From contig JAEEWP010000002.1 in assembly GCA_016287465.1 (NCBI GenBank), forward strand, positions 1-45,582: a stretch of 45,582 bases of DNA. The letters are read 5' to 3'. Position 1 is the stretch's first letter. Every line of letters starts with the position of its first letter. Source of the DNA: Bacillales bacterium (lineage in GTDB: Bacteria; Bacillota_I; Bacilli_A; RFN20; CAG-826). Of this stretch, positions 1-45,582 are shown one piece after another. A model generated the notes under the pieces. It was given only the letters and a program-made list of their open reading frames with translations, ran no database searches and was not told the DNA's origin. The translations under genes were made by a program, and so were the position numbers.

Positions 1-73
1 TGGGCCAAGGCGGAGTTGAACCGCCGACACAAGGATTTTCAGTCCTTTGCTCTACCAGCTGAGCTACCGGCCC
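1..73 (-). tRNA. tRNA-Phe (anticodon GAA)
   Basis: Reverse complement GGGCCGGTAGCTCAGCTGGTAGAGCAAAGGACTGAAAATCCTTGTGTCGGCGGTTCAACTCCGCCTTGGCCCA folds as a cloverleaf. Anticodon loop is CTGAAAA and the T arm is GGCGG/CCGCC. It ends at discriminator A on the window edge, so an encoded CCA cannot be seen. Confidence 0.9.
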
Positions 74-91
74 ATCTATCAGCACACTTAT

Positions 92-168
92 TGGCGGACC
101 ATACGAGATTCGAACTCGTGATCTTCTCCGTGACAGGGAGACATGTTAGGCCGCTACACCAATGGTCC
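92..168 (-). tRNA. tRNA-Asp (anticodon GTC)
   Basis: Reverse complement GGACCATTGGTGTAGCGGCCTAACATGTCTCCCTGTCACGGAGAAGATCACGAGTTCGAATCTCGTATGGTCCGCCA. Anticodon stem is TCTCC/GGAGA with loop CTGTCAC, the T loop is GTTCGAATC, and CCA is encoded. Confidence 0.9.
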
Positions 169-185
169 GTTTCGCGTGCCTAAAT

Positions 186-214
186 ATTATCCACAAGTGA
201 GTGATTACTTGCAA
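186..214 (-). promoter_or_regulatory. Sigma-A type promoter for the tRNA-Asp/tRNA-Phe unit
   Basis: Minus strand reads TTGCAA (214..209), a 17-nt spacer, then GATAAT (191..186). It lies about 18 nt upstream of the tRNA-Asp 5' end. Confidence 0.7.
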
Positions 215-234
215 GAGGAAATATAGTGCAAAAA

Positions 235-1050
235 CTACTTCTCTTCTTGGCTTTGCTCCCCTTCTTCTTTGTAAGGGACATAACGGTAATACTCGACGTT
301 ATCAAGAGAGGAACTCGTCTCGACCATGAAGTTATAGACGGCTTCCCTAAGAAGATGGGTTCTTTCGCCTAAAGGTTTGTCCATATCCGGGTAGAAAGGC
401 TCGGAGACATGGATGACCGCGCGAGGTTTGCCATTCGGGCAGATCTTCCTTCTTTCGTAGGTCGTGCAGACCGCGACGACTGGAGCGTTTAGTGTCGCTG
501 GATAAGTGAATGAAGTATCAGGGAAAGGCCTGATCATCGTGCAATATGGCCAGATATGGGCTTCTGGGAAGATGAGTATGGCGTGACCTTTATGGAGACG
601 CTTCGCCATCTCTTCCGTATACGCTTTCTTTTGGTTTGGGGTCTCTGGGAGAGGAAGAGCGCCTAGCGCCATCTCAAAAGGACGGGCGAAGGCTTTGCTC
701 ACAGCTGCCTGGCCGCAGACGATGGCCACTCTCTTAGGAGGGAGAAGGCCTGCTGGGACGAACATCGCGTCACAGGCGCTTGTGTGGTTGCCATAGATGA
801 AGTAACCGCCTTTTAAGCGGGATTTGCGGAGCTTTTTCTTTCCAATAATCCTAAAATGCGTGGCAATTTTGGCATATATCCAAAGAATCGGGATACCGAA
901 TGCGTAATAGAAAATGAAACCAAAGAAATTGGCGATAGGGTTCCTCGTTGAGTATTTGAAGTTATCAGGGAGAGGCTTATAGTCGAAACCCGTGTTAGCG
1001 AAGTCATCGTTAACGAGGTCCTTGTAATATATCGTCTTCTTTGGGAGCAT
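235..1050 (-). CDS. plsC: 1-acyl-sn-glycerol-3-phosphate (lysophospholipid) acyltransferase, PlsC family
   Basis: 271-aa ORF with an ATG start. Acyltransferase HX4D motif is present (NHTSACD) with a downstream FPEAHIW block, plus an N-terminal hydrophobic segment. Confidence 0.8.
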   Translation of the reverse strand: MLPKKTIYYKDLVNDDFANTGFDYKPLPDNFKYSTRNPIANFFGFIFYYAFGIPILWIYAKIATHFRIIGKKKLRKSRLKGGYFIYGNHTSACDAMFVPAGLLPPKRVAIVCGQAAVSKAFARPFEMALGALPLPETPNQKKAYTEEMAKRLHKGHAILIFPEAHIWPYCTMIRPFPDTSFTYPATLNAPVVAVCTTYERRKICPNGKPRAVIHVSEPFYPDMDKPLGERTHLLREAVYNFMVETSSSLDNVEYYRYVPYKEEGEQSQEEK

Positions 1051-1073
1051 ACTCGGCTATTCTATCTTCATTT

Positions 1074-1100
1074 GAAAAAAGAAGGAAGTCACCTTCCTTC
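1074..1100 (-). terminator. Rho-independent terminator overlapping the stop codon of the 1089..1742 gene
   Basis: Minus strand GAAGGAAG-GTGA-CTTCCTTC followed by TTTTTT. The TGA stop sits in the loop. Confidence 0.65.
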
Positions 1101-1742
1101 GAGAGAGTTGGTTTTCTTCTTTTTCCTTTTCTTCTCATCACGAAGCTCGAGTAGCCACCAGTAGAGGCCGCTTCTAAGGAAGATGAAGGACATGACAAGG
1201 AATCCGGTTATTGGGGAAACCCTGCCGATCATGAGGATGAAGATGACAACCCAAAGCAAAGCTTCAACGACATAGGCGATCGAATGAAGGAGAGGGTTGA
1301 AGTAATTCTTCCTAAGGAAGATGGCTGGGATGACGCTAGAGAAGACGACCATGACAGCGACGAATAAAAGGAAGAACGTCGAAGCGAATTTGATCGAGGT
1401 GAAGAAAGTCTCATTTCCCCCTACATTCATCTTCGCTGCTAAGACGAAGAAGACATAAAGAAGGAAAGCAAGAGACAAACCACTAGAGACTAAGAAAGCG
1501 ATAGGAAGGAACTTCTTCTGACCGGTGAAGATAAGGAAGAGGCAAGCAGCCGTTCCCACAACAAACACGGAACCCATGGTGATCACCTCAGGAAGCTGAA
1601 AGAAATCGGTTGGATTGAGGTTCTTCATGTTGGAGAAAACACCGGCAAGAACATAAAGAATTCCAACGAAAAGGGCGAGTATCAAAAACACATCGCCAAG
1701 GACTTTGATGAAAAGGGAAACGTTATCCGTGTTTTTCCTCAT
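1089..1742 (-). CDS. Polytopic membrane protein, unknown function
   Basis: 217-aa ORF with about 6 hydrophobic helices and a Lys-rich C-terminus. No recognisable family motif and no clear SD. Confidence 0.6.
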   Translation of the reverse strand: MRKNTDNVSLFIKVLGDVFLILALFVGILYVLAGVFSNMKNLNPTDFFQLPEVITMGSVFVVGTAACLFLIFTGQKKFLPIAFLVSSGLSLAFLLYVFFVLAAKMNVGGNETFFTSIKFASTFFLLFVAVMVVFSSVIPAIFLRKNYFNPLLHSIAYVVEALLWVVIFILMIGRVSPITGFLVMSFIFLRSGLYWWLLELRDEKKRKKKKTNSLEGR

Positions 1743-1839
1743 GGGTTAATATTGTGCCAATTTCACAATTTGTTCAAGTTTTCGTAAGAAAAAGCCCCTC
1801 CTTTTCGGAGAGGCTTGGCTATCAACACTTAACTAAGGA

Positions 1840-2538
1840 CTAGTGCTCAGCGAAGATGACGAAGGAGGTCATATCGAAGACTGGACGGTAGTCACAAGCG
1901 GTGATGGCGATGGTGTCTTCATTGCCGGTGAGGTTGATGGTTGGGGCAACGACGAACTGAGCGAAATCGGTGGTGAGGCAGTCTCTGCTGTCCTGGATAT
2001 CGATCTCGGTGCCGTTGAGTTTAACGGTGACGCTTCTCTCGCCGAGGGTCTTGCCTTCGCCACTGCTGGAGGTCTTGGCGGTCATGACCATCTGGTAAGC
2101 GCCGGCTTTTGGAGCTTTGACTTTCCAGCAAACGGCAGCGGTCTTGTCGTTGACGGAATACACCTTGCCGTCGCTGTCGAGCTTGGTGCCTTCAGGGGCG
2201 CCTTCGGCAACGGTCCAATCGGCGATAGCGATCTTGACGCCAACTTTGTTAGCGGTCGCATCGGTGAGTGGGATGTAGTTCTTGCCATCGGCGTTGGCAG
2301 CTGGGGTTCCTTCGGTCCAGGTGTGGGCGATGACTTTGGTGTAGTCTGGGCCAGTGGACTTGGAGGAAGAGGCCTTGGATGAGGAGGCTTTGGAGCTGGA
2401 AGCTTTGGCGCTGGTAGCGGCCTGGCTCTGGCTGGTGGCAGCGGCAGTTCCGGACTCGGTTGGAGTCTGTTCGGTGCAAGCTGCGAGACCTAAGGTCATA
2501 AGGGCAGCTAATGAGGCTAAGATTTTAACTTTCTTCAT
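1840..2538 (-). CDS. Surface lipoprotein with Ser-rich linker and CBM-like beta-sandwich module
   Basis: Signal peptide plus lipobox LAAC. Linker SAKASSSKASSSKASSSK. The C-terminal module shares the blocks HTWTEGT, AGAYQMVMTAK and FVIFAEH with modules in 6889..9771 and 10040..10936. Confidence 0.75.
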   Translation of the reverse strand: MKKVKILASLAALMTLGLAACTEQTPTESGTAAATSQSQAATSAKASSSKASSSKASSSKSTGPDYTKVIAHTWTEGTPAANADGKNYIPLTDATANKVGVKIAIADWTVAEGAPEGTKLDSDGKVYSVNDKTAAVCWKVKAPKAGAYQMVMTAKTSSSGEGKTLGERSVTVKLNGTEIDIQDSRDCLTTDFAQFVVAPTINLTGNEDTIAITACDYRPVFDMTSFVIFAEH

Positions 2539-2754
2539 AAATCTTTCTGCAACGGTTAAGTTGCGGTTCCTTTCTTTTGGGGTTTTCAGGTTTAGATGAA
2601 GAAGATCCCCCCTTCAAAATCCTCTTCATAAAGAAGAAAACATCAGATATTACGCATCAAAATGCATTCTTATTTATAAAGGTTATTAAATGTAAGCGGA
2701 TACATGCATGACAAACTTGTGTTACAATCATGGTCTTTCTTTTGATTTTGCTAT

Positions 2755-2780
2755 ATAAAAAGACTTACTTTGTAAGTCTT
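2755..2780 (-). terminator. Rho-independent terminator after 2817..3353
   Basis: Minus strand AGACTTAC-AAA-GTAAGTCT followed by TTTTATAT. Confidence 0.6.
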
Positions 2781-2816
2781 TAATTATAAGTGCTCATTTT
2801 GCGAATTATTGTCGTT

Positions 2817-3353
2817 TTAAATGGTGGAAGTTATGGCTAAAGCGCCTACTGAAACGAGGATTCCAAGGATGGCAAATACCCTAGCGGCCTTGCATTTTCC
2901 CTTTGATGAGCGGTATGCGGCGTCGTTCCCCTCCTCTTTGTCGTTTTTGGCAAGGGTCGCTCCGACAATCGAGAGGACGAATATGACAATGCAAAGGACG
3001 ATCAAAACGATTCTGAGGGTCCTGAATGCCTCAACTTGGGAAGCCGTGACTTCAATATCCCCAATGATTTCGTCAAAGAACTGCACGGATAATGTCAAAG
3101 GCCAGAAGCCATATTGCTCAACCAAAAAGATGCCGAAGATGAAGATGAATGAGGCGATCATGGCGGCAAAAAGGATCACGAAAGCGATGCAAGGGACGAT
3201 GAGTGCCGCGACAAACTGCAAAACGACATCCGAGAAGATGATGAGATCGGCGACGACCGCCACGGCGATCAAAGCGAACACCGATATCAGGCAGATATTC
3301 GATAGCAATCTCGATTCAGATTTTGGTTTTTCGTTTTTCATGTAGGGGCTCAT
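2817..3353 (-). CDS. Membrane protein, unknown function
   Basis: 178-aa ORF with 4-5 hydrophobic helices. The start is uncertain (ATG at 3353 or 3341; neither has a good SD). The same-size plus-strand ORF 2821..3345 looks like a shadow ORF. Confidence 0.55.
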   Translation of the reverse strand: MSPYMKNEKPKSESRLLSNICLISVFALIAVAVVADLIIFSDVVLQFVAALIVPCIAFVILFAAMIASFIFIFGIFLVEQYGFWPLTLSVQFFDEIIGDIEVTASQVEAFRTLRIVLIVLCIVIFVLSIVGATLAKNDKEEGNDAAYRSSKGKCKAARVFAILGILVSVGALAITSTI

Positions 3354-3390
3354 TGTAGCACATTTTCAATTATTCCAAGCCTGAAGGAAG

Positions 3391-3422
3391 AATAAAAACA
3401 GCACCGATTGTTCGATGCTGTT
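3391..3422 (-). terminator. Rho-independent terminator after cysK
   Basis: Minus strand AACAGCATCGA-ACAA-TCGGTGCTGTT (11-bp stem) followed by TTTTATT. Confidence 0.85.
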
Positions 3423-3430
3423 TGAGTTTC

Positions 3431-4357
3431 TCAGTTGAACATTGGGGTCGAGAGGTATCTTTCGCCGGTGTCAGGGAGAAGGACGACGATCGTCTTGCCA
3501 GTGTTCTCTTCTCTTTGGGCGAGCTTGATGGCGGCTTTTATGGCTGCGCCGCTAGAGATGCCGACGAGTAGGCCTTCCACCGTTGCTGATTCTTTGCCCA
3601 TCTCGAAGGCTTCTTCGTTGCCGATGGTGATGATCTCATCATAGATGGAGGTATCAAGTGTCTCTGGAACGAAGCCTGCTCCGATGCCCTGGATCTTGTG
3701 TGGGCCTGGGGTTCCTTTTGAGAGAACTGGAGAGGTCTCCGGCTCAACGGCAACGGCTTTGATGTTTGGGTTCTTCTCTTTGAGGCATTTGCCAACGCCA
3801 GAAAGGGTTCCACCTGTGCCGACACCTGCGACGAAATAGTCAATTTCCCCATCTAAATCCGCATAGATTTCAGGACCCGTGGTCAAATAATGGATATTTG
3901 GGTTGGCCATATTGGTGAACTGGGAAGGGATGAATGAATTAGGGATTTCTTTCGCGAGGGATTCCGCTTTCTCGATAGCGCCTTTCATTCCTTTAGCGCC
4001 TTCGGTTAAGACGAGTTCAGCGCCATAGGCTTTGAGGAGGTTCCTTCTTTCCATGGACATGGTCTCTGGCATGGTGAGGATAATTCTTAAGCCTTTGGAG
4101 GCGGCAACCATTGCCAAACCGATGCCGGTATTTCCAGATGTTGGCTCAATAAGAACGGTTTGTTGATTGATGAGGCCTTCTTTCTCGGCTTTCTCAATCA
4201 TGGCTTTGGCGATACGGTCCTTGACGCTTCCGCCTGGGTTAAAGCGTTCAACTTTCGCGATGATCTTCGCTTTGAGACCGTATTTTTTCTCGATGTTTGA
4301 GAGTTCCACCAAAGGTGTGTTTCCGATGGTGTCGATTATTTTGGAATATACTTTCAT
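3431..4357 (-). CDS. cysK: Cysteine synthase A (O-acetylserine sulfhydrylase)
   Basis: 308 aa. N-terminal IGNTPLVEL, the PLP-lysine block [12 protein letters not shown], and the [10 protein letters not shown] and GVGTGGT loops are typical of CysK. Confidence 0.95.
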
Positions 4358-4392
4358 GCCTTTTATCCTTGTTTTCCGGTGACTCTAATATC

Positions 4393-4429
4393 ATAAAAGA
4401 AAACAGTACCGATTTGTATCGATACTGTT
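4393..4429 (-). terminator. Rho-independent terminator after initiator tRNA
   Basis: Minus strand AACAGTATCGA-TACAAA-TCGGTACTGTT followed by TTCTTTT. It is a sequence homolog of the cysK terminator. Confidence 0.8.
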
Positions 4430-4438
4430 CTGATTGAT

Positions 4439-4513
4439 TGGTTGCGGAGGGTGGATTTGAACCACCGACCCCCAGGTTATGGGCCTGATGAGCTACCACT
4501 GCTCTACCCCGCG
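4439..4513 (-). tRNA. Initiator tRNA-fMet (anticodon CAT)
   Basis: Reverse complement CGCGGGGTAGAGCAGTGGTAGCTCATCAGGCCCATAACCTGGGGGTCGGTGGTTCAAATCCACCCTCCGCAACCA. It has the C1:A72 mismatch and three G:C pairs closing the anticodon stem, both initiator hallmarks. CCA is encoded. Confidence 0.9.
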
Positions 4514-4543
4514 ATAATAGGTACGCCTTTTGAGCGCCCCCAT

Positions 4544-4572
4544 ATATTAAAGGGTAAGCAAATGGAGGTCAA
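4544..4572 (-). promoter_or_regulatory. Sigma-A type promoter for initiator tRNA
   Basis: Minus strand TTGACC (4572..4567), a 17-nt spacer, then TAATAT (4549..4544), about 30 nt upstream of the tRNA 5' end. Confidence 0.7.
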
Positions 4573-4577
4573 GCATT

Positions 4578-5615
4578 TTACCAGCGGTTATAGACTTTTT
4601 CGGCAAAGCCAGGCGCATCTTCGATGACAATTAGCTTTTCGCTGTCAGGAAGGCGGATGGTGCCATTGAAAACGCCGAAGACCTGGTTCTGGTTCGAACG
4701 GATGACCACAAGGTTGCTGTCGCTATGGCGGTTGAGGATTGGGGTGAATTCGATCTTGATGTCGCGTTTCTCGCTTCTGAAGGTCCATCTCTTCATGAAA
4801 TCATCATGGCCTTTGTTGTCTAACGGGATATCAAAGCGGACGTCATCGAGCTTATAGACATTGCCATCATAGAAAAGGATGTTCTCGGAGGCTGCGCTTG
4901 TGTCGCCAAAGCCATATCCGAGGTTCCAGCCGATCTCTTTGCCATCCTGGATGGTGTTCATGCTCGACCAATACCAGGTGTTCTTATAGGTCCAAACACC
5001 TCTTCCCCAGTCGAGGGTGCCATATGTATCGTGGCTAAGATCGACGAAATCATCGTCGAGTTTGGCGTATCCCGTCGAGGAGAGAAGATTTATCTTCTGG
5101 TTGTAATAGAAATGCTTTTTCTTTGGCCATGGGGTGGCGATGACAAGAGAGTTGCCGTTAAGCGTCTCAGTGAGCTTGATGTCGGCACGGAGCTCTTTCT
5201 CTCCTGAGAAGTTCTTCCAAACGAGGAGGAGTCTTCTAACTGTCTCTCCTTCATGGAGGAATTTCATCTCCACTTCCTTGTTTTGGAACACTACATCCCC
5301 TTCTTTCGAGGAAGATGGGAGGTTGGTCTTGCCAAAGGTGAAGGCTTTGAGGGTCATCTTCTCGACATAGGTTTTTGTTTCGAAGTTGAAAAGAGTGGCG
5401 CTTGCCATTGCGTATAGCCCATTGTCGGCAATCGTCATGGCGATGCCTCTTTTCTTGTTGCCGACATAATAGTAATCCCACTCTTTTATGCGGGATTTGC
5501 CGGCTTTAATGAGATTTCTGTCGTATTTTTTGACGAGACTTAAAGCGTAGCCAGCCTCGTTAAGGTTCCCTTCTCCATTCAAAAGGGGTCCTTCGGTAAG
5601 AAGATGTTGTTCCAT
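4578..5615 (-). CDS. DUF2804-like protein
   Basis: The track ORF begins at a GTG. I prefer the ATG at 5615, which follows GAGG at 9-nt spacing. Blocks KEWDYYYV and GVWTYKNTWYWSS match my recollection of the DUF2804 family. Confidence 0.6.
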   Translation of the reverse strand: MEQHLLTEGPLLNGEGNLNEAGYALSLVKKYDRNLIKAGKSRIKEWDYYYVGNKKRGIAMTIADNGLYAMASATLFNFETKTYVEKMTLKAFTFGKTNLPSSSKEGDVVFQNKEVEMKFLHEGETVRRLLLVWKNFSGEKELRADIKLTETLNGNSLVIATPWPKKKHFYYNQKINLLSSTGYAKLDDDFVDLSHDTYGTLDWGRGVWTYKNTWYWSSMNTIQDGKEIGWNLGYGFGDTSAASENILFYDGNVYKLDDVRFDIPLDNKGHDDFMKRWTFRSEKRDIKIEFTPILNRHSDSNLVVIRSNQNQVFGVFNGTIRLPDSEKLIVIEDAPGFAEKVYNRW

Positions 5616-5708
5616 AACTAATGACCTCACTTGTTATTCTACTTTTTTTGAAAGGGAGTTCTAGAGAAAGCAAACACATTTGAGGCGAATTGCATTAATA
5701 TTACTGAT

Positions 5709-6629
5709 ATGGAGAACGAGTCCACCAAGAAGAACTTCTTAATCGACACCCTCAAAGGGCTTCCTTTAGGCGTGTCTGCTGCCGTCCCTGGGGTATCCGC
5801 GGGAACGATCGCCATCATCGAGAAGTGCTATGACAGGATCATCAACTCGATCGCTGACCTGAAGAAGAACTTCAAAGCGAACTTCTTAAGCCTTCTCCCC
5901 TTCTTGCTTGGATATCTTATTGGCGGTGCGTTAGCCCTCCTTGCTATTAAGAAAGGCTATGAGGTCGCTCCATTCTGTTTGACCGGATTGTTTGGCGGTT
6001 TCATCATCGGCTCACTCCCTTCGATTACCGTCGAACTCCATAAAGGAAACAACGTCAAAGAGAAGTTCTTCCATATCTTCGCGATGCTCATTTGTTTCGC
6101 TGTAGCGTCACTTTTAGGCATATTGTCCGCTTTATATAAACTTGATTTGAGCGCGGCCATGGACGAACACGCCTGGTGGATATATCCATATATCTTCTTA
6201 GCGGGCGCAATAGGTGCAGGCGCATGCCTTGTCCCAGGCGTCTCCGGTTCAATGTGCCTTATGGTCATGGGTTTATATATCCCTCTCCTCAATAAGCTTA
6301 TCGGGGATAATGCCTTCTATATGACTGGGGACATCCTTAACGGGATCATCTACGCCCTTGTGATCCTTTTAGGAGCGATCACCGGTTTGGTTGTCGCTTC
6401 CAAAGGAATGAAGTATCTCCTTGCCAAACATAGGACCACCACATTCTTCGCTATCTTCGGTTTGATCATCGGATCCCTTGTCAGCATGTTCATGAATTCG
6501 AGCATCTACCCTGTCTATTTGGATGTCGCTCATCCGTTATGGGATTACATCGTCGGAGGGTGTCTCCTTGTCGGTGGCGCAATCCTCACATTCATTTTGT
6601 ATAAATTCTCCAATAAAAAAGAAAACTAA
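5709..6629 (+). CDS. DUF368 family membrane protein (putative undecaprenyl-phosphate translocase type)
   Basis: 306 aa and polytopic. It has two PGVSxG(T/S) motifs (VPGVSAGTIAII and VPGVSGSMCLMV), as in DUF368. Confidence 0.75.
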   Translation: MENESTKKNFLIDTLKGLPLGVSAAVPGVSAGTIAIIEKCYDRIINSIADLKKNFKANFLSLLPFLLGYLIGGALALLAIKKGYEVAPFCLTGLFGGFIIGSLPSITVELHKGNNVKEKFFHIFAMLICFAVASLLGILSALYKLDLSAAMDEHAWWIYPYIFLAGAIGAGACLVPGVSGSMCLMVMGLYIPLLNKLIGDNAFYMTGDILNGIIYALVILLGAITGLVVASKGMKYLLAKHRTTTFFAIFGLIIGSLVSMFMNSSIYPVYLDVAHPLWDYIVGGCLLVGGAILTFILYKFSNKKEN

Positions 6630-6695
6630 CCTGTTAATAGGGTGAATGGAGCGATAAACCACCACAGTCGTTCCATGATTGTTGCTTTACACAGA

Positions 6696-6735
6696 AACCA
6701 CCCCGTTAACTCCTTCACGAGGGTGGTTTTTGTTT
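6696..6735 (+). terminator. Rho-independent terminator after the DUF368 gene
   Basis: AACCACCC...GGGTGGTT stem with inner CGT/ACG pairs, followed by TTTTTGTTT. Confidence 0.55.
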
Positions 6736-6835
6736 ATGTCTAAAGAAAAATCGCTCGCAGAACCACCTTATTTTTGAAGATTTGGCTGTTTGGTAAGGAT
6801 TTATATGTCTTTTTAAATAAAAGCGCAGGAAGACA

Positions 6836-6866
6836 CAAAAAAACGGACCCTCGTGAGAGGGCCCGT
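6836..6866 (-). terminator. Rho-independent terminator after 6889..9771
   Basis: Minus strand ACGGGCCCTC-TCAC-GAGGGTCCGT followed by TTTTTTT. Confidence 0.85.
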
Positions 6867-6888
6867 CATTTTTAGGTTATTGACCTAA

Positions 6889-9771
6889 TTAGGCGACTTT
6901 GATCAAACGGACGAATTCAAGACCGTAGAGTCTGTAGCCGTCGCCAGTGTAATGCATCTTGAAGGATGTAGTTCCTTCAGCGATGGTGATTCTTCCTAAG
7001 ATGGAAGTAAGGCAATAGTTGGATGAACCTTTAACGATACCGGTGGCCTCGTAGTCAAATTTTGGAGCATCAGCGAAGGCGCCTTCACCAGCTTCGAAAT
7101 AGTAACGGCTGTGAGCGGAATTCGCATTGGCCCACCAAGCGACGTTATCGCCAGATCCACCTTTGACGCTGATTTGGACGTCGTAGGAACCAGCGGCGAT
7201 GCCGGTGACATCCCAATCACAATGGGAGGTACCAGATTGGCCACCACAGCGGCTATCGGACCAGCCTTCGGCAGCGGTTTTGTCGGCCCAAGCTAATTTG
7301 ATAGCGGTGTCAGTGCCGGAAGTTTCGGCCTGCATAGCACCGGTCTTGGTGCCATCAGCCCAGGTGTAGGCTTCCCAATGGGCGAAGAGCTCAGTATTTG
7401 CGGTGAGGTCAGCGCCTTCTTCGACCTTTGTTCCACCTTCAGCGGCGGTGTACCAGCCAACGAACTTGTAAGCGCCTGGGCGGAAAGGAGTTGGAAGAGC
7501 TGGGACTTTGCCATCATCGGTGGCCTTAAGTGGGGCGTAGGCTAAGTTGGAGTTTGTTGGGAGAGTGTAGTTGACGTTAAGGGTAGCGGTTGGAACAGGG
7601 ATCTTATCGAGCTCGAACCAGTCGAGATCACCTAAGACACTTGTGTAGTTTTCGCTTGAGCTTAACTGCTGGCCAACGAAGGAGATGAGGTGGACACCAG
7701 CGGAGAGTGTCATTTCAGCTGATTCAACCTCGACCCAAGCGTTAGCGGAGTTGAAAGTGGTCTTTCTAGCACCGTCGACTTTAAGATCGAAGCAGACTTT
7801 TTCAGTTTCCATATTGGACTTGATTCTGGCTTTGATCTTGACCTTGGCTTCTTCTGCCAACTTAATTCTGTAAATGACCTCGCCAGACATGTTGGAACCC
7901 TTGCTCTGATTCCAGCCTTGTCTATAGAGACCATGGAGATATTGTCCGCCTGATGCTTCGGCATCATCTTCAACGCTTCCATCGAGGTTGGTTGGATAAG
8001 TAACGCCGTTGTAGCTGTAATCGGTAGTGTAATCGGTTTCCTCGCCACTGTTGGTGAAGATGGTGTGCTTTAAGGAGTAAGCTTCGGCTTCAACCTTGGC
8101 AGCGTTGTTCTCGTCAAAGACGATGTTGGTTTGTGTCATGTAGCTGCCGATTCTGACAAGACGGATGGCTTCGTAGCTGATCGAATAGCCAGCGCCAGTG
8201 TGTCCGAACTTGAAGGAGGTTGTTCCTTCTGGGATCATAACGGATTTAACAACGGCTTCGGTTGTCCATTCCATGGAGCTGGCATTTAAGCCAACGCCGG
8301 AATAAAGCTTGTCACCGGTGTCGGTGTAGACTTGCTCGCCGGTTCCGGCCTGGACATAGTATCTGCCTGGGACGGCGTTACCACCGGAGGCGCTTCCGTT
8401 ATCGTCCATCTGTTCGCCGACGCTGAAGCCGACGGAGTTTGGATTGGAAGTCTTAGCTTTGACGTAGACTTCGTATTCGCCAGCTGGGAGACCAGTGACG
8501 TCATAGGTTGAGACCTTGCCACTGTTCATCTTGTAGGCGTTGTTACCAGTCACTTCAAGGTTTGGAGTGTTGGTGGCGTTTGGATACATCTCGTAGTAGG
8601 TCGATGGGGTGGCGTTTGGATCAGACCATGGGGTGACATCACCGAATGGATCGCCAGCGGTATAGGAGATGTGGGAGGTGATGATAAGACCGCAGTTACC
8701 ATAGATGTCAGCTTTGGCGCTCTTGCTGCTATCGGCGTAGCAAACGTATTCGTGGGCACCGAAGACGACTGGGTTGGCGGAAGTATCGATGACAGCGTCC
8801 ATCTTGGTATCAGGATACGAAGTGGCGGTGTTGTCGAGAACGACCTTGATGTTGTATCTGTCGTTTGGAAGGCTCGTGATATCGGTCTTGATAAGAGCGT
8901 TGCCCTGAGCATCGACAGAGACGGTTGTAGTAAGTTCAGCATCGCTGGTGTTGGACTTGTACTGATGCCAGGAAGCGACAGTGGTCTCATAAACCATTAT
9001 TGGGGTGAGAGCTTCGAAGGCAGCCTGTGTCATCTTGCCGGTGTTAAGCTGACCACCAACGATGTGGTAGACCTTATCGCCTTCAACTTCAATGCGGGAG
9101 ATGGTCATGGCGATTGGTGGGAGTTCATCAAGAGCGATGGCACCATTGTGGCTACGGACAGAGAATCTGAAGCCATTGGCAACGGCTTTACCAGTACCAT
9201 AGGTCATTCCGGTGGCCTGCTGTCCACCAACGGCGGCATAGTGGCCTTTTGGACCGCACATGGCGGTGTAGTCGCCCTGGGCTAAGGTAGCGCCGCTAAG
9301 ATCGACTTTGAGTTCGAATGTGCCGTTGCTAACGGTTGGGACGTATTTGTAATCGGCAGCGGCTGGGGTAGCGGAACCCATGATGTAGGTTTCACCGCTA
9401 ACAAGACCGAAGGCCATCTTCATGGCATCGGCATTTGGGAAATCGGAAATGGTTCCGGTGATCTTGGCATAAGCCTTGCCACCTTCTTCAACGATGTCGA
9501 TTCCAGTGAACGCAACGTTGCCCTGGACAGCTTCGGAGGAAGAGGCAGCTGGGGTGGAAGATCCGGCTGGTCTGGAAGAAGACGCAGTTGGAGTCGAGGT
9601 GCTGCCAGCTGGAGTCGAGGTTCCGGCTTCGGAAGTACCAGGAACTGATTCAGCCTGCGAAGTAGCAGGAGTTTCAGTGCTGGCAGGAGTCTCTGAATTC
9701 TTTGGACCACCACAAGACGCTAATAAAAGCGCGGCGGAGAGAATCAAGACTTGTGAAAGACTTTTTTTCAT
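6889..9771 (-). CDS. Large (960 aa) surface lipoprotein with several CBM6/35-like modules and one Listeria-Bacteroides (Flg_new) repeat
   Basis: Start reassigned to the ATG at 9771 (MKKSLSQVLILSAALLLASC, preceded by AAAGGAG). S/T/P-rich linker. CBM-like blocks include AEAYS...ASGGQYLHG...DLDWFEL. Flg_new-like block is GAYKFVGWYTAAEGG...LFAHWE. The terminal module is homologous to the C-terminus of 10040..10936. Confidence 0.85.
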   Translation of the reverse strand: MKKSLSQVLILSAALLLASCGGPKNSETPASTETPATSQAESVPGTSEAGTSTPAGSTSTPTASSSRPAGSSTPAASSSEAVQGNVAFTGIDIVEEGGKAYAKITGTISDFPNADAMKMAFGLVSGETYIMGSATPAAADYKYVPTVSNGTFELKVDLSGATLAQGDYTAMCGPKGHYAAVGGQQATGMTYGTGKAVANGFRFSVRSHNGAIALDELPPIAMTISRIEVEGDKVYHIVGGQLNTGKMTQAAFEALTPIMVYETTVASWHQYKSNTSDAELTTTVSVDAQGNALIKTDITSLPNDRYNIKVVLDNTATSYPDTKMDAVIDTSANPVVFGAHEYVCYADSSKSAKADIYGNCGLIITSHISYTAGDPFGDVTPWSDPNATPSTYYEMYPNATNTPNLEVTGNNAYKMNSGKVSTYDVTGLPAGEYEVYVKAKTSNPNSVGFSVGEQMDDNGSASGGNAVPGRYYVQAGTGEQVYTDTGDKLYSGVGLNASSMEWTTEAVVKSVMIPEGTTSFKFGHTGAGYSISYEAIRLVRIGSYMTQTNIVFDENNAAKVEAEAYSLKHTIFTNSGEETDYTTDYSYNGVTYPTNLDGSVEDDAEASGGQYLHGLYRQGWNQSKGSNMSGEVIYRIKLAEEAKVKIKARIKSNMETEKVCFDLKVDGARKTTFNSANAWVEVESAEMTLSAGVHLISFVGQQLSSSENYTSVLGDLDWFELDKIPVPTATLNVNYTLPTNSNLAYAPLKATDDGKVPALPTPFRPGAYKFVGWYTAAEGGTKVEEGADLTANTELFAHWEAYTWADGTKTGAMQAETSGTDTAIKLAWADKTAAEGWSDSRCGGQSGTSHCDWDVTGIAAGSYDVQISVKGGSGDNVAWWANANSAHSRYYFEAGEGAFADAPKFDYEATGIVKGSSNYCLTSILGRITIAEGTTSFKMHYTGDGYRLYGLEFVRLIKVA

Positions 9772-9989
9772 TAAAAATTCTCCTTTTTGAATTGCCAAAG
9801 GAAAGTCAGTCCTCTGGTCTTTGAGATTATTGTTGCCTACATTATCGCTTATCCTTCCAAGAAAATACAAGTTTTTCCAATAAAAAATGAAAGGGCTTTC
9901 TTTATCTATGATAAATAAAGACTGCAAAGCCCACCGCTTTTGAGGTTTTTATAAAAAGGTAAATAAATGAAATCGCTTACACGCGAAGA

Positions 9990-10020
9990 CGAAAAAAGCC
10001 AAGCGGATTGGCGCTTGGCT
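9990..10020 (-). terminator. Rho-independent terminator after 10040..10936
   Basis: Minus strand AGCCAAGCG-CCAATC-CGCTTGGCT followed by TTTTTT. Confidence 0.85.
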
Positions 10021-10039
10021 AAGGTTCCCTTTTTGGCGA

Positions 10040-10936
10040 TTAGGCGGCTTTGGTAATGAGACGGACGTACTCAAAACCATAGAGACGGTAGCCTTTTCCG
10101 GTGCACTGGATCGAGAACTCGGTGGTCGAGGCTGGGATGGTGATCTCAGCGAGGATGGAGCTAAGATGATAGTTTCCGGAAGCACCTTCGGCGGTAAGGC
10201 CAGTGGTGTCATAGTCGCTCATGACTGGGTTGGCTTTGGCAGCGCTGTCGCCAGTACCAGCCTGGAAGTAATATCTTGGGGTCGTTCCATCGTCGTCATA
10301 CCAGGAAACGTTGAGGTTGGAGGCGTTTCCGCCACGGGCGCTAAGCTGAACCTCATAAGTTCCAGCTGGAAGTCCGGTGCAATCCCATGAACAGGCACTA
10401 GCGGCACTCGATGAACCCATGTGGGTGTCGTCCCAGCCACTGCCGGCTTCGGCTTTGTCGGCCCAAGCTAAGGTGTAGGCGGTAGCTGTGCCAGAGGTCT
10501 CAGCCTGAAGGGCGCCGGTCTTGGTGCCAGCGGTCCAGGTGTATTCGGACCAATGGGCGTAGTAAGTGACGTTGGCGGTCAAATCGACATTGGCGACAGC
10601 CGCTGTTCCGGCGGTCTTTTCGGTGTACCAGCCATCGAACTTATAGGCGCCTGGACGGGTAACTGGATCGGCAAGCTTGGTGAGCTTCTTGTTTTCAGTC
10701 TTGACGGTTGGGTTGGTCGCCTGGCTGTTGGTTGGGAGGGTGTAGTTGAGATCAAAGGTGGCGGTGAACTCGGTTGGTTTGGAGGAGCTGGCTGGCTTCG
10801 AAGAAGCTGGCGTGCTAGCAGGCTTTGAGGTAGCTGGAGCGGTACCCTCAGCTGGTTTGCTTTCTTCAGTTGGTCCACCGCAGCTCACTAAGAGTCCGAG
10901 GGAGAGGACGCTGACGAATAAAGACTTCTTATTCAT
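10040..10936 (-). CDS. Surface lipoprotein: Flg_new repeat plus C-terminal CBM-like module
   Basis: Lipobox LVSC. Block GAYKFDGWYTEK...YYAHWS. The C-terminal 150 aa align with the C-terminus of 6889..9771 (YTWTAGTKTGALQAETSG... / GKGYRLYGFEYVRLI). Confidence 0.85.
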   Translation of the reverse strand: MNKKSLFVSVLSLGLLVSCGGPTEESKPAEGTAPATSKPASTPASSKPASSSKPTEFTATFDLNYTLPTNSQATNPTVKTENKKLTKLADPVTRPGAYKFDGWYTEKTAGTAAVANVDLTANVTYYAHWSEYTWTAGTKTGALQAETSGTATAYTLAWADKAEAGSGWDDTHMGSSSAASACSWDCTGLPAGTYEVQLSARGGNASNLNVSWYDDDGTTPRYYFQAGTGDSAAKANPVMSDYDTTGLTAEGASGNYHLSSILAEITIPASTTEFSIQCTGKGYRLYGFEYVRLITKAA

Positions 10937-11045
10937 TATGTTTTTCTATCGCGCGACAAAGGCGCGATCCTTTCTTTATGGTTCCATTATTCCAAAAGAA
11001 GCGGTTTTTACAATACTTATTTTGCGATTGAAACCTTTGTAATTA

Positions 11046-11078
11046 ATAAAAAAGCCAAATGAGGGTTAGTCATTTGGC
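11046..11078 (-). terminator. Rho-independent terminator after 11102..12769
   Basis: Minus strand GCCAAATGA-CTAACCC-TCATTTGGC followed by TTTTTT. Confidence 0.85.
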
Positions 11079-11101
11079 CTATAGGAGCGAGGTGTTTTCG
11101 C

Positions 11102-12769
11102 TTATGCGAGAGCGATCTCGGTATCTCCACCAAGGGTGAGGACCATGTCGGTAATCTTGATGTCGGCGGAGAAGAGGTTTTCGACCTCGATGGTGTGGCT
11201 GGCAGCGCTTAAGGCAACGCCGTCGACGAGTTTGGCTGGCTCCCAGTATTCGTCGTTAGTGCCAAAGCCAAGCTTGTTGGTGGCGAAGCTTGTGTCATAG
11301 AGGCTAAGCTCAGTGCCATCGAGTTTGACCTTGAGAGCGGAGGCAAGGTTGCTAGAGGTGTTCTTGCAGGTCATCATCGCGGTGATGGAGGTCTCCACTG
11401 CTTTGCTCGAAGTGAAGGTGTAGGAGATCTTGTTGCCGGTAGAGAGTTTGGCAGCCTTCTCTGGGCTACGGAACTCGGTGCTATCAACGATAGTCGCACC
11501 AGTAAGTTCGAACTGCTCAGCGTGGGTGACGTTGATCTTCTTGGCGTTAAGCTCTGGTTTTGGTCCTTCGAGCATGACGTCGAGGATGTTCTCTAAGGTA
11601 GCTTCCTTAACGCCGATGGTGAGGAGGAAGTTATAGATTCTCTCCTGGAGGGTGTCGCCATCGAAGGCGGCAAGCTCATTGACGTAGCCGGCGATGCCAT
11701 CTTCATTGGCCTGGCCAACTGTGGAGGTTTTGCCGATTCTTCCGAAGTTCGAGAAGAGGTAATCCTGATAGATTTCCTGAAGGCTAAGGCCAAGGAGTCC
11801 ATTGAGGAGAGTGGCGCATAAGCCGGTTCTATCGGTGCCGATACGGCAATGGAAGAAGGCTGGGAAGGCTTCTGGGGTGGCTAAGGTCTCGAAGAAGCGA
11901 CGGACAGGGATGATGTTACGGAAGAGGTTGTCTTTGCCGTTAGAGTAGGCAAATGGGATGAATTTGTAGTTGGTCTCGGCATCGAGTTTGGAAGAGCCGG
12001 TGAAGGAACCACTGCCCTCACCTCCGGTGCCGTTTGGACCACCACGGAGGTCGATCTCGGTCTTCATACCAAGGTATTGTCTAGCGGTAGCTCTGCCAGT
12101 GTCGGTGATGATGGACTGGGACTGGCTGTCGTCAAGAGAGGCGGTTCTGTAGAGAAGGCCCTGTCTGATCTTGGCGCCACTTGCGGTCATCTTTCCGCCG
12201 AGGTCGCGGCAGTTGGTCATGCCATCGATGTTGACGATACGTGGGGCAGCGTCGACGGTCTCGAGGGTTTTGACGAATGAGTATTCTGGTTCTTCGCCTT
12301 CGATGTTGGCTTTGACTCTGTAGTAATAGGTGCTGCCGATGAAGAGATTCTGGATGGTGGCCTTCTTATCCTTGCATGGGAATGACCAAGCGTCTTCCAT
12401 GTTGTTCTTAAGACTGATCTCGACTTCGTAGGAAGAGACTTCCTTGTCGGTATCATGCTCGAAAGCGATTTCGAAGGTCTTAGCTTCGGACTGAGATTCG
12501 TTTGGATTCGTGTGGTAGGTACCGGTGAAGTCGCTTTGCTGAAGCTGGCTATAGTCGCCATCATATTCGATGAAGGCCTTCTGATCGTCGGTTCTGACGT
12601 CGATTGGGTCATCGAATTCGGTGACTTCGGTGAAGTTTTCGCTTCCTGGGTCGCTCCACGGAGCGATTGGGACGTTCTCTCCACCACTTCCTTTAACTGG
12701 GCCTGTACATGCGCCTAGGCCAAGGCAGAGAAGAGCAGAGAGGACAAGAATCTTCTTATTGATTTTCAT
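11102..12769 (-). CDS. Surface lipoprotein with tyrosine-phosphatase fold (Y_phosphatase3-like), Fn3-like N-module and CBM-like C-module
   Basis: Lipobox LGAC. Blocks NCRDLGG...LYRTASL and the CX5R P-loop HCRIGTDRTG (nt 11821..11850). SD AAAGGAGA lies upstream of the ATG. Confidence 0.8.
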   Translation of the reverse strand: MKINKKILVLSALLCLGLGACTGPVKGSGGENVPIAPWSDPGSENFTEVTEFDDPIDVRTDDQKAFIEYDGDYSQLQQSDFTGTYHTNPNESQSEAKTFEIAFEHDTDKEVSSYEVEISLKNNMEDAWSFPCKDKKATIQNLFIGSTYYYRVKANIEGEEPEYSFVKTLETVDAAPRIVNIDGMTNCRDLGGKMTASGAKIRQGLLYRTASLDDSQSQSIITDTGRATARQYLGMKTEIDLRGGPNGTGGEGSGSFTGSSKLDAETNYKFIPFAYSNGKDNLFRNIIPVRRFFETLATPEAFPAFFHCRIGTDRTGLCATLLNGLLGLSLQEIYQDYLFSNFGRIGKTSTVGQANEDGIAGYVNELAAFDGDTLQERIYNFLLTIGVKEATLENILDVMLEGPKPELNAKKINVTHAEQFELTGATIVDSTEFRSPEKAAKLSTGNKISYTFTSSKAVETSITAMMTCKNTSSNLASALKVKLDGTELSLYDTSFATNKLGFGTNDEYWEPAKLVDGVALSAASHTIEVENLFSADIKITDMVLTLGGDTEIALA

Positions 12770-12892
12770 GTTTGTCTCCTTTTATTTGTTTCACCTTACA
12801 GGTGAATAACACAACATGGGTAGTATATCGTCTAGAAAGCCCTTTCACTAGTTAATTTTTGGGTTTTTGGGGTGCTTTTCTTTAGAAAGCAT

Positions 12893-12922
12893 GAAAAAAG
12901 AGGCCACTCAAAGAGTGACCTC
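12893..12922 (-). terminator. Rho-independent terminator after 12942..14327
   Basis: Minus strand GAGGTCACT-CTTTG-AGTGGCCTC followed by TTTTTT. Confidence 0.85.
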
Positions 12923-12941
12923 AGTTTTTTGTTAGAGCTAC

Positions 12942-14327
12942 TTATTCAGCGGCGGCTGGAGAAGCTGGGGCTTCTTCGGCGGCTGGGGCTGAACCGATGT
13001 AGATCTTGGTATCCCAAGAATAGGTCTTCCAAGTAGCGGTGACGATCTTGACGTTAGCTTCATCGCTATCTTTGGCGGCGCTGAACTTGAGGTTGGCGGC
13101 AGCATCGAAGACGGAGCCGACGTTGTAGTTGTTGAGAACTCTCATGCCGGTCCAGCCAAGGGTGATGCTGTCATCGATGTCCTCGGCCTTTTCGACGACG
13201 ACGTAATCAACGCCTGGGTCGACATAGAAGCCGATGGTTGGGTAGTAGTAGTAACCGAAAGCCTTGATGGTACGGCCTCTGTTGAGGTCGGACTTAACCT
13301 CGGTGACCCACTTGTAGAACTTGGAGGTGTTGACGGAGCAGACCATATCACAGTCGCTGCCGCGGGTGTCGATCATGACTAAGGTCGCACCGGCTTCGCC
13401 ACCTTCTTCGGTGTCATACCAGTATCCGTAGATCTTTTTGCCATCGGATTCACCATTGTATAAGCCGTCATCCCAGATATAGAGATAGGCATAGTGCTTG
13501 GAGTAGTCGCCCTGCCAGCCTTCGGCGTAGGCGCCTTCGAAGCAATAGACTAAGTTGGCGTCAGTTCTCTCGTAGGAGCTGCCGACAGCGGACTGGATGG
13601 CGCTGGTCTCAGCGGTGCTGTACTGGTTGCCGTCTTTGGTGAAGTGGATGGAGGTTGGGTCGAAGGTGTAGTTTGGATCGACCTTGTCTCCGAATTCCTT
13701 CTGTAAGTCGATGGCGAATTTCTTCGCTTCTGGCTCAGAGGAGGCTAAGGAGTTGTCGTTGAGATTGGTTGGTCCATCAAGCTTGTTTGGAAGCGTTGCG
13801 GAGAGGACGATGCCAACGATGGCAAGAACACCGGCTAAGCCAGCTGCGCCAGCAAGACGTGGCATGGCAAAGGTCTTCTTGAGGGATTCCTTCTCTTCTT
13901 CGCCGATGCTGTCGAGGAAGCAAGATACGACCGCGACGATGAGGGCTGCGAAGATAAGGATGAGATAAGTGAGATGGAGAGGGAGGGAGCCGCCTTCATA
14001 GGCGACGCCGGTAGCAAGGGCAGCCAAGACGGTTGGGCAAAGCTGCATCTCGATGAAGAGAGCTCCGCCAATGCAGCCGACGACGGCAATCTCGATCCAC
14101 TTGTGCTCAGGAGCGGCAAGAGCGGCAAGCTGAGCAAGGAGGGCGAAGAGAGCCCAGATCCAGACGAGCTCAGTGGCTTGTCCGGAGGCGCTGTTAGGCA
14201 TGGTGTGATCATGACCGAACTGGCCTGGTTCGTAGGTGGCGATGTAGATGATGAATAAGAGAAGTGAGAGGAGCGCGGTGGCTACCATGAACCAGTAGCC
14301 AAGCTTCTTGTTCTTAAAGAATTTCAT
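12942..14327 (-). CDS. Polytopic membrane protein (about 5 TM) with a roughly 270-aa extracytoplasmic C-terminal domain, unknown function
   Basis: 461-aa ORF. Its ATG overlaps the GH3 stop codon (TAATG) and is preceded by AGGAGG inside the GH3 coding end. No family motif recognised. Confidence 0.75.
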   Translation of the reverse strand: MKFFKNKKLGYWFMVATALLSLLLFIIYIATYEPGQFGHDHTMPNSASGQATELVWIWALFALLAQLAALAAPEHKWIEIAVVGCIGGALFIEMQLCPTVLAALATGVAYEGGSLPLHLTYLILIFAALIVAVVSCFLDSIGEEEKESLKKTFAMPRLAGAAGLAGVLAIVGIVLSATLPNKLDGPTNLNDNSLASSEPEAKKFAIDLQKEFGDKVDPNYTFDPTSIHFTKDGNQYSTAETSAIQSAVGSSYERTDANLVYCFEGAYAEGWQGDYSKHYAYLYIWDDGLYNGESDGKKIYGYWYDTEEGGEAGATLVMIDTRGSDCDMVCSVNTSKFYKWVTEVKSDLNRGRTIKAFGYYYYPTIGFYVDPGVDYVVVEKAEDIDDSITLGWTGMRVLNNYNVGSVFDAAANLKFSAAKDSDEANVKIVTATWKTYSWDTKIYIGSAPAAEEAPASPAAAE

Positions 14328-17311
14328 TATGCGTTACCTCCTTCAGTGTTTTCTTCACTGCCTTTTGGTTCAACCTTCTTGACGAAAGTGAAGATGACGA
14401 AGCAAGCGATTGAGGCAAGAGCGAAGGCGCCGATGACGCCATCGATGGACCAGACGACTGGTTTCCACCACTTGAACATCTCTTTTGGTCCTTCTTCGAC
14501 TTCGGAACCATCGCCCTTCTCAGCGGCGGCGCGTCCTGCGTCACCCATCCAAGACTGGGCGTAGGCGTACATGATGTCCTTATTTGCTTTCTGGCAAAGC
14601 TGGAGTAAGTAGCCATCATCGTTGCCGGTGATAAGCTGACGGATCTGGGAACCACGTCCACCATCGAGACAGAAGACTTCGGTTCCGCCAAGGATCATGG
14701 CAGCGGTGTTGGAGTAGCTATCGTTGTTGCCACCAGTGAGAGCGTCGTCGATGATGAGACCTTTGTAGGCCCATTCGCCACGCATGACGTTGAAGGCAAG
14801 TTTATCGTGGGCGGCGGCATAACGGAGACCGATACGGTTGTAAGAGGTCATGATGCCAAGACCTTCACCTTTGGTGAGGGCACCTTCGAATGGTTTGAGG
14901 TAGATTTCGCGGATGGCCTGCTCGTTGCAGAAGGTCGCGATTCTCTGACGGTTGGTTTCCTGGTTGTTGAGGAAGCAGTGTTTGATGTTCATGATCAAAC
15001 CTTTTTCGCGAGCAGCTTTGATGATGTTGCTGGCGGTGTAGTAGTTCATGACACCGTCTTCTGACATGTACTCAGAAGCACGGGAAGTGTAGGCGGTACG
15101 GCAGATGTTGGCGCCTGGGGCGTTGACACCGGAGACACCGCAGTAAAGGGCATCTTCACCATAGTATCTACCGACGTTGGCTTGCATCTTGTGATCCCAA
15201 GTCGAGGTGTAGACAGGACCGGTGGCGAAGCCAGTGGCCCAGCGGCCATCACCATAGGCGTATGGCATGAGAAGTCCTTCTGGACCTTCGGCGATGGAGT
15301 TGGTTGGCTTACCGACGCTTGGAACGGCGAGGATACCACGGTTGTCGGACATGGAGATGGTGAGATCGTTGAGGGACATCTGTTTGATGAAGTCATCCCA
15401 ACGTGGATCATCGTATTCCCAAGTGGCGACATCGGAGAATTTGATCTTCTCTGGGAGCTCGACGCTGTAGAGTTCGCCTTCACCATCTTTATAAGAAGGG
15501 GCATCGTCTGGTTTGCTATAAAGTCTGCTCATGTTCATGGCATCTTTCATAGCCTGGGTCTGGGTGATGTTGTGATCTGGACCAGTTGGCCAGGTATCCT
15601 GCCAGTTGTCACGGCTGAGATAGGTGATCTTCTCACTATCCTGGGCCCAGTAGTTGACGTCAGCGTCTTCGAACTGGTTCTTGACGTCGACTTCTTTGTT
15701 GTAGATGGACTTGGCATAGGCATTTTCGGCACCAGTGATGTCGAGCTCTTTGACGCACTCAAGGTCAGCGGTGTAGCTGTTGCCTCTGTGGTCGACGAGG
15801 GCTTTTCCTGGAGCGGTCTTGCCAAGGATGTTGTTAAGGGCTTCGTGGACGCCGTTGCCGCAAGCGAAGTAGTACTTGCCGCTATCAAGGACATAGCCGC
15901 CTTTGCCGTTATTCTTCTCGGCATCGTAGGAAGCGAGGAAGTAACGTGGGGCTCTGATGGTGGCAGTCTTCTTTTCTTTGGCTGGGACGGTGACCTTTTC
16001 GTAGCCAAGGAGCTGAATGGCGGATTTTGGAAGTCCACCCTCGGTGTATGGGACCTGAGCGAAGAGCTGAGCGGCATCCATGCCTTCTCTGTCTCCGAGG
16101 TTCTCGATTTCGATCTCAGCGACGATCTCGTCTTTTTCAGCGTCATAGCTGAGGGAGGTCATCTTCTGTTTGAAGTCGACGTAGCTAAGACCATAGCCGA
16201 ATGGGTAAGCGACCTCGTGGCTATAGGTCCAGTTGGTATCGCCGTCTTCATAGACACCGGCATCGCCGTTGGCGTTGCCTCTCTCTAAGACGCAGTCGGC
16301 ATAACGGGTCTCATAGTACTTGTAGCCGACGTAGATGCCTTCTTGGTAGATGACGTAGTTTCCGGAGGCACCGCTGCCCTTGAAGCCAGGGTTGCCGAAG
16401 TTCTGGAAGGCTGCGCTGTTGGAGCAGTGAGCTGGGAACGTGACGCAGGTGTGGCCTGATGGGTTGGCTTTGCCAATAAGGACGTTGGCAACGCCTTCCA
16501 TGGAATAGTAGCCAGGAACGCCGAAGTAGAGAACGGCATCAACGCCATACTCTTCTTCATCAGCGTAATGAAGCGACATTGGGAATGGGGAGTTGATCAT
16601 GACGATGGTCTTCTGGAACTGACCGGAGTCTTTGATCATCTTAAGCAAGGCAGCCTCGTTTGGTTTGAGGTCGAGGGCGCCTTTGGCTGGGTCGCTATCC
16701 TCGGTACCGCAGCGGCGGAAGACGACGATGGCGGCGCCATTGTAATCTTTGAAGGTGTTCTTGACAGCGTCAGTGTAGATGCTGACTGGCTGCTCTGGAT
16801 CGCTATTGCTCGAAGCGGAGACTCTCTCAGGGGAGAATTTCGCGGTTGGGCTGTAAAGATTCCAGACGGTTGGGTTCATCTCAATCTTAGCTTTCTCGAA
16901 AGCTTCGCTGAGACGGACGACATAGGCATCGTTTGGGGCGGCACCACCGGCGCCGGAACGATGGAATAAGTGAGCGGCGTTGTAACCGAAGACGGTGACT
17001 TTACGCTCGTTCTCTGCCAGCGGAAGGACGTTGTTGTCATTCTTGAGAAGGACGGAACCTTGTTCCTCTTCCTTGACGCAGAAATCGTAAGAGGCTTTGA
17101 TCATTCTCTTCCAGCCTTCGTCGGAAAGACTGCCGTCTTCCTCGGCGAATTCGGAACGGAAGCTCTTCTCGATTGTCTGAACGTTCAGTCCAAGTTCGTT
17201 GTTGATGAGGTTCTCATATGGGCCGAAAGCCAATGTGGAACCTGCAGCAGCAATGACAGAAAGACTGAGTCCAACTGCTGATAAACCTAGCCAAAAGTTA
17301 GATTTTTTCAT
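14327..17311 (-). CDS. Glycoside hydrolase family 3 (beta-glucosidase/xylosidase type), domain-permuted, membrane anchored
   Basis: Start reassigned to MKKSNFW (ATG at 17311). GH3 sandwich-domain blocks (VLLKNDNNVLPL, ANPSGHTCVTFP, FGYGLSY) lie at the N-terminus. Catalytic-barrel blocks KHCFLNNQETNR (14948..14983), TSYNRIG and GLIIDDA lie near the C-terminus. A C-terminal TM helix is present (VIGAFALASIACFVIFTFV). Confidence 0.9.
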   Translation of the reverse strand: MKKSNFWLGLSAVGLSLSVIAAAGSTLAFGPYENLINNELGLNVQTIEKSFRSEFAEEDGSLSDEGWKRMIKASYDFCVKEEEQGSVLLKNDNNVLPLAENERKVTVFGYNAAHLFHRSGAGGAAPNDAYVVRLSEAFEKAKIEMNPTVWNLYSPTAKFSPERVSASSNSDPEQPVSIYTDAVKNTFKDYNGAAIVVFRRCGTEDSDPAKGALDLKPNEAALLKMIKDSGQFQKTIVMINSPFPMSLHYADEEEYGVDAVLYFGVPGYYSMEGVANVLIGKANPSGHTCVTFPAHCSNSAAFQNFGNPGFKGSGASGNYVIYQEGIYVGYKYYETRYADCVLERGNANGDAGVYEDGDTNWTYSHEVAYPFGYGLSYVDFKQKMTSLSYDAEKDEIVAEIEIENLGDREGMDAAQLFAQVPYTEGGLPKSAIQLLGYEKVTVPAKEKKTATIRAPRYFLASYDAEKNNGKGGYVLDSGKYYFACGNGVHEALNNILGKTAPGKALVDHRGNSYTADLECVKELDITGAENAYAKSIYNKEVDVKNQFEDADVNYWAQDSEKITYLSRDNWQDTWPTGPDHNITQTQAMKDAMNMSRLYSKPDDAPSYKDGEGELYSVELPEKIKFSDVATWEYDDPRWDDFIKQMSLNDLTISMSDNRGILAVPSVGKPTNSIAEGPEGLLMPYAYGDGRWATGFATGPVYTSTWDHKMQANVGRYYGEDALYCGVSGVNAPGANICRTAYTSRASEYMSEDGVMNYYTASNIIKAAREKGLIMNIKHCFLNNQETNRQRIATFCNEQAIREIYLKPFEGALTKGEGLGIMTSYNRIGLRYAAAHDKLAFNVMRGEWAYKGLIIDDALTGGNNDSYSNTAAMILGGTEVFCLDGGRGSQIRQLITGNDDGYLLQLCQKANKDIMYAYAQSWMGDAGRAAAEKGDGSEVEEGPKEMFKWWKPVVWSIDGVIGAFALASIACFVIFTFVKKVEPKGSEENTEGGNA

Positions 17312-17816
17312 AGTTTCCTTTCTGCGCATTTGCGCGCAACTATATTTATAGTCGCCTATTATCAAAAGATATGTGAGCGCTTCCAAAAAGGATTATTTTG
17401 CGATTTTTAGTTTCTTTTCTTTCAATCTGGTTTGAATAACAAAGTGACGTTTCTTGCGTTTTCGGAGGGGTTTTGGGGGTCAAAATCCGCAACATAATCG
17501 ATTTTCGAAAAGGCGAAAAACAACAAAATTGTCATAATTGCCTCCCCTGCTTTTTGTGACCCGAAAACCTAGATCGTAAAAAGATTTTTCCTTTAATGCA
17601 CATTCAGGGAAATTAAGAAATTATGCTATCTTTTTAACTTTCTTGACTGAAAAAGCAAGCGGTTACGCGACTATTTACGATGTCAAACTTTTGTATAGTT
17701 TGTACAAAGAAAGTCAATTGTAAAAACCGCAAAAAATAGATAATCATGTTATATGGACAAAGTTGCGTTTTTTGATTAACATTAATTGCACATTTTCTTT
17801 CGATTTTTTTGAACCT

Positions 17817-18773
17817 ATGGAAAGCAGTCGTATTGAGGTCGTCAAGTACCCTAAGGTCAAACACATCAAGATGTTCGTCAACAAGATCAAGTTCGTCGAG
17901 AACCATCTTCATAACGACTTCGAGATCCTTTTGAATTTGACTGGAAAAGGCATCCTTGAGATCAATAACGCCACCTACTTATATGGTCCTGGCGACATCA
18001 TTTTCATCAACTCCGGCGACGTCCATAGCATCTCCTCCCACTTGGATGAGGACAACAAATCGCGTGCGAGCGGGCCTACATCCCTCTTCATTCAGATCAG
18101 CAACCACTTCTTAAGGGAATATTTCCCGCAGATCCATAGCTCCGTCTTCAAAAGCGGAAACCTCCGTTCTTCCTTAAGCGCGGACGATTATACGCGTATC
18201 AGCAAGCTTTTCACCGATGCGGCGATTGCTTATTTCTCGGAGACCAACTACTTCCAGCTCGATGTCGTTGCCTCTATCTCTAAGGCCTTAGCCTACGTCT
18301 ACCGCCACCTCGACTACAAAGTCATCAATGAGGTCCAGAAAGAGAGAATCAATCGCAAGAAGAGCAGGATGGAGAGAATCATCTCTTATATCGACGCGAA
18401 CTTCGACTCCCAGATTAGACTCGAGGATATCGCTACAAAAGAGAATCTCTCTGTCACCCACTTATCCCATATCTTCTCCTCTTCCTTCGGAATGACCTTC
18501 CAGGAATTCGTCAACATCAAGAGGATGGAACAGTGTATCCGTCTTATGGCCAACAAAGAGAAGACCCTCCTTGAGATCTCTTACGAATCAGGATTCTCCG
18601 ATTCCAAATACATGAACAAGATGTTCTTAAAGAGATTTGGATGCACCCCTAAGGAATATAGAAAGAAATACGGCACCTATTACGATGGACCTGCACCGGA
18701 GACAGGCAAATTCGAGCTCATCTATAACGATCAGGATTCCCTCAAAGCCGTTGAGAAATATATCGGCAAATAA
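17817..18773 (+). CDS. AraC/XylS family transcriptional regulator
   Basis: N-terminal cupin-like block (GPGDIIFINSGDVHSI). C-terminal double HTH (LEDIATKENLSVTHLSHIF...GFSDSKYMNKMFLKRFGCTPKEYR). The track ORF starts at a TTG; I prefer the first ATG at 17817, though its SD is weak. Confidence 0.88.
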   Translation: MESSRIEVVKYPKVKHIKMFVNKIKFVENHLHNDFEILLNLTGKGILEINNATYLYGPGDIIFINSGDVHSISSHLDEDNKSRASGPTSLFIQISNHFLREYFPQIHSSVFKSGNLRSSLSADDYTRISKLFTDAAIAYFSETNYFQLDVVASISKALAYVYRHLDYKVINEVQKERINRKKSRMERIISYIDANFDSQIRLEDIATKENLSVTHLSHIFSSSFGMTFQEFVNIKRMEQCIRLMANKEKTLLEISYESGFSDSKYMNKMFLKRFGCTPKEYRKKYGTYYDGPAPETGKFELIYNDQDSLKAVEKYIGK

Positions 18774-18774
18774 A

Positions 18775-18806
18775 CAAAAAACCCATGCAAATCATGGGTT
18801 TTTCTT
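18775..18806. terminator. Bidirectional terminator between the AraC gene and the esterase operon
   Basis: AAAAAA-CCCATG-CAAAT-CATGGG-TTTTTCTTT. There is an A-run on one side and a T-run on the other, between convergent genes. Confidence 0.75.
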
Positions 18807-18820
18807 TAATTTTGCTAGGG

Positions 18821-19885
18821 TCATTCGATGATGTTGTTGTCCACCAAGATATTGCCATAGGCTTCACCCAAACGGATGCAGTCTTTGGTGATGTAATGGT
18901 ATTTGTTGAAACCGCCATCGAGGTCACTATTGCCACCGATCTGGAGCTTTAAGCCACCTTCATCGATGAAGGAACCGTTAATGATGTAATTGTTCTCTCC
19001 CTCTTCGGCAATGGCTTTCTTCATGTCATTGAGGCCACCCTTTCTCTCGGCGTTATAGCCGATACGCCCGCCATCATAGATGGTGCAGTCGACGAAGGCG
19101 ATGTTCTCGCCATCCTCATCCACCGCATTCGGAGCGAACTCACTTCTGAACTCGGAGATGAGATGCCTCATCTGGGTGCCGTAGTTAGCGTTATTGCCAT
19201 CGGATTCGCCCTGGTGCCAAAGCCATGCTTTGATTTCTGGCTCAAAACCAAGTTCTTCGATAAGCTCAAGGTTATTGTGAACGAACTCCTTGGTCTCGGT
19301 CCAAAGCTTACCTTCGGTACCGTTGCCATCCTCGGCAGTACGCCAAATGTATTCTTTGTTGACGCCATTCTGGTCGCCTAAGGATGAGCCACCATATGCG
19401 CTCTTGATGAAGAAGATTGGCGTCTCTTCGGAAGCTTTTTCTCTAAGGATATTGGCAAGACCGATCTCAGGCCCGATGAATCTTGTCTGGTTCGCCATGC
19501 CGACAGAGAGGTTTTTGAATTCTCCTGCCATAGGATCATCCATGTTCGAGGCGTTCACCTTGATTGGGTTCTCATATGGATAGAAGCAACGGAAGGACAT
19601 CTGAATCTCTGGGACGTTGCCTTCGATATAGTCACTGGCATCATATTCGGTGCCAAGTTCTTCGAATGCTTTCTCAAGCCAATTGTCATCGTCTTCCTTG
19701 TGGTTAGCGTTAGCTTTCTCGCCCCAAAGAGTGCTGCCTTCCATGTTGGATTGGCCAGACATGACGATGACTTGGGCTTTCTTAGGCCCTTCTTCCACTG
19801 GAGTTGAGGATGCTTTCGGAGCGTCGTTACAAGAAGCAAGCCCCAAAGAGAGCAAGACGGAAGTAACTAATAATCTTTTCTTCAT
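18821..19885 (-). CDS. SASA/CE6-type (GQSNM) carbohydrate O-acetylesterase lipoprotein, paralog 1
   Basis: Lipobox LASC. Blocks VIVMSGQSNMEGST and WLWHQGESD, typical of the sialate O-acetylesterase (SASA, DUF303)/CE6 SGNH-like fold. The SD AAGGTGA overlaps the stop of the upstream paralog. Confidence 0.8.
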   Translation of the reverse strand: MKKRLLVTSVLLSLGLASCNDAPKASSTPVEEGPKKAQVIVMSGQSNMEGSTLWGEKANANHKEDDDNWLEKAFEELGTEYDASDYIEGNVPEIQMSFRCFYPYENPIKVNASNMDDPMAGEFKNLSVGMANQTRFIGPEIGLANILREKASEETPIFFIKSAYGGSSLGDQNGVNKEYIWRTAEDGNGTEGKLWTETKEFVHNNLELIEELGFEPEIKAWLWHQGESDGNNANYGTQMRHLISEFRSEFAPNAVDEDGENIAFVDCTIYDGGRIGYNAERKGGLNDMKKAIAEEGENNYIINGSFIDEGGLKLQIGGNSDLDGGFNKYHYITKDCIRLGEAYGNILVDNNIIE

Positions 19886-19894
19886 AGTTTCACC

Positions 19895-20971
19895 TTAATG
19901 TTCGATGATGTCGTTATCGATAAGAATGTTGCCATAGGCCTCACCGAGTCTGAATAAGTCTTTGGTGACGTAGTGATATGTGTCGTAGCAGCCACCTAAG
20001 TTCTGGTTGCCACCGATCTCAAGACCTAAGCCTTCGCTGTCTTTGCAGGAAGCGTTGATGATGTAGTTGTTCTCGCTTTCTTCGGCGATGTTCTTTTTGG
20101 TCTGGTTGAGGGTATCGACACCACTATAAGTGAGACGGGTACCATCGTAGATGGTGCAGTCGACGAAGGCGATGTTGTCGCCATCTTCCTCTGGGGCGTA
20201 TTCAGCGAATTCTTCTCTGAATTCTCCAAGGAGGTGACGCATGAAGACGCCATACTGCTCTTCGCCAGCCTGGGCGTTGTTATCGGTATCGGATTCACCC
20301 TGGTGCCAAAGCCATGCTTTGATCTCTGGGTGGAAGCCAGCATCTTCGATTAATTTGAGGTTATTGTGGACGAACTGCTTGGTCTCGGTCCAAAGCTCAC
20401 CTTCTTCACCGTTGTTGTCACTAGCGACTTTCCAATGTTTCTTGGAGCCATTTTGGATTTTGAAGGAAGAGCCAGAGAATGCGCTCTTGATGAGATAGAC
20501 AGGTTTTTCTTCTGTTCCAACTTCATTGCTATGAAGGACGTTTCCTAAACCGATCTCTGGTCCCATGGCAACATCTTTTTGCCCCATGCCAACCTTAAGA
20601 TTAAGGAATTTGCCTGCCATCTTATCAGTGGTATTGGAAGCGTGCGCGTTAGCGGCTGGATTGCCTCCACCATATGGATAATATCCGCGGTATGAGCACT
20701 GGATGTCTGGCATGCCATCGAAGAAGATGTCGGCGTCGATAGGATCATGTCCTTCTTGGACGAGCTCTTCGCAGGCGTTTCTAAGCCAGCCTTGGCCATT
20801 GTCGTAATAGGTGCTGCCTTCCATGTTGGACTGGCCAGACATGACGATGACCTGGACTTTAAGCGGATCCTCTTCAACTGGAGGCACACTTGATGTGGCT
20901 GGAGCTGGTTTGTCGCAGCCTGCTAAAGCAAGAGCCAAAAGCAAAGAAGATAGGGTTAATGTTTTTTTCAT
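19895..20971 (-). CDS. SASA/CE6-type (GQSNM) carbohydrate O-acetylesterase lipoprotein, paralog 2
   Basis: Lipobox LAGC with the same GQSNMEGST and WLWHQGESD blocks. It sits 9 nt upstream of paralog 1. Confidence 0.8.
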   Translation of the reverse strand: MKKTLTLSSLLLALALAGCDKPAPATSSVPPVEEDPLKVQVIVMSGQSNMEGSTYYDNGQGWLRNACEELVQEGHDPIDADIFFDGMPDIQCSYRGYYPYGGGNPAANAHASNTTDKMAGKFLNLKVGMGQKDVAMGPEIGLGNVLHSNEVGTEEKPVYLIKSAFSGSSFKIQNGSKKHWKVASDNNGEEGELWTETKQFVHNNLKLIEDAGFHPEIKAWLWHQGESDTDNNAQAGEEQYGVFMRHLLGEFREEFAEYAPEEDGDNIAFVDCTIYDGTRLTYSGVDTLNQTKKNIAEESENNYIINASCKDSEGLGLEIGGNQNLGGCYDTYHYVTKDLFRLGEAYGNILIDNDIIEH

Positions 20972-21068
20972 ATAGAGAAAACCTCTTTTCCATAGAAAAC
21001 TTTAGCAAGGAAGCGCTTTCAAATAAAGAGACAGTTTTTCTCTTTCCTTATGACATTCTTGGCGTTTT

Positions 21069-21097
21069 TTTATTAAAAAGAATAAAAAGGGTATAAT
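21069..21097 (+). promoter_or_regulatory. Candidate promoter giving a leaderless cls mRNA
   Basis: TATAAT at 21092..21097 lies exactly 7 nt before the cls ATG (21105) and there is no SD. The -35 is weak (TTTATT at 17-nt spacing). Confidence 0.4.
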
Positions 21098-21104
21098 TAT
21101 CACT

Positions 21105-22712
21105 ATGAAGAAGTTCTGGAGAACCGTCACATCACCGAAGCTCTTATTCGCTATTCTCATCATCCTTGAGATATTCCTCATCGTCGGAGGATATATCTTC
21201 CTTGATTCCTATCTCGCCGTCGTACTTGAAAGCGAGGTCGAGAATGCCGAAAACCTTGCTGACTTCATCAAAATCCTCGTCGTCCTTATCTTCAGGGTCG
21301 CTTTATCGATCGTCGCCTTAGTGGTCTTCTTCAAGATCATCAACCGCGAGGAGAACCCGGAATACAAGATCCCTTGGATCACCTTCCTTTTCCTCTTCCC
21401 TGCCATCACCCTCACCTTCTACTTCGTCTTCGTCCGTGTCCGCATGAGAAGGAAGGACGCGAAGATCGTCGTCCCGACCATGAAATACCTTGATAATAAA
21501 GCCAAGGAACACGCGGATATCGAAAAGGCCAATGAAGAAGAAATAGAGCCGAATTGCCGGGGAATTTTCCATTATCTCCACGAAACGACAAGGCTTTTCA
21601 CCTCGAAAAACAATAGGCTGACCTACTTTAAGAACGGTGAGGAATTCTTCCCTTCTCTTATTGAAGATCTCAAGAAAGCCAAGAAGTTCATCTTCTTAGA
21701 GTTCTTCATCATCGCCGAAGGCAAATGGTACAAGAAGACCCTTGAGGTCCTTAAAGAAAAAGCCAAGGAAGGCGTCGATGTCAGGATCATCTTTGATGAC
21801 ATCGGCTGCAATAGAACCATCCCAGGCAACTTCGTCCATAAGCTCAAGAAGATGGGAATCACCGCTTATCCTTTCCATCCGATCACCCCAATCCTCTCTA
21901 ACCTCATCAATAACAGAGACCACCGCAAAATAGTTATCATTGACCATCAGATTGGCTATACGGGCGGCATGAACCTCGCGGATGAGTACGCGAACGACAA
22001 GAAGAGATTCGGATACTGGAAAGACACGATGATCAAGATCGAAGGCGAAGGCATCAAAGACCTCATCGTCACCTTCCTTCAGAACCACGACTTATGCACC
22101 CACAAGATAACGGATTATTCGATCTTCACCAAAGGTGATGATTATCCTCATTTCGAGGATAAAGGCGCTGCGTTCTTCTTTGGTGACACCCCTGGGCCAT
22201 ATGACGATAATGAGCAAGTCGGTGAGCAGAATTACATCAACATGCTGAGTGTCGCCACAAAGAGGGTTGATATATCAACTCCATACCTCATTTGCACATA
22301 TCCTCTTATCAGAGCGCTTCAGAGTGCGGCTAAGCGTGGCGTTGAGGTCAATCTCATCGTCCCAGGCATCCCAGATAAGAAGATCGTCTACTGGATGGCC
22401 AAATGCCAGTTCCATCTCTTCCTTGAAAGCGGAATCCATGTTTATACATACACGCCTGGCTTCAACCATCAGAAAGGCATGCTTGTCGATGATAAAGTCG
22501 CCTGCGTTGGCACGATCAACTTCGATTTCAGATCTTTGACCCACCACTTCGAGGATGCGATGGTCATATATGACGCACCGTGTTTGAGGGATATCAAAAA
22601 AGACTTCGAGGAGATGATCAGTGTCTCCAAGAAAGTCCCTGTCGATTTCAAGGCGAACGCTTTCCAGAGATTCGTTTCTGGGGTCTTTAAGATCTTCCGC
22701 GTTCTCTTGTAG
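21105..22712 (+). CDS. cls: Cardiolipin synthase
   Basis: 535 aa with two N-terminal TM helices and two PLD HKD motifs (HRKIVIIDHQIGYTGGMN and HQKGMLVDDKVACVGTIN). Confidence 0.95.
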   Translation: MKKFWRTVTSPKLLFAILIILEIFLIVGGYIFLDSYLAVVLESEVENAENLADFIKILVVLIFRVALSIVALVVFFKIINREENPEYKIPWITFLFLFPAITLTFYFVFVRVRMRRKDAKIVVPTMKYLDNKAKEHADIEKANEEEIEPNCRGIFHYLHETTRLFTSKNNRLTYFKNGEEFFPSLIEDLKKAKKFIFLEFFIIAEGKWYKKTLEVLKEKAKEGVDVRIIFDDIGCNRTIPGNFVHKLKKMGITAYPFHPITPILSNLINNRDHRKIVIIDHQIGYTGGMNLADEYANDKKRFGYWKDTMIKIEGEGIKDLIVTFLQNHDLCTHKITDYSIFTKGDDYPHFEDKGAAFFFGDTPGPYDDNEQVGEQNYINMLSVATKRVDISTPYLICTYPLIRALQSAAKRGVEVNLIVPGIPDKKIVYWMAKCQFHLFLESGIHVYTYTPGFNHQKGMLVDDKVACVGTINFDFRSLTHHFEDAMVIYDAPCLRDIKKDFEEMISVSKKVPVDFKANAFQRFVSGVFKIFRVLL

Positions 22713-22761
22713 CTTCCTTACATTGTTGCCAAATATCTAGATGGTAGGTTAAAATACAAAA

Positions 22762-22812
22762 GAGTCCTCGCGAGTACTATTATGGCATTAACATCTCGAG
22801 GCTCTTTTTATT
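22762..22812 (+). terminator. cls terminator (hairpin of repeat copy 1)
   Basis: GAGTCCTCG...CGAGGCTC stem followed by TTTTTATT, 50 nt after the cls stop codon. Confidence 0.7.
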
Positions 22813-22872
22813 ACTATAAGTCACTCATATAAGGCATATTCACTTTGTAAACAATCGAGTTATAATAAGACC

Positions 22873-22932
22873 ATAAGAACGGAGTCCTCACAAGCACTTT
22901 ATGGTTGTTGTCTTAGGAGGCTCTTTTTTATT
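22873..22932 (+). ncRNA. Candidate small RNA, unit 2 (about 60 nt)
   Basis: TTCACT (22839..22844), a 16-nt spacer, then TATAAT (22861..22866). A hairpin GAGTCCTC...GAGGCTC and TTTTTTATT follow. There is no coding potential conserved between the copies. Confidence 0.35.
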
Positions 22933-22992
22933 ACTATAAGTCGCTCATATCAGGCATATTCACTTTGTAAAAATTCGAGTTATAATAAGACC

Positions 22993-23052
22993 ATAAGAAC
23001 GGAGTCCTCGCGAACACTTTAATGGAGTTAGTTGTGAGGCTCTTTTATTTTA
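22993..23052 (+). ncRNA. Candidate small RNA, unit 3 (about 60 nt), with a 3' end overlapping the convergent small ORF
   Basis: Identical promoter-like box (TATAAT at 22981..22986). A 13-bp hairpin GAGTCCTCGCGAAC...GTTGTGAGGCTC is followed by TTTTATTTT. Confidence 0.35.
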
Positions 23053-23134
23053 CTAGCCAGGCCAATAAGGATAATAAGAGACAAATCAGAGCGATCTTAA
23101 GAAGGCTTGCGTCTTCTTTTTGAAGGTCTTTCAT
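23045..23134 (-). CDS. Hidden small ORF, 29 aa, hydrophobic (MKDLQKEDASLLKIALICLLLSLLAWLVK)
   Basis: Below the ORF-track length cutoff. The ATG is preceded by GAGGTG at 7-nt spacing. It has a single predicted TM helix and its stop codon lies inside the T-run of repeat unit 3. Confidence 0.4.
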   Translation of the reverse strand: MKDLQKEDASLLKIALICLLLSLLAWLVK

Positions 23135-23244
23135 TGGACATCACCTCGCTTTCTGTGCTGAGATTGCGAGGGCCCGTTCCGAGTTTTAACGGCTTTGCTT
23201 TGCCACTTTACATATAGTGGCGATTTTCTATTTTTTCAGGAAAA

Positions 23245-23278
23245 CACAAAAAAGCGCCTCCCCTTTTGAGGGAAGCGC
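23245..23278 (-). terminator. Rho-independent terminator after esterase paralog 3
   Basis: Minus strand GCGCTTCCCT-CAAAA-GGGGAGGCGC followed by TTTTTTGTGTTTT. Confidence 0.85.
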
Positions 23279-23296
23279 CATATAGGAGCGATTTAC

Positions 23297-24376
23297 TTAG
23301 TCAAGAAGGTTGTTATCAAGGATAACTTTGCCATAGGCCATGCCTAAGCGGAGGCTGCTCTTGACGTTATAGTGCATGTTGTCGCCACCAGGGTTGCCAG
23401 GTTTGAGCTCGTTCTCAGCGGTTGGCTCTTCGTTGCCATAGATGTCGACGATGTAGTTGTTGTCGGCGCTGTCAGCGAATTCCTGTTTGACGGCGTTCAT
23501 GTCTTTGGAGGTCTGGGCGCCCCAAGCTGTGCCGCTTCCCTGATAGATCATGCCATCGACGAAGGCGATGTTCTCGCCATCCTGGTCTTTGGCATATTCA
23601 GCGAAGTCGGTTCTGAAGAGTTCGACCATATCACCAAGGCGTTGCTTATATTTGGCGATCTTCTCGGTCGCGGAATCAGATTCGCCCTGATGCCATAACC
23701 AGCCTTTGATGACTGGATGCCAGCCTTCATCTTCGATGAGTTTGAGGTTGTTCTCGATGAATGGCTTGCAGAAAGTGTGGTACATGTTGATTTCTGGCCA
23801 ATTGCCTTCTGCATCTTTGACTGGCCAGTTGTAGTCGGTTCCGCTTTGTTCGAAGCCGCTGCCACCGGAAGCCATTTTGATGAAATAGATTGGCTTTTCG
23901 GCGGTAGCCTCATCCTTTAAGGCATAAGCCATGCCAAGCTCTGGACCCATCTTGGAGGAGTTAAGACCCATACCGGTTTTGGTTGGGAGGAACTTGCCTT
24001 TGAACCTCTCGGTGGTGTTCGTGGCGTTGACCTGGGTGTTGCCATCGAGGTTGTTGTGGTTAAGCTGACCATAGCCGGCGCAGTAGAGAGAAGTCTGGAC
24101 GGATTCGACGCCGGTCTCGGTTAAGACCTCTGGATCCTCAAGACCCATCTCTTCGAAGGCCTGGGCGATGTAGTCGGTGCTTCCGCTCTTGAAGGAAGTG
24201 TTTCCTTCCATGTTGGATTGACCGGATAAGACGAAGACGTTGACTGCGAGTTCGTCAACTTCTGGTTCGCTGGTTCCCGCTGGCTGTGAGGATGATCCTG
24301 CTGGTGGGGTGCAGGAAGCTAATCCCATGGCGAAAAGAAGCGCGGATAAAGACATTAGTTTGTTAAAGCGTTTCAT
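23297..24376 (-). CDS. SASA/CE6-type (GQSNM) carbohydrate O-acetylesterase lipoprotein, paralog 3
   Basis: Start reassigned to MKRFNKLM (ATG at 24376, SD AGGAGA). Lipobox LASC. Blocks VFVLSGQSNMEGNT and WLWHQGESD. Confidence 0.8.
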   Translation of the reverse strand: MKRFNKLMSLSALLFAMGLASCTPPAGSSSQPAGTSEPEVDELAVNVFVLSGQSNMEGNTSFKSGSTDYIAQAFEEMGLEDPEVLTETGVESVQTSLYCAGYGQLNHNNLDGNTQVNATNTTERFKGKFLPTKTGMGLNSSKMGPELGMAYALKDEATAEKPIYFIKMASGGSGFEQSGTDYNWPVKDAEGNWPEINMYHTFCKPFIENNLKLIEDEGWHPVIKGWLWHQGESDSATEKIAKYKQRLGDMVELFRTDFAEYAKDQDGENIAFVDGMIYQGSGTAWGAQTSKDMNAVKQEFADSADNNYIVDIYGNEEPTAENELKPGNPGGDNMHYNVKSSLRLGMAYGKVILDNNLLD

Positions 24377-24410
24377 AATTTCTCCTAATTTGAAAAAATC
24401 ACTTTCCGTT

Positions 24411-24439
24411 ATTTTAAGCAAATCGTAAATTTTCTACAA
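24411..24439 (-). promoter_or_regulatory. Candidate sigma-A promoter of esterase paralog 3
   Basis: Minus strand TTGTAG (24439..24434), a 17-nt spacer, then TAAAAT (24416..24411), about 35 nt upstream of the ATG. Confidence 0.5.
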
Positions 24440-24501
24440 GATTCTATAAGAATCGGGGGAAGATTATCGATTGAAATCCCTTGCAAAACCTAAGTGTTTT
24501 A

Positions 24502-24527
24502 AGAAAAACCACCCCGTTTGGAGTGGT
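24502..24527 (-). terminator. Rho-independent terminator closing the 36.7-24.5 kb lipoprotein gene block
   Basis: Minus strand ACCACTCC-AAAC-GGGGTGGT followed by TTTTTCTT. Confidence 0.8.
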
Positions 24528-24532
24528 AATTT

Positions 24533-24973
24533 TTATTTTGCCCGAACTCTTTTCGCCTTTTGGCAGCCTCTCTTGAAAGCGACAACCGAGCACATGAGCA
24601 AATCGACCAAGGCTAGTTGTCCAAGGAAGAAGGCAACGCCCAGATGGGTGGTTAGATTGTGTGGGAAAACCATCATCACACCGGCGAAGATTCCAAAGGA
24701 CATGAGAGCGAAGATGAGGACGATACCAATCATCCATAAAACAGGGAAGCGGACAATAGGAAGGGCTTTCCCAAAATGGACGTTCGCGAAATATAGAGAA
24801 ACGCCGAATATCAGAGATGGAAGGATGATGTTGATCAAAGCATTCACCGGGTTTTTGTAGTCATACCAGTAATGTTGGATTCCCCCAATGGCGAAATACG
24901 GCAAAACGATATAGCTCGCCATCCATAGGCTTATGGCGAAGAAGACAAACGATAGGATGAGATTCTTTTTCAT
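24533..24973 (-). CDS. Small polytopic membrane protein (about 4 TM), unknown function
   Basis: 146-aa ORF that is hydrophobic throughout with a basic C-terminal tail. It is the last gene of the same-strand lipoprotein block. Confidence 0.6.
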   Translation of the reverse strand: MKKNLILSFVFFAISLWMASYIVLPYFAIGGIQHYWYDYKNPVNALINIILPSLIFGVSLYFANVHFGKALPIVRFPVLWMIGIVLIFALMSFGIFAGVMMVFPHNLTTHLGVAFFLGQLALVDLLMCSVVAFKRGCQKAKRVRAK

Positions 24974-25025
24974 GTTGAAAACCTTATCAATGATAGCAAA
25001 AAAGAAAGCGGTGTTTCCACCACTC

Positions 25026-26033
25026 TTAGCTTGCGAGTCCTCGCATCACTTTGAAATAGAAGGAGAATTCGAATGCGCCGAAATAGAATTTCCACTCATG
25101 GAGATCGAAATCGGTGATGTCGCTCGTGGAGAATTCCATGACATACCACCCTTCGAGAGGTTTGCAGCTCTCGTTTACGAGCTCGCAATTAACCTTATCC
25201 GTGGAGTCGAGATCCATACCAATGAAATCTAAGTCCGGGTCTAAATATAGTCCGCTACCTAGATTGAAACGGTTGACCCTGATTCTTATTTGATAATCGC
25301 GATCTCTCTCGAAATGATAGAGGTCGATAGGTTCGCCATCTTTCAGATCGCTATCCATAACGAGCCTGGAGTCATCACCTTTAAGACAGATGCTATCCAA
25401 GATCATTTGCCTGATTCCGTAGACATTGTCCCACTCAAAGTAACAGCCTTTCTCCTCGCTCCACTTCAAGTGGCCCCAGTCCACTATTTTTCTTTCCTCG
25501 AATTCGCGAGGGCCCATAAAATGACCGAGAACCGGAAGGAAAACCAGTTCGCCTTCCCTTATGTCGAGAGCGTATTGATAGGAAGCGAAGCGGCCGAATT
25601 TCTCAACCGTCATATCCTCTTGGCTGAAAAGGGGCTTGGCGTTCTTGATGTCATAGACCGTGAAACCGTCATAGCGCATTTCGTTATGGGCAAAAACGAT
25701 TTCGCGGTATCCATCGCCATTGATGTCGGAGGCATAGATATAAGGGTCATAATGAAGGTTTACCCCGATTCTTGTATCGCCGTAATAAAGCATTGACATG
25801 CTGCTGCCGGTAACGAGGTTGAAACGTTCAGTGAACTCGGGAACGCGGAAATAAAAAACATGGTCATCGGATTCAAGTTTCGGATCATACATTCCCGCGA
25901 GGATGAGTTCATCTTTAGGCCCTTCTTCAATAGAAGTATCCGTCGCTGAGGAATAAGGCTGTTTAGTTTCCCAAACGCATGCGGAAAGCATCGAAATCGC
26001 CAGCAAAGAAAGGATAAAAGTGTTCTTTTTCAT
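25026..26033 (-). CDS. Lipoprotein of unknown family (DINGDGYRE family), paralog 1
   Basis: Lipobox LSAC. Shared blocks EGPKDELI, ASDINGDGYREIVF, VYDIKNAKPLFSQEDMTVEKFG, HLKWSEEKGCYFEWDN and EFSTSDITDFDLH. Confidence 0.8.
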   Translation of the reverse strand: MKKNTFILSLLAISMLSACVWETKQPYSSATDTSIEEGPKDELILAGMYDPKLESDDHVFYFRVPEFTERFNLVTGSSMSMLYYGDTRIGVNLHYDPYIYASDINGDGYREIVFAHNEMRYDGFTVYDIKNAKPLFSQEDMTVEKFGRFASYQYALDIREGELVFLPVLGHFMGPREFEERKIVDWGHLKWSEEKGCYFEWDNVYGIRQMILDSICLKGDDSRLVMDSDLKDGEPIDLYHFERDRDYQIRIRVNRFNLGSGLYLDPDLDFIGMDLDSTDKVNCELVNESCKPLEGWYVMEFSTSDITDFDLHEWKFYFGAFEFSFYFKVMRGLAS

Positions 26034-26071
26034 AATTAAACCTTATCAATGATAACGGTGTTTCCACCGCT

Positions 26072-27034
26072 CTAATTGGCCAATCCTTGCATCACTTTGG
26101 AATAGAAGGAGAATCCATGGAATCCGAAATAGTAAGCGAAGTCGTGCAATTCGAAATCGGCGATGTCGCTCGTGGAGAATTCGATGACATATTTCCCGGT
26201 TTGTGGATCGCAGCTTCTTTCCAAGATGTAAAAAGTCGGCGTTTGGGATTTACTTGAGTCCCATTCCATGCTTAGGAATCCTGGGTCTAAGTACTTGGTG
26301 AAATCATCGCGCACTACGGTTATTTCCATTTGGTAAGAGGTGTCTTTCTCGAGATAGTAGAGATCGATGGCCTCACCATCTTCTTTACGACCTCCATCCA
26401 AATGAAGCTTAGTGTGTCCGTTCGCCGTGTAAACGCCTTCGAGAACGACGCTTCTGACATCGAAAAGGTTTTCCCACTCTATGGAGCAATTTCCCTCACT
26501 CCACTTGAAGCGGCCATAATCGACAACGTCATTTTCTCTGTTTCCGCCATTAAGGACCCTTAAGACCAATCGGTCATCTCTGATGGAAAAATCGAAATTC
26601 TTATACTTTGTGTAATAACCGTATTTCTCCATGGTCATATTGTTTTGATCGAAGAGTCTTTTGGCGTTCTTGACATCATAAACGACGACATGAAAGGAAG
26701 GATCAAGAACCGTTCTCTCTTTGAAAATCAGTTCTCTATATCCGTCTCCGTTGATGTCAGAGGCGCAATACTCCAAGGCCCCTTCGCTGATGAGCGTCTC
26801 ACCATAGCTGAGGCTTGGCAAACGGCTGCTGATCTGGATGTTGGAAGAGACAAAAGCCTCCTTAAACTCCGGAAGATAGAATTTGTAGTATGAATCATTG
26901 ATCACTTGGGCTGCAATACGCTCATCCTTAGGCCCCTCTTTTTGGGAAGAAGTCTCTTTTTCAGAGCTTGGCGGGGTGCATCCTGAAAGCACGGAAATCG
27001 CCAGCAAAGGTAGGATAAAAATGTTCTTTTTCAT
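26072..27034 (-). CDS. Lipoprotein of unknown family (DINGDGYRE family), paralog 2
   Basis: Start reassigned to MKKNIFILPLLAISVLSGC (ATG at 27034). It has the same blocks as paralog 1. Confidence 0.8.
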   Translation of the reverse strand: MKKNIFILPLLAISVLSGCTPPSSEKETSSQKEGPKDERIAAQVINDSYYKFYLPEFKEAFVSSNIQISSRLPSLSYGETLISEGALEYCASDINGDGYRELIFKERTVLDPSFHVVVYDVKNAKRLFDQNNMTMEKYGYYTKYKNFDFSIRDDRLVLRVLNGGNRENDVVDYGRFKWSEGNCSIEWENLFDVRSVVLEGVYTANGHTKLHLDGGRKEDGEAIDLYYLEKDTSYQMEITVVRDDFTKYLDPGFLSMEWDSSKSQTPTFYILERSCDPQTGKYVIEFSTSDIADFELHDFAYYFGFHGFSFYSKVMQGLAN

Positions 27035-27060
27035 AGGAAGTTCTCCTTTCGTTATTGTGT

Positions 27061-28074
27061 TTATTCGACGACTTTGTAGTTGATCTTGAATCCGTAATTG
27101 GTGAGACACCAATCCCAGACTCTCTCTTCACATGGATTGACTACGGTGAAGTAATAGAAGTATTTGCCTGTGGCAGGATCGTTCTGAACTGGGGATCTGT
27201 TCCAAGGGCTACGGATCTCTCCGAAATGGGATGGGTTGTCGTTACTCCAGACCACATCGATAGGCAGATCACCAAGCTCACGGTCGGTTTTGTTCCGAGT
27301 GATCTTGAACTCCATGTAATACTGCTTGCTTGTCTCGAATGTATAGACATTCCCTGGGTTCGATGGCAGGACAGGCGTCAAATCATCATCGTTGATGAAG
27401 AAACGGACGAACTCGATTTTCTCAATTCCAAGGATGTTCTCCCATTCGAAGTAACAGCCTTTCTCCTCGCTCCACTTGAGATGGCCATGATCCATTATGG
27501 AGTTCTCACTGTAATTGCCTGCATATGGAAGGAAGGTCAAACGGCCGTCTTTCATGTCGTAGTAAAAGCGATAGAGGGCGATGTGGCCGAACTCCTCGAT
27601 CGTCATATCGGCTTGCTTAAGAAGGGTTTTGTTGTTCTTAAGGTCATAGACTGAGAATTCCCTGTTCCTGTTATTTCCTTCTTCAAAGAAGACGATCTCA
27701 CGGAAACCATCTCCATTGATGTCGGAGGCGATGAGGCGGAAAGCGTTATATAAGTGATCGGAGATGACTGTGTCCCCATATTTCAGAATGTGCTGACTGG
27801 CTGTAGGAGAAGAGACTTTGAGAGGCTCGCTGAACTCAGCGATGCGGATCAAAAGATTCCCCTCTGCATCTTTTTCGAAATCATTGCCAAGGCCAGTAGC
27901 GATGAGCTCGTCTTTCGGCCCTTCTGGTTCGGAAGAAGCTAAAGATGAGGACGAGGAAGAAGTCTCTGGCTCAGTGCTAGAAAGCAAGGAGGATTCCTTC
28001 GCCTCTGACTGAGGAACGCATGAACAAAGCACTGCTGCTGTTAACAAAGAAACGACAAGACTGCTTTTTCTCAT
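27061..28074 (-). CDS. Lipoprotein of unknown family (DINGDGYRE family), paralog 3
   Basis: Lipobox LCSC. Blocks ASDINGDGFREIVF, VYDLKNNKTLLKQADMTIEEFG and HLKWSEEKGCYFEWEN. The C-terminus has diverged. Confidence 0.8.
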   Translation of the reverse strand: MRKSSLVVSLLTAAVLCSCVPQSEAKESSLLSSTEPETSSSSSSLASSEPEGPKDELIATGLGNDFEKDAEGNLLIRIAEFSEPLKVSSPTASQHILKYGDTVISDHLYNAFRLIASDINGDGFREIVFFEEGNNRNREFSVYDLKNNKTLLKQADMTIEEFGHIALYRFYYDMKDGRLTFLPYAGNYSENSIMDHGHLKWSEEKGCYFEWENILGIEKIEFVRFFINDDDLTPVLPSNPGNVYTFETSKQYYMEFKITRNKTDRELGDLPIDVVWSNDNPSHFGEIRSPWNRSPVQNDPATGKYFYYFTVVNPCEERVWDWCLTNYGFKINYKVVE

Positions 28075-28185
28075 AGGAATATTTCTCCCTTTGTGAATTT
28101 ATGATACGCCTTTTGTTAAAAAGAATGGAAGGCTCTCTACTTATATGACAACTGAGGCAGTCAAATCCGTTCACGAATTGAGCGA

Positions 28186-29466
28186 TTAAGCAACAAGGCT
28201 GATTTGTCCGTTCGCGCACACCACTGTCTCCAAGGAAGACCAAGAATTCCAATCCTCCGCTTTCTCAACGCTCTCCCAATCGCTCGTGGTCCCTCCATAG
28301 GTGAGGGTTTTTAAGGATGGGCAATTGCCGAACATGTGTTCTCCGATACGAGTGAGGTTTCCTCCAATCGAGACGGATTCAAGCAAAGGGCAATCCGCGA
28401 TGGCATAATCGCTAAGGGTCATCACGCCAGGCATGACCAGCCTTTTAAGCGCAAGGCATGTGTCGAATATGTCCCAAGCTATATATATGACGCTATCAGG
28501 AAAAACCACCTCTTCAAGGCTCACGCAATAACCGAAAGCCGAGTCTTCGATAAGTTTCAAACCATTTCCGAAATTAATCGTTTCGAGCTCTTCGCAACCG
28601 TCAAAGGCATATGCTCCTATCGTTCGCACAGTGTCTGGGATATCGATGGAGGTCATGGTCGCCCCACAATAAGATCCAGCGCCGATTTCAACAGTGTTTT
28701 CAGGCACATAGAAAGATCCTTTGTCCAAAGGATAAGACACAACCTTCGTTTTGTCTTTGTTCATAAGAACGCCATTTTCAGAAGTGAGATATCTGTTCTC
28801 CTCGCTGACCGTGAAGGCTTCTATCGAATAGCAATAGGCGAAGGCGCCCTTCGCGATCCAATCAAGCTCAGGCCCGATCTCAACGTCCGTCAAAGAATGG
28901 CATTCGCCAAAGGCGAACTGTTCGATTTGCTCAAGGCTATCAGGGAAGTATATGGATGAGAGGGATTCGCACCACCAAAAAGCATAATCGCAGATGATCG
29001 CAACGCCCTCCCCTAATGTCACCTTTGATAAAGACGAACAATACTGGAAAGCGTATTCCTGAATCCTGTAGACGCTGCCAGGAATGGTGATGGAGGTCAT
29101 TTTGCTCGCTGCGGAAAAACCACGTTCTTTGATGAGGGTGACAGGAAGGCCTTGGTAACTCTCTGGGATGACGACGTCCCCTTCGATCAATTCGTTGGCA
29201 GCTGAAACGATGTAACGATCGGTGGCTAACTCGAATTTGAGTTTGTTCAAAGTCGGTGTCAAAGAACCTTCGGTGGAAAGATTCAAAGAATCCTCCGAAG
29301 AGGAAAGAGGTTCTGATACAACACTAGAGGACTCGCTCACGCCAGGATAAGGTTCTGTCTTAGTCCAATCTTCGTTGTCGATGGCGCCTAGGGGAAAATA
29401 GAAGCAAGAAGAAAGCGACAAAGTGGCTAAGGCGCCAATTAAAGCAGGAATTGCACGGGTTTTCAT
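28186..29466 (-). CDS. BspA-type leucine-rich-repeat (LRR_5) surface lipoprotein 1
   Basis: Start reassigned to MKTRAIPALIGALATLSLSSC (ATG at 29466). It has repeated IP(D/E)SV..I...AF..C.SL units and the C-terminal cap TYGGTTSDWESV...VVCANGQISL. Confidence 0.85.
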   Translation of the reverse strand: MKTRAIPALIGALATLSLSSCFYFPLGAIDNEDWTKTEPYPGVSESSSVVSEPLSSSEDSLNLSTEGSLTPTLNKLKFELATDRYIVSAANELIEGDVVIPESYQGLPVTLIKERGFSAASKMTSITIPGSVYRIQEYAFQYCSSLSKVTLGEGVAIICDYAFWWCESLSSIYFPDSLEQIEQFAFGECHSLTDVEIGPELDWIAKGAFAYCYSIEAFTVSEENRYLTSENGVLMNKDKTKVVSYPLDKGSFYVPENTVEIGAGSYCGATMTSIDIPDTVRTIGAYAFDGCEELETINFGNGLKLIEDSAFGYCVSLEEVVFPDSVIYIAWDIFDTCLALKRLVMPGVMTLSDYAIADCPLLESVSIGGNLTRIGEHMFGNCPSLKTLTYGGTTSDWESVEKAEDWNSWSSLETVVCANGQISLVA

Positions 29467-29480
29467 ATTGTTTCCCTTTC

Positions 29481-30827
29481 TTAAATCACCGATACATCGC
29501 CATCCGAGCAATGGATGGTTTCGACGAAGGATTCGCCGAGCCAATTCTCGGAACGATCGATTTGGTTCCACTCGCTCATCGTGCCTTCGTAGTTTAGGGC
29601 GGTTAGATTGTCGCAAAACCGGAACGCGTCGTCCTCAATGCTCTTAAGCCCTCTGTTGATAGTGAGCGACTCAAGAAGCTTGCACGATGAGAAAGCGCCT
29701 TTGCCAATCGACACGATAGTGCTAGGCAAAGACAATGAGGCGATATCCGTGCATTCGAAGCAATACGGAGAGATGGAAGTCAGTGTTTCGTTGAGGTTTA
29801 CTTCCGCTAGGTTATCACAACCGGCGAAAGCCCCTTCCCCCATGACGGCTACGTTGCTGCCTAAAGTCACGGTCTTGAGATTGTCGTTTCCGCGAAAAGC
29901 CGTATCACCTATCTTGATTATGTTATCCGGAATGACGAGACTTTCGCCGATGTAAGCGCAACTAGAATATGCCATATCTCCGATATAGGACACCGTGTCG
30001 GGGATATAGAATGGGCTCTTGGCGCTAGGGAAACAAAGGACTTCGTTTTGGGCCTTGTCATAAAGGACCCCGTTGATGGACGAATAGGTCTCGTTTTCTA
30101 CGTCGACGCCGATATGCTCGAAAAGGCTGTTGTTCATGAAAGCGCCATAGCCGATGTAGTCGACGCTTTTCGGGATATAGACCATGGTTATGCTCGTTGA
30201 GCTATATGCGCAGTCCCCAATATGGGTAAGCCCTTCTGGGAGAACGAGGGCGTTGCTAATGCCCGTGCATCCGTTGAAAGCGTTATCGCCGATATGTTGG
30301 ACGTTCTTTCCAAAACTTAGGAACTTGGTATAGGAGCATTCGAGGAAGGCGCCTTTTCCGATCGTGATGGTGCTATCTGGGATGGAGATCATTTCGATGC
30401 CACGGCTATATGCGAAGGCATAGTCTCCGATGATCGTTAAACCATTTCCAAAAGACACTTCGCGAAGGCCATAACAATCCCCAAAGGCCCATTCACCGAT
30501 CTCGACGATGGTGTCTGGGAGACGGATGGACGACACATATGAGTGCGAGAAAGCCTTTTCCTTCACCCGTGTGACAGGAAGGCCGTTATAGGTCCTAGGG
30601 ACGATGACTTCCCCGGTGATCGTCTTATTGAAGTTACCGGTCACGCTATAGGATTGTTCGTCTTCATTAAGAACGAACGAGATATTCCCTTTCGCTTCTT
30701 CGGGGCTACTAAGGGATGAGGATTCTTTCGCGCTCGAAAGAGAATCTGACTCGTTATCGATGGTGCAAGAAGCCAATGAAAAAACGAACAAAGCGGTGAT
30801 CAATGCGGGAATTGCTCGGGTTTTCAT
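29481..30827 (-). CDS. BspA-type LRR surface lipoprotein 2
   Basis: MKTRAIPALITALFVFSLASC, LRR_5-like units, and cap YEGTMSEWNQI...IHCSDGDVSVI. Confidence 0.85.
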   Translation of the reverse strand: MKTRAIPALITALFVFSLASCTIDNESDSLSSAKESSSLSSPEEAKGNISFVLNEDEQSYSVTGNFNKTITGEVIVPRTYNGLPVTRVKEKAFSHSYVSSIRLPDTIVEIGEWAFGDCYGLREVSFGNGLTIIGDYAFAYSRGIEMISIPDSTITIGKGAFLECSYTKFLSFGKNVQHIGDNAFNGCTGISNALVLPEGLTHIGDCAYSSTSITMVYIPKSVDYIGYGAFMNNSLFEHIGVDVENETYSSINGVLYDKAQNEVLCFPSAKSPFYIPDTVSYIGDMAYSSCAYIGESLVIPDNIIKIGDTAFRGNDNLKTVTLGSNVAVMGEGAFAGCDNLAEVNLNETLTSISPYCFECTDIASLSLPSTIVSIGKGAFSSCKLLESLTINRGLKSIEDDAFRFCDNLTALNYEGTMSEWNQIDRSENWLGESFVETIHCSDGDVSVI

Positions 30828-30845
30828 GTTTTTTCTCTTCTTTTG

Positions 30846-32201
30846 CTACACTGTTTCATCGCCATCTGAGCAATGGATGGTTTTGAGGCGGGAGCCATTT
30901 TTCCAATCTGCGGTTTTACTGATTTGACGCCACTCGTATTTCGTGCCTTCGTAATCGATGGCGGTAAGCTCATCGCAACGATAGAACGTATTATCGCCGA
31001 TGCTCTTGAGGCCTCTTTTGATCCTGAGCGATCCAAGATGCTGATCATCTTTGAAAGCAAGGGCGCCGATCGATTCGACGCTGCTTGGCAAAGATATGGA
31101 CCTGATGCCAGAGCACTCGCTGAAGCAACTGTCAGGGATGGCTTTGAGGCCTTCGTTAAGCGTTACTTCCTCTAGATCGTTGCATTCGGAGAAAGCCCCT
31201 GCCCATATGGTAATGACATTGCTGCCTAGGGTCAACGTCTTGAGATCGTAGTTTCCGGCAAAAGCGAGCTCGCCGATCCTGATGACGCTTTCAGGGATGG
31301 CTAGATTCTCGAGGAAATAAGAGCATTTGTAATAGGAGGCATCCCCGATATCGGAAACGCCATCGAGAATCGAGACCGGGCTCTTCGCGCTAGGGAAACA
31401 GAGGACTTCGTTTTGGGCTTTGTCATAGAGGACCCCGCCGATTGAGGCATAATTCTCATTCTCGGTATCGACACTGATATGCTCAAGCAAGTGGTTATCG
31501 GAGAAAGCGCCAATTCCGATATAGGTGACGCTCATAGGGATATAGGCCATTCTTATCCCCGTGAAAGCGAAAGCCCAGTGTCCAACGTAAGTAAGCCCCT
31601 CTGGGAGTATGGCGGCATTGACGATGCCCCTGCAGTCATAGAAGGCGCCATCGCCGATGTATTTGACGTTCTTCCCAAGGGTCGGGAAGGAGGCATAGCA
31701 GCTCGCGAAAGCGTAGTTCCCGATGGTGACGGTGCTATCCGGGATGATGATCTCCTCGATGTCTCTGCAGTCGCCGAAAGCGCTGTCCCCGATGGTCGTA
31801 ACCCCTTTGCCCAAAGACACTTCCGTGAGATCGTAACACTCCGCGAAAGCGGATTCCTCGATCTCGACGATGCTGTCTGGGAGGGTGATAGACTTTATCT
31901 TCGTGAGTCTGAAGCCTTCTTTCTTGACGCGGGTTACAGGAAGGCCGTTATGGGTGCTAGGTACGACGATATCCCCTTTGGACCCACTCAAGCCAGCGGC
32001 CACGCTATAGGACTCACCGTTCTCATCGAGGATGAATCTCATCTCCCCTTTCGCTTCTTGGCTATTAAGGGACGAGGATTCGCTGACGTTAGAAAGATCC
32101 TCTGACTTGCCCCATTCCCCGGGATCGAAATCGATGGCGCATGAGGAAAAAGAAAGAACGAATAACGCGCTGATTAGTGTCGGAATTGCACGGGTTTTCA
32201 T
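30846..32201 (-). CDS. BspA-type LRR surface lipoprotein 3
   Basis: MKTRAIPTLISALFVLSFSSC. It is the closest paralog of 29481..30827. Cap is YEGTKYEWRQI...IHCSDGDETV. SD is GGAGGA. Confidence 0.85.
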   Translation of the reverse strand: MKTRAIPTLISALFVLSFSSCAIDFDPGEWGKSEDLSNVSESSSLNSQEAKGEMRFILDENGESYSVAAGLSGSKGDIVVPSTHNGLPVTRVKKEGFRLTKIKSITLPDSIVEIEESAFAECYDLTEVSLGKGVTTIGDSAFGDCRDIEEIIIPDSTVTIGNYAFASCYASFPTLGKNVKYIGDGAFYDCRGIVNAAILPEGLTYVGHWAFAFTGIRMAYIPMSVTYIGIGAFSDNHLLEHISVDTENENYASIGGVLYDKAQNEVLCFPSAKSPVSILDGVSDIGDASYYKCSYFLENLAIPESVIRIGELAFAGNYDLKTLTLGSNVITIWAGAFSECNDLEEVTLNEGLKAIPDSCFSECSGIRSISLPSSVESIGALAFKDDQHLGSLRIKRGLKSIGDNTFYRCDELTAIDYEGTKYEWRQISKTADWKNGSRLKTIHCSDGDETV

Positions 32202-32217
32202 AAGTTTCCTCCTTCCT

Positions 32218-33552
32218 TCAGTTAGTGCTATTAAGGGAGATGTCTCCGTCGGTGCAGGACACGGTCCTCAAAGTGCCTTTGTCATACCAGTATCCGCCTT
32301 TTGTCACGCTCTCCCAATCCTCCATCGTTCCTAGATAGGTGATGCTCACTAAGGATGAATCGTTGCTGAACGCATTATATCCGATTGAGGATATGCTTTT
32401 CCCCATCGTGACGTTGCTAAGGGAGGTGCATTTGCTTAGCGCGTAATCCCCTATCGTCAATGGGGCATCTGGGAAAGAGACGGTAAGAAGGCTCTCGCAC
32501 TGAAGGAAAGCGTTCTTGGAAATGGTTCTGATGCTCGACGGGAGAGAGATTACCTCAAGGGCTGAGCAGTTCTCGAAGGCCGAATTCTGGATGAGGGAGA
32601 CGGTACTGCCGAAATTGACGGTCTTGAGGCTATCGCACTCATAGAAGGCGTATTCGCCGATGGCGAGGACGCTACTAGGTATCCTAATAACCTCCATATC
32701 GGCCCTGGCGTAGGCGCCGTTCCCGATGAAAAGGGTTCCATCAGGAACGTAAACCGAACCTTTGCCGCTTGGGAAAGAGATGAGGGTCGTTCCCTCCTCG
32801 TCAAAGAGGACGCCTTCTTTGACCGAGAGATTCTTTATCGAATGCGCCCTGACTTCGAAACTCTCTAGCGAGGTGCATCTTGCGAAAGCGCCAGCGTTGA
32901 TCTGATAGAGTTCGGATGGGAGCGAAACGCTCTTAAGGGAGGTGCAGTTATCGAAAGCGAAACTGCCGATTCTCGTCATGTCATCAGGGATGGTGAGCGA
33001 TAAAAGGCTAGAGCAGCCTCTGAAGGCATAGGCGCTGATAAAGGTAAGACCTTCGCTGAGTTTTAGCGAAGAGAGATCCTTGCAGCCCTCAAAAGCGCTT
33101 TGCCCGATGATCCTGACGGAACTTGGAACGTCGGCTTTCTTGAGGGAGCGGCATTCATAGAAGGCCTTTTCGCTTATCGTCGCAAGCGAAGAGCTAAGGC
33201 GCACTTCGGCAAGGCTATGGCAATGCTCGAAAGCCGATTCCCCTATCCAGACTATGCTGTCAGGAAGGGAGATCGATGTTATGAGGCTGTTATTGAATCC
33301 TCTGTCCGCCACTCCCCTGACAGGCAGGCCTTTGTAAGTGCTTGGGATGACGATATCGCCTTCGAGCTTGTACTTCCCGGCGGATACCTCGTAGGACGTG
33401 CCTTCGCTATTGAGCTTGAATCTGAGGTTATTCTCACCTTGGGACATAGAGAAAGATCCGCTTCCAGAAGGCGTCTCACCGGAGATGTTGCAAGAAGCAA
33501 GCGACAAGGCGAATAGAGCGGCGATTAGTGAAGGAATTGCATGTTTTTTCAT
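32218..33552 (-). CDS. BspA-type LRR surface lipoprotein 4
   Basis: MKKHAIPSLIAALFALSLASC, LRR_5-like units, and cap YLGTMEDWESV...VSCTDGDISL. Confidence 0.85.
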   Translation of the reverse strand: MKKHAIPSLIAALFALSLASCNISGETPSGSGSFSMSQGENNLRFKLNSEGTSYEVSAGKYKLEGDIVIPSTYKGLPVRGVADRGFNNSLITSISLPDSIVWIGESAFEHCHSLAEVRLSSSLATISEKAFYECRSLKKADVPSSVRIIGQSAFEGCKDLSSLKLSEGLTFISAYAFRGCSSLLSLTIPDDMTRIGSFAFDNCTSLKSVSLPSELYQINAGAFARCTSLESFEVRAHSIKNLSVKEGVLFDEEGTTLISFPSGKGSVYVPDGTLFIGNGAYARADMEVIRIPSSVLAIGEYAFYECDSLKTVNFGSTVSLIQNSAFENCSALEVISLPSSIRTISKNAFLQCESLLTVSFPDAPLTIGDYALSKCTSLSNVTMGKSISSIGYNAFSNDSSLVSITYLGTMEDWESVTKGGYWYDKGTLRTVSCTDGDISLNSTN

Positions 33553-33566
33553 AATTCTTACCTCAC

Positions 33567-34940
33567 TTATTCCTCAACGAAATAACCTGGTTCAATCGTT
33601 CCGTTTGAGCACTGGACTTCCTGGAATGGGCACTCAATCTTCCAATACCCGCCCTTAGCGACATGACCCCACTCATCTATCGTTCCTTCGAAGATGAGGG
33701 TCTTAAGGGAACGGCAGTATTCGAAAGCGCGGTTCCCGATCGAGGTCACGTTCTTACTTAAGGTAACGGACTTTAGGTAAGAGCAATAGGAGAAAAGTCC
33801 GTCAGGGACAGAGGTAAAACGTTCCGGAAGGACGAAACTCTTGATTTGTGTATACGAGAGGGCACTAGCGCCAAGCGAGATGACGCTCTCTGGGATTTCG
33901 AAAGCGTCGAGTTCGTGGCAAGAGCTGAAAGCTCCCCTTCCGATCGTCTTGACGTTTTTCCCGAAATTGATTGTTCTGAGGGAGGAGGGGCTGAAGGCGC
34001 AGTCGCCGATTGAGACCACGCTGTCAGGGATGTCGATGCTGCTCTTTTGTATTCCGGAATATGAATACTCCCCTAAATGGGTGACCCCCTCAGGGATTTC
34101 GATAACGTATTTCCCTGCTGGATAGCAAACGACCTTTTTCTTGCCTTTGTCATAAAGAACGCCGCCCTCCGAAGAATAGTTAACGTTATCTGATTCGACC
34201 TGGAAGCGTTCTAAGGAGGTGCACGTCGAGAAGGCCCCAGCGCCGACCGATTCGACGCTATAAGGGATGCTCACGAATGTAAGTTGATCGCAGTCTGAGA
34301 AAGCGAAGCTGCCGATGCTCGTTAAGCTTTCAGGGAAGTATAGTTCCCTGATATCGGTCAAAGAGAAAGCGTCCGTGCCGATCGCATTGAGACTTTCGCC
34401 AAAGGTCACCTCTTTAAGGGCATAACAGGCCCTGAAAGCCTCATCGCCGATGATATGGACATAATCGGGGATATCGACCGCAAGAAGATTCTGACAGCGG
34501 CGGAAAGCCTCTTTGTCGATGACGGTAAGGCCACTGCCTAAACGGACCTCTTTAAGAGAGGCGCAATCAATGAAAGCAGCCTGCTCGATGATGGTGATGG
34601 TGTCTGGAAGATAGAGGGACGTGATTCCTGAGCAGCCAGCGAAGCCATTATCTCCCACGACGGTGACAGGCAAGCCTTGGTAGGCGCTTGGAATGACGAC
34701 CTCCCCTTTCGTTACGTCCTGGCTTTTCGCATGAACGGCGTAGGATCTGCCGTTAGGCGCCAACACGAACTCAAGCTTATCAAGAGTTGGGTCTGGCTCG
34801 CTGACGGAGGACGAAGAAAAAGAAGATTCTTCGGTAGAGGTTGCTGAAGGGCTATTAGACGGCCCGATATGGATATTGCAAGAAGCAAGCGATAAAGCGA
34901 ATAATGCACCGATTAATGTGCGTTTTGCAGAGTTTTTCAT
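33567..34940 (-). CDS. BspA-type LRR surface lipoprotein 5
   Basis: Start reassigned to MKNSAKRTLIGALFALSLASC (ATG at 34940, SD AGGGGA at 8 nt). Cap is FEGTIDEWGHV...VQCSNGTIE. Confidence 0.85.
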   Translation of the reverse strand: MKNSAKRTLIGALFALSLASCNIHIGPSNSPSATSTEESSFSSSSVSEPDPTLDKLEFVLAPNGRSYAVHAKSQDVTKGEVVIPSAYQGLPVTVVGDNGFAGCSGITSLYLPDTITIIEQAAFIDCASLKEVRLGSGLTVIDKEAFRRCQNLLAVDIPDYVHIIGDEAFRACYALKEVTFGESLNAIGTDAFSLTDIRELYFPESLTSIGSFAFSDCDQLTFVSIPYSVESVGAGAFSTCTSLERFQVESDNVNYSSEGGVLYDKGKKKVVCYPAGKYVIEIPEGVTHLGEYSYSGIQKSSIDIPDSVVSIGDCAFSPSSLRTINFGKNVKTIGRGAFSSCHELDAFEIPESVISLGASALSYTQIKSFVLPERFTSVPDGLFSYCSYLKSVTLSKNVTSIGNRAFEYCRSLKTLIFEGTIDEWGHVAKGGYWKIECPFQEVQCSNGTIEPGYFVEE

Positions 34941-35056
34941 AAATGCCATCCCCTTTCTGATGAACATTTGCAATGTAATGATAGATAATTTCACTTTCTT
35001 TGAAAAGTGATCTGAGGTCTCTCTATTGATATGACAACTACGTTGAGCAAAACCGC

Positions 35057-36751
35057 TCAAATATATTCCGTGACCGATAGCGACACATGGCCATCGGTGC
35101 AGTTGATCGTGCGTACGGAGCTTCCTTTGAATGCACTTTCGTACTTACGGACATTGGCCCATTGATTCATGGTTCCATTGTAATTGAACGTCCCTAGTTT
35201 ATTGCATCCTCTGAAAGCGTTGCCGTAGAGGTAAGCCGCACCGCTTCCGAGAGTGAATTCCTCTAAAGAGGTGCAACCAGAGAAGGCGGAGGTGCCGATC
35301 TTTGCGATGGAGTCAGGCGTGATGACGCTCCTAAGGGATCTAGAGCCAGAGAAAGCCTCGGAGCCGATCTCAATAAGAACATCGCTCTTCATGGTCAATG
35401 TTTTCAAGGACTCGCAGCCATAAAAGGAATTCTGATCGAGGACGGTGACGTTTTGGCCGATGGTCACTTCCTTTAGGAAAGGACAGCTTCTGAAGGCGCT
35501 CTCCCCTACCTTCGTAACGGTATCGGGGATGACGAAGTATGTGAGTTTCTTATTCGCATAGAAAGCGTAATCGCCGATGGTTGTAACGGTACCTGGGATG
35601 GTCAATCTCTTTTTGTTCTCCGGGCAACGGAGCAGTTCGGTTTGATCTTTGTTATAAAGCACATCATGAAGAGAGCAGTAATGAGGGTTATCAGGACTCA
35701 CTAAGAACCACTCCATGGAACTGCAGCCAATGAAGGCTCTTGTCGAAATCGAGGAAACGGTCTCAGAGATAGTGAAGCTGATCAAAGAGGTGCAATTCGC
35801 GAAGGCGAGTTCTCTGATGGCCTTGAGGCCGGAATTGGTGGTTACGTTTCTAAGAGAACGGCAGGAATCGAATGTGCCCTTTTCGATGTTCTTAACGCTT
35901 CCTGGGATTTCAAGCTCAGTTAAGTTAGCGCAGTTCTGAAAGGCGTATTCTCCAATGGTCTCCACGCCTTTTCCAAGAACGAGCTGAGTGAGGGAAGAGC
36001 CACTAAAAGCGTAGTCCGCTATTCTTGTGACGCTATCCGGGATGACGAACGTGGATGGCATATTACGGGTGAGTTCGAATGCGCTTTCGCCGATCGTCCT
36101 TAACGAATCCGGCAAGCCTCTGAAGTTCACTAGATTGCATTCGTAGTAAGAATGATCGCGAAGGGTAAGAAGAGTTTGTGGAAGCGCCATCTCGCGCACT
36201 TTGCCTTTAGGGCAACGGATCAGTTCGGTCTGGTCTTTGTTGAAAAGCATTCCGCTGTCGGAAGAGTAATTTGGGTTATCCGGGGAGACGTCGATCCTTG
36301 TCAAACGGTTACTGCAGTCTTCGAATGCCTTATCCCCTATATGTGTTATGGTTTTCGGTATATAGACGCTGGTAGGACCAAAAGAGGATTCGCAGCAAAA
36401 ACCATTCTTGGCGATCCTGGTTACCGGAATGCCGTTATAAGACTCTGGGATGACTACGCCGAGTAAGTAGGACGACTTGCATGCATCCTCGCTAAGCGCC
36501 ACATCATAAGCCTTTGTCTTATCATTGAGGGTGAATTCAAAATATTCCGGGGTTGGCTTAGGATCGGAAATGCGGACTCCTGAAGAAGAAGCCGTCCCGT
36601 CTATAGAAGAGGATTCCTCTAAGGAAGATCCGCTAGTCGACGATGCTAGGGATTCGGTAGAAGAGCCGCTCGTGGACGGGACGGCCTCACAAGAAGAGAA
36701 TGGCAATACGAAAAGAAGACCAAGGAGTGTCGTTAATGTCGATTTTTTCAT
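35057..36751 (-). CDS. BspA-type LRR surface lipoprotein 6 (first gene of the block)
   Basis: Likely start is MKKSTLTT (ATG at 36751, SD AGGAGGA at 8 nt). Lipobox FSSC. Two SPDNP(N/H)Y...L(F/Y)NKDQTEL(I/L)RCP units. Cap is YNGTMNQWANV...INCTDGHVSL. Confidence 0.85.
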   Translation of the reverse strand: MKKSTLTTLLGLLFVLPFSSCEAVPSTSGSSTESLASSTSGSSLEESSSIDGTASSSGVRISDPKPTPEYFEFTLNDKTKAYDVALSEDACKSSYLLGVVIPESYNGIPVTRIAKNGFCCESSFGPTSVYIPKTITHIGDKAFEDCSNRLTRIDVSPDNPNYSSDSGMLFNKDQTELIRCPKGKVREMALPQTLLTLRDHSYYECNLVNFRGLPDSLRTIGESAFELTRNMPSTFVIPDSVTRIADYAFSGSSLTQLVLGKGVETIGEYAFQNCANLTELEIPGSVKNIEKGTFDSCRSLRNVTTNSGLKAIRELAFANCTSLISFTISETVSSISTRAFIGCSSMEWFLVSPDNPHYCSLHDVLYNKDQTELLRCPENKKRLTIPGTVTTIGDYAFYANKKLTYFVIPDTVTKVGESAFRSCPFLKEVTIGQNVTVLDQNSFYGCESLKTLTMKSDVLIEIGSEAFSGSRSLRSVITPDSIAKIGTSAFSGCTSLEEFTLGSGAAYLYGNAFRGCNKLGTFNYNGTMNQWANVRKYESAFKGSSVRTINCTDGHVSLSVTEYI

Positions 36752-36901
36752 AGATGCCATCCTCCTTTTTGCCAGATGTTTTCTTCATATTATTGAGGAC
36801 TTCGAAAAAGGAAAGAATTATTTGCATTTTTTGCTTTTTATTTTCAAAACGTATGCATTTAAAGCAAAAAAGAGGGGTTTTGCAGGGATTTTTGCAAAAA
36901 C

Positions 36902-37765
36902 CTATCTCTTTATTCGGTTTATAACGCTTTCGACTATATATGGATCGTCAAATCTGTGCACTAAGAAGGTTTTTCTCCCCAGGTGGTTTAAGGATGAGCC
37001 GACTGAATATGCTTTTTGACCATCAATAAAGATAAAGCGGTCATGAACGGAGTCATTCTTAATGACGTTCAGCTCATGATACTGCTTCTGAAACTCTGCA
37101 ATATCGTCTCTAGATAACTTTGTTTTGTTTGAACAGAATATGTCGATAACCGTACCTGCGCTTGCGCCCTTAAGAAACTTGAAAGCTTCCCTATCGAAAT
37201 AAGGATCGATGATGACAATGTTTTTCTTAGCACCGTCGATTAAGGACGAAATGAATTCGTATGCGTCATAAAACTGCCCTTCAAAGAATAGCCTTTCCTT
37301 AACGGGCTCTAAGAACATTTTTTCTTTGATTTCCCCTACTTCGCTCTTTAACTCTTTTATGTCGTTTTCAAGATTTAGGTAATTGTCTTTTGAAACGATA
37401 ATCCTATTGTTATCAAGAACATAACCCTTCAATAAGTATTGTTTGAGAACACTGTTTGCCCACTTTCTAAACAAAACTCCTCTTTTTGATTTGACCCTAT
37501 ATCCAACGGAAATGATGATGTCTAAACTATAAAAAGGAACTGGTTTGTCGGAATTTGCAATGTGCAAAAAATGCACGTTGCTTTTTTCATCCAATTCACT
37601 CTCCTGGAAAATCTTTTTTATGTGCTTCGAAATAACGCTTCTATCTCTATCGAATAGCAAGGCCATTTGTTCTTTAGAAAGCCAAACGGTGTCTTCATCA
37701 GGAGACACTTCAACATCCAATTCAAATCCGTTGTCCTTAAATCTAATTAGTTCATAAGAATCCAT
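36902..37765 (-). CDS. RhuM-like N-terminal DNA-binding domain fused to a PLD-like (MIT_C-like) C-terminal domain
   Basis: The N-terminus (TVWLSKEQMALLFDRDRSVISKHIKKIF...YSLDIIISVGYRVKSKRGVLFRKWANSVLKQYLLKGY) matches the RhuM/ORF6N-type signature. After a coiled coil come IIDPYFD...HDRFIFIDGQKAYSVGSSLNHLG. Confidence 0.7.
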   Translation of the reverse strand: MDSYELIRFKDNGFELDVEVSPDEDTVWLSKEQMALLFDRDRSVISKHIKKIFQESELDEKSNVHFLHIANSDKPVPFYSLDIIISVGYRVKSKRGVLFRKWANSVLKQYLLKGYVLDNNRIIVSKDNYLNLENDIKELKSEVGEIKEKMFLEPVKERLFFEGQFYDAYEFISSLIDGAKKNIVIIDPYFDREAFKFLKGASAGTVIDIFCSNKTKLSRDDIAEFQKQYHELNVIKNDSVHDRFIFIDGQKAYSVGSSLNHLGRKTFLVHRFDDPYIVESVINRIKR

Positions 37766-37836
37766 AAAACGCCCCCTCTTTTCACCTTAATCTTAGCATG
37801 CCTAAAACGAGCCGGAGACGGCAAAAGATGTTATTC

Positions 37837-37853
37837 TTGACACGATGTGTCAA
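37837..37853. promoter_or_regulatory. Perfect palindrome TTGACAC-GAT-GTGTCAA upstream of the RhuM-like gene
   Basis: 7-bp arms. Both arms contain TTGACA-like hexamers. It lies 72-88 nt upstream of the 37765 start. Confidence 0.4.
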
Positions 37854-37902
37854 TAGTTGTGTTTTAAACTAATGAATTCGTTATAAAATTTTTTTGAGTC
37901 CG

Positions 37903-37936
37903 GAAGAAAAAAGAGGATGCCGAGGTCATCGGCACC
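37903..37936 (-). terminator. Rho-independent terminator after the CPBP protease gene
   Basis: Minus strand GGTGCCGA-TGACC-TCGGCATC followed by CTCTTTTTTCTT. Confidence 0.65.
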
Positions 37937-38002
37937 GTCCGGAGGTAACTCTCTTGGAGGGAGAATGAGATACTCAGATTCCTGAATACAAAAGCTAAGC
38001 TT

Positions 38003-38884
38003 TTATTTTGTTTCTTCGGTGATTTGGGAAGCTTTTTTATTCTTCAAATAAACAATCAAGTACCAGATAAGGACGACGGTGAAGGAAACGGACTGGGCAA
38101 TCGTGATTCTTATTGTCATGAGATGGTCAGCCTCTTCGCTTGAGACGACATGAAGGATATTGACGATGGTATTGTTGACGAAATGGTCACCCATGGCCAT
38201 ATAGAGGTTTCCGGTGAGTTTGCCGATCAAAGCGAACTTGAAGCCCACTAAAGCGGATGTTCCGATTAGCATGGCCGTATTGGCGATATAGCCTCCAAGG
38301 CTCATCTCACCGTCGATATAGCTTCTTAATGGGGACATGATGTGCCAGACGCCGAATAAGGCAGAAGCGATGATTCCTGCGATAACGAATTTGTAATGGT
38401 CTCCGAGCATCTTCTGGAATAAGCCTCTAAAGACCCCTTCTTCCATAAGGACGTTGATGACGTTGCCAACGATGCAGATTAGGAAGAAGACCAAGTCGGT
38501 TCTCTTTCCAAGATTTCCATTTACCGAATAAGCGGAGACATATAGCTCTAAGGACTGGAACTCTCCGCTTCCTACGAGAATAAGGATCTCCACTCCATAG
38601 GCGATGACGAAGATGCCAAGGCCAAAGGCTAAGCCTTTAAGGATATCTAAGAAGGCTTTGCCCGTCTTGAAACCGATGTCTTTGAATTTGTATCCGAATA
38701 GGAAGAGAGCCCCTACCATGATTCCGATTCCGATTAGCTTATGGATGAAAGCCTCTCCGAAGAAGGTCTGATCCGTTCTGATGATGAAGTACTCAAAGAA
38801 ACGGAAAGCGAAGCAAAGGAAATAGATGGCAAAGACCGCGAGTAAGGTTTTTGTTTTGGTGTTAAGCAGTTCGGTACGTTTCAT
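38003..38884 (-). CDS. CPBP family intramembrane glutamic endopeptidase (CAAX protease/Abi type)
   Basis: 293 aa and polytopic. It has the motifs EEGVFRG, FGVWH and HFVNN in the canonical order. Confidence 0.8.
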   Translation of the reverse strand: MKRTELLNTKTKTLLAVFAIYFLCFAFRFFEYFIIRTDQTFFGEAFIHKLIGIGIMVGALFLFGYKFKDIGFKTGKAFLDILKGLAFGLGIFVIAYGVEILILVGSGEFQSLELYVSAYSVNGNLGKRTDLVFFLICIVGNVINVLMEEGVFRGLFQKMLGDHYKFVIAGIIASALFGVWHIMSPLRSYIDGEMSLGGYIANTAMLIGTSALVGFKFALIGKLTGNLYMAMGDHFVNNTIVNILHVVSSEEADHLMTIRITIAQSVSFTVVLIWYLIVYLKNKKASQITEETK

Positions 38885-39058
38885 AACTCGGCTATTATAA
38901 GCAAGAAGCCGAAGGATAAGCCAGCGATTTGGTCGGATTTCCCTAATAATATGTGGGTAATGGTAAAAAAGGAAAGCATTGTGTGAAAAATCTGCTTTTT
39001 ATTTTCTAAAAGGAGGCAAAAGGCGAAAAAACACGGAAAAACCGCATGAATCAATGCT

Positions 39059-39886
39059 TTATTTAGAAGTTACATCTTCCCAAGTTGATACGTCAGGGCA
39101 ATAGATTGGCAACTTATTCGTGTCGTATCTGAAATCATAGGCAAAGAATTTTGATTCGACATCGAAAGGACTATAGGCTTCGCTAGGGAAAGATAGAAGA
39201 ATATGCGATTCCGTAAGAAGTCCGGTTTCTGAATTCGCAAAGCCGAAAACCATTAGAGAAAGATCGTGATTATTAGTGCCGGTATCGGTGTCTCCATCAA
39301 TGCTGAAATAATCCTTATAATACTCATCCTCATATTTCACATTGGTGTATTTGTAGCCACTGAATCTTGTAAGTTCGAAATAATCCGTCTCTCCACCTTC
39401 GTTGGAATTCGGTCTTAGATATGTGTCAATATTCATGGCCATATCGAAATAATGACGGAAAGACTTATAAGTGCTCTCATACGCTTCTTTTCCGTGCATA
39501 TAGGAAGTCTTCTCTTCCTTTTCCGACGTGCCCTCTTTGTAATAGGTTCTTTTCGCGGAGATCATCTCACCGTTATCGTCGATGAATGACCAAGTTTCGG
39601 AAAACGTTTCGTAAGGACCACCGTATCTCTTTTCTAGGTACCTTTTTTCAATGACACGACTGGTTGTCCCATTGATTTCTTCGGTGTAATCGGAATAACC
39701 GCCGGTATCGCTCCAAACCACAGTGAGGTTATCGTGCTCAAAAGTCTTCCTAAACGTGTCTTTGAGGACAGCCTTCATCTCTTCAAAGCCTTCCACATCG
39801 ATTCTTTCCATTTTCTTTTCACAAGAAGTTAGAGAAAGAGCAAGAACAGAGAGAAGACTCACTAGCATCAATTTACCTTTTTTCAT
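39059..39886 (-). CDS. Lipoprotein of unknown family, cassette copy A
   Basis: MKKGKLMLVSLLSVLALSLTSC. It is a paralog of 43124..43930 (blocks ETWSFIDDNGEMISA, PNSNEGGETDY, FPSEAYSPFD). Confidence 0.8.
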   Translation of the reverse strand: MKKGKLMLVSLLSVLALSLTSCEKKMERIDVEGFEEMKAVLKDTFRKTFEHDNLTVVWSDTGGYSDYTEEINGTTSRVIEKRYLEKRYGGPYETFSETWSFIDDNGEMISAKRTYYKEGTSEKEEKTSYMHGKEAYESTYKSFRHYFDMAMNIDTYLRPNSNEGGETDYFELTRFSGYKYTNVKYEDEYYKDYFSIDGDTDTGTNNHDLSLMVFGFANSETGLLTESHILLSFPSEAYSPFDVESKFFAYDFRYDTNKLPIYCPDVSTWEDVTSK

Positions 39887-40035
39887 GATTAGCCCCTTAT
39901 TGTTGCGTTAATGTTATAGAGAAAATGAAAAAATAAGGCAATACCCCTTAAGGGGAAGACCCTTTTATAGTCGAGAGTTCACTTGTCTCTTCAATTCAAG
40001 TTGAAAACAAAATGAGAGGGTTTTGTTAGGGATTT

Positions 40036-40062
40036 TTAAAAAGCCTCCCTTTTAGGAAGGCT
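40036..40062 (-). terminator. Candidate terminator after 40137..42977
   Basis: Minus strand AGCCTTCC-TAAAA-GGGAGGCT followed by TTTTAAAAA. The T-run is short. Confidence 0.5.
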
Positions 40063-40136
40063 AGGTGGTTTGGTATATTTGGCCGACGTCTCTCGAAACA
40101 TCGCCGGATATATGATTAGAAACCAATGGTTGTTTT

Positions 40137-42977
40137 CTAAATAAACCGATTAACCAAGGTAATATCTCCATCGGTGCAGTGCACAACGACTGACTCTGGA
40201 CCAGGTTCAAATGGACTGAATAATTGTCCTGGACACAATTCTCTCCACTGATTAATCGTTCCCCCGTAGTTAATCGTCGTCAAAGAGGCACACCCACTGA
40301 AACCGGCATCAAAGGAGGTCACGGTACTTGGAATGGTGATGGATTCCAGGCTCGAACAATAATAGAAAGCGCTCGAACCGACGGTAGTCACACCGCTTGG
40401 AAGGATAATCGAAACCAAGGAGGAACGGTAGAAAGCGTCTTCACCAATGGTAGTTACGCTGTTTGGTAGGGTGATTGACGTTTTGGCTCTCGGGCAGCTG
40501 ATAATCTCTGTCAAACCCTTGTTGAATAAGACTCCATCAGAAGAGGCATAGTTAGGGTTGTCAGGAGAGACGTTGATCGATTCCAAAGAAACGAAACCAT
40601 TGAAGTCTTCGGCACAAAGAGAAGCGACATCGATTGCCACATCGACTGATGTGCTTTCTTCGTCGCTACCATTTAAATACAGATGGATGTTAAGTCCACA
40701 CATTGGGATGTTGTACCCATCAAAACCATGCTCGATGCTGAGCCACTGCTCAAGAGTGCCTTCAAATCTTTCTATATTTGTACAACGAGCGAAAGCATTT
40801 TTATCAACCGTCGTGTTAGGGTTGAGGATTTTTACGTTCTTCAAAGATCCGCACTCAACAAACGATTCCGGTAAATCTGTGATACTGGATGGAATAACAA
40901 CGGTTTCTAGATTCGAACATTTAGAGAAAGAGCCTCTCGCAATTGAAACAACCCCTTCTGGGATGATTATCGATGTTATGGAGGACTTGTAGAAAGAAGG
41001 GGAAGTGATGGTAGTCACAGTGCTCGGGAATGTGAACGATGTTTTGGCGCTTGGGCAGCAGATAATCTTTGTCATGCCCTTGTCAAAGAGGGCGCCATCT
41101 GATGATGAATAGTTAGGGTTGTCAGGAGAGACACTAATCGACTCCAAAGAAGAACAATCTGCGAATAAACTGGATGGGAGAGATATAACACTAGCTGGTA
41201 TTGAAACAGAAACCAGGTTTTCAAGATATTCAAAGCGACATAGTTCATATATGTATTTACAGCCGTCAGGAACGCTAAAAGATGTAACACTATCGTCCCC
41301 AGAAAATGTTACTAGGAATTTATAAGGGTTTTGCGCGCTTCCGATATAATAAGCGCTGCTGGATTCGTCGATCTCAAAAAGCAATAGCGACTCTAACAAT
41401 TGGAACATTTCAAAATCGAGGTGTTCAACGCTGTCTTTAATCTTTAACCTATTAGCCTCGCTAAGCTGAGGAACGACAACGAATGCTATTTCAGTTTCAT
41501 CATTCCTGTAGAGGACGCTGTTTTCGAAAGTTACAAAAGGATTTCCATCTTCCACGACAATATCAGCTATCTCATCTATCGTAGAGCCGCTCGTATATTG
41601 ATTCTCGCCACCTAGGTTATGATGGAAAACAAAGCCTGCCTCATCTAGCGCTGCCATGAAAAATAGATCAATGTCGCAATGTTCTCCAATGATTAATGTG
41701 ATGTTACGAAGACTGTAAACCTCTTGTGGAACTGCATTAACAACAAACGTTGCATACGGAAACCAAGTAACGCCTCTTCCACTGTCCGCGTCTAATGTTT
41801 CTTCGGTTTTTAAAGAAACGATATCAAGATAGATAGTTTCTAAACTGGTACAGTTTGCAAATGCCGCCGTACCAACATATTTGATATTCTGAGGTATTTC
41901 AGCGTTAGTCAGAAACGCACACCCTTCAAATGCATAATCACCGATAAATTCATATGAATCCGGGATATTAACGCTAGTGATATTCACACAGTCTTGGAAA
42001 GATGGAGGTGTTAGGCTGGTGTATTCCTCATCGACTGTGAAATCGGCTATTCCAGGCGCCGTTCCAATCCCCTTGACTGGTAAGCCTTTGTGTTCCGATG
42101 GGAGAACAACATTACCATCATTGCCAGAAATGGCCTTATTCGCTGCAAAGACAGAATATCCGGTTCCGTCGTTCAAAAGTATATAACCGAAATCACCTTC
42201 AAACTCGGCCAACGCTGGTATTGTGGAGGTTATTCTATGCCCACACACTGTGCAGTCAGCGTGTTTTGAACCCGTTCCACCGATGGTGGCTTCATTATCG
42301 ATTACCCATTCATCATAGGTATGTTCGGCTTCGTCAGCCTTCAAAGCGGTTTCGTAACCAGCATCTACACAGGCGTGCCAATGTTTTTCACCATCGCTCG
42401 ACCATTCTGTAGAGTAGTTATGAGTCAATTTGGTTACGATGTCACCACGCTTCTCTCTCCCGCAGATTGAGCAAGTATAGATGGTATAACCATCAGCCTC
42501 ATAAGTCGGTGGCACGACTGTTCCTGCGACATAATTGTGTGGTCCTTCTTCGCTTCTAACGTCGTGGCCGCATGTTGCGTTATGCCAATGATTGTTCTCG
42601 TCTCCGTCCCAACCGGTTTCAAAAGTGTGTTCATGAACTGGGACGCTCGAAGAAGATTCGGAAGCTTCGCTACTAGAAGCCGAAGATGACGAGCTGCTTG
42701 GGGCAGATGAACTATTAGGAGCTGAAGAACTGCTTGATTCGCTCTTATTTGATGAAATTGAAAGGCTCGAAGAGGCTGATGCGCTAGCAATAGAGCTATC
42801 AGAGGAAGCGACACTGTTAGAAGATTCCCCTCTAGTATCTGAAACGCTAGATATGGTTTCGCTAGTTCCTTCGCTGGAAGTAGCGCTCTCGCTGTTCTCA
42901 GTAACGAACGAACATGACGACATGATAAGCGAAACGAAAACGGCTGGTATCAAAAGGCGGCTGTTTTTTGAGCTCAT
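40137..42977 (-). CDS. 946-aa surface lipoprotein: Ser-rich linker, two His/Trp/Cys-rich motif repeats, BspA-type LRR region
   Basis: Signal peptide ...LIMSSC. Two copies of the H..(W)..D(G/E)..HWH.(A)(T)C...H.Y motif, each followed by C..CG. Two SPDNPNY(S/A)SSDG(A/V)LF(D/N)KG units. Cap is YGGTINQWREL...VHCTDGDITL. Confidence 0.85.
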   Translation of the reverse strand: MSSKNSRLLIPAVFVSLIMSSCSFVTENSESATSSEGTSETISSVSDTRGESSNSVASSDSSIASASASSSLSISSNKSESSSSSAPNSSSAPSSSSSSASSSEASESSSSVPVHEHTFETGWDGDENNHWHNATCGHDVRSEEGPHNYVAGTVVPPTYEADGYTIYTCSICGREKRGDIVTKLTHNYSTEWSSDGEKHWHACVDAGYETALKADEAEHTYDEWVIDNEATIGGTGSKHADCTVCGHRITSTIPALAEFEGDFGYILLNDGTGYSVFAANKAISGNDGNVVLPSEHKGLPVKGIGTAPGIADFTVDEEYTSLTPPSFQDCVNITSVNIPDSYEFIGDYAFEGCAFLTNAEIPQNIKYVGTAAFANCTSLETIYLDIVSLKTEETLDADSGRGVTWFPYATFVVNAVPQEVYSLRNITLIIGEHCDIDLFFMAALDEAGFVFHHNLGGENQYTSGSTIDEIADIVVEDGNPFVTFENSVLYRNDETEIAFVVVPQLSEANRLKIKDSVEHLDFEMFQLLESLLLFEIDESSSAYYIGSAQNPYKFLVTFSGDDSVTSFSVPDGCKYIYELCRFEYLENLVSVSIPASVISLPSSLFADCSSLESISVSPDNPNYSSSDGALFDKGMTKIICCPSAKTSFTFPSTVTTITSPSFYKSSITSIIIPEGVVSIARGSFSKCSNLETVVIPSSITDLPESFVECGSLKNVKILNPNTTVDKNAFARCTNIERFEGTLEQWLSIEHGFDGYNIPMCGLNIHLYLNGSDEESTSVDVAIDVASLCAEDFNGFVSLESINVSPDNPNYASSDGVLFNKGLTEIISCPRAKTSITLPNSVTTIGEDAFYRSSLVSIILPSGVTTVGSSAFYYCSSLESITIPSTVTSFDAGFSGCASLTTINYGGTINQWRELCPGQLFSPFEPGPESVVVHCTDGDITLVNRFI

Positions 42978-43080
42978 AATTCTTGCCCTCTATCTTTTTT
43001 TGTTTCTATAAATCCTATGTTAGAGATAGAAAAAGCGGTAAGCAAGGCAATTAGTTTTTTTCGCCACATTTGTCGGCCTT

Positions 43081-43107
43081 TAAAAAAGCCTTCCTTTGAA
43101 GAGAGGC
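43081..43107 (-). terminator. Candidate terminator after 43124..43930
   Basis: Minus strand GCCTCTC-TTCAAA-GGAAGGC (one mismatch) followed by TTTTTT. Confidence 0.45.
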
Positions 43108-43123
43108 CGTTACTCGTTGGTTG

Positions 43124-43930
43124 TTACAAAGCCGTTTTGTTTTCCCAAGAGGAGATGTCTGGGAGCTCGATCTTCTCGTTCTCGCCATAAGACATCTCGA
43201 ACTCGAACACTTTCCAAAGTTCATCAAATGGGCTATAAGCCTCACTAGGGAAAGTGAAATGGATGATGGCGTTCTTGACTAATTCCGTTTCTGGATGGAT
43301 ATAGCCATGCAAAGAGAACTCGATATCTCCATTATCGTTATGCCAGGCTGCAAAGTCATAAAAATCATCCATGTACCTGTAATAATTGGAATGGTTATAA
43401 ATCTCGCCTTTATACACCATATCTGTGGAATAGTCCGTCTCCCCTCCTTCTTTCGAATTCGGTTTTAGATAAGAATCGAAATTCTCGGCCATGAAGAAAT
43501 ATTTGTAATAGGTCTTATATGTCTCACCATAGGCTTTGGAACCAACCTTATAGGACATCTCTTCCTTTGCTTCCAGGTTTTCATCGAAATAGGTCTTGGT
43601 CGCGGAGATCATCTCACCCTTCTCATCGATGAAGGACCAGGTTTCTCTAAAAGTTATGTATTCGTCGGAATACCCTTTCTTTCTTTCCTCCAAAAGATAG
43701 TTGGTGGTTCCTTTGATTCTCTCGGTGATCTTGCTTTTCGAACTATAGTTGGTCTCCCAACTAACGGTGATGTCATCTTGAACAAAAGTCTTGTTGAATG
43801 TCTTTTCGTAGAGGAGAATCATTTCTTCAAGTCCATGAACTTCTATGTGATTTGGCTTCTTTTGGCACGAAGCCAAAGAGAAAGAGAGAACGGAGAGTAG
43901 ACTCACAAGCATCAATTTATTCTTTTTCAT
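43124..43930 (-). CDS. Lipoprotein of unknown family, cassette copy B
   Basis: Start reassigned to MKKNKLMLVSLLSVLSFSLASC (ATG at 43930, SD AAGGGG). It is a paralog of 39059..39886. Confidence 0.8.
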   Translation of the reverse strand: MKKNKLMLVSLLSVLSFSLASCQKKPNHIEVHGLEEMILLYEKTFNKTFVQDDITVSWETNYSSKSKITERIKGTTNYLLEERKKGYSDEYITFRETWSFIDEKGEMISATKTYFDENLEAKEEMSYKVGSKAYGETYKTYYKYFFMAENFDSYLKPNSKEGGETDYSTDMVYKGEIYNHSNYYRYMDDFYDFAAWHNDNGDIEFSLHGYIHPETELVKNAIIHFTFPSEAYSPFDELWKVFEFEMSYGENEKIELPDISSWENKTAL

Positions 43931-44070
43931 GATTAGCCCCTTAGATTCCGTTAATGTTATAGGAAAAATGAAAAAATAAGGCAATACCCCACACTTTTAT
44001 AATCGAGAGTTTACTTGTCTCTTCAATTTAAGCTGAAGACGAACGAGAGGGGTTTTGCGTGTGATTTTCA

Positions 44071-44098
44071 TCAAAAAAAGCGGTGTTTTGGACCGCTT
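44071..44098 (-). terminator. Rho-independent terminator abutting the stop codon of 44098..44667
   Basis: Minus strand TAA-AGCGGT-CCAAAAC-ACCGCT followed by TTTTTTT. Confidence 0.7.
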
Positions 44099-44667
44099 TA
44101 CTCTTGTGCTTGGATTTCTTCTGCCTTTGGCTTTTTTAAACAGGCAAAGATTGATGGAAGGCAAAGGGCCGAGGCCAAGAAGGATAAGAGGCATACGGTA
44201 AGGTATCCACCGCCTAAATGGAACTCCACTCCATCACTCCAACCGCCAGAGGTGAAGTAAGACCAATCCCTTGGAACGAAGGTGATGGCGATCGCAGCAC
44301 CGAAGATTAGGGCCATGGAGATGATGTTAAGAATGCCAGAGAAACGGATCACAGGCTTATCGTTTTTGAAGAGTGGAAGAGCGGCTCCGATACCAAGCAT
44401 GATGGAAGACATGCTAAGGAAGATAAAGGACACGAGCGCAGCGGCACTAGGCTCATCTCTCACGAGATAGGTGCGGGATCCGAGAAGAGAGTCGTAAGAC
44501 GATTTCGTCGAAGCGTAGACATACATGACATCCTGACCATAGAAGTTCCCTGTGCTGCCAGTTGATGGATTACGGTAATAAACCGCGCAGGTCGTAAGCA
44601 TTAGGATGAGACATAACGAGATGATGAGGCATGGTATGATGCCAGCGCTTTTAAGATACTTTTTCAT
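44098..44667 (-). CDS. Membrane protein (4-5 TM), unknown function
   Basis: Start reassigned to MKKYLKSAGI (ATG at 44667, SD AGGAG). Hydrophobic throughout. Confidence 0.6.
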   Translation of the reverse strand: MKKYLKSAGIIPCLIISLCLILMLTTCAVYYRNPSTGSTGNFYGQDVMYVYASTKSSYDSLLGSRTYLVRDEPSAAALVSFIFLSMSSIMLGIGAALPLFKNDKPVIRFSGILNIISMALIFGAAIAITFVPRDWSYFTSGGWSDGVEFHLGGGYLTVCLLSFLASALCLPSIFACLKKPKAEEIQAQE

Positions 44668-44721
44668 AGTTGATACTCCTCTAGACAACTTGCTAGATTA
44701 TAAAACTTGTTTTATTAATCT

Positions 44722-44753
44722 AAAAGAAAAAGCCAATACGATTTCGTACTGGC
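44722..44753 (-). terminator. Rho-independent (bidirectional-looking) terminator after the MNT gene
   Basis: Minus strand GCCAGTACGA-AA-TCGTATTGGC (one mismatch) followed by TTTTTCTTTT, with an A-run on the other side. Confidence 0.7.
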
Positions 44754-44768
44754 CTTTTTTGCTTTCCG

Positions 44769-45224
44769 TCAGAATATCCTGATTTTGTCTTCTTCTAATT
44801 GTTTCTTGAAAAAATCATCCATCTTTGAGCCGATGAAAACGATATCCACATCTTTTCCTAGGGCTTTCGAAAGCTCATCCTCCAAAAAGCCTTGATCGAT
44901 GAATGATTTGATATCGCCGGCCTCACAATAGATGTCAAAGTCACTATTGCTCTTCGCTTCCCCTCTCGCATAGCTTCCAAAGAGATACACCTCATGAATG
45001 TCGTGCTTTGACAAAACGGGTGAAACGCGTTCCTTGATCTGTTTGATGGTCAAGACGCTTGGATTGATGTCAGAGTCTATCAGGGAATGGATGTATTGAT
45101 TCATGCTTGGGACTTCTAAAAGCTTCTCAATCACTTTCTCGTCATCCTTCCTTATACGAAAGGAAAACTGCCTGTAATTCTTTTTGTTGTAACTGTCGAT
45201 GTATTCTTTCTGATTGAAAGCCAT
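44769..45224 (-). CDS. Minimal nucleotidyltransferase (MNT) with N-terminal ribbon-helix-helix-like extension
   Basis: Start at MAFNQ (ATG at 45224, SD GAGGAG at 6 nt). NTase signature LFGSYARGEAKSNSDFDIY. The N-terminal 50 aa show a strand-helix-helix pattern (RQFSFRIRKDDEKVIEKLLE...MNQYIHSLI). Confidence 0.8.
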   Translation of the reverse strand: MAFNQKEYIDSYNKKNYRQFSFRIRKDDEKVIEKLLEVPSMNQYIHSLIDSDINPSVLTIKQIKERVSPVLSKHDIHEVYLFGSYARGEAKSNSDFDIYCEAGDIKSFIDQGFLEDELSKALGKDVDIVFIGSKMDDFFKKQLEEDKIRIF

Positions 45225-45241
45225 TTTGTTCTCCTCGCAAC

Positions 45242-45257
45242 CATATGATAGCATATG
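45242..45257. promoter_or_regulatory. CATATG-ATAG-CATATG dyad upstream of the MNT gene
   Basis: Two copies of the palindromic hexamer CATATG, 4 nt apart. They overlap a TGcTATCAT extended -10-like element on the minus strand, 18-33 nt upstream of the ATG. Confidence 0.35.
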
Positions 45258-45333
45258 TGAAACAAAAAGTCTTCAGCGATTCTTTTATCCGATTGAATTC
45301 GGTCATTTAAGGCCCGTAGAAATCTGTCGTTTA

Positions 45334-45582
45334 TTAATCTATTTTCCTCAGAAGGAATTCAATGATTTCCTTGTTTTCATTTTTAATGACGCTGAACATT
45401 TTCTTTCCTGCGTAATTCAAGGACGCCCCAAGTTGATAGCATTCCTGACCATCAAGGATTAAGTATCGATCGTGATTGTTATCTAAATACTTAATGGCGA
45501 TTTTGCCATATTGCGTTTCGAATCTATCGATCTCATCCGCTTCAAGCTTGGAGAAATGGCTGATACAAAGCTTTAGACTCAC
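45334..45582 (-). CDS. Partial CDS (N-terminus outside the window) ending in the same PLD-like (MIT_C-like) domain as 36902..37765
   Basis: C-terminal HDRYLILDGQECYQLGASLNYAGKKMF aligns with HDRFIFIDGQKAYSVGSSLNHLGRKTF. The ORF is open to the window edge. Confidence 0.6.
   Translation of the reverse strand: MSLKLCISHFSKLEADEIDRFETQYGKIAIKYLDNNHDRYLILDGQECYQLGASLNYAGKKMFSVIKNENKEIIEFLLRKID

What the first reader, a model, noticed from the sequence alone, without database searches (positions are those of the whole stretch)
22726..23052. Three tandem 120-bp promoter-plus-hairpin units: candidate multicopy small RNA genes
The period is exactly 120 bp. The 78-nt inter-hairpin segment is almost identical between copies (4 substitutions) and contains TTCACT-16 nt-TATAAT. 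This predicts TSSs near 22873 and 22993. Copy 1 has a weaker TTGCCA-18 nt-TAAAAT. Each predicted transcript is about 55-60 nt: a constant 5' end AAGACCAUAAGAACG, then a hairpin with conserved base GAG(U)CCUC/GAGGCUC and a U-run. The hairpin interiors have diverged but stay paired through compensatory and G:U changes: CGCGAAC/GUUGUG in unit 3, CG/CG in unit 1 and AAG/CUU in unit 2. The 5' arm exposes CCUC(GC), an anti-SD-like sequence. No ORF is conserved between copies. Tandem multicopy sRNAs with C-rich anti-SD motifs that control surface or lipoprotein mRNAs are known (LhrC1-5 in Listeria, csRNAs in streptococci). That would fit this lipoprotein-dense locus, but the parallel is purely architectural. 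The region lies at the centre of the window and has no feature in the ORF track.
Basis: partly seen in the sequence, partly recalled or inferred. Interest (0 to 1): 0.7.

Follow-up and report, generated by a model that had tools for sequence, protein, structure and literature searches.

The report
Small-peptide gene with tandem antisense RNAs
The three repeats are most likely small antisense RNA genes facing a missed 29-residue membrane-peptide gene, which looks like a type I toxin-antitoxin module with extra copies of the RNA antidote gene; nothing here has been tested experimentally.

Summary
Three promoter-hairpin-U-run units lie at 22762, 22882 and 23002, exactly 120 bp apart, and occur nowhere else in the window. 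No Rfam family matches.

It has a GAGG Shine-Dalgarno, and its stop codon abuts the unit-3 hairpin.

Eleven syntenic loci from related rumen Bacilli MAGs and metagenome contigs carry the same layout: cls, then 2-3 units, then the peptide gene, then an esterase gene. The peptide has three alleles and mostly synonymous changes (15 synonymous to 1 non-synonymous in one pair). It is a real coding gene.

Its mRNA has a Shine-Dalgarno-sequestering hairpin with two compensatory pairs. It also has a predicted 5'-3' closing helix whose 3' strand is complementary to the sRNA 5' tail.

The best reading is a type I toxin-antitoxin-like module. Unit 3 is the cis-antisense RNA sharing a bidirectional terminator. 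Units 1 and 2 are duplicated, retained antitoxin genes.

The LhrC/csRNA-style trans-regulator idea is not supported. Arm covariation in the sRNA hairpins is not statistically demonstrable. Toxicity and transcription are untested.

Verdict: a new variant of a known kind, of moderate interest.

The parts
22726..22755 (+). Promoter-like site of unit 1 (TTGCCA-18-TAAAAT). It begins 14 nt after the cls stop codon (cls ends at 22712).
   Evidence: Conserved as TTGCCA/TTGCAA-18-TAAAAT or TATAAT in most related loci (TTGAAA in L010, TTGTCA in L011).
22762..22809 (+). Unit 1: hairpin GAG(U)CCUC...GAGGCUC plus U5. Predicted sRNA of about 48 nt with almost no 5' tail. It probably also serves as the cls terminator.
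   Evidence: Covariance model hit of 61.6 bits.
22839..22866 (+). Promoter-like site of unit 2 (TTCACT-16-TATAAT).
   Evidence: The -10 box is kept in every inner unit of all related loci.
22873..22929 (+). Unit 2: predicted sRNA of about 57 nt, made of the 5' tail AUAAGAACG, a hairpin and U6.
   Evidence: The start site is inferred as 7 nt after the -10 box.
22959..22986 (+). Promoter-like site of unit 3 (TTCACT-16-TATAAT).
22993..23051 (+). Unit 3: predicted sRNA, the cis-antisense RNA. Its terminator hairpin (23002-23042) and U-run overlap the stop codon and 3' end of the convergent peptide gene, so it acts as a bidirectional terminator.
   Evidence: perfect duplex, -101 kcal/mol.
23045..23134 (-). 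29-aa ORF MKDLQKEDASLLKIALICLLLSLLAWLVK, the candidate type I toxin or small membrane peptide.
   Evidence: - Listed.
- Three alleles in 12 loci.
- 15 synonymous to 1 non-synonymous codon changes between L004 and L009; only this frame shows the synonymous excess.
- Residues 14-28 have a mean Kyte-Doolittle value of 2.95.
23144..23171 (-). Shine-Dalgarno-sequestering hairpin in the peptide mRNA 5'UTR: CCUCGC-AA-UCU-CAGCAC-AGA-AA-GCGAGG. The GAGG at 23147-23144 lies 9 nt upstream of the AUG.
   Evidence: 98.4% paired, with 2 pairs showing compensatory change; 2 of 500 shuffles reach the observed values.
23173..23180 (-). 5'UTR element GGAACGGG. It is an inverted paralog of the sRNA 5' part and is predicted to pair with the mRNA 3' tail CUCCGUUCU (complement of 22995-23004), closing the mRNA 5' to 3'.
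   Evidence: - The closing helix is in the minimum-free-energy structure of all 9 loci.
- Weak nhmmer hits of the unit model fall on this element on the opposite strand.
23200..23223 (.). Conserved palindrome GCCACT-N8-AGTGGC in the upstream part of the peptide mRNA leader or promoter region. On the + strand it is followed by a T-rich run and looks like a terminator.
   Evidence: Invariant in the related loci. L015 shows a change on both sides, to GTCACT/AGTGAC. Its role is unresolved.

Best explanation
**What it is.** The region is a chromosomal type I toxin-antitoxin-like module in which the antitoxin gene has been multiplied.

**The peptide mRNA.** The minus strand encodes an mRNA of about 210-230 nt for a 29-residue peptide. 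The peptide has a polar head followed by a 15-residue hydrophobic helix. The mRNA is predicted to be kept inert in two ways:
- a local hairpin buries its Shine-Dalgarno sequence;
- a helix joins its 5'UTR (GGAACGG) to its 3' tail (CCGUUCU).

**The sRNAs.** The plus strand carries three small RNA genes, each with its own sigma-70-type promoter and intrinsic terminator.
- Unit 3 converges on the peptide gene and shares its terminator hairpin, so its RNA is perfectly complementary to the last 55 nt or so of the peptide mRNA.
- Units 1 and 2 are tandem paralogs. They keep the hairpin base, and unit 2 also keeps the 5' tail AUAAGAACGGAG, so they still pair extensively with the same 3' end.

**Proposed mechanism (inferred, not shown).**
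1. The single-stranded sRNA tail invades the mRNA 3' tail and displaces the 5'UTR strand.
2. Pairing spreads into the terminator hairpin.
3. The duplex is cut by RNase III, so the mRNA loses its protective 3' hairpin and is degraded. The Shine-Dalgarno sequence stays sequestered throughout.
4. The extra copies raise the antitoxin dose.

**Origin (partly shown).** The array arose by tandem duplication of the module followed by loss of the peptide part. Recombination between units keeps reshuffling them.
For: **Shown directly**
- The ORF has a Shine-Dalgarno sequence, and its stop codon abuts the unit-3 hairpin.
- Eleven related loci from rumen MAGs and metagenome contigs are all syntenic (cls, units, ORF, SASA esterase), with 2-3 units each.
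- The ORF is under purifying selection. Synonymous to non-synonymous codon changes are 15:1, 11:2 and 7:1 within allele 2. Variable sites by codon position number 8, 5 and 20. No other frame behaves this way. The binomial probability is 1.7e-7.
- A third allele, MRSFRKEEAFLLKIILICLLISLLALLVK, occurs in L015.
- Hydrophobic residues number 13 of 15 in residues 14-28 (my count). This exceeds the 10-of-15 criterion that Fozo et al. used for short type I toxins (PMC2887945).
- The Shine-Dalgarno hairpin carries two compensatory pairs.
- A 5'-3' closing helix appears in the minimum-free-energy fold of all 9 loci.
- The sRNAs pair with the mRNA 3' end at -49, -62 and -101 kcal/mol.
- The -10 boxes are conserved even where the upstream DNA has been replaced.

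**Evidence on origin**
- L015 carries a second, decayed whole module in tandem.
- L004 u2 is followed by a 17-nt remnant of the ORF 3' end.

**Known mechanisms of this kind**
- 3'-overlapping antitoxins RatA, SR4, SR5 and SR6 act through RNase III (PMC8464778).
- par/Fst has convergent genes with a shared bidirectional terminator and a hairpin that sequesters the Shine-Dalgarno sequence (PMC7472228).
- dinQ has two tandem sRNA paralogs, agrA and agrB (PMC3567139).
Against: - There is no expression evidence for any of the RNAs.
- Toxicity of the peptide is untested. It matches no toxin family in Pfam or NCBIfam and nothing in the PDB.
- No convincing sigma-70 promoter for the peptide mRNA was found on the minus strand (and my reading).
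- The minus-strand terminator has only a moderately U-rich tail (CGUUCUUAU), so the 3' end of the mRNA is uncertain. The 5'-3' helix depends on where that end lies.
- The sRNA hairpin arms show no measurable covariation.
- No second pairing site near the ribosome-binding site stands out from shuffles.
- The module is confined to one narrow clade at one chromosomal site. It was not found on plasmids or viral contigs.
- Unit counts come from short-read MAG assemblies, and two contigs break inside the array.
Confidence: 0.6

Rival explanations
1. The RNA layout is the same, with cis-antisense sRNAs controlling the convergent small ORF. However, the peptide is a non-toxic small membrane protein, for example a modulator of a membrane enzyme or transporter, and the locus is not a toxin-antitoxin system.
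For: - The peptide matches no toxin family.
- Its hydrophobic stretch is short at 15 residues.
- The locus sits at a fixed core-genome position next to cardiolipin synthase in every locus, and was not found on plasmid or viral sequences.
Against: - Every architectural hallmark of type I systems is present: peptide size, a sequestered Shine-Dalgarno sequence, a 5'-3' closed mRNA, a convergent antisense RNA, tandem duplication and a decayed duplicate.
- The peptide alleles are incongruent with the flanking cls phylogeny. This is more typical of selfish or conflict-type modules.
Confidence: 0.2
2. The units are multicopy trans-acting sRNAs of the LhrC or csRNA type. Their C-rich CCUC(GC) motif would block the ribosome-binding sites of distant mRNAs, such as those for surface or lipoproteins.
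For: - The units are multicopy, each with its own promoter and terminator.
- A CCUC motif is present in all of them.
- The 5' part of the sRNA is more conserved than the 3' arm.
- Trans targets elsewhere in the genome could not be examined.
Against: - No Rfam match.
- CCUC is paired inside the basal stem in every fold.
- The best pairing with 69 translation-initiation regions in the window equals the shuffled expectation.
- A far stronger target lies directly opposite.
- No TTTAAG-type response-regulator repeat is visible upstream (read; the CiaR box consensus is from my memory).
Confidence: 0.1
3. The units are only duplicated bidirectional terminators or insulators between the convergent cls and peptide/esterase transcription units. 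The promoter-like boxes are not functional and no discrete sRNAs are made.
For: - Unit 1 sits 50 nt after the cls stop codon and would terminate cls.
- The hairpins evolve like terminators: the stem is kept, the sequence drifts, and there is no covariation signal.
- Consensus promoter matches are not evidence of function (caveat stated).
Against: - The -10 box and its distance to the hairpin are kept in 30 units. This holds even where the upstream sequence has been replaced by unrelated DNA carrying an extended -10 (L004 u3) or has strongly diverged (L006 u2).
- The 5' tail is invariant.
- Simple terminators would not need 78 nt of conserved spacer.
Confidence: 0.08
4. The unit is a generic dispersed repeat, of the REP or MITE type, that happens to be clustered here.
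For: The repeat is short, hairpin-containing and varies in copy number.
Against: - Only 3 copies occur in the 45.6-kb window, all at this site.
- A scan of 185,579 species genomes found matches only at the syntenic site, at one site in each of eight related MAGs, plus two chance matches.
- None occur in outgroup cls loci.
Confidence: 0.02

Closest known systems
par (Fst / RNA I-RNA II) type I toxin-antitoxin family of Enterococcus and other Firmicutes
   Same: - The toxin mRNA and a regulatory RNA of about 60 nt are transcribed convergently and share a bidirectional intrinsic terminator.
- The complementary terminator stem-loops act as a contact site.
- An intramolecular 5' stem-loop sequesters the Shine-Dalgarno sequence.
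- The peptide is about 30 aa, begins MKD... and has a charged pair at the N-terminus (PMC7472228).
   Different: - No DRa/DRb direct repeats give a second pairing site at the start codon.
- The peptide lacks the PXXXG motif and the charged C-terminal tail. Its polar part is N-terminal, and it matches no Pfam or NCBIfam toxin family.
- There are several antitoxin genes instead of one.
[quoted passage not shown]
   Same: - The antisense RNA pairs with the 3' end of the toxin mRNA.
- The expected outcome is RNase III-dependent decay.
- SR4 additionally causes refolding around the ribosome-binding site from a distance (PMC8464778). The alternative 5'UTR pairings seen here would allow something similar.
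   Different: - The overlap is only about 55 nt, against 114-123 nt, and the sRNAs are about 55 nt, against 100-220 nt.
- The locus is in the core chromosome and not on a prophage or the skin element.
- The peptide shows no sequence similarity to these toxins.
- The antitoxin genes form an array.
dinQ-agrAB locus of Escherichia coli
   Same: - One small single-helix membrane peptide (27 aa) is paired with two tandem sRNA paralogs.
- Each paralog has its own promoter and terminator.
- The paralogs have graded complementarity to the one mRNA (25 of 31 and 30 of 31 nt) and unequal roles (PMC3567139).
   Different: - agrA and agrB are transcribed divergently from dinQ and pair with its 5' region.
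- dinQ is controlled by LexA.
- The system is in Gammaproteobacteria and shares no sequence relation.
- In the present locus the number (2-3) and order of units vary between species.
Tandemly duplicated type I loci (ibs-sib, ldr-rdl, zorO-orzO/zorP-orzP, pneumococcal fst-A/B)
   Same: Type I modules tend to be duplicated in tandem within a single intergenic region (PMC2887945). L015 shows such a whole-module duplicate.
   Different: In those loci the toxin and antitoxin are duplicated together. Here, in most species, only the sRNA gene with 12-17 nt of the ORF's 3' end is repeated, and a single peptide gene remains.
LhrC1-5 (Listeria) and csRNAs (streptococci), multicopy trans-acting sRNAs
   Same: Several similar short sRNA genes lie close together, each with its own promoter and terminator, and each carries a C-rich motif.
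   Different: - No Rfam match.
- The C-rich motif is base-paired rather than exposed.
- No trans target was found in the window.
- A cis target is present.

Membership tests
Type I toxin-antitoxin systems (general class) | Small (<60-70 aa) hydrophobic peptide with a predicted transmembrane stretch | tested here: met
   The peptide is 29 aa. Residues 14-28 (IALICLLLSLLAWLV) have a mean Kyte-Doolittle value of 2.95. By my count 13 of 15 are hydrophobic, against the 10-of-15 rule of PMC2887945.
Type I toxin-antitoxin systems (general class) | The peptide ORF is a real, selected coding gene | tested here: met
   Synonymous to non-synonymous codon changes are 15:1, 11:2 and 7:1. The excess is seen only in this frame. 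There are three alleles.
Type I toxin-antitoxin systems (general class) | An antisense or complementary sRNA gene with its own promoter and terminator | tested here: met
   Promoter and terminator motifs are present and conserved. The duplexes are -49 to -101 kcal/mol. This is sequence-level evidence only; transcription has not been shown.
Type I toxin-antitoxin systems (general class) | Structured toxin mRNA that limits its own translation (sequestered Shine-Dalgarno sequence, long-range 5'-3' pairing) | tested here: met
   The Shine-Dalgarno hairpin is 98.4% paired with 2 compensatory pairs. A 5'-3' helix appears in the minimum-free-energy fold of 9 of 9 loci.
Type I toxin-antitoxin systems (general class) | The peptide is toxic when overproduced and the sRNA neutralises it | not testable with these tools
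   This needs expression experiments.
par / Fst-Ldr family | Convergent genes sharing a bidirectional intrinsic terminator | tested here: met
   The ORF stop codon (23047-23045) abuts the unit-3 hairpin (23002-23042). There is a U-run on the + strand and a U-rich tail on the - strand.
par / Fst-Ldr family | DRa/DRb direct repeats giving sRNA complementarity at the toxin's start codon and Shine-Dalgarno sequence | tested here: not met
   Duplexes between the sRNAs and the mRNA 5' region have z-scores mostly between -1.6 and +1.6 against shuffles, with one exception (L004 u1, z = -2.9). Only a 6-nt CCUCGC/GCGAGG match exists.
par / Fst-Ldr family | Fst-type peptide: hydrophobic N-terminal helix with PXXXG, a conserved Trp, then a charged C-terminal tail | tested here: not met
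   No Pfam or NCBIfam hit at E<=10. The sequence has no Pro, the polar part is N-terminal, and the C-terminus is a single Lys.
Bacillus TxpA/BsrG/BsrE/YonT systems | Antitoxin RNA overlaps the 3' end of the toxin mRNA | tested here: met
   Unit 3 overlaps 23045-23051 of the ORF and all of its terminator. The perfect duplex is about 55 nt.
Bacillus TxpA/BsrG/BsrE/YonT systems | Sequence homology of the toxin or sRNA to those families | tested here: not met
   No Pfam or NCBIfam hit and no Rfam hit.
dinQ-agrAB | Homology to DinQ/agrAB, LexA operators, divergent arrangement | tested here: not met
   The arrangement here is convergent. The peptide is unrelated and no Rfam hit was found. Only the idea of one toxin with several sRNA paralogs is shared.
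LhrC / csRNA multicopy trans-acting sRNAs | Match to the family covariance models | tested here: not met
   Rfam 15 at the gathering threshold finds only 3 tRNAs in the window. At E<=10 the region gives only chance snoRNA-like hits.
LhrC / csRNA multicopy trans-acting sRNAs | Exposed C-rich motif that pairs with the Shine-Dalgarno regions of target mRNAs | tested here: inconclusive
   CCUC is inside the stem in all folds. No translation-initiation region in the window scores above shuffles. The rest of the genome was not available.

The most novel reading that the evidence does not exclude
The array could be more than extra antitoxin dose: it could be a repertoire. The hairpin interiors fall into about five types. 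Each type occupies the first, middle or last (mRNA-overlapping) position in different species. The peptide alleles are exchanged between lineages independently of the flanking cls gene. A cell carrying several diversified antitoxin units would then neutralise peptide mRNAs ending in any of several terminator variants. That would give cross-immunity to alleles that arrive by recombination, in effect a small RNA-based library of antidotes kept in flux by unit shuffling.
Probability: 0.1. Interest if true: 0.75.

Novelty: new variant of a known kind. Interest (0 to 1): 0.47.

Why it matters
- If confirmed, this would add a new peptide and sRNA family to type I toxin-antitoxin systems, from an uncultured rumen Bacilli lineage.
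- It would be a natural case in which only the antitoxin gene is amplified into a recombining 2-3-copy array against a single toxin gene.
- It offers a simple system for asking how antitoxin dose and partial complementarity are selected.
- It offers a way to ask how a 5'-3' closed toxin mRNA is opened by a toehold at its 3' tail.
- It shows how whole-module duplicates decay into orphan antitoxins.
- Practically, a real 29-codon gene and three sRNA genes lie in a stretch that the first-stage ORF track showed as empty and where the called genes on the related contigs include no such ORF. The repeat also breaks short-read assemblies at this site.

Tried and rejected
**Searches that found nothing**
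- Rfam at the gathering threshold and at E<=10: nothing relevant.
- Protein-level searches with the peptide. The 29-aa peptide is too short for the search for homologous proteins and the search for related loci. tblastn against 72,556 plasmids gave no match. Pfam, NCBIfam and PDB gave no match.
- A scan of viral contigs with the hairpin pattern gave 0 hits.
- Two of the ten genome hits, L002 (Oscillospiraceae) and L003 (Methylacidiphilales), are chance matches. They have no unit by the covariance model.

**Tests that came back negative**
- Covariation in the sRNA hairpin. RNAalifold supports only the invariant basal stem. The swap test was not significant, p=0.16. Pair counts show 0 compensatory pairs. 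I therefore do not claim structural covariation for the sRNAs.
- A par-type second interaction site at the peptide's ribosome-binding site does not stand out from shuffles.
- Trans targets among 69 translation-initiation regions in the window are not above shuffles.

**ORFs considered and dismissed**
- The + strand 33-aa ORF (23022-23123) is closed by an early stop in L010 (my reading), and the opposite-strand frames show no synonymous excess.
- The 27-aa GTG ORFs on the minus strand inside units 2 and 3 lie in a frame that is truncated or extended differently in L004, L006, L007, L008 and L009.

**Unresolved or absent**
- A sigma-70 promoter for the peptide mRNA: no consensus site on the minus strand. 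Candidates read by eye, such as CTGAAA-17-TATATA, are weak.
- Outgroup loci with 58-60% identical cls (L013, L014) have no module and no synteny.
Full report

Yes. Tandem Repeats Finder finds a 120-bp period at 22798-23021 (92% matches, score 390). The hairpin-base pattern GAGTCCTC-N(20-40)-GAGGCTCTTTT hits three times, at 22762, 22882 and 23002. None of 100 shuffles gives a hit. The 23-nt constant 5' part occurs twice and nowhere else in the window.

All three units fold into a hairpin followed by a U-run. No Rfam family matches, either at the gathering threshold or at E<=10. An nhmmer profile and a covariance model built from the units find only these three copies in the 45.6-kb window.

**2.

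The array lies between convergent genes. Upstream on the + strand is a cardiolipin-synthase-type PLD gene (21105-22712). Downstream on the - strand is a SASA-family esterase gene (23297-24421) with its own strong terminator at 23279-23253.

Between the esterase terminator and unit 3, the minus strand carries a 29-codon ORF (23045-23134), MKDLQKEDASLLKIALICLLLSLLAWLVK. A GAGG lies 9 nt before its AUG, and its stop codon touches the unit-3 hairpin. Unit 3 is therefore convergent with this ORF, and the two share one hairpin as a bidirectional terminator.

**3. Related loci**

One scan of 185,579 species genomes with the hairpin pattern returned ten loci. Eight of them are rumen MAGs labelled Bacilli, Bacillales or Erysipelotrichaceae, and two are chance matches. 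A metagenome scan added L011. Contigs carrying close cls homologs added L012, L015 and L016.

Every related locus has the same order: cls, units, small ORF, esterase. The covariance model finds 30 full units in 12 loci (the window plus 11 related loci), and none in outgroup or chance loci.

Unit number is 2 in L008, L009, L010 and L011. It is 3 in the window, L001, L004, L005, L006, L007 and L016. These counts come from short-read assemblies. Two contigs (GCA_016648615.1 and L012) stop at or inside the array.

The nearest outgroup cls genes, at 58-60% identity, have other neighbours and no module. The module is thus confined to one narrow clade and one chromosomal site. It is not a dispersed repeat.

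**4. The ORF is a real gene**

There are three peptide alleles:
- MKDLQKEDASLLKIALICLLLSLLAWLVK
- MKDFLKEDD[SG]LLK[LM]VLICLLLSLLALLTK
- MRSFRKEEAFLLKIILICLLISLLALLVK

Within allele 2 the DNA differs at 10-16 sites, but codon changes are 15 synonymous to 1 non-synonymous, 11:2 and 7:1. Variable sites fall 8, 5 and 20 by codon position. No other frame on either strand shows this pattern. The probability of 15 or more of 16 being synonymous is 1.7e-7.

Residues 14-28 are strongly hydrophobic. They exceed the criterion Fozo et al. used for short type I toxins. The peptide matches nothing in Pfam, NCBIfam or the PDB.

**5. The peptide mRNA**

The 5' leader is almost invariant across alleles that differ heavily at synonymous sites. 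It contains the hairpin CCUCGC-AA-UCY-loop-RGA-AA-GCGAGG, which buries the Shine-Dalgarno sequence. This hairpin is 98.4% paired and two of its pairs show compensatory change. Only 2 of 500 shuffles reach the observed values.

Just upstream lies GGAACGG(AG). The unit profile hits this element weakly on the opposite strand, so it is an inverted paralog of the sRNA 5' part. In the minimum-free-energy fold of a model transcript, this element pairs with the 3' tail CUCCGUUCU in all nine loci, closing the mRNA 5' to 3'. That 3' tail is the exact complement of the sRNA 5' tail AUAAGAACGGAG. The fold assumes that the mRNA ends about 9-12 nt after the hairpin, which has not been shown.

**6. The sRNAs**

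Inner units keep the -10 box at a fixed distance from AUAAGAACGG in every locus. This holds even where the upstream DNA has diverged (L006 u2, TTCGCT-17-TACAAT). It also holds where unrelated DNA carrying an extended -10 has replaced it (L004 u3, TGtTATAGT). This argues that promoter function is under selection.

All three window sRNAs are strongly complementary to the mRNA's 3' end: -49, -62 and -101 kcal/mol. Three things are absent:
- a significant second pairing site at the ribosome-binding site;
- a local trans target;
- demonstrable arm covariation in the sRNA hairpins.

Each hairpin does fold, at -10 to -16 kcal/mol.

**7. Evolution of the array**

The hairpin interiors fall into about five types. 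A given type occupies different positions in different species. For example, the window's unit-3 type is unit 1 in L001 and L004, and the window's unit-2 type is unit 1 in L005 and L009. The units therefore recombine.

Inner units are followed by 12-17 nt resembling the ORF's 3' end, which is clear in L004. L015 has a second complete but decayed module in tandem. Its sRNA-like hairpin lacks a U-run. Its 29-codon ORF is non-hydrophobic but sits behind the same Shine-Dalgarno hairpin. The array thus most likely arose by duplication of the whole module followed by loss of the peptide part.

Peptide alleles do not follow the flanking cls sequence. L016 is closest to the window and L007 in cls, yet carries allele 2.

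**8. Mechanism**

The best-supported reading is a type I toxin-antitoxin-like module. Unit 3 is the cis-antisense antitoxin. Units 1 and 2 are retained paralogs that add dose.

The steps I infer are:
1. The sRNA tail binds the mRNA 3' tail as a toehold.
2. Pairing spreads into the terminator hairpin.
3. RNase III cleaves the duplex and the mRNA decays, as described for RatA, SR4, SR5 and SR6.

None of this has been shown. Transcription, the toxicity of the peptide and its promoter are all unverified.

**9. Comparison with known systems**

The layout resembles par/Fst in having convergent genes, a shared bidirectional terminator and a 5' stem-loop over the Shine-Dalgarno sequence. It fails two defining features of that family, the DRa/DRb repeats and the Fst peptide signature.

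It resembles the Bacillus 3'-overlap systems in the site of pairing, but shares no sequence with them. It resembles dinQ-agrAB in having several sRNA paralogs for one toxin, but the geometry differs and there is no homology.

I file it as a new variant of a known kind: a new peptide/sRNA family within type I-like systems, with an antitoxin-only tandem array. Interest is moderate.

Noticed in passing
window 23200-23235: A conserved palindrome GCCACT-N8-AGTGGC is followed on the + strand by GATTTTCTATTTTTT. The scan flags it as a + strand terminator. It could stop antisense read-through across the whole peptide gene, form a 5' stem-loop of the peptide mRNA, or act as an operator over a weak promoter. 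L015 shows a two-sided change, to GTCACT/AGTGAC.
   Followed up: partly
L016 vs window/L007; L005/L011 vs L004/L009: Peptide alleles are incongruent with the last 300 nt of cls. L016 differs from the window and L007 at 16 and 11 sites but carries allele 2. L005 and L011 (allele 1) are closest to L004 and L009 (allele 2). This suggests allele exchange at the locus.
   Followed up: partly
L015 1760-1945: A second, decayed copy of the whole module lies in tandem. It has an sRNA-like hairpin without a U-run. It also has a 29-codon ORF, MKNITNYSVIKSICLFPLNSGESLRCYYQ, behind an intact CCUCGCAA/UUGCGAGG Shine-Dalgarno hairpin.
   Followed up: partly
L004 6017-6090: Unit 2 is followed by a 17-nt remnant of the peptide ORF's 3' end (TTATTTAGTCAGCAGCA). 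Unrelated DNA follows, supplying an extended -10 promoter (TGtTATAGT) for unit 3.
   Followed up: partly
L012 4654-4675; GCA_016648615.1 contig: Two assemblies break at or inside the array. L012 ends inside unit 1. The repeat seems to disrupt short-read assembly, so unit counts in MAGs may be unreliable.
   Followed up: no
window 28186-36760 (- strand): Six consecutive paralogous genes encode BspA-type leucine-rich-repeat proteins (Pfam LRR_5, E-values 1e-57 to 1e-110). This is a tandem surface-protein family expansion.
   Followed up: no
window 18821-19885, 19895-20971, 23297-24421 (- strand): Three SASA-family carbohydrate-esterase paralogs flank the cls gene and the module. An AraC-type regulator lies at 17763-18773.
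   Followed up: no
window 25026-26033, 26072-27112, 27061-28074 (- strand): Three ORFs of 335-346 aa have no Pfam match. Two of them overlap by about 50 nt in the mechanical ORF list.
   Followed up: no
window 1-73, 95-168, 4442-4513 (- strand): Three tRNA genes. These are the only Rfam gathering-threshold hits in the window.
   Followed up: no

Follow-up and report, generated by a model that had tools for sequence, protein, structure and literature searches.

The window, that is, the whole stretch of 45,582 nucleotides analysed here, contains one peptide gene and three genes of small RNAs (sRNAs). The peptide ORF MKDLQKEDASLLKIALICLLLSLLAWLVK occupies 23045..23134 on the minus strand and encodes a polar N-terminus followed by one transmembrane (TM) helix, with Lys at the C-terminus. 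The window sequence and the list of its ORFs bear out the earlier reading made from this sequence alone (below, the sequence-only reading), in that the ATG at 23134 starts a hydrophobic ORF of 29 aa, the Shine–Dalgarno (SD) site GAGGTG at 23147..23142 is placed 7 nt from this ATG, and the TAA stop codon (23047..23045) falls within the T-run of the plus-strand sRNA unit 3, whose hairpin is at 23002..23042. By itself, such an ORF is within chance expectation, since there are 86 ORFs of 20 aa or longer that overlap the 6 kb around it; it becomes significant because of the comparison with relatives.

The sequence-only reading named as evidence against itself an ORF interrupted in close relatives that keep the repeats. 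This is not what is seen, as five relatives from the same genus all have an uninterrupted ORF of 29 aa. Among 90 non-redundant units of the family, 82 have an intact ORF, its length being exactly 29 aa in 50 units, and weak starts, TTG or GTG, are used by 26 of the 82. When 45 distinct coding sequences of 29 aa were compared, the synonymous share among codons differing by a single base was 59% in frame, as against 27% and 13.5% off frame and a fraction of 0.25 expected from random mutation; the pairwise differences at codon positions 1, 2 and 3 are 0.43, 0.26 and 0.54, respectively. Cys18 and Leu23 are invariant in the family consensus, and the conservation of these two residues, as well as of Lys13 and Glu7, goes beyond simple hydrophobicity. 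Judging by these substitution patterns, the ORF is a real protein-coding gene under purifying selection. Profiles from Pfam and NCBIfam yield nothing credible for six family peptides at E-values up to 10, and an exact look-up of ten family peptides found none of them among ∼15 billion predicted proteins.

The cognate antisense RNA gene, sRNA unit 3, is situated on the plus strand at 22981..23050, with the −10 box TATAAT at 22981..22986 and a predicted RNA of ∼57–58 nt (roughly 22992..23050), whose predicted duplex with the modelled mRNA has the energy of −111 kcal/mol. Unit 2 (plus strand, 22861..22930; −10 box at 22861..22866, predicted RNA roughly 22872..22930) is an extra copy without an ORF. 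It belongs to the repeat family D1 with 93% identity (nhmmer E=1e-14); its first 20 nt at the 5' end are identical to those of unit 3, the hairpin interior is different, and its pairing with the mRNA 3' end is predicted at −70.6 kcal/mol. Unit 1 (plus strand, 22726..22810) is a diverged copy with a promoter-like TTGCCA-18-TAAAAT at 22726..22755 and a hairpin with a U-run at 22762..22809; it lacks GAACGG, the nhmmer match is weak (E=0.0015), and the mRNA duplex has −49 kcal/mol.

In the family, the −10 box of the sRNA genes is TATAAT in all 76 distinct copies and is TGn-extended in 58 of them, and all 72 analysed sRNA folds feature a hairpin ending 0–1 nt before a run of 4–8 U. This intrinsic terminator overlaps the stop codon of the peptide ORF, and the CCUC motif of the sRNA is buried within its stem. 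The hairpin at 23002..23042 is shared by both strands, serving as the terminator of unit 3, with the U-run at 23043..23050, and as the 3' hairpin of the peptide mRNA; on the minus strand it is preceded by the A-run with the stop codon. It does not seem to be tuned to one strand, the stability being −11.2 versus −10.9 kcal/mol (p=0.35). The strand test for the helix of the sRNA 5' end with its loop yields 25 G.U versus 22 A.C pairs.

The minus strand is predicted to produce an mRNA of ∼215 nt opening with a protective 5'-terminal hairpin. Next would come the invariant linker rich in A, the segment X composed of GGAACGGAG and the anti-SD CCUCNN, and a hairpin hiding the SD site, followed by the 29-codon ORF of the membrane peptide, the 3' hairpin and, finally, the segment X' (NNGAGG-CUCCGUUCU). 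The plus strand would yield a strongly promoted sRNA of ∼57 nt that is the exact antisense of the 3' hairpin and X'. Hence the 5' part of the sRNA repeats the leader segment X in the same sense, and the mRNA 3' end can pair with either of them.

The sequence-only reading found no convincing promoter for the ORF. At 23211..23239 on the minus strand, CTGAAA (23239..23234) is followed, after a 17-nt spacer, by TATATG (23216..23211), which is TATATA in relatives, and then by 5 nt leading to the 5' hairpin. The match to the consensus is indeed poor (4/6 and 4/6), but the hexamers are positioned as in the rest of the family: −10-like hexamers are situated most often 11 nt upstream of the 5' hairpin (18 units), and solitary or first units in other arrays have clear promoters TTGNNN-17-TATAAT-N5-hairpin. 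Thus CTGAAA/TATATG is retained as a weak candidate for the promoter of the peptide mRNA, at the 5-nt distance from the hairpin that is usual in the family. As judged by sequence, the sRNA promoter is much stronger. The conserved leader segment GTTAAAAC was also considered as a −10 box and rejected, since it ends in C instead of T, the hairpin upstream of it shows RNA covariation, and there are clear promoters still farther upstream.

The 5'-terminal hairpin UGGC-AAAGCAAA-GCCG (23190..23205, minus strand) is absent from the sequence-only reading. In 48 leaders its stem covaries (GAC/GUC, GUC/GAC, GGC/GCC), the outer pair being CG, UA, AU or UG, and the loop AAAGNAAA is nearly invariant. The covariance model R1 assigns 78 bits to the leader of the window (23207..23129). 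Two other upstream hairpins proposed earlier were not sustained. The first one, CCGUU/AACGG, shows no covariation, is equalled in 223 of 500 shuffles, has one pair formed in only 21 of 48 sequences and competes with the covarying 5' hairpin. The second one, GCCACU/AGUGGC, covers the putative −10 box and occurs only in six close relatives, where it is invariant, which gives it no standing as an RNA structure.

The 5' hairpin is followed by the single-stranded linker UUAAAACUC (23181..23189, minus strand), in which AAAACUC does not vary among the 48 aligned leaders; we looked for a pairing partner of this linker and found none. The SD-sequestering hairpin (23142..23171, minus strand) is formed by CCUCGC at 23171..23166, an apical part of 16 nt and GCGAGG at 23149..23144, with the SD site GAGGUG at 23147..23142. 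The stem CCUCGC:GCGAGG over the SD with its 16-nt loop had been proposed before, and both the sequence and the family covariation agree with it: the variants in the family are CCUCGC/GCGAGG, CCUCAC/GUGAGG, CCUCGU/ACGAGG and CCUCC/GGAGG. As many as 93% of alignment cells are paired in this stem versus 78% in shuffles (0 of 500 as good), a significance that is overstated for all leader stems by the relatedness of the sequences, and only 32–50% when the partner is slid by 1–3 columns. The pairs that covary are the two inner ones and those of the apical helix. When the leader of the window is folded alone, the fold includes this hairpin (−20.3 kcal/mol).

The long-distance pairing joins the leader arm X GGAACGGGC (23172..23180, minus strand; the family consensus is GGAACGGAG) to the 3' arm X' CUCCGUUCU (22996..23004, minus strand), the latter being complementary to AGAACGGAG in the 5' part of sRNA unit 3. 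In this 9-bp pairing, 92% of cells are paired versus 82.5% in shuffles (0 of 500 as good, with significance again inflated by the relatedness of the sequences) and 42–67% when the partner is slid by 1–3 columns. Six of the nine pairs have changed on both sides, and cognate units have on average 8.31 of nine positions paired, as compared to 7.42 in permuted ones (0 of 10000). Departures from complementarity comprise 50 G.U versus 9 A.C, and this excess points to the mRNA strand. Taken together, the comparison of the aligned units shows that the predicted anti-SD:SD hairpin, 5' hairpin and X:X' pairing are all maintained by compensatory changes.

Minimum-energy folds join the leader to X' in 71 of 73 modelled full-length mRNAs, and the X:X' duplex of the window has −23.7 kcal/mol. 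The modelled accessibility of the SD and the start codon is 0.286 in the free full-length mRNA versus 0.211 when the 3' part is blocked; with the free 3' part it is increased by more than 0.1 in 32 units and decreased in three (p=3e-6). For the unit of the window, the values are 0.415 and 0.276, respectively. The change is modest. Moreover, in about one third of the units the modelled long-distance helix has only 8–9 bp and the local SD hairpin stays intact, hence the models do not predict a translation switch for every unit. The weak candidate promoter of the peptide mRNA also counts against the proposed system, and so does the need for the mRNA to extend ∼8 nt beyond the 3' hairpin to include X', the tail CGUUCUU being a poor U-tract.

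In 81 related loci, 118 of 121 leader/ORF units have a convergent sRNA gene. The remaining three leaders all have a decayed ORF, and no intact ORF lacks the sRNA. Conversely, 24 sRNA genes without an ORF were observed in the same loci, always beside a complete module. These counts show that the peptide gene and the predicted sRNA gene are inherited as an obligatory pair, extra sRNA copies being tolerated. Using blastn and model R1, the leader/ORF was identified in 55 of 301 genomes and in 35 of 401, the latter set being the genomes of the window's order; all belong to one taxonomic family and represent many genera, and in the window's own genus only about six species have the module. The usual arrangement is a tandem array of 2–6 units, often with a period of 240–260 nt; there are 1–6 copies per genome, tandem rather than dispersed, and the arrays hold divergent paralogues at different chromosomal sites. 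The exact-pattern scan of 185,579 species produced 48 loci in metagenome-assembled genomes of rumen or gut Bacilli and three chance-level matches. The latter three, in Pyrinomonadaceae, Sulfuricellaceae and Metabacillus, score only 18–24 bits with model R1 and were discarded. Module loci are situated between chromosomal housekeeping genes, and the search for modules on mobile elements gave no matches in IMG/VR, INPHARED phages or PLSDB plasmids. The search of both strands of 22400..23600 against Rfam 15 with E-values up to 10 produced only noise, and we found no description of this family in the literature. As traced by these searches, the family is confined to one family of uncultured rumen Bacilli.

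The known type I toxin-antitoxin systems comprise a few dozen families, almost all from cultivated Proteobacteria and Bacillota. The genes of such systems are too small for gene callers. We believe, with a probability of about two thirds, that the locus belongs to an undescribed family whose modules have the build of a type I, that is, antisense-RNA-controlled, toxin-antitoxin system. The type I-like layout suggested by the sequence-only reading, with a small TM peptide, a structured 5' UTR and a convergent sRNA, is borne out in all its sequence-level features throughout the family. Type I toxins are small (20–60 aa) hydrophobic proteins encoded by short mRNAs, and the peptide considered here has 29 aa and one TM helix; an overlapping antisense RNA gene is present at the 118 of 121 units mentioned above, as judged by its gene features. 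The hallmarks of type I toxin mRNAs are the SD/anti-SD pairing, the 5' stem-loop, the terminator and the 5'–3' long-distance interaction (PMC8594479); of the cis elements that would prevent premature translation, the SD/anti-SD pairing, the 5' stem-loop and the 5'–3' interaction all covary here. The asymmetry of the counts, with 24 sRNA genes lacking an ORF but no intact ORF lacking an sRNA, is indirect support for a peptide that would be toxic when overproduced and neutralised by the RNA. The family shows that multi-copy modules of type I-like design are present in uncultured small-genome rumen Bacilli, and it provides ∼90 natural variants with every RNA element mapped through compensatory changes. 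The peptides, whose Leu-rich helix has an invariant Cys, would represent a new class of putative membrane-active mini-proteins.

The proposed mechanism is as follows. While the mRNA is being transcribed, the SD would be closed by the local hairpin. Once synthesised, X' would pair with X and, in most units, capture the anti-SD arm as well, loosening the ribosome site. The abundant sRNA is expected to reach the single-stranded 3' tail and the hairpin first; its binding would take X' from the leader, so that the SD stays locked, and the long duplex would be a substrate for RNase III. The presence of three sRNA genes per one peptide gene in the window would provide an excess of the antitoxin. When the sRNA supply ends, the peptide would be made and would damage the membrane.

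A more specific and rather speculative version, which we consider less likely than not, is that the antitoxin acts by mimicry, the sRNA copy of the leader competing for X' rather than masking the ribosome site. Direct antisense pairing of the sRNA to the 5' UTR or SD was considered and rejected, since its energy, −27.0 kcal/mol, is only slightly better than that of shuffled sRNA (−23.6 kcal/mol). Under mimicry, X' residing on the leader would pull the anti-SD arm from the SD hairpin and switch translation on, and X' taken by the sRNA would let the leader snap back, with translation staying off. In this way, translation would be switched by an RNA of ∼57 nt that binds at a distance of about 200 nt from the start codon, the ORF-less sRNA genes of the window, having retained only the X segment, would act purely as competitors, and leader-mimic competition would constitute a compact, portable RNA switch.

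The toxin-antitoxin assignment has to be weighed against other explanations. The peptide might be a harmless small membrane protein, e.g. a subunit or regulator of some complex, tuned by the cis-antisense RNA and the folded leader, with no toxin-antitoxin behaviour. This is unlikely, though it deserves serious consideration: the conservation of Cys18, Leu23, Lys13 and Glu7 could mean a specific partner, and the loci reside between housekeeping genes rather than on phages or plasmids. However, the distribution is patchy, the module being present in only about six species of the window's genus and in 35 of the 401 genomes of its order. Divergent paralogues form tandem arrays at different chromosomal sites, and the ORF is occasionally decayed. 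Further, the antisense gene is obligatory while solo antisense copies are tolerated, and the predicted repression is layered. A selfish or addictive module would account for these features better than a housekeeping subunit.

The 24 solo sRNA copies, together with the C-rich anti-SD-like motif of the sRNA and its promoter, which is much stronger than that of the mRNA, would also be expected if the sRNAs were the functional product, acting in trans via the CCUC motif, and the ORF mRNA were mainly a sponge or a target. We consider this quite improbable, given the clear protein-level selection on the ORF and the location of the CCUC motif inside the terminator stem; besides, the solo sRNAs always adjoin a complete module, and the duplex of the sRNA with the 5' UTR is only slightly better than that of shuffled sRNA, as described above. 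Even less probable is a miniature inverted-repeat mobile element, with X and X' being terminal repeats recognised by a transposase and the ORF incidental. Indeed, X and X' form an inverted repeat of ∼16 bp around a unit of ∼170 bp, and the copies are intergenic and occur at varied sites, but the 1–6 copies per genome are tandem rather than dispersed, the ORF is under coding selection, and the sRNA genes have a conserved promoter and terminator. Moreover, the imperfect repeats are G.U-compatible on one strand (50 versus 9, see above), which indicates RNA pairing rather than protein recognition of DNA. Finally, a chance ORF in the spacer beside the sRNA repeats, the kind of which there are many in the surrounding 6 kb, is already refuted by the comparative data, as the length is conserved, the start and SD are conserved despite indels in the spacer, and synonymous changes are in excess.

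Within the type I assignment, the family resembles bsrG/SR4, txpA/RatA, bsrE/SR5 and yonT/SR6 of Bacillus subtilis in having a small hydrophobic peptide and a convergent, 3'-overlapping antisense RNA, and bsrG/SR4 also in the SD being in a double-stranded region. In Gram-positive type I families the antisense RNA is on the 3' side (PMC8594479), and a partly overlapping antisense RNA on this side, as in TxpA/RatA and BsrG/SR4, is found here. SR4 bound at the bsrG 3' end extends the SD sequestration from 4 to 8 bp, and the antitoxin binding also promotes decay (PMC3834814). On the other hand, no homology of the rumen family to TxpA/RatA or BsrG/SR4 is seen, with no Pfam/NCBIfam match for the peptide and no Rfam match for the RNAs. 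Compared to bsrG/SR4, the rumen peptides, of 25–29 aa, are polar at the N-terminus and have the TM helix in the C-terminal part, the sRNA has a length of only ∼57 nt and copies the leader, and the mRNA has a covarying 5'–3' pairing, the 3' arm of which is the sRNA target. Finally, the rumen modules are tandemly arrayed in uncultured Bacilli and not on prophages.

In the par system (Fst/RNA I–RNA II) of the Enterococcus faecalis plasmid pAD1, the RNAs pair via direct DNA repeats at their 5' ends. The analogy with this system, drawn in the sequence-only reading, holds for the convergent toxin mRNA and antitoxin RNA with one bidirectional hairpin (PMC8594479 for the organisation), the latter having here an A-run on one side and a U-run on the other, with the two strands alike in stability; other likenesses, to par as well as to the Fst/Ldr group, are the 5' stem-loop of the toxin mRNA, the sequestered ribosome site and the peptide of ∼30 aa. 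The analogy fails for the 5' complementarity by direct repeats: here the repeat is inverted, and the sRNA 5' part copies the mRNA leader instead of complementing it. The peptides are not of the Fst type either, as the profile search with the six family peptides (Pfam/NCBIfam, E up to 10) retrieved no match, and the polarity is opposite to that of Fst, the charged end being first and the TM helix last.

In hok/Sok and aapA/IsoA, the mRNA is kept locked by the pairing of its two ends and becomes active on 3' trimming, the antitoxin target being the 5' or ORF region. The 5'–3' interaction in the toxin mRNA controls there how accessible the ribosome site is (PMC8594479). The rumen family shares with these systems the long-distance 5'–3' interaction, in the form of a 9-bp helix whose pairs show compensatory changes and an excess of G.U over A.C. 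The peptides have no homology to those of hok and aapA (no Pfam match), and the sRNA is situated opposite the mRNA 3' end and would cover the 3' arm itself. The family would thus unite features so far described separately, namely, a 3'-overlapping antitoxin in the Gram-positive style and the 5'–3' mRNA closure in the hok/aapA style. At that, the modelled accessibilities suggest that, unlike hok and aapA, the end pairing in the rumen family loosens the SD rather than locks it.

The module lies in the 584-bp intergenic spacer 22713..23296, flanked by a cardiolipin-synthase-like gene (21105..22712, + strand) and a GQSNM-esterase lipoprotein gene (23297..24421, − strand), the latter with its own terminator at 23279..23253. 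The + strand of the spacer carries three units spaced by 120 bp (22726..22810, 22861..22930, 22981..23050), in each of which a promoter-like site is followed by a hairpin plus T-run, and the − strand carries the 29-aa ORF (23134..23045). The proposed start of this ORF, its ribosome-binding site (SD) GAGGTG at 7 nt spacing, and the CCUCGC/GCGAGG stem that covers this site are present in the window exactly as claimed in the sequence-only reading. Of the two additional upstream hairpins suggested there, CCGUU/AACGG finds no support in the covariation test. The other, the GCCACU/AGUGGC palindrome, shares positions with the putative −10 box and with the true hairpin's 5' arm. This palindrome is seen only in six close relatives and is invariant among them; followed by TTTTCTATTTTTT (23200..23236), it scores as a + strand intrinsic terminator that could halt antisense read-through from the sRNA array, past the whole ORF and leader (the 5' UTR of the peptide mRNA). 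The candidate promoter of the window mRNA is weak, and its 3' U-tract is poor. Rfam yields no match on either strand of the locus. A search of the whole source assembly (1.27 Mb, 96 contigs) finds a single module, one leader and ORF with three sRNA units, unit 3 being the cognate partner and units 1 and 2 extra sRNA copies.

The locus is syntenic in five genomes of the same genus, where the ORF is intact and 29 aa long, at 72–100% identity, with two or three + strand units each. The SD and ATG are preserved in spite of indels in the spacer that separates the two. Within the same taxonomic family, blastn finds the leader and ORF in 55 of 301 genomes (15 of 48 genera), many of them with tandem arrays of period 240–260 nt. 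At the level of the order, the covariance model of the leader (R1) matches 35 of 401 genomes, every one of which belongs to this family. An exact-pattern scan of 185,579 species, one genome each, gives 51 loci, 48 of which are in MAGs from the rumen or gut of goat, sheep, buffalo, yak, deer and cattle, with the title 'uncultured Erysipelotrichaceae' or 'Bacilli bacterium'; the other three are ruled out as members by chance-level R1 scores. The module sits between ordinary chromosomal genes, at a site differing from genome to genome, and was not found in IMG/VR viral contigs, phage records or plasmid records. By sequence, the window module thus belongs to a large family that is not annotated, and no description of this family was found in a literature search.

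One array read through, together with the unit alignment, gives the same parts in the same order in every unit. The mRNA promoter, TTGNNN-17-TATAAT, ends 5 nt before the 5' hairpin and is clear in solitary or first units. Then come a 4-bp hairpin with the loop AAAGNAAA, the invariant UUAAAACUC, the segment GGAACGGAG, a hairpin formed between CCUCNN and the NNGAGG that contains the SD, the start codon (ATG, TTG or GTG), an ORF of 25–29 codons ending in TAA, and finally an A-run, a hairpin and CUCCGUUCUU. AAAACUC (23181..23187, −) is invariant in all 48 aligned leaders; no pairing partner was found for it, and it may be a standby, RNase or protein site.

The ORF is intact in 82 of 90 non-redundant units, exactly 29 aa long in fifty, and mostly 27 or 25 aa in the others; it starts with ATG (56), TTG (18) or GTG (8) and stops with TAA (74) or TGA (8). 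In 45 distinct 29-aa coding sequences, the mean pairwise difference at codon positions 1, 2 and 3 is 0.43, 0.26 and 0.54, and 59% of single-base codon differences are synonymous in frame versus 27% and 13.5% in the other frames, 25% being expected from random mutation. Judged by these substitutions, the ORF is a protein-coding gene. The consensus M-K-D-x-x-K-E-x-L-K-L-L-K-I-A-L-I-C-L-L-L-[SCA]-L-[LI]-[AG]-L-L-x-[KR] has a polar head, a single transmembrane helix rich in Leu and a basic C-terminal end; Cys18 and Leu23 do not vary among 41 distinct peptides. The peptide matches no Pfam or NCBIfam model, and none of ten family peptides is present in a collection of 15 billion proteins.

Several sub-types were observed at related loci in other genomes (L038, L040 and L053 among others): a 27-aa form MKQFKEFK..CLLLCL..KLA (L033, L036, L041-L044), a 25-aa form MEPLKK.. 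(L020, L035, L059), a Cys-less form MKVNKET..IIDLV..ELIR and 38-aa forms from an in-frame upstream ATG (L026, L028). Single arrays alternate different sub-types. The ORF is lost by frameshift, start loss or deletion in eight units (L065, L020:1751, L034, L057:5362, L095, L035:2010, L040:1748, L043:1728), which look like decaying modules; most retain the sRNA gene.

The leader hairpins are well supported by the alignment. In 48 leaders, 93.3% of the cells in the 5' hairpin, the anti-SD:SD stem and the apical helix are paired, compared to 78.3% in column shuffles (0/500) and 32–50% with the partner slid by 1–3 columns; the covariation score is 0.447 versus 0.195. Absent from the sequence-only reading is a long-distance pairing between the leader arm X (23172..23180, −) and the mRNA 3' arm X' (22996..23004, −): GGAACGGAG covaries with CUCCGUUCU, the segment immediately after the 3' hairpin. 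Thus, GGAGUGGAG occurs with CUCCGCUCU, CUCCACUCU or CUCUACUCU, GGAACGAAU with AUUCGUUCU, GGAACAGAG with CUCUGUUCU, GGAGCCAAA with UUUGGCUCU, and GGAACGGGU with ACCCGUUCU. Cognate arms form 8.31 of 9 pairs versus 7.42 in permuted ones (0/10000), 92.3% of the cells are paired versus 82.5% in shuffles (0/500) and 42–67% with the partner slid by 1–3 columns, and both sides change at six of the nine pairs. The imperfect cells are G.U in 50 cases and A.C in 9, hence the pairing is selected on the mRNA strand and not on its complement. From this covariation, the leader hairpins and the 5'-3' pairing are real RNA structures. The 5'-3' helix is in the minimum-energy fold of 71 of 73 modelled full-length mRNAs; energy models extend it to 14–22 nt, including the anti-SD arm, in about 60% of units. 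The window mRNA (23207..22990) folds at −55.0 kcal/mol with this helix, and in the modelled fold the local SD hairpin returns when at least 10 nt are trimmed from the 3' end.

The opposite-strand sRNA gene starts about 20 nt beyond the mRNA 3' segment. Its −10 box is a perfect TATAAT in all 76 distinct copies, TGn-extended in 58, and the predicted sRNA (median 57 nt) runs back through AAGAACGGAG and the shared hairpin into a run of 4–8 U over the ORF stop codon. In arrays (e.g. L021:929..1030) the sRNA −10 box of one unit is often separated by exactly 13 nt from the 5' hairpin of the unit that follows, so that two divergent promoters must overlap in one AT-rich box (ATTATA/TATAAT).

A census with nhmmer profiles over 81 loci shows that the peptide and sRNA genes form an obligatory, asymmetric pair. 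A convergent sRNA lies at the expected distance from 118 leaders and is missing from only three, all with a destroyed ORF, while the 24 leaderless sRNA genes each lie beside a complete module. Such asymmetry would be expected if the peptide could not be kept without the RNA, spare RNA genes being harmless. The main rival explanation, which we consider unlikely, is a small membrane protein that does no harm and is controlled by antisense RNA. Minor alternatives are an sRNA that acts in trans beside an incidental ORF, a MITE-like repeat and a chance ORF; the coding signal, the gene pairing, the sRNA/5' UTR energies and the wobble asymmetry argue against these.

We class the module, on comparative grounds, as a new family resembling type I toxin-antitoxin systems; its antitoxin would target the 3' arm of the end-to-end pairing of the mRNA. 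Its predicted parts agree with the features published as hallmarks of type I toxin mRNAs, namely SD/anti-SD pairing, a 5' stem-loop, a terminator and a 5'-3' interaction, and also with the 3'-side antisense RNA of Gram-positive type I families (PMC8594479). The module appears to work like the 3'-overlap systems bsrG/SR4 and txpA/RatA of B. subtilis, has a bidirectional hairpin in common with par/Fst and 5'-3' closure with hok/Sok and aapA/IsoA, but lacks the direct-repeat complementarity defining par. Since neither peptide nor RNA homology to these five systems was found in Pfam, NCBIfam or Rfam, the module is placed outside all of their families.

Because the sRNA is antisense to X', it is a same-sense copy of X, and therefore the sRNA and the leader would compete for X'. 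Accessibility, the mean unpaired probability of the SD and start codon in partition-function modelling, averages 0.247 in the nascent leader, 0.286 in the free full-length mRNA and 0.211 with the 3' part blocked, as by the sRNA; it rises by more than 0.1 in 32 units and falls in 3 (p=3e-6), a modest effect. The window values are 0.267, 0.415 and 0.276. From this modelling, in which about a third of units have only an 8–9-bp closing helix, we infer the order of events: the local hairpin would block translation during transcription, the finished mRNA could partly open via X:X', and the sRNA would take X', returning the closed state. Contact would begin at complementary single-stranded tails, perhaps also at the conserved ACUU loop motif, and the duplex of about 57 bp would be an RNase III substrate. 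SR4 has been shown to act on bsrG in a dual way similar to the one proposed here (PMC3834814).

Units 1 and 2 retain the promoter, the terminator and the X segment, the last in whole or in part, with different hairpin interiors. The predicted duplex with the window mRNA is −111 kcal/mol for unit 3, −70.6 for unit 2 and −49 for unit 1, which fits extra competitor copies. GAACGG is missing from unit 1. Among close relatives (L002-L005, L019; window 22726..23050) there are 3, 3, 3, 2 and 2 sRNA genes per single ORF, and in L019 one copy has the hairpin interior deleted (GAACGGAGAGGCTCTTTTT).

In all family sRNAs, the 5' end has the sequence ACCAnAAG, complementary to CUUnnUGGU in the loop of the sRNA's own terminator hairpin (22992..22999 with 23017..23026, +). 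The match is cognate-specific (4.56 versus 4.08 of 6 pairs, 0/2000 permutations) and would form an sRNA pseudoknot or the mirror-image helix at the 3' tail of the mRNA; wobble counts of 25 versus 22 favour neither strand. The ACUU motif of the loop hardly varies and looks like a YUNR U-turn.
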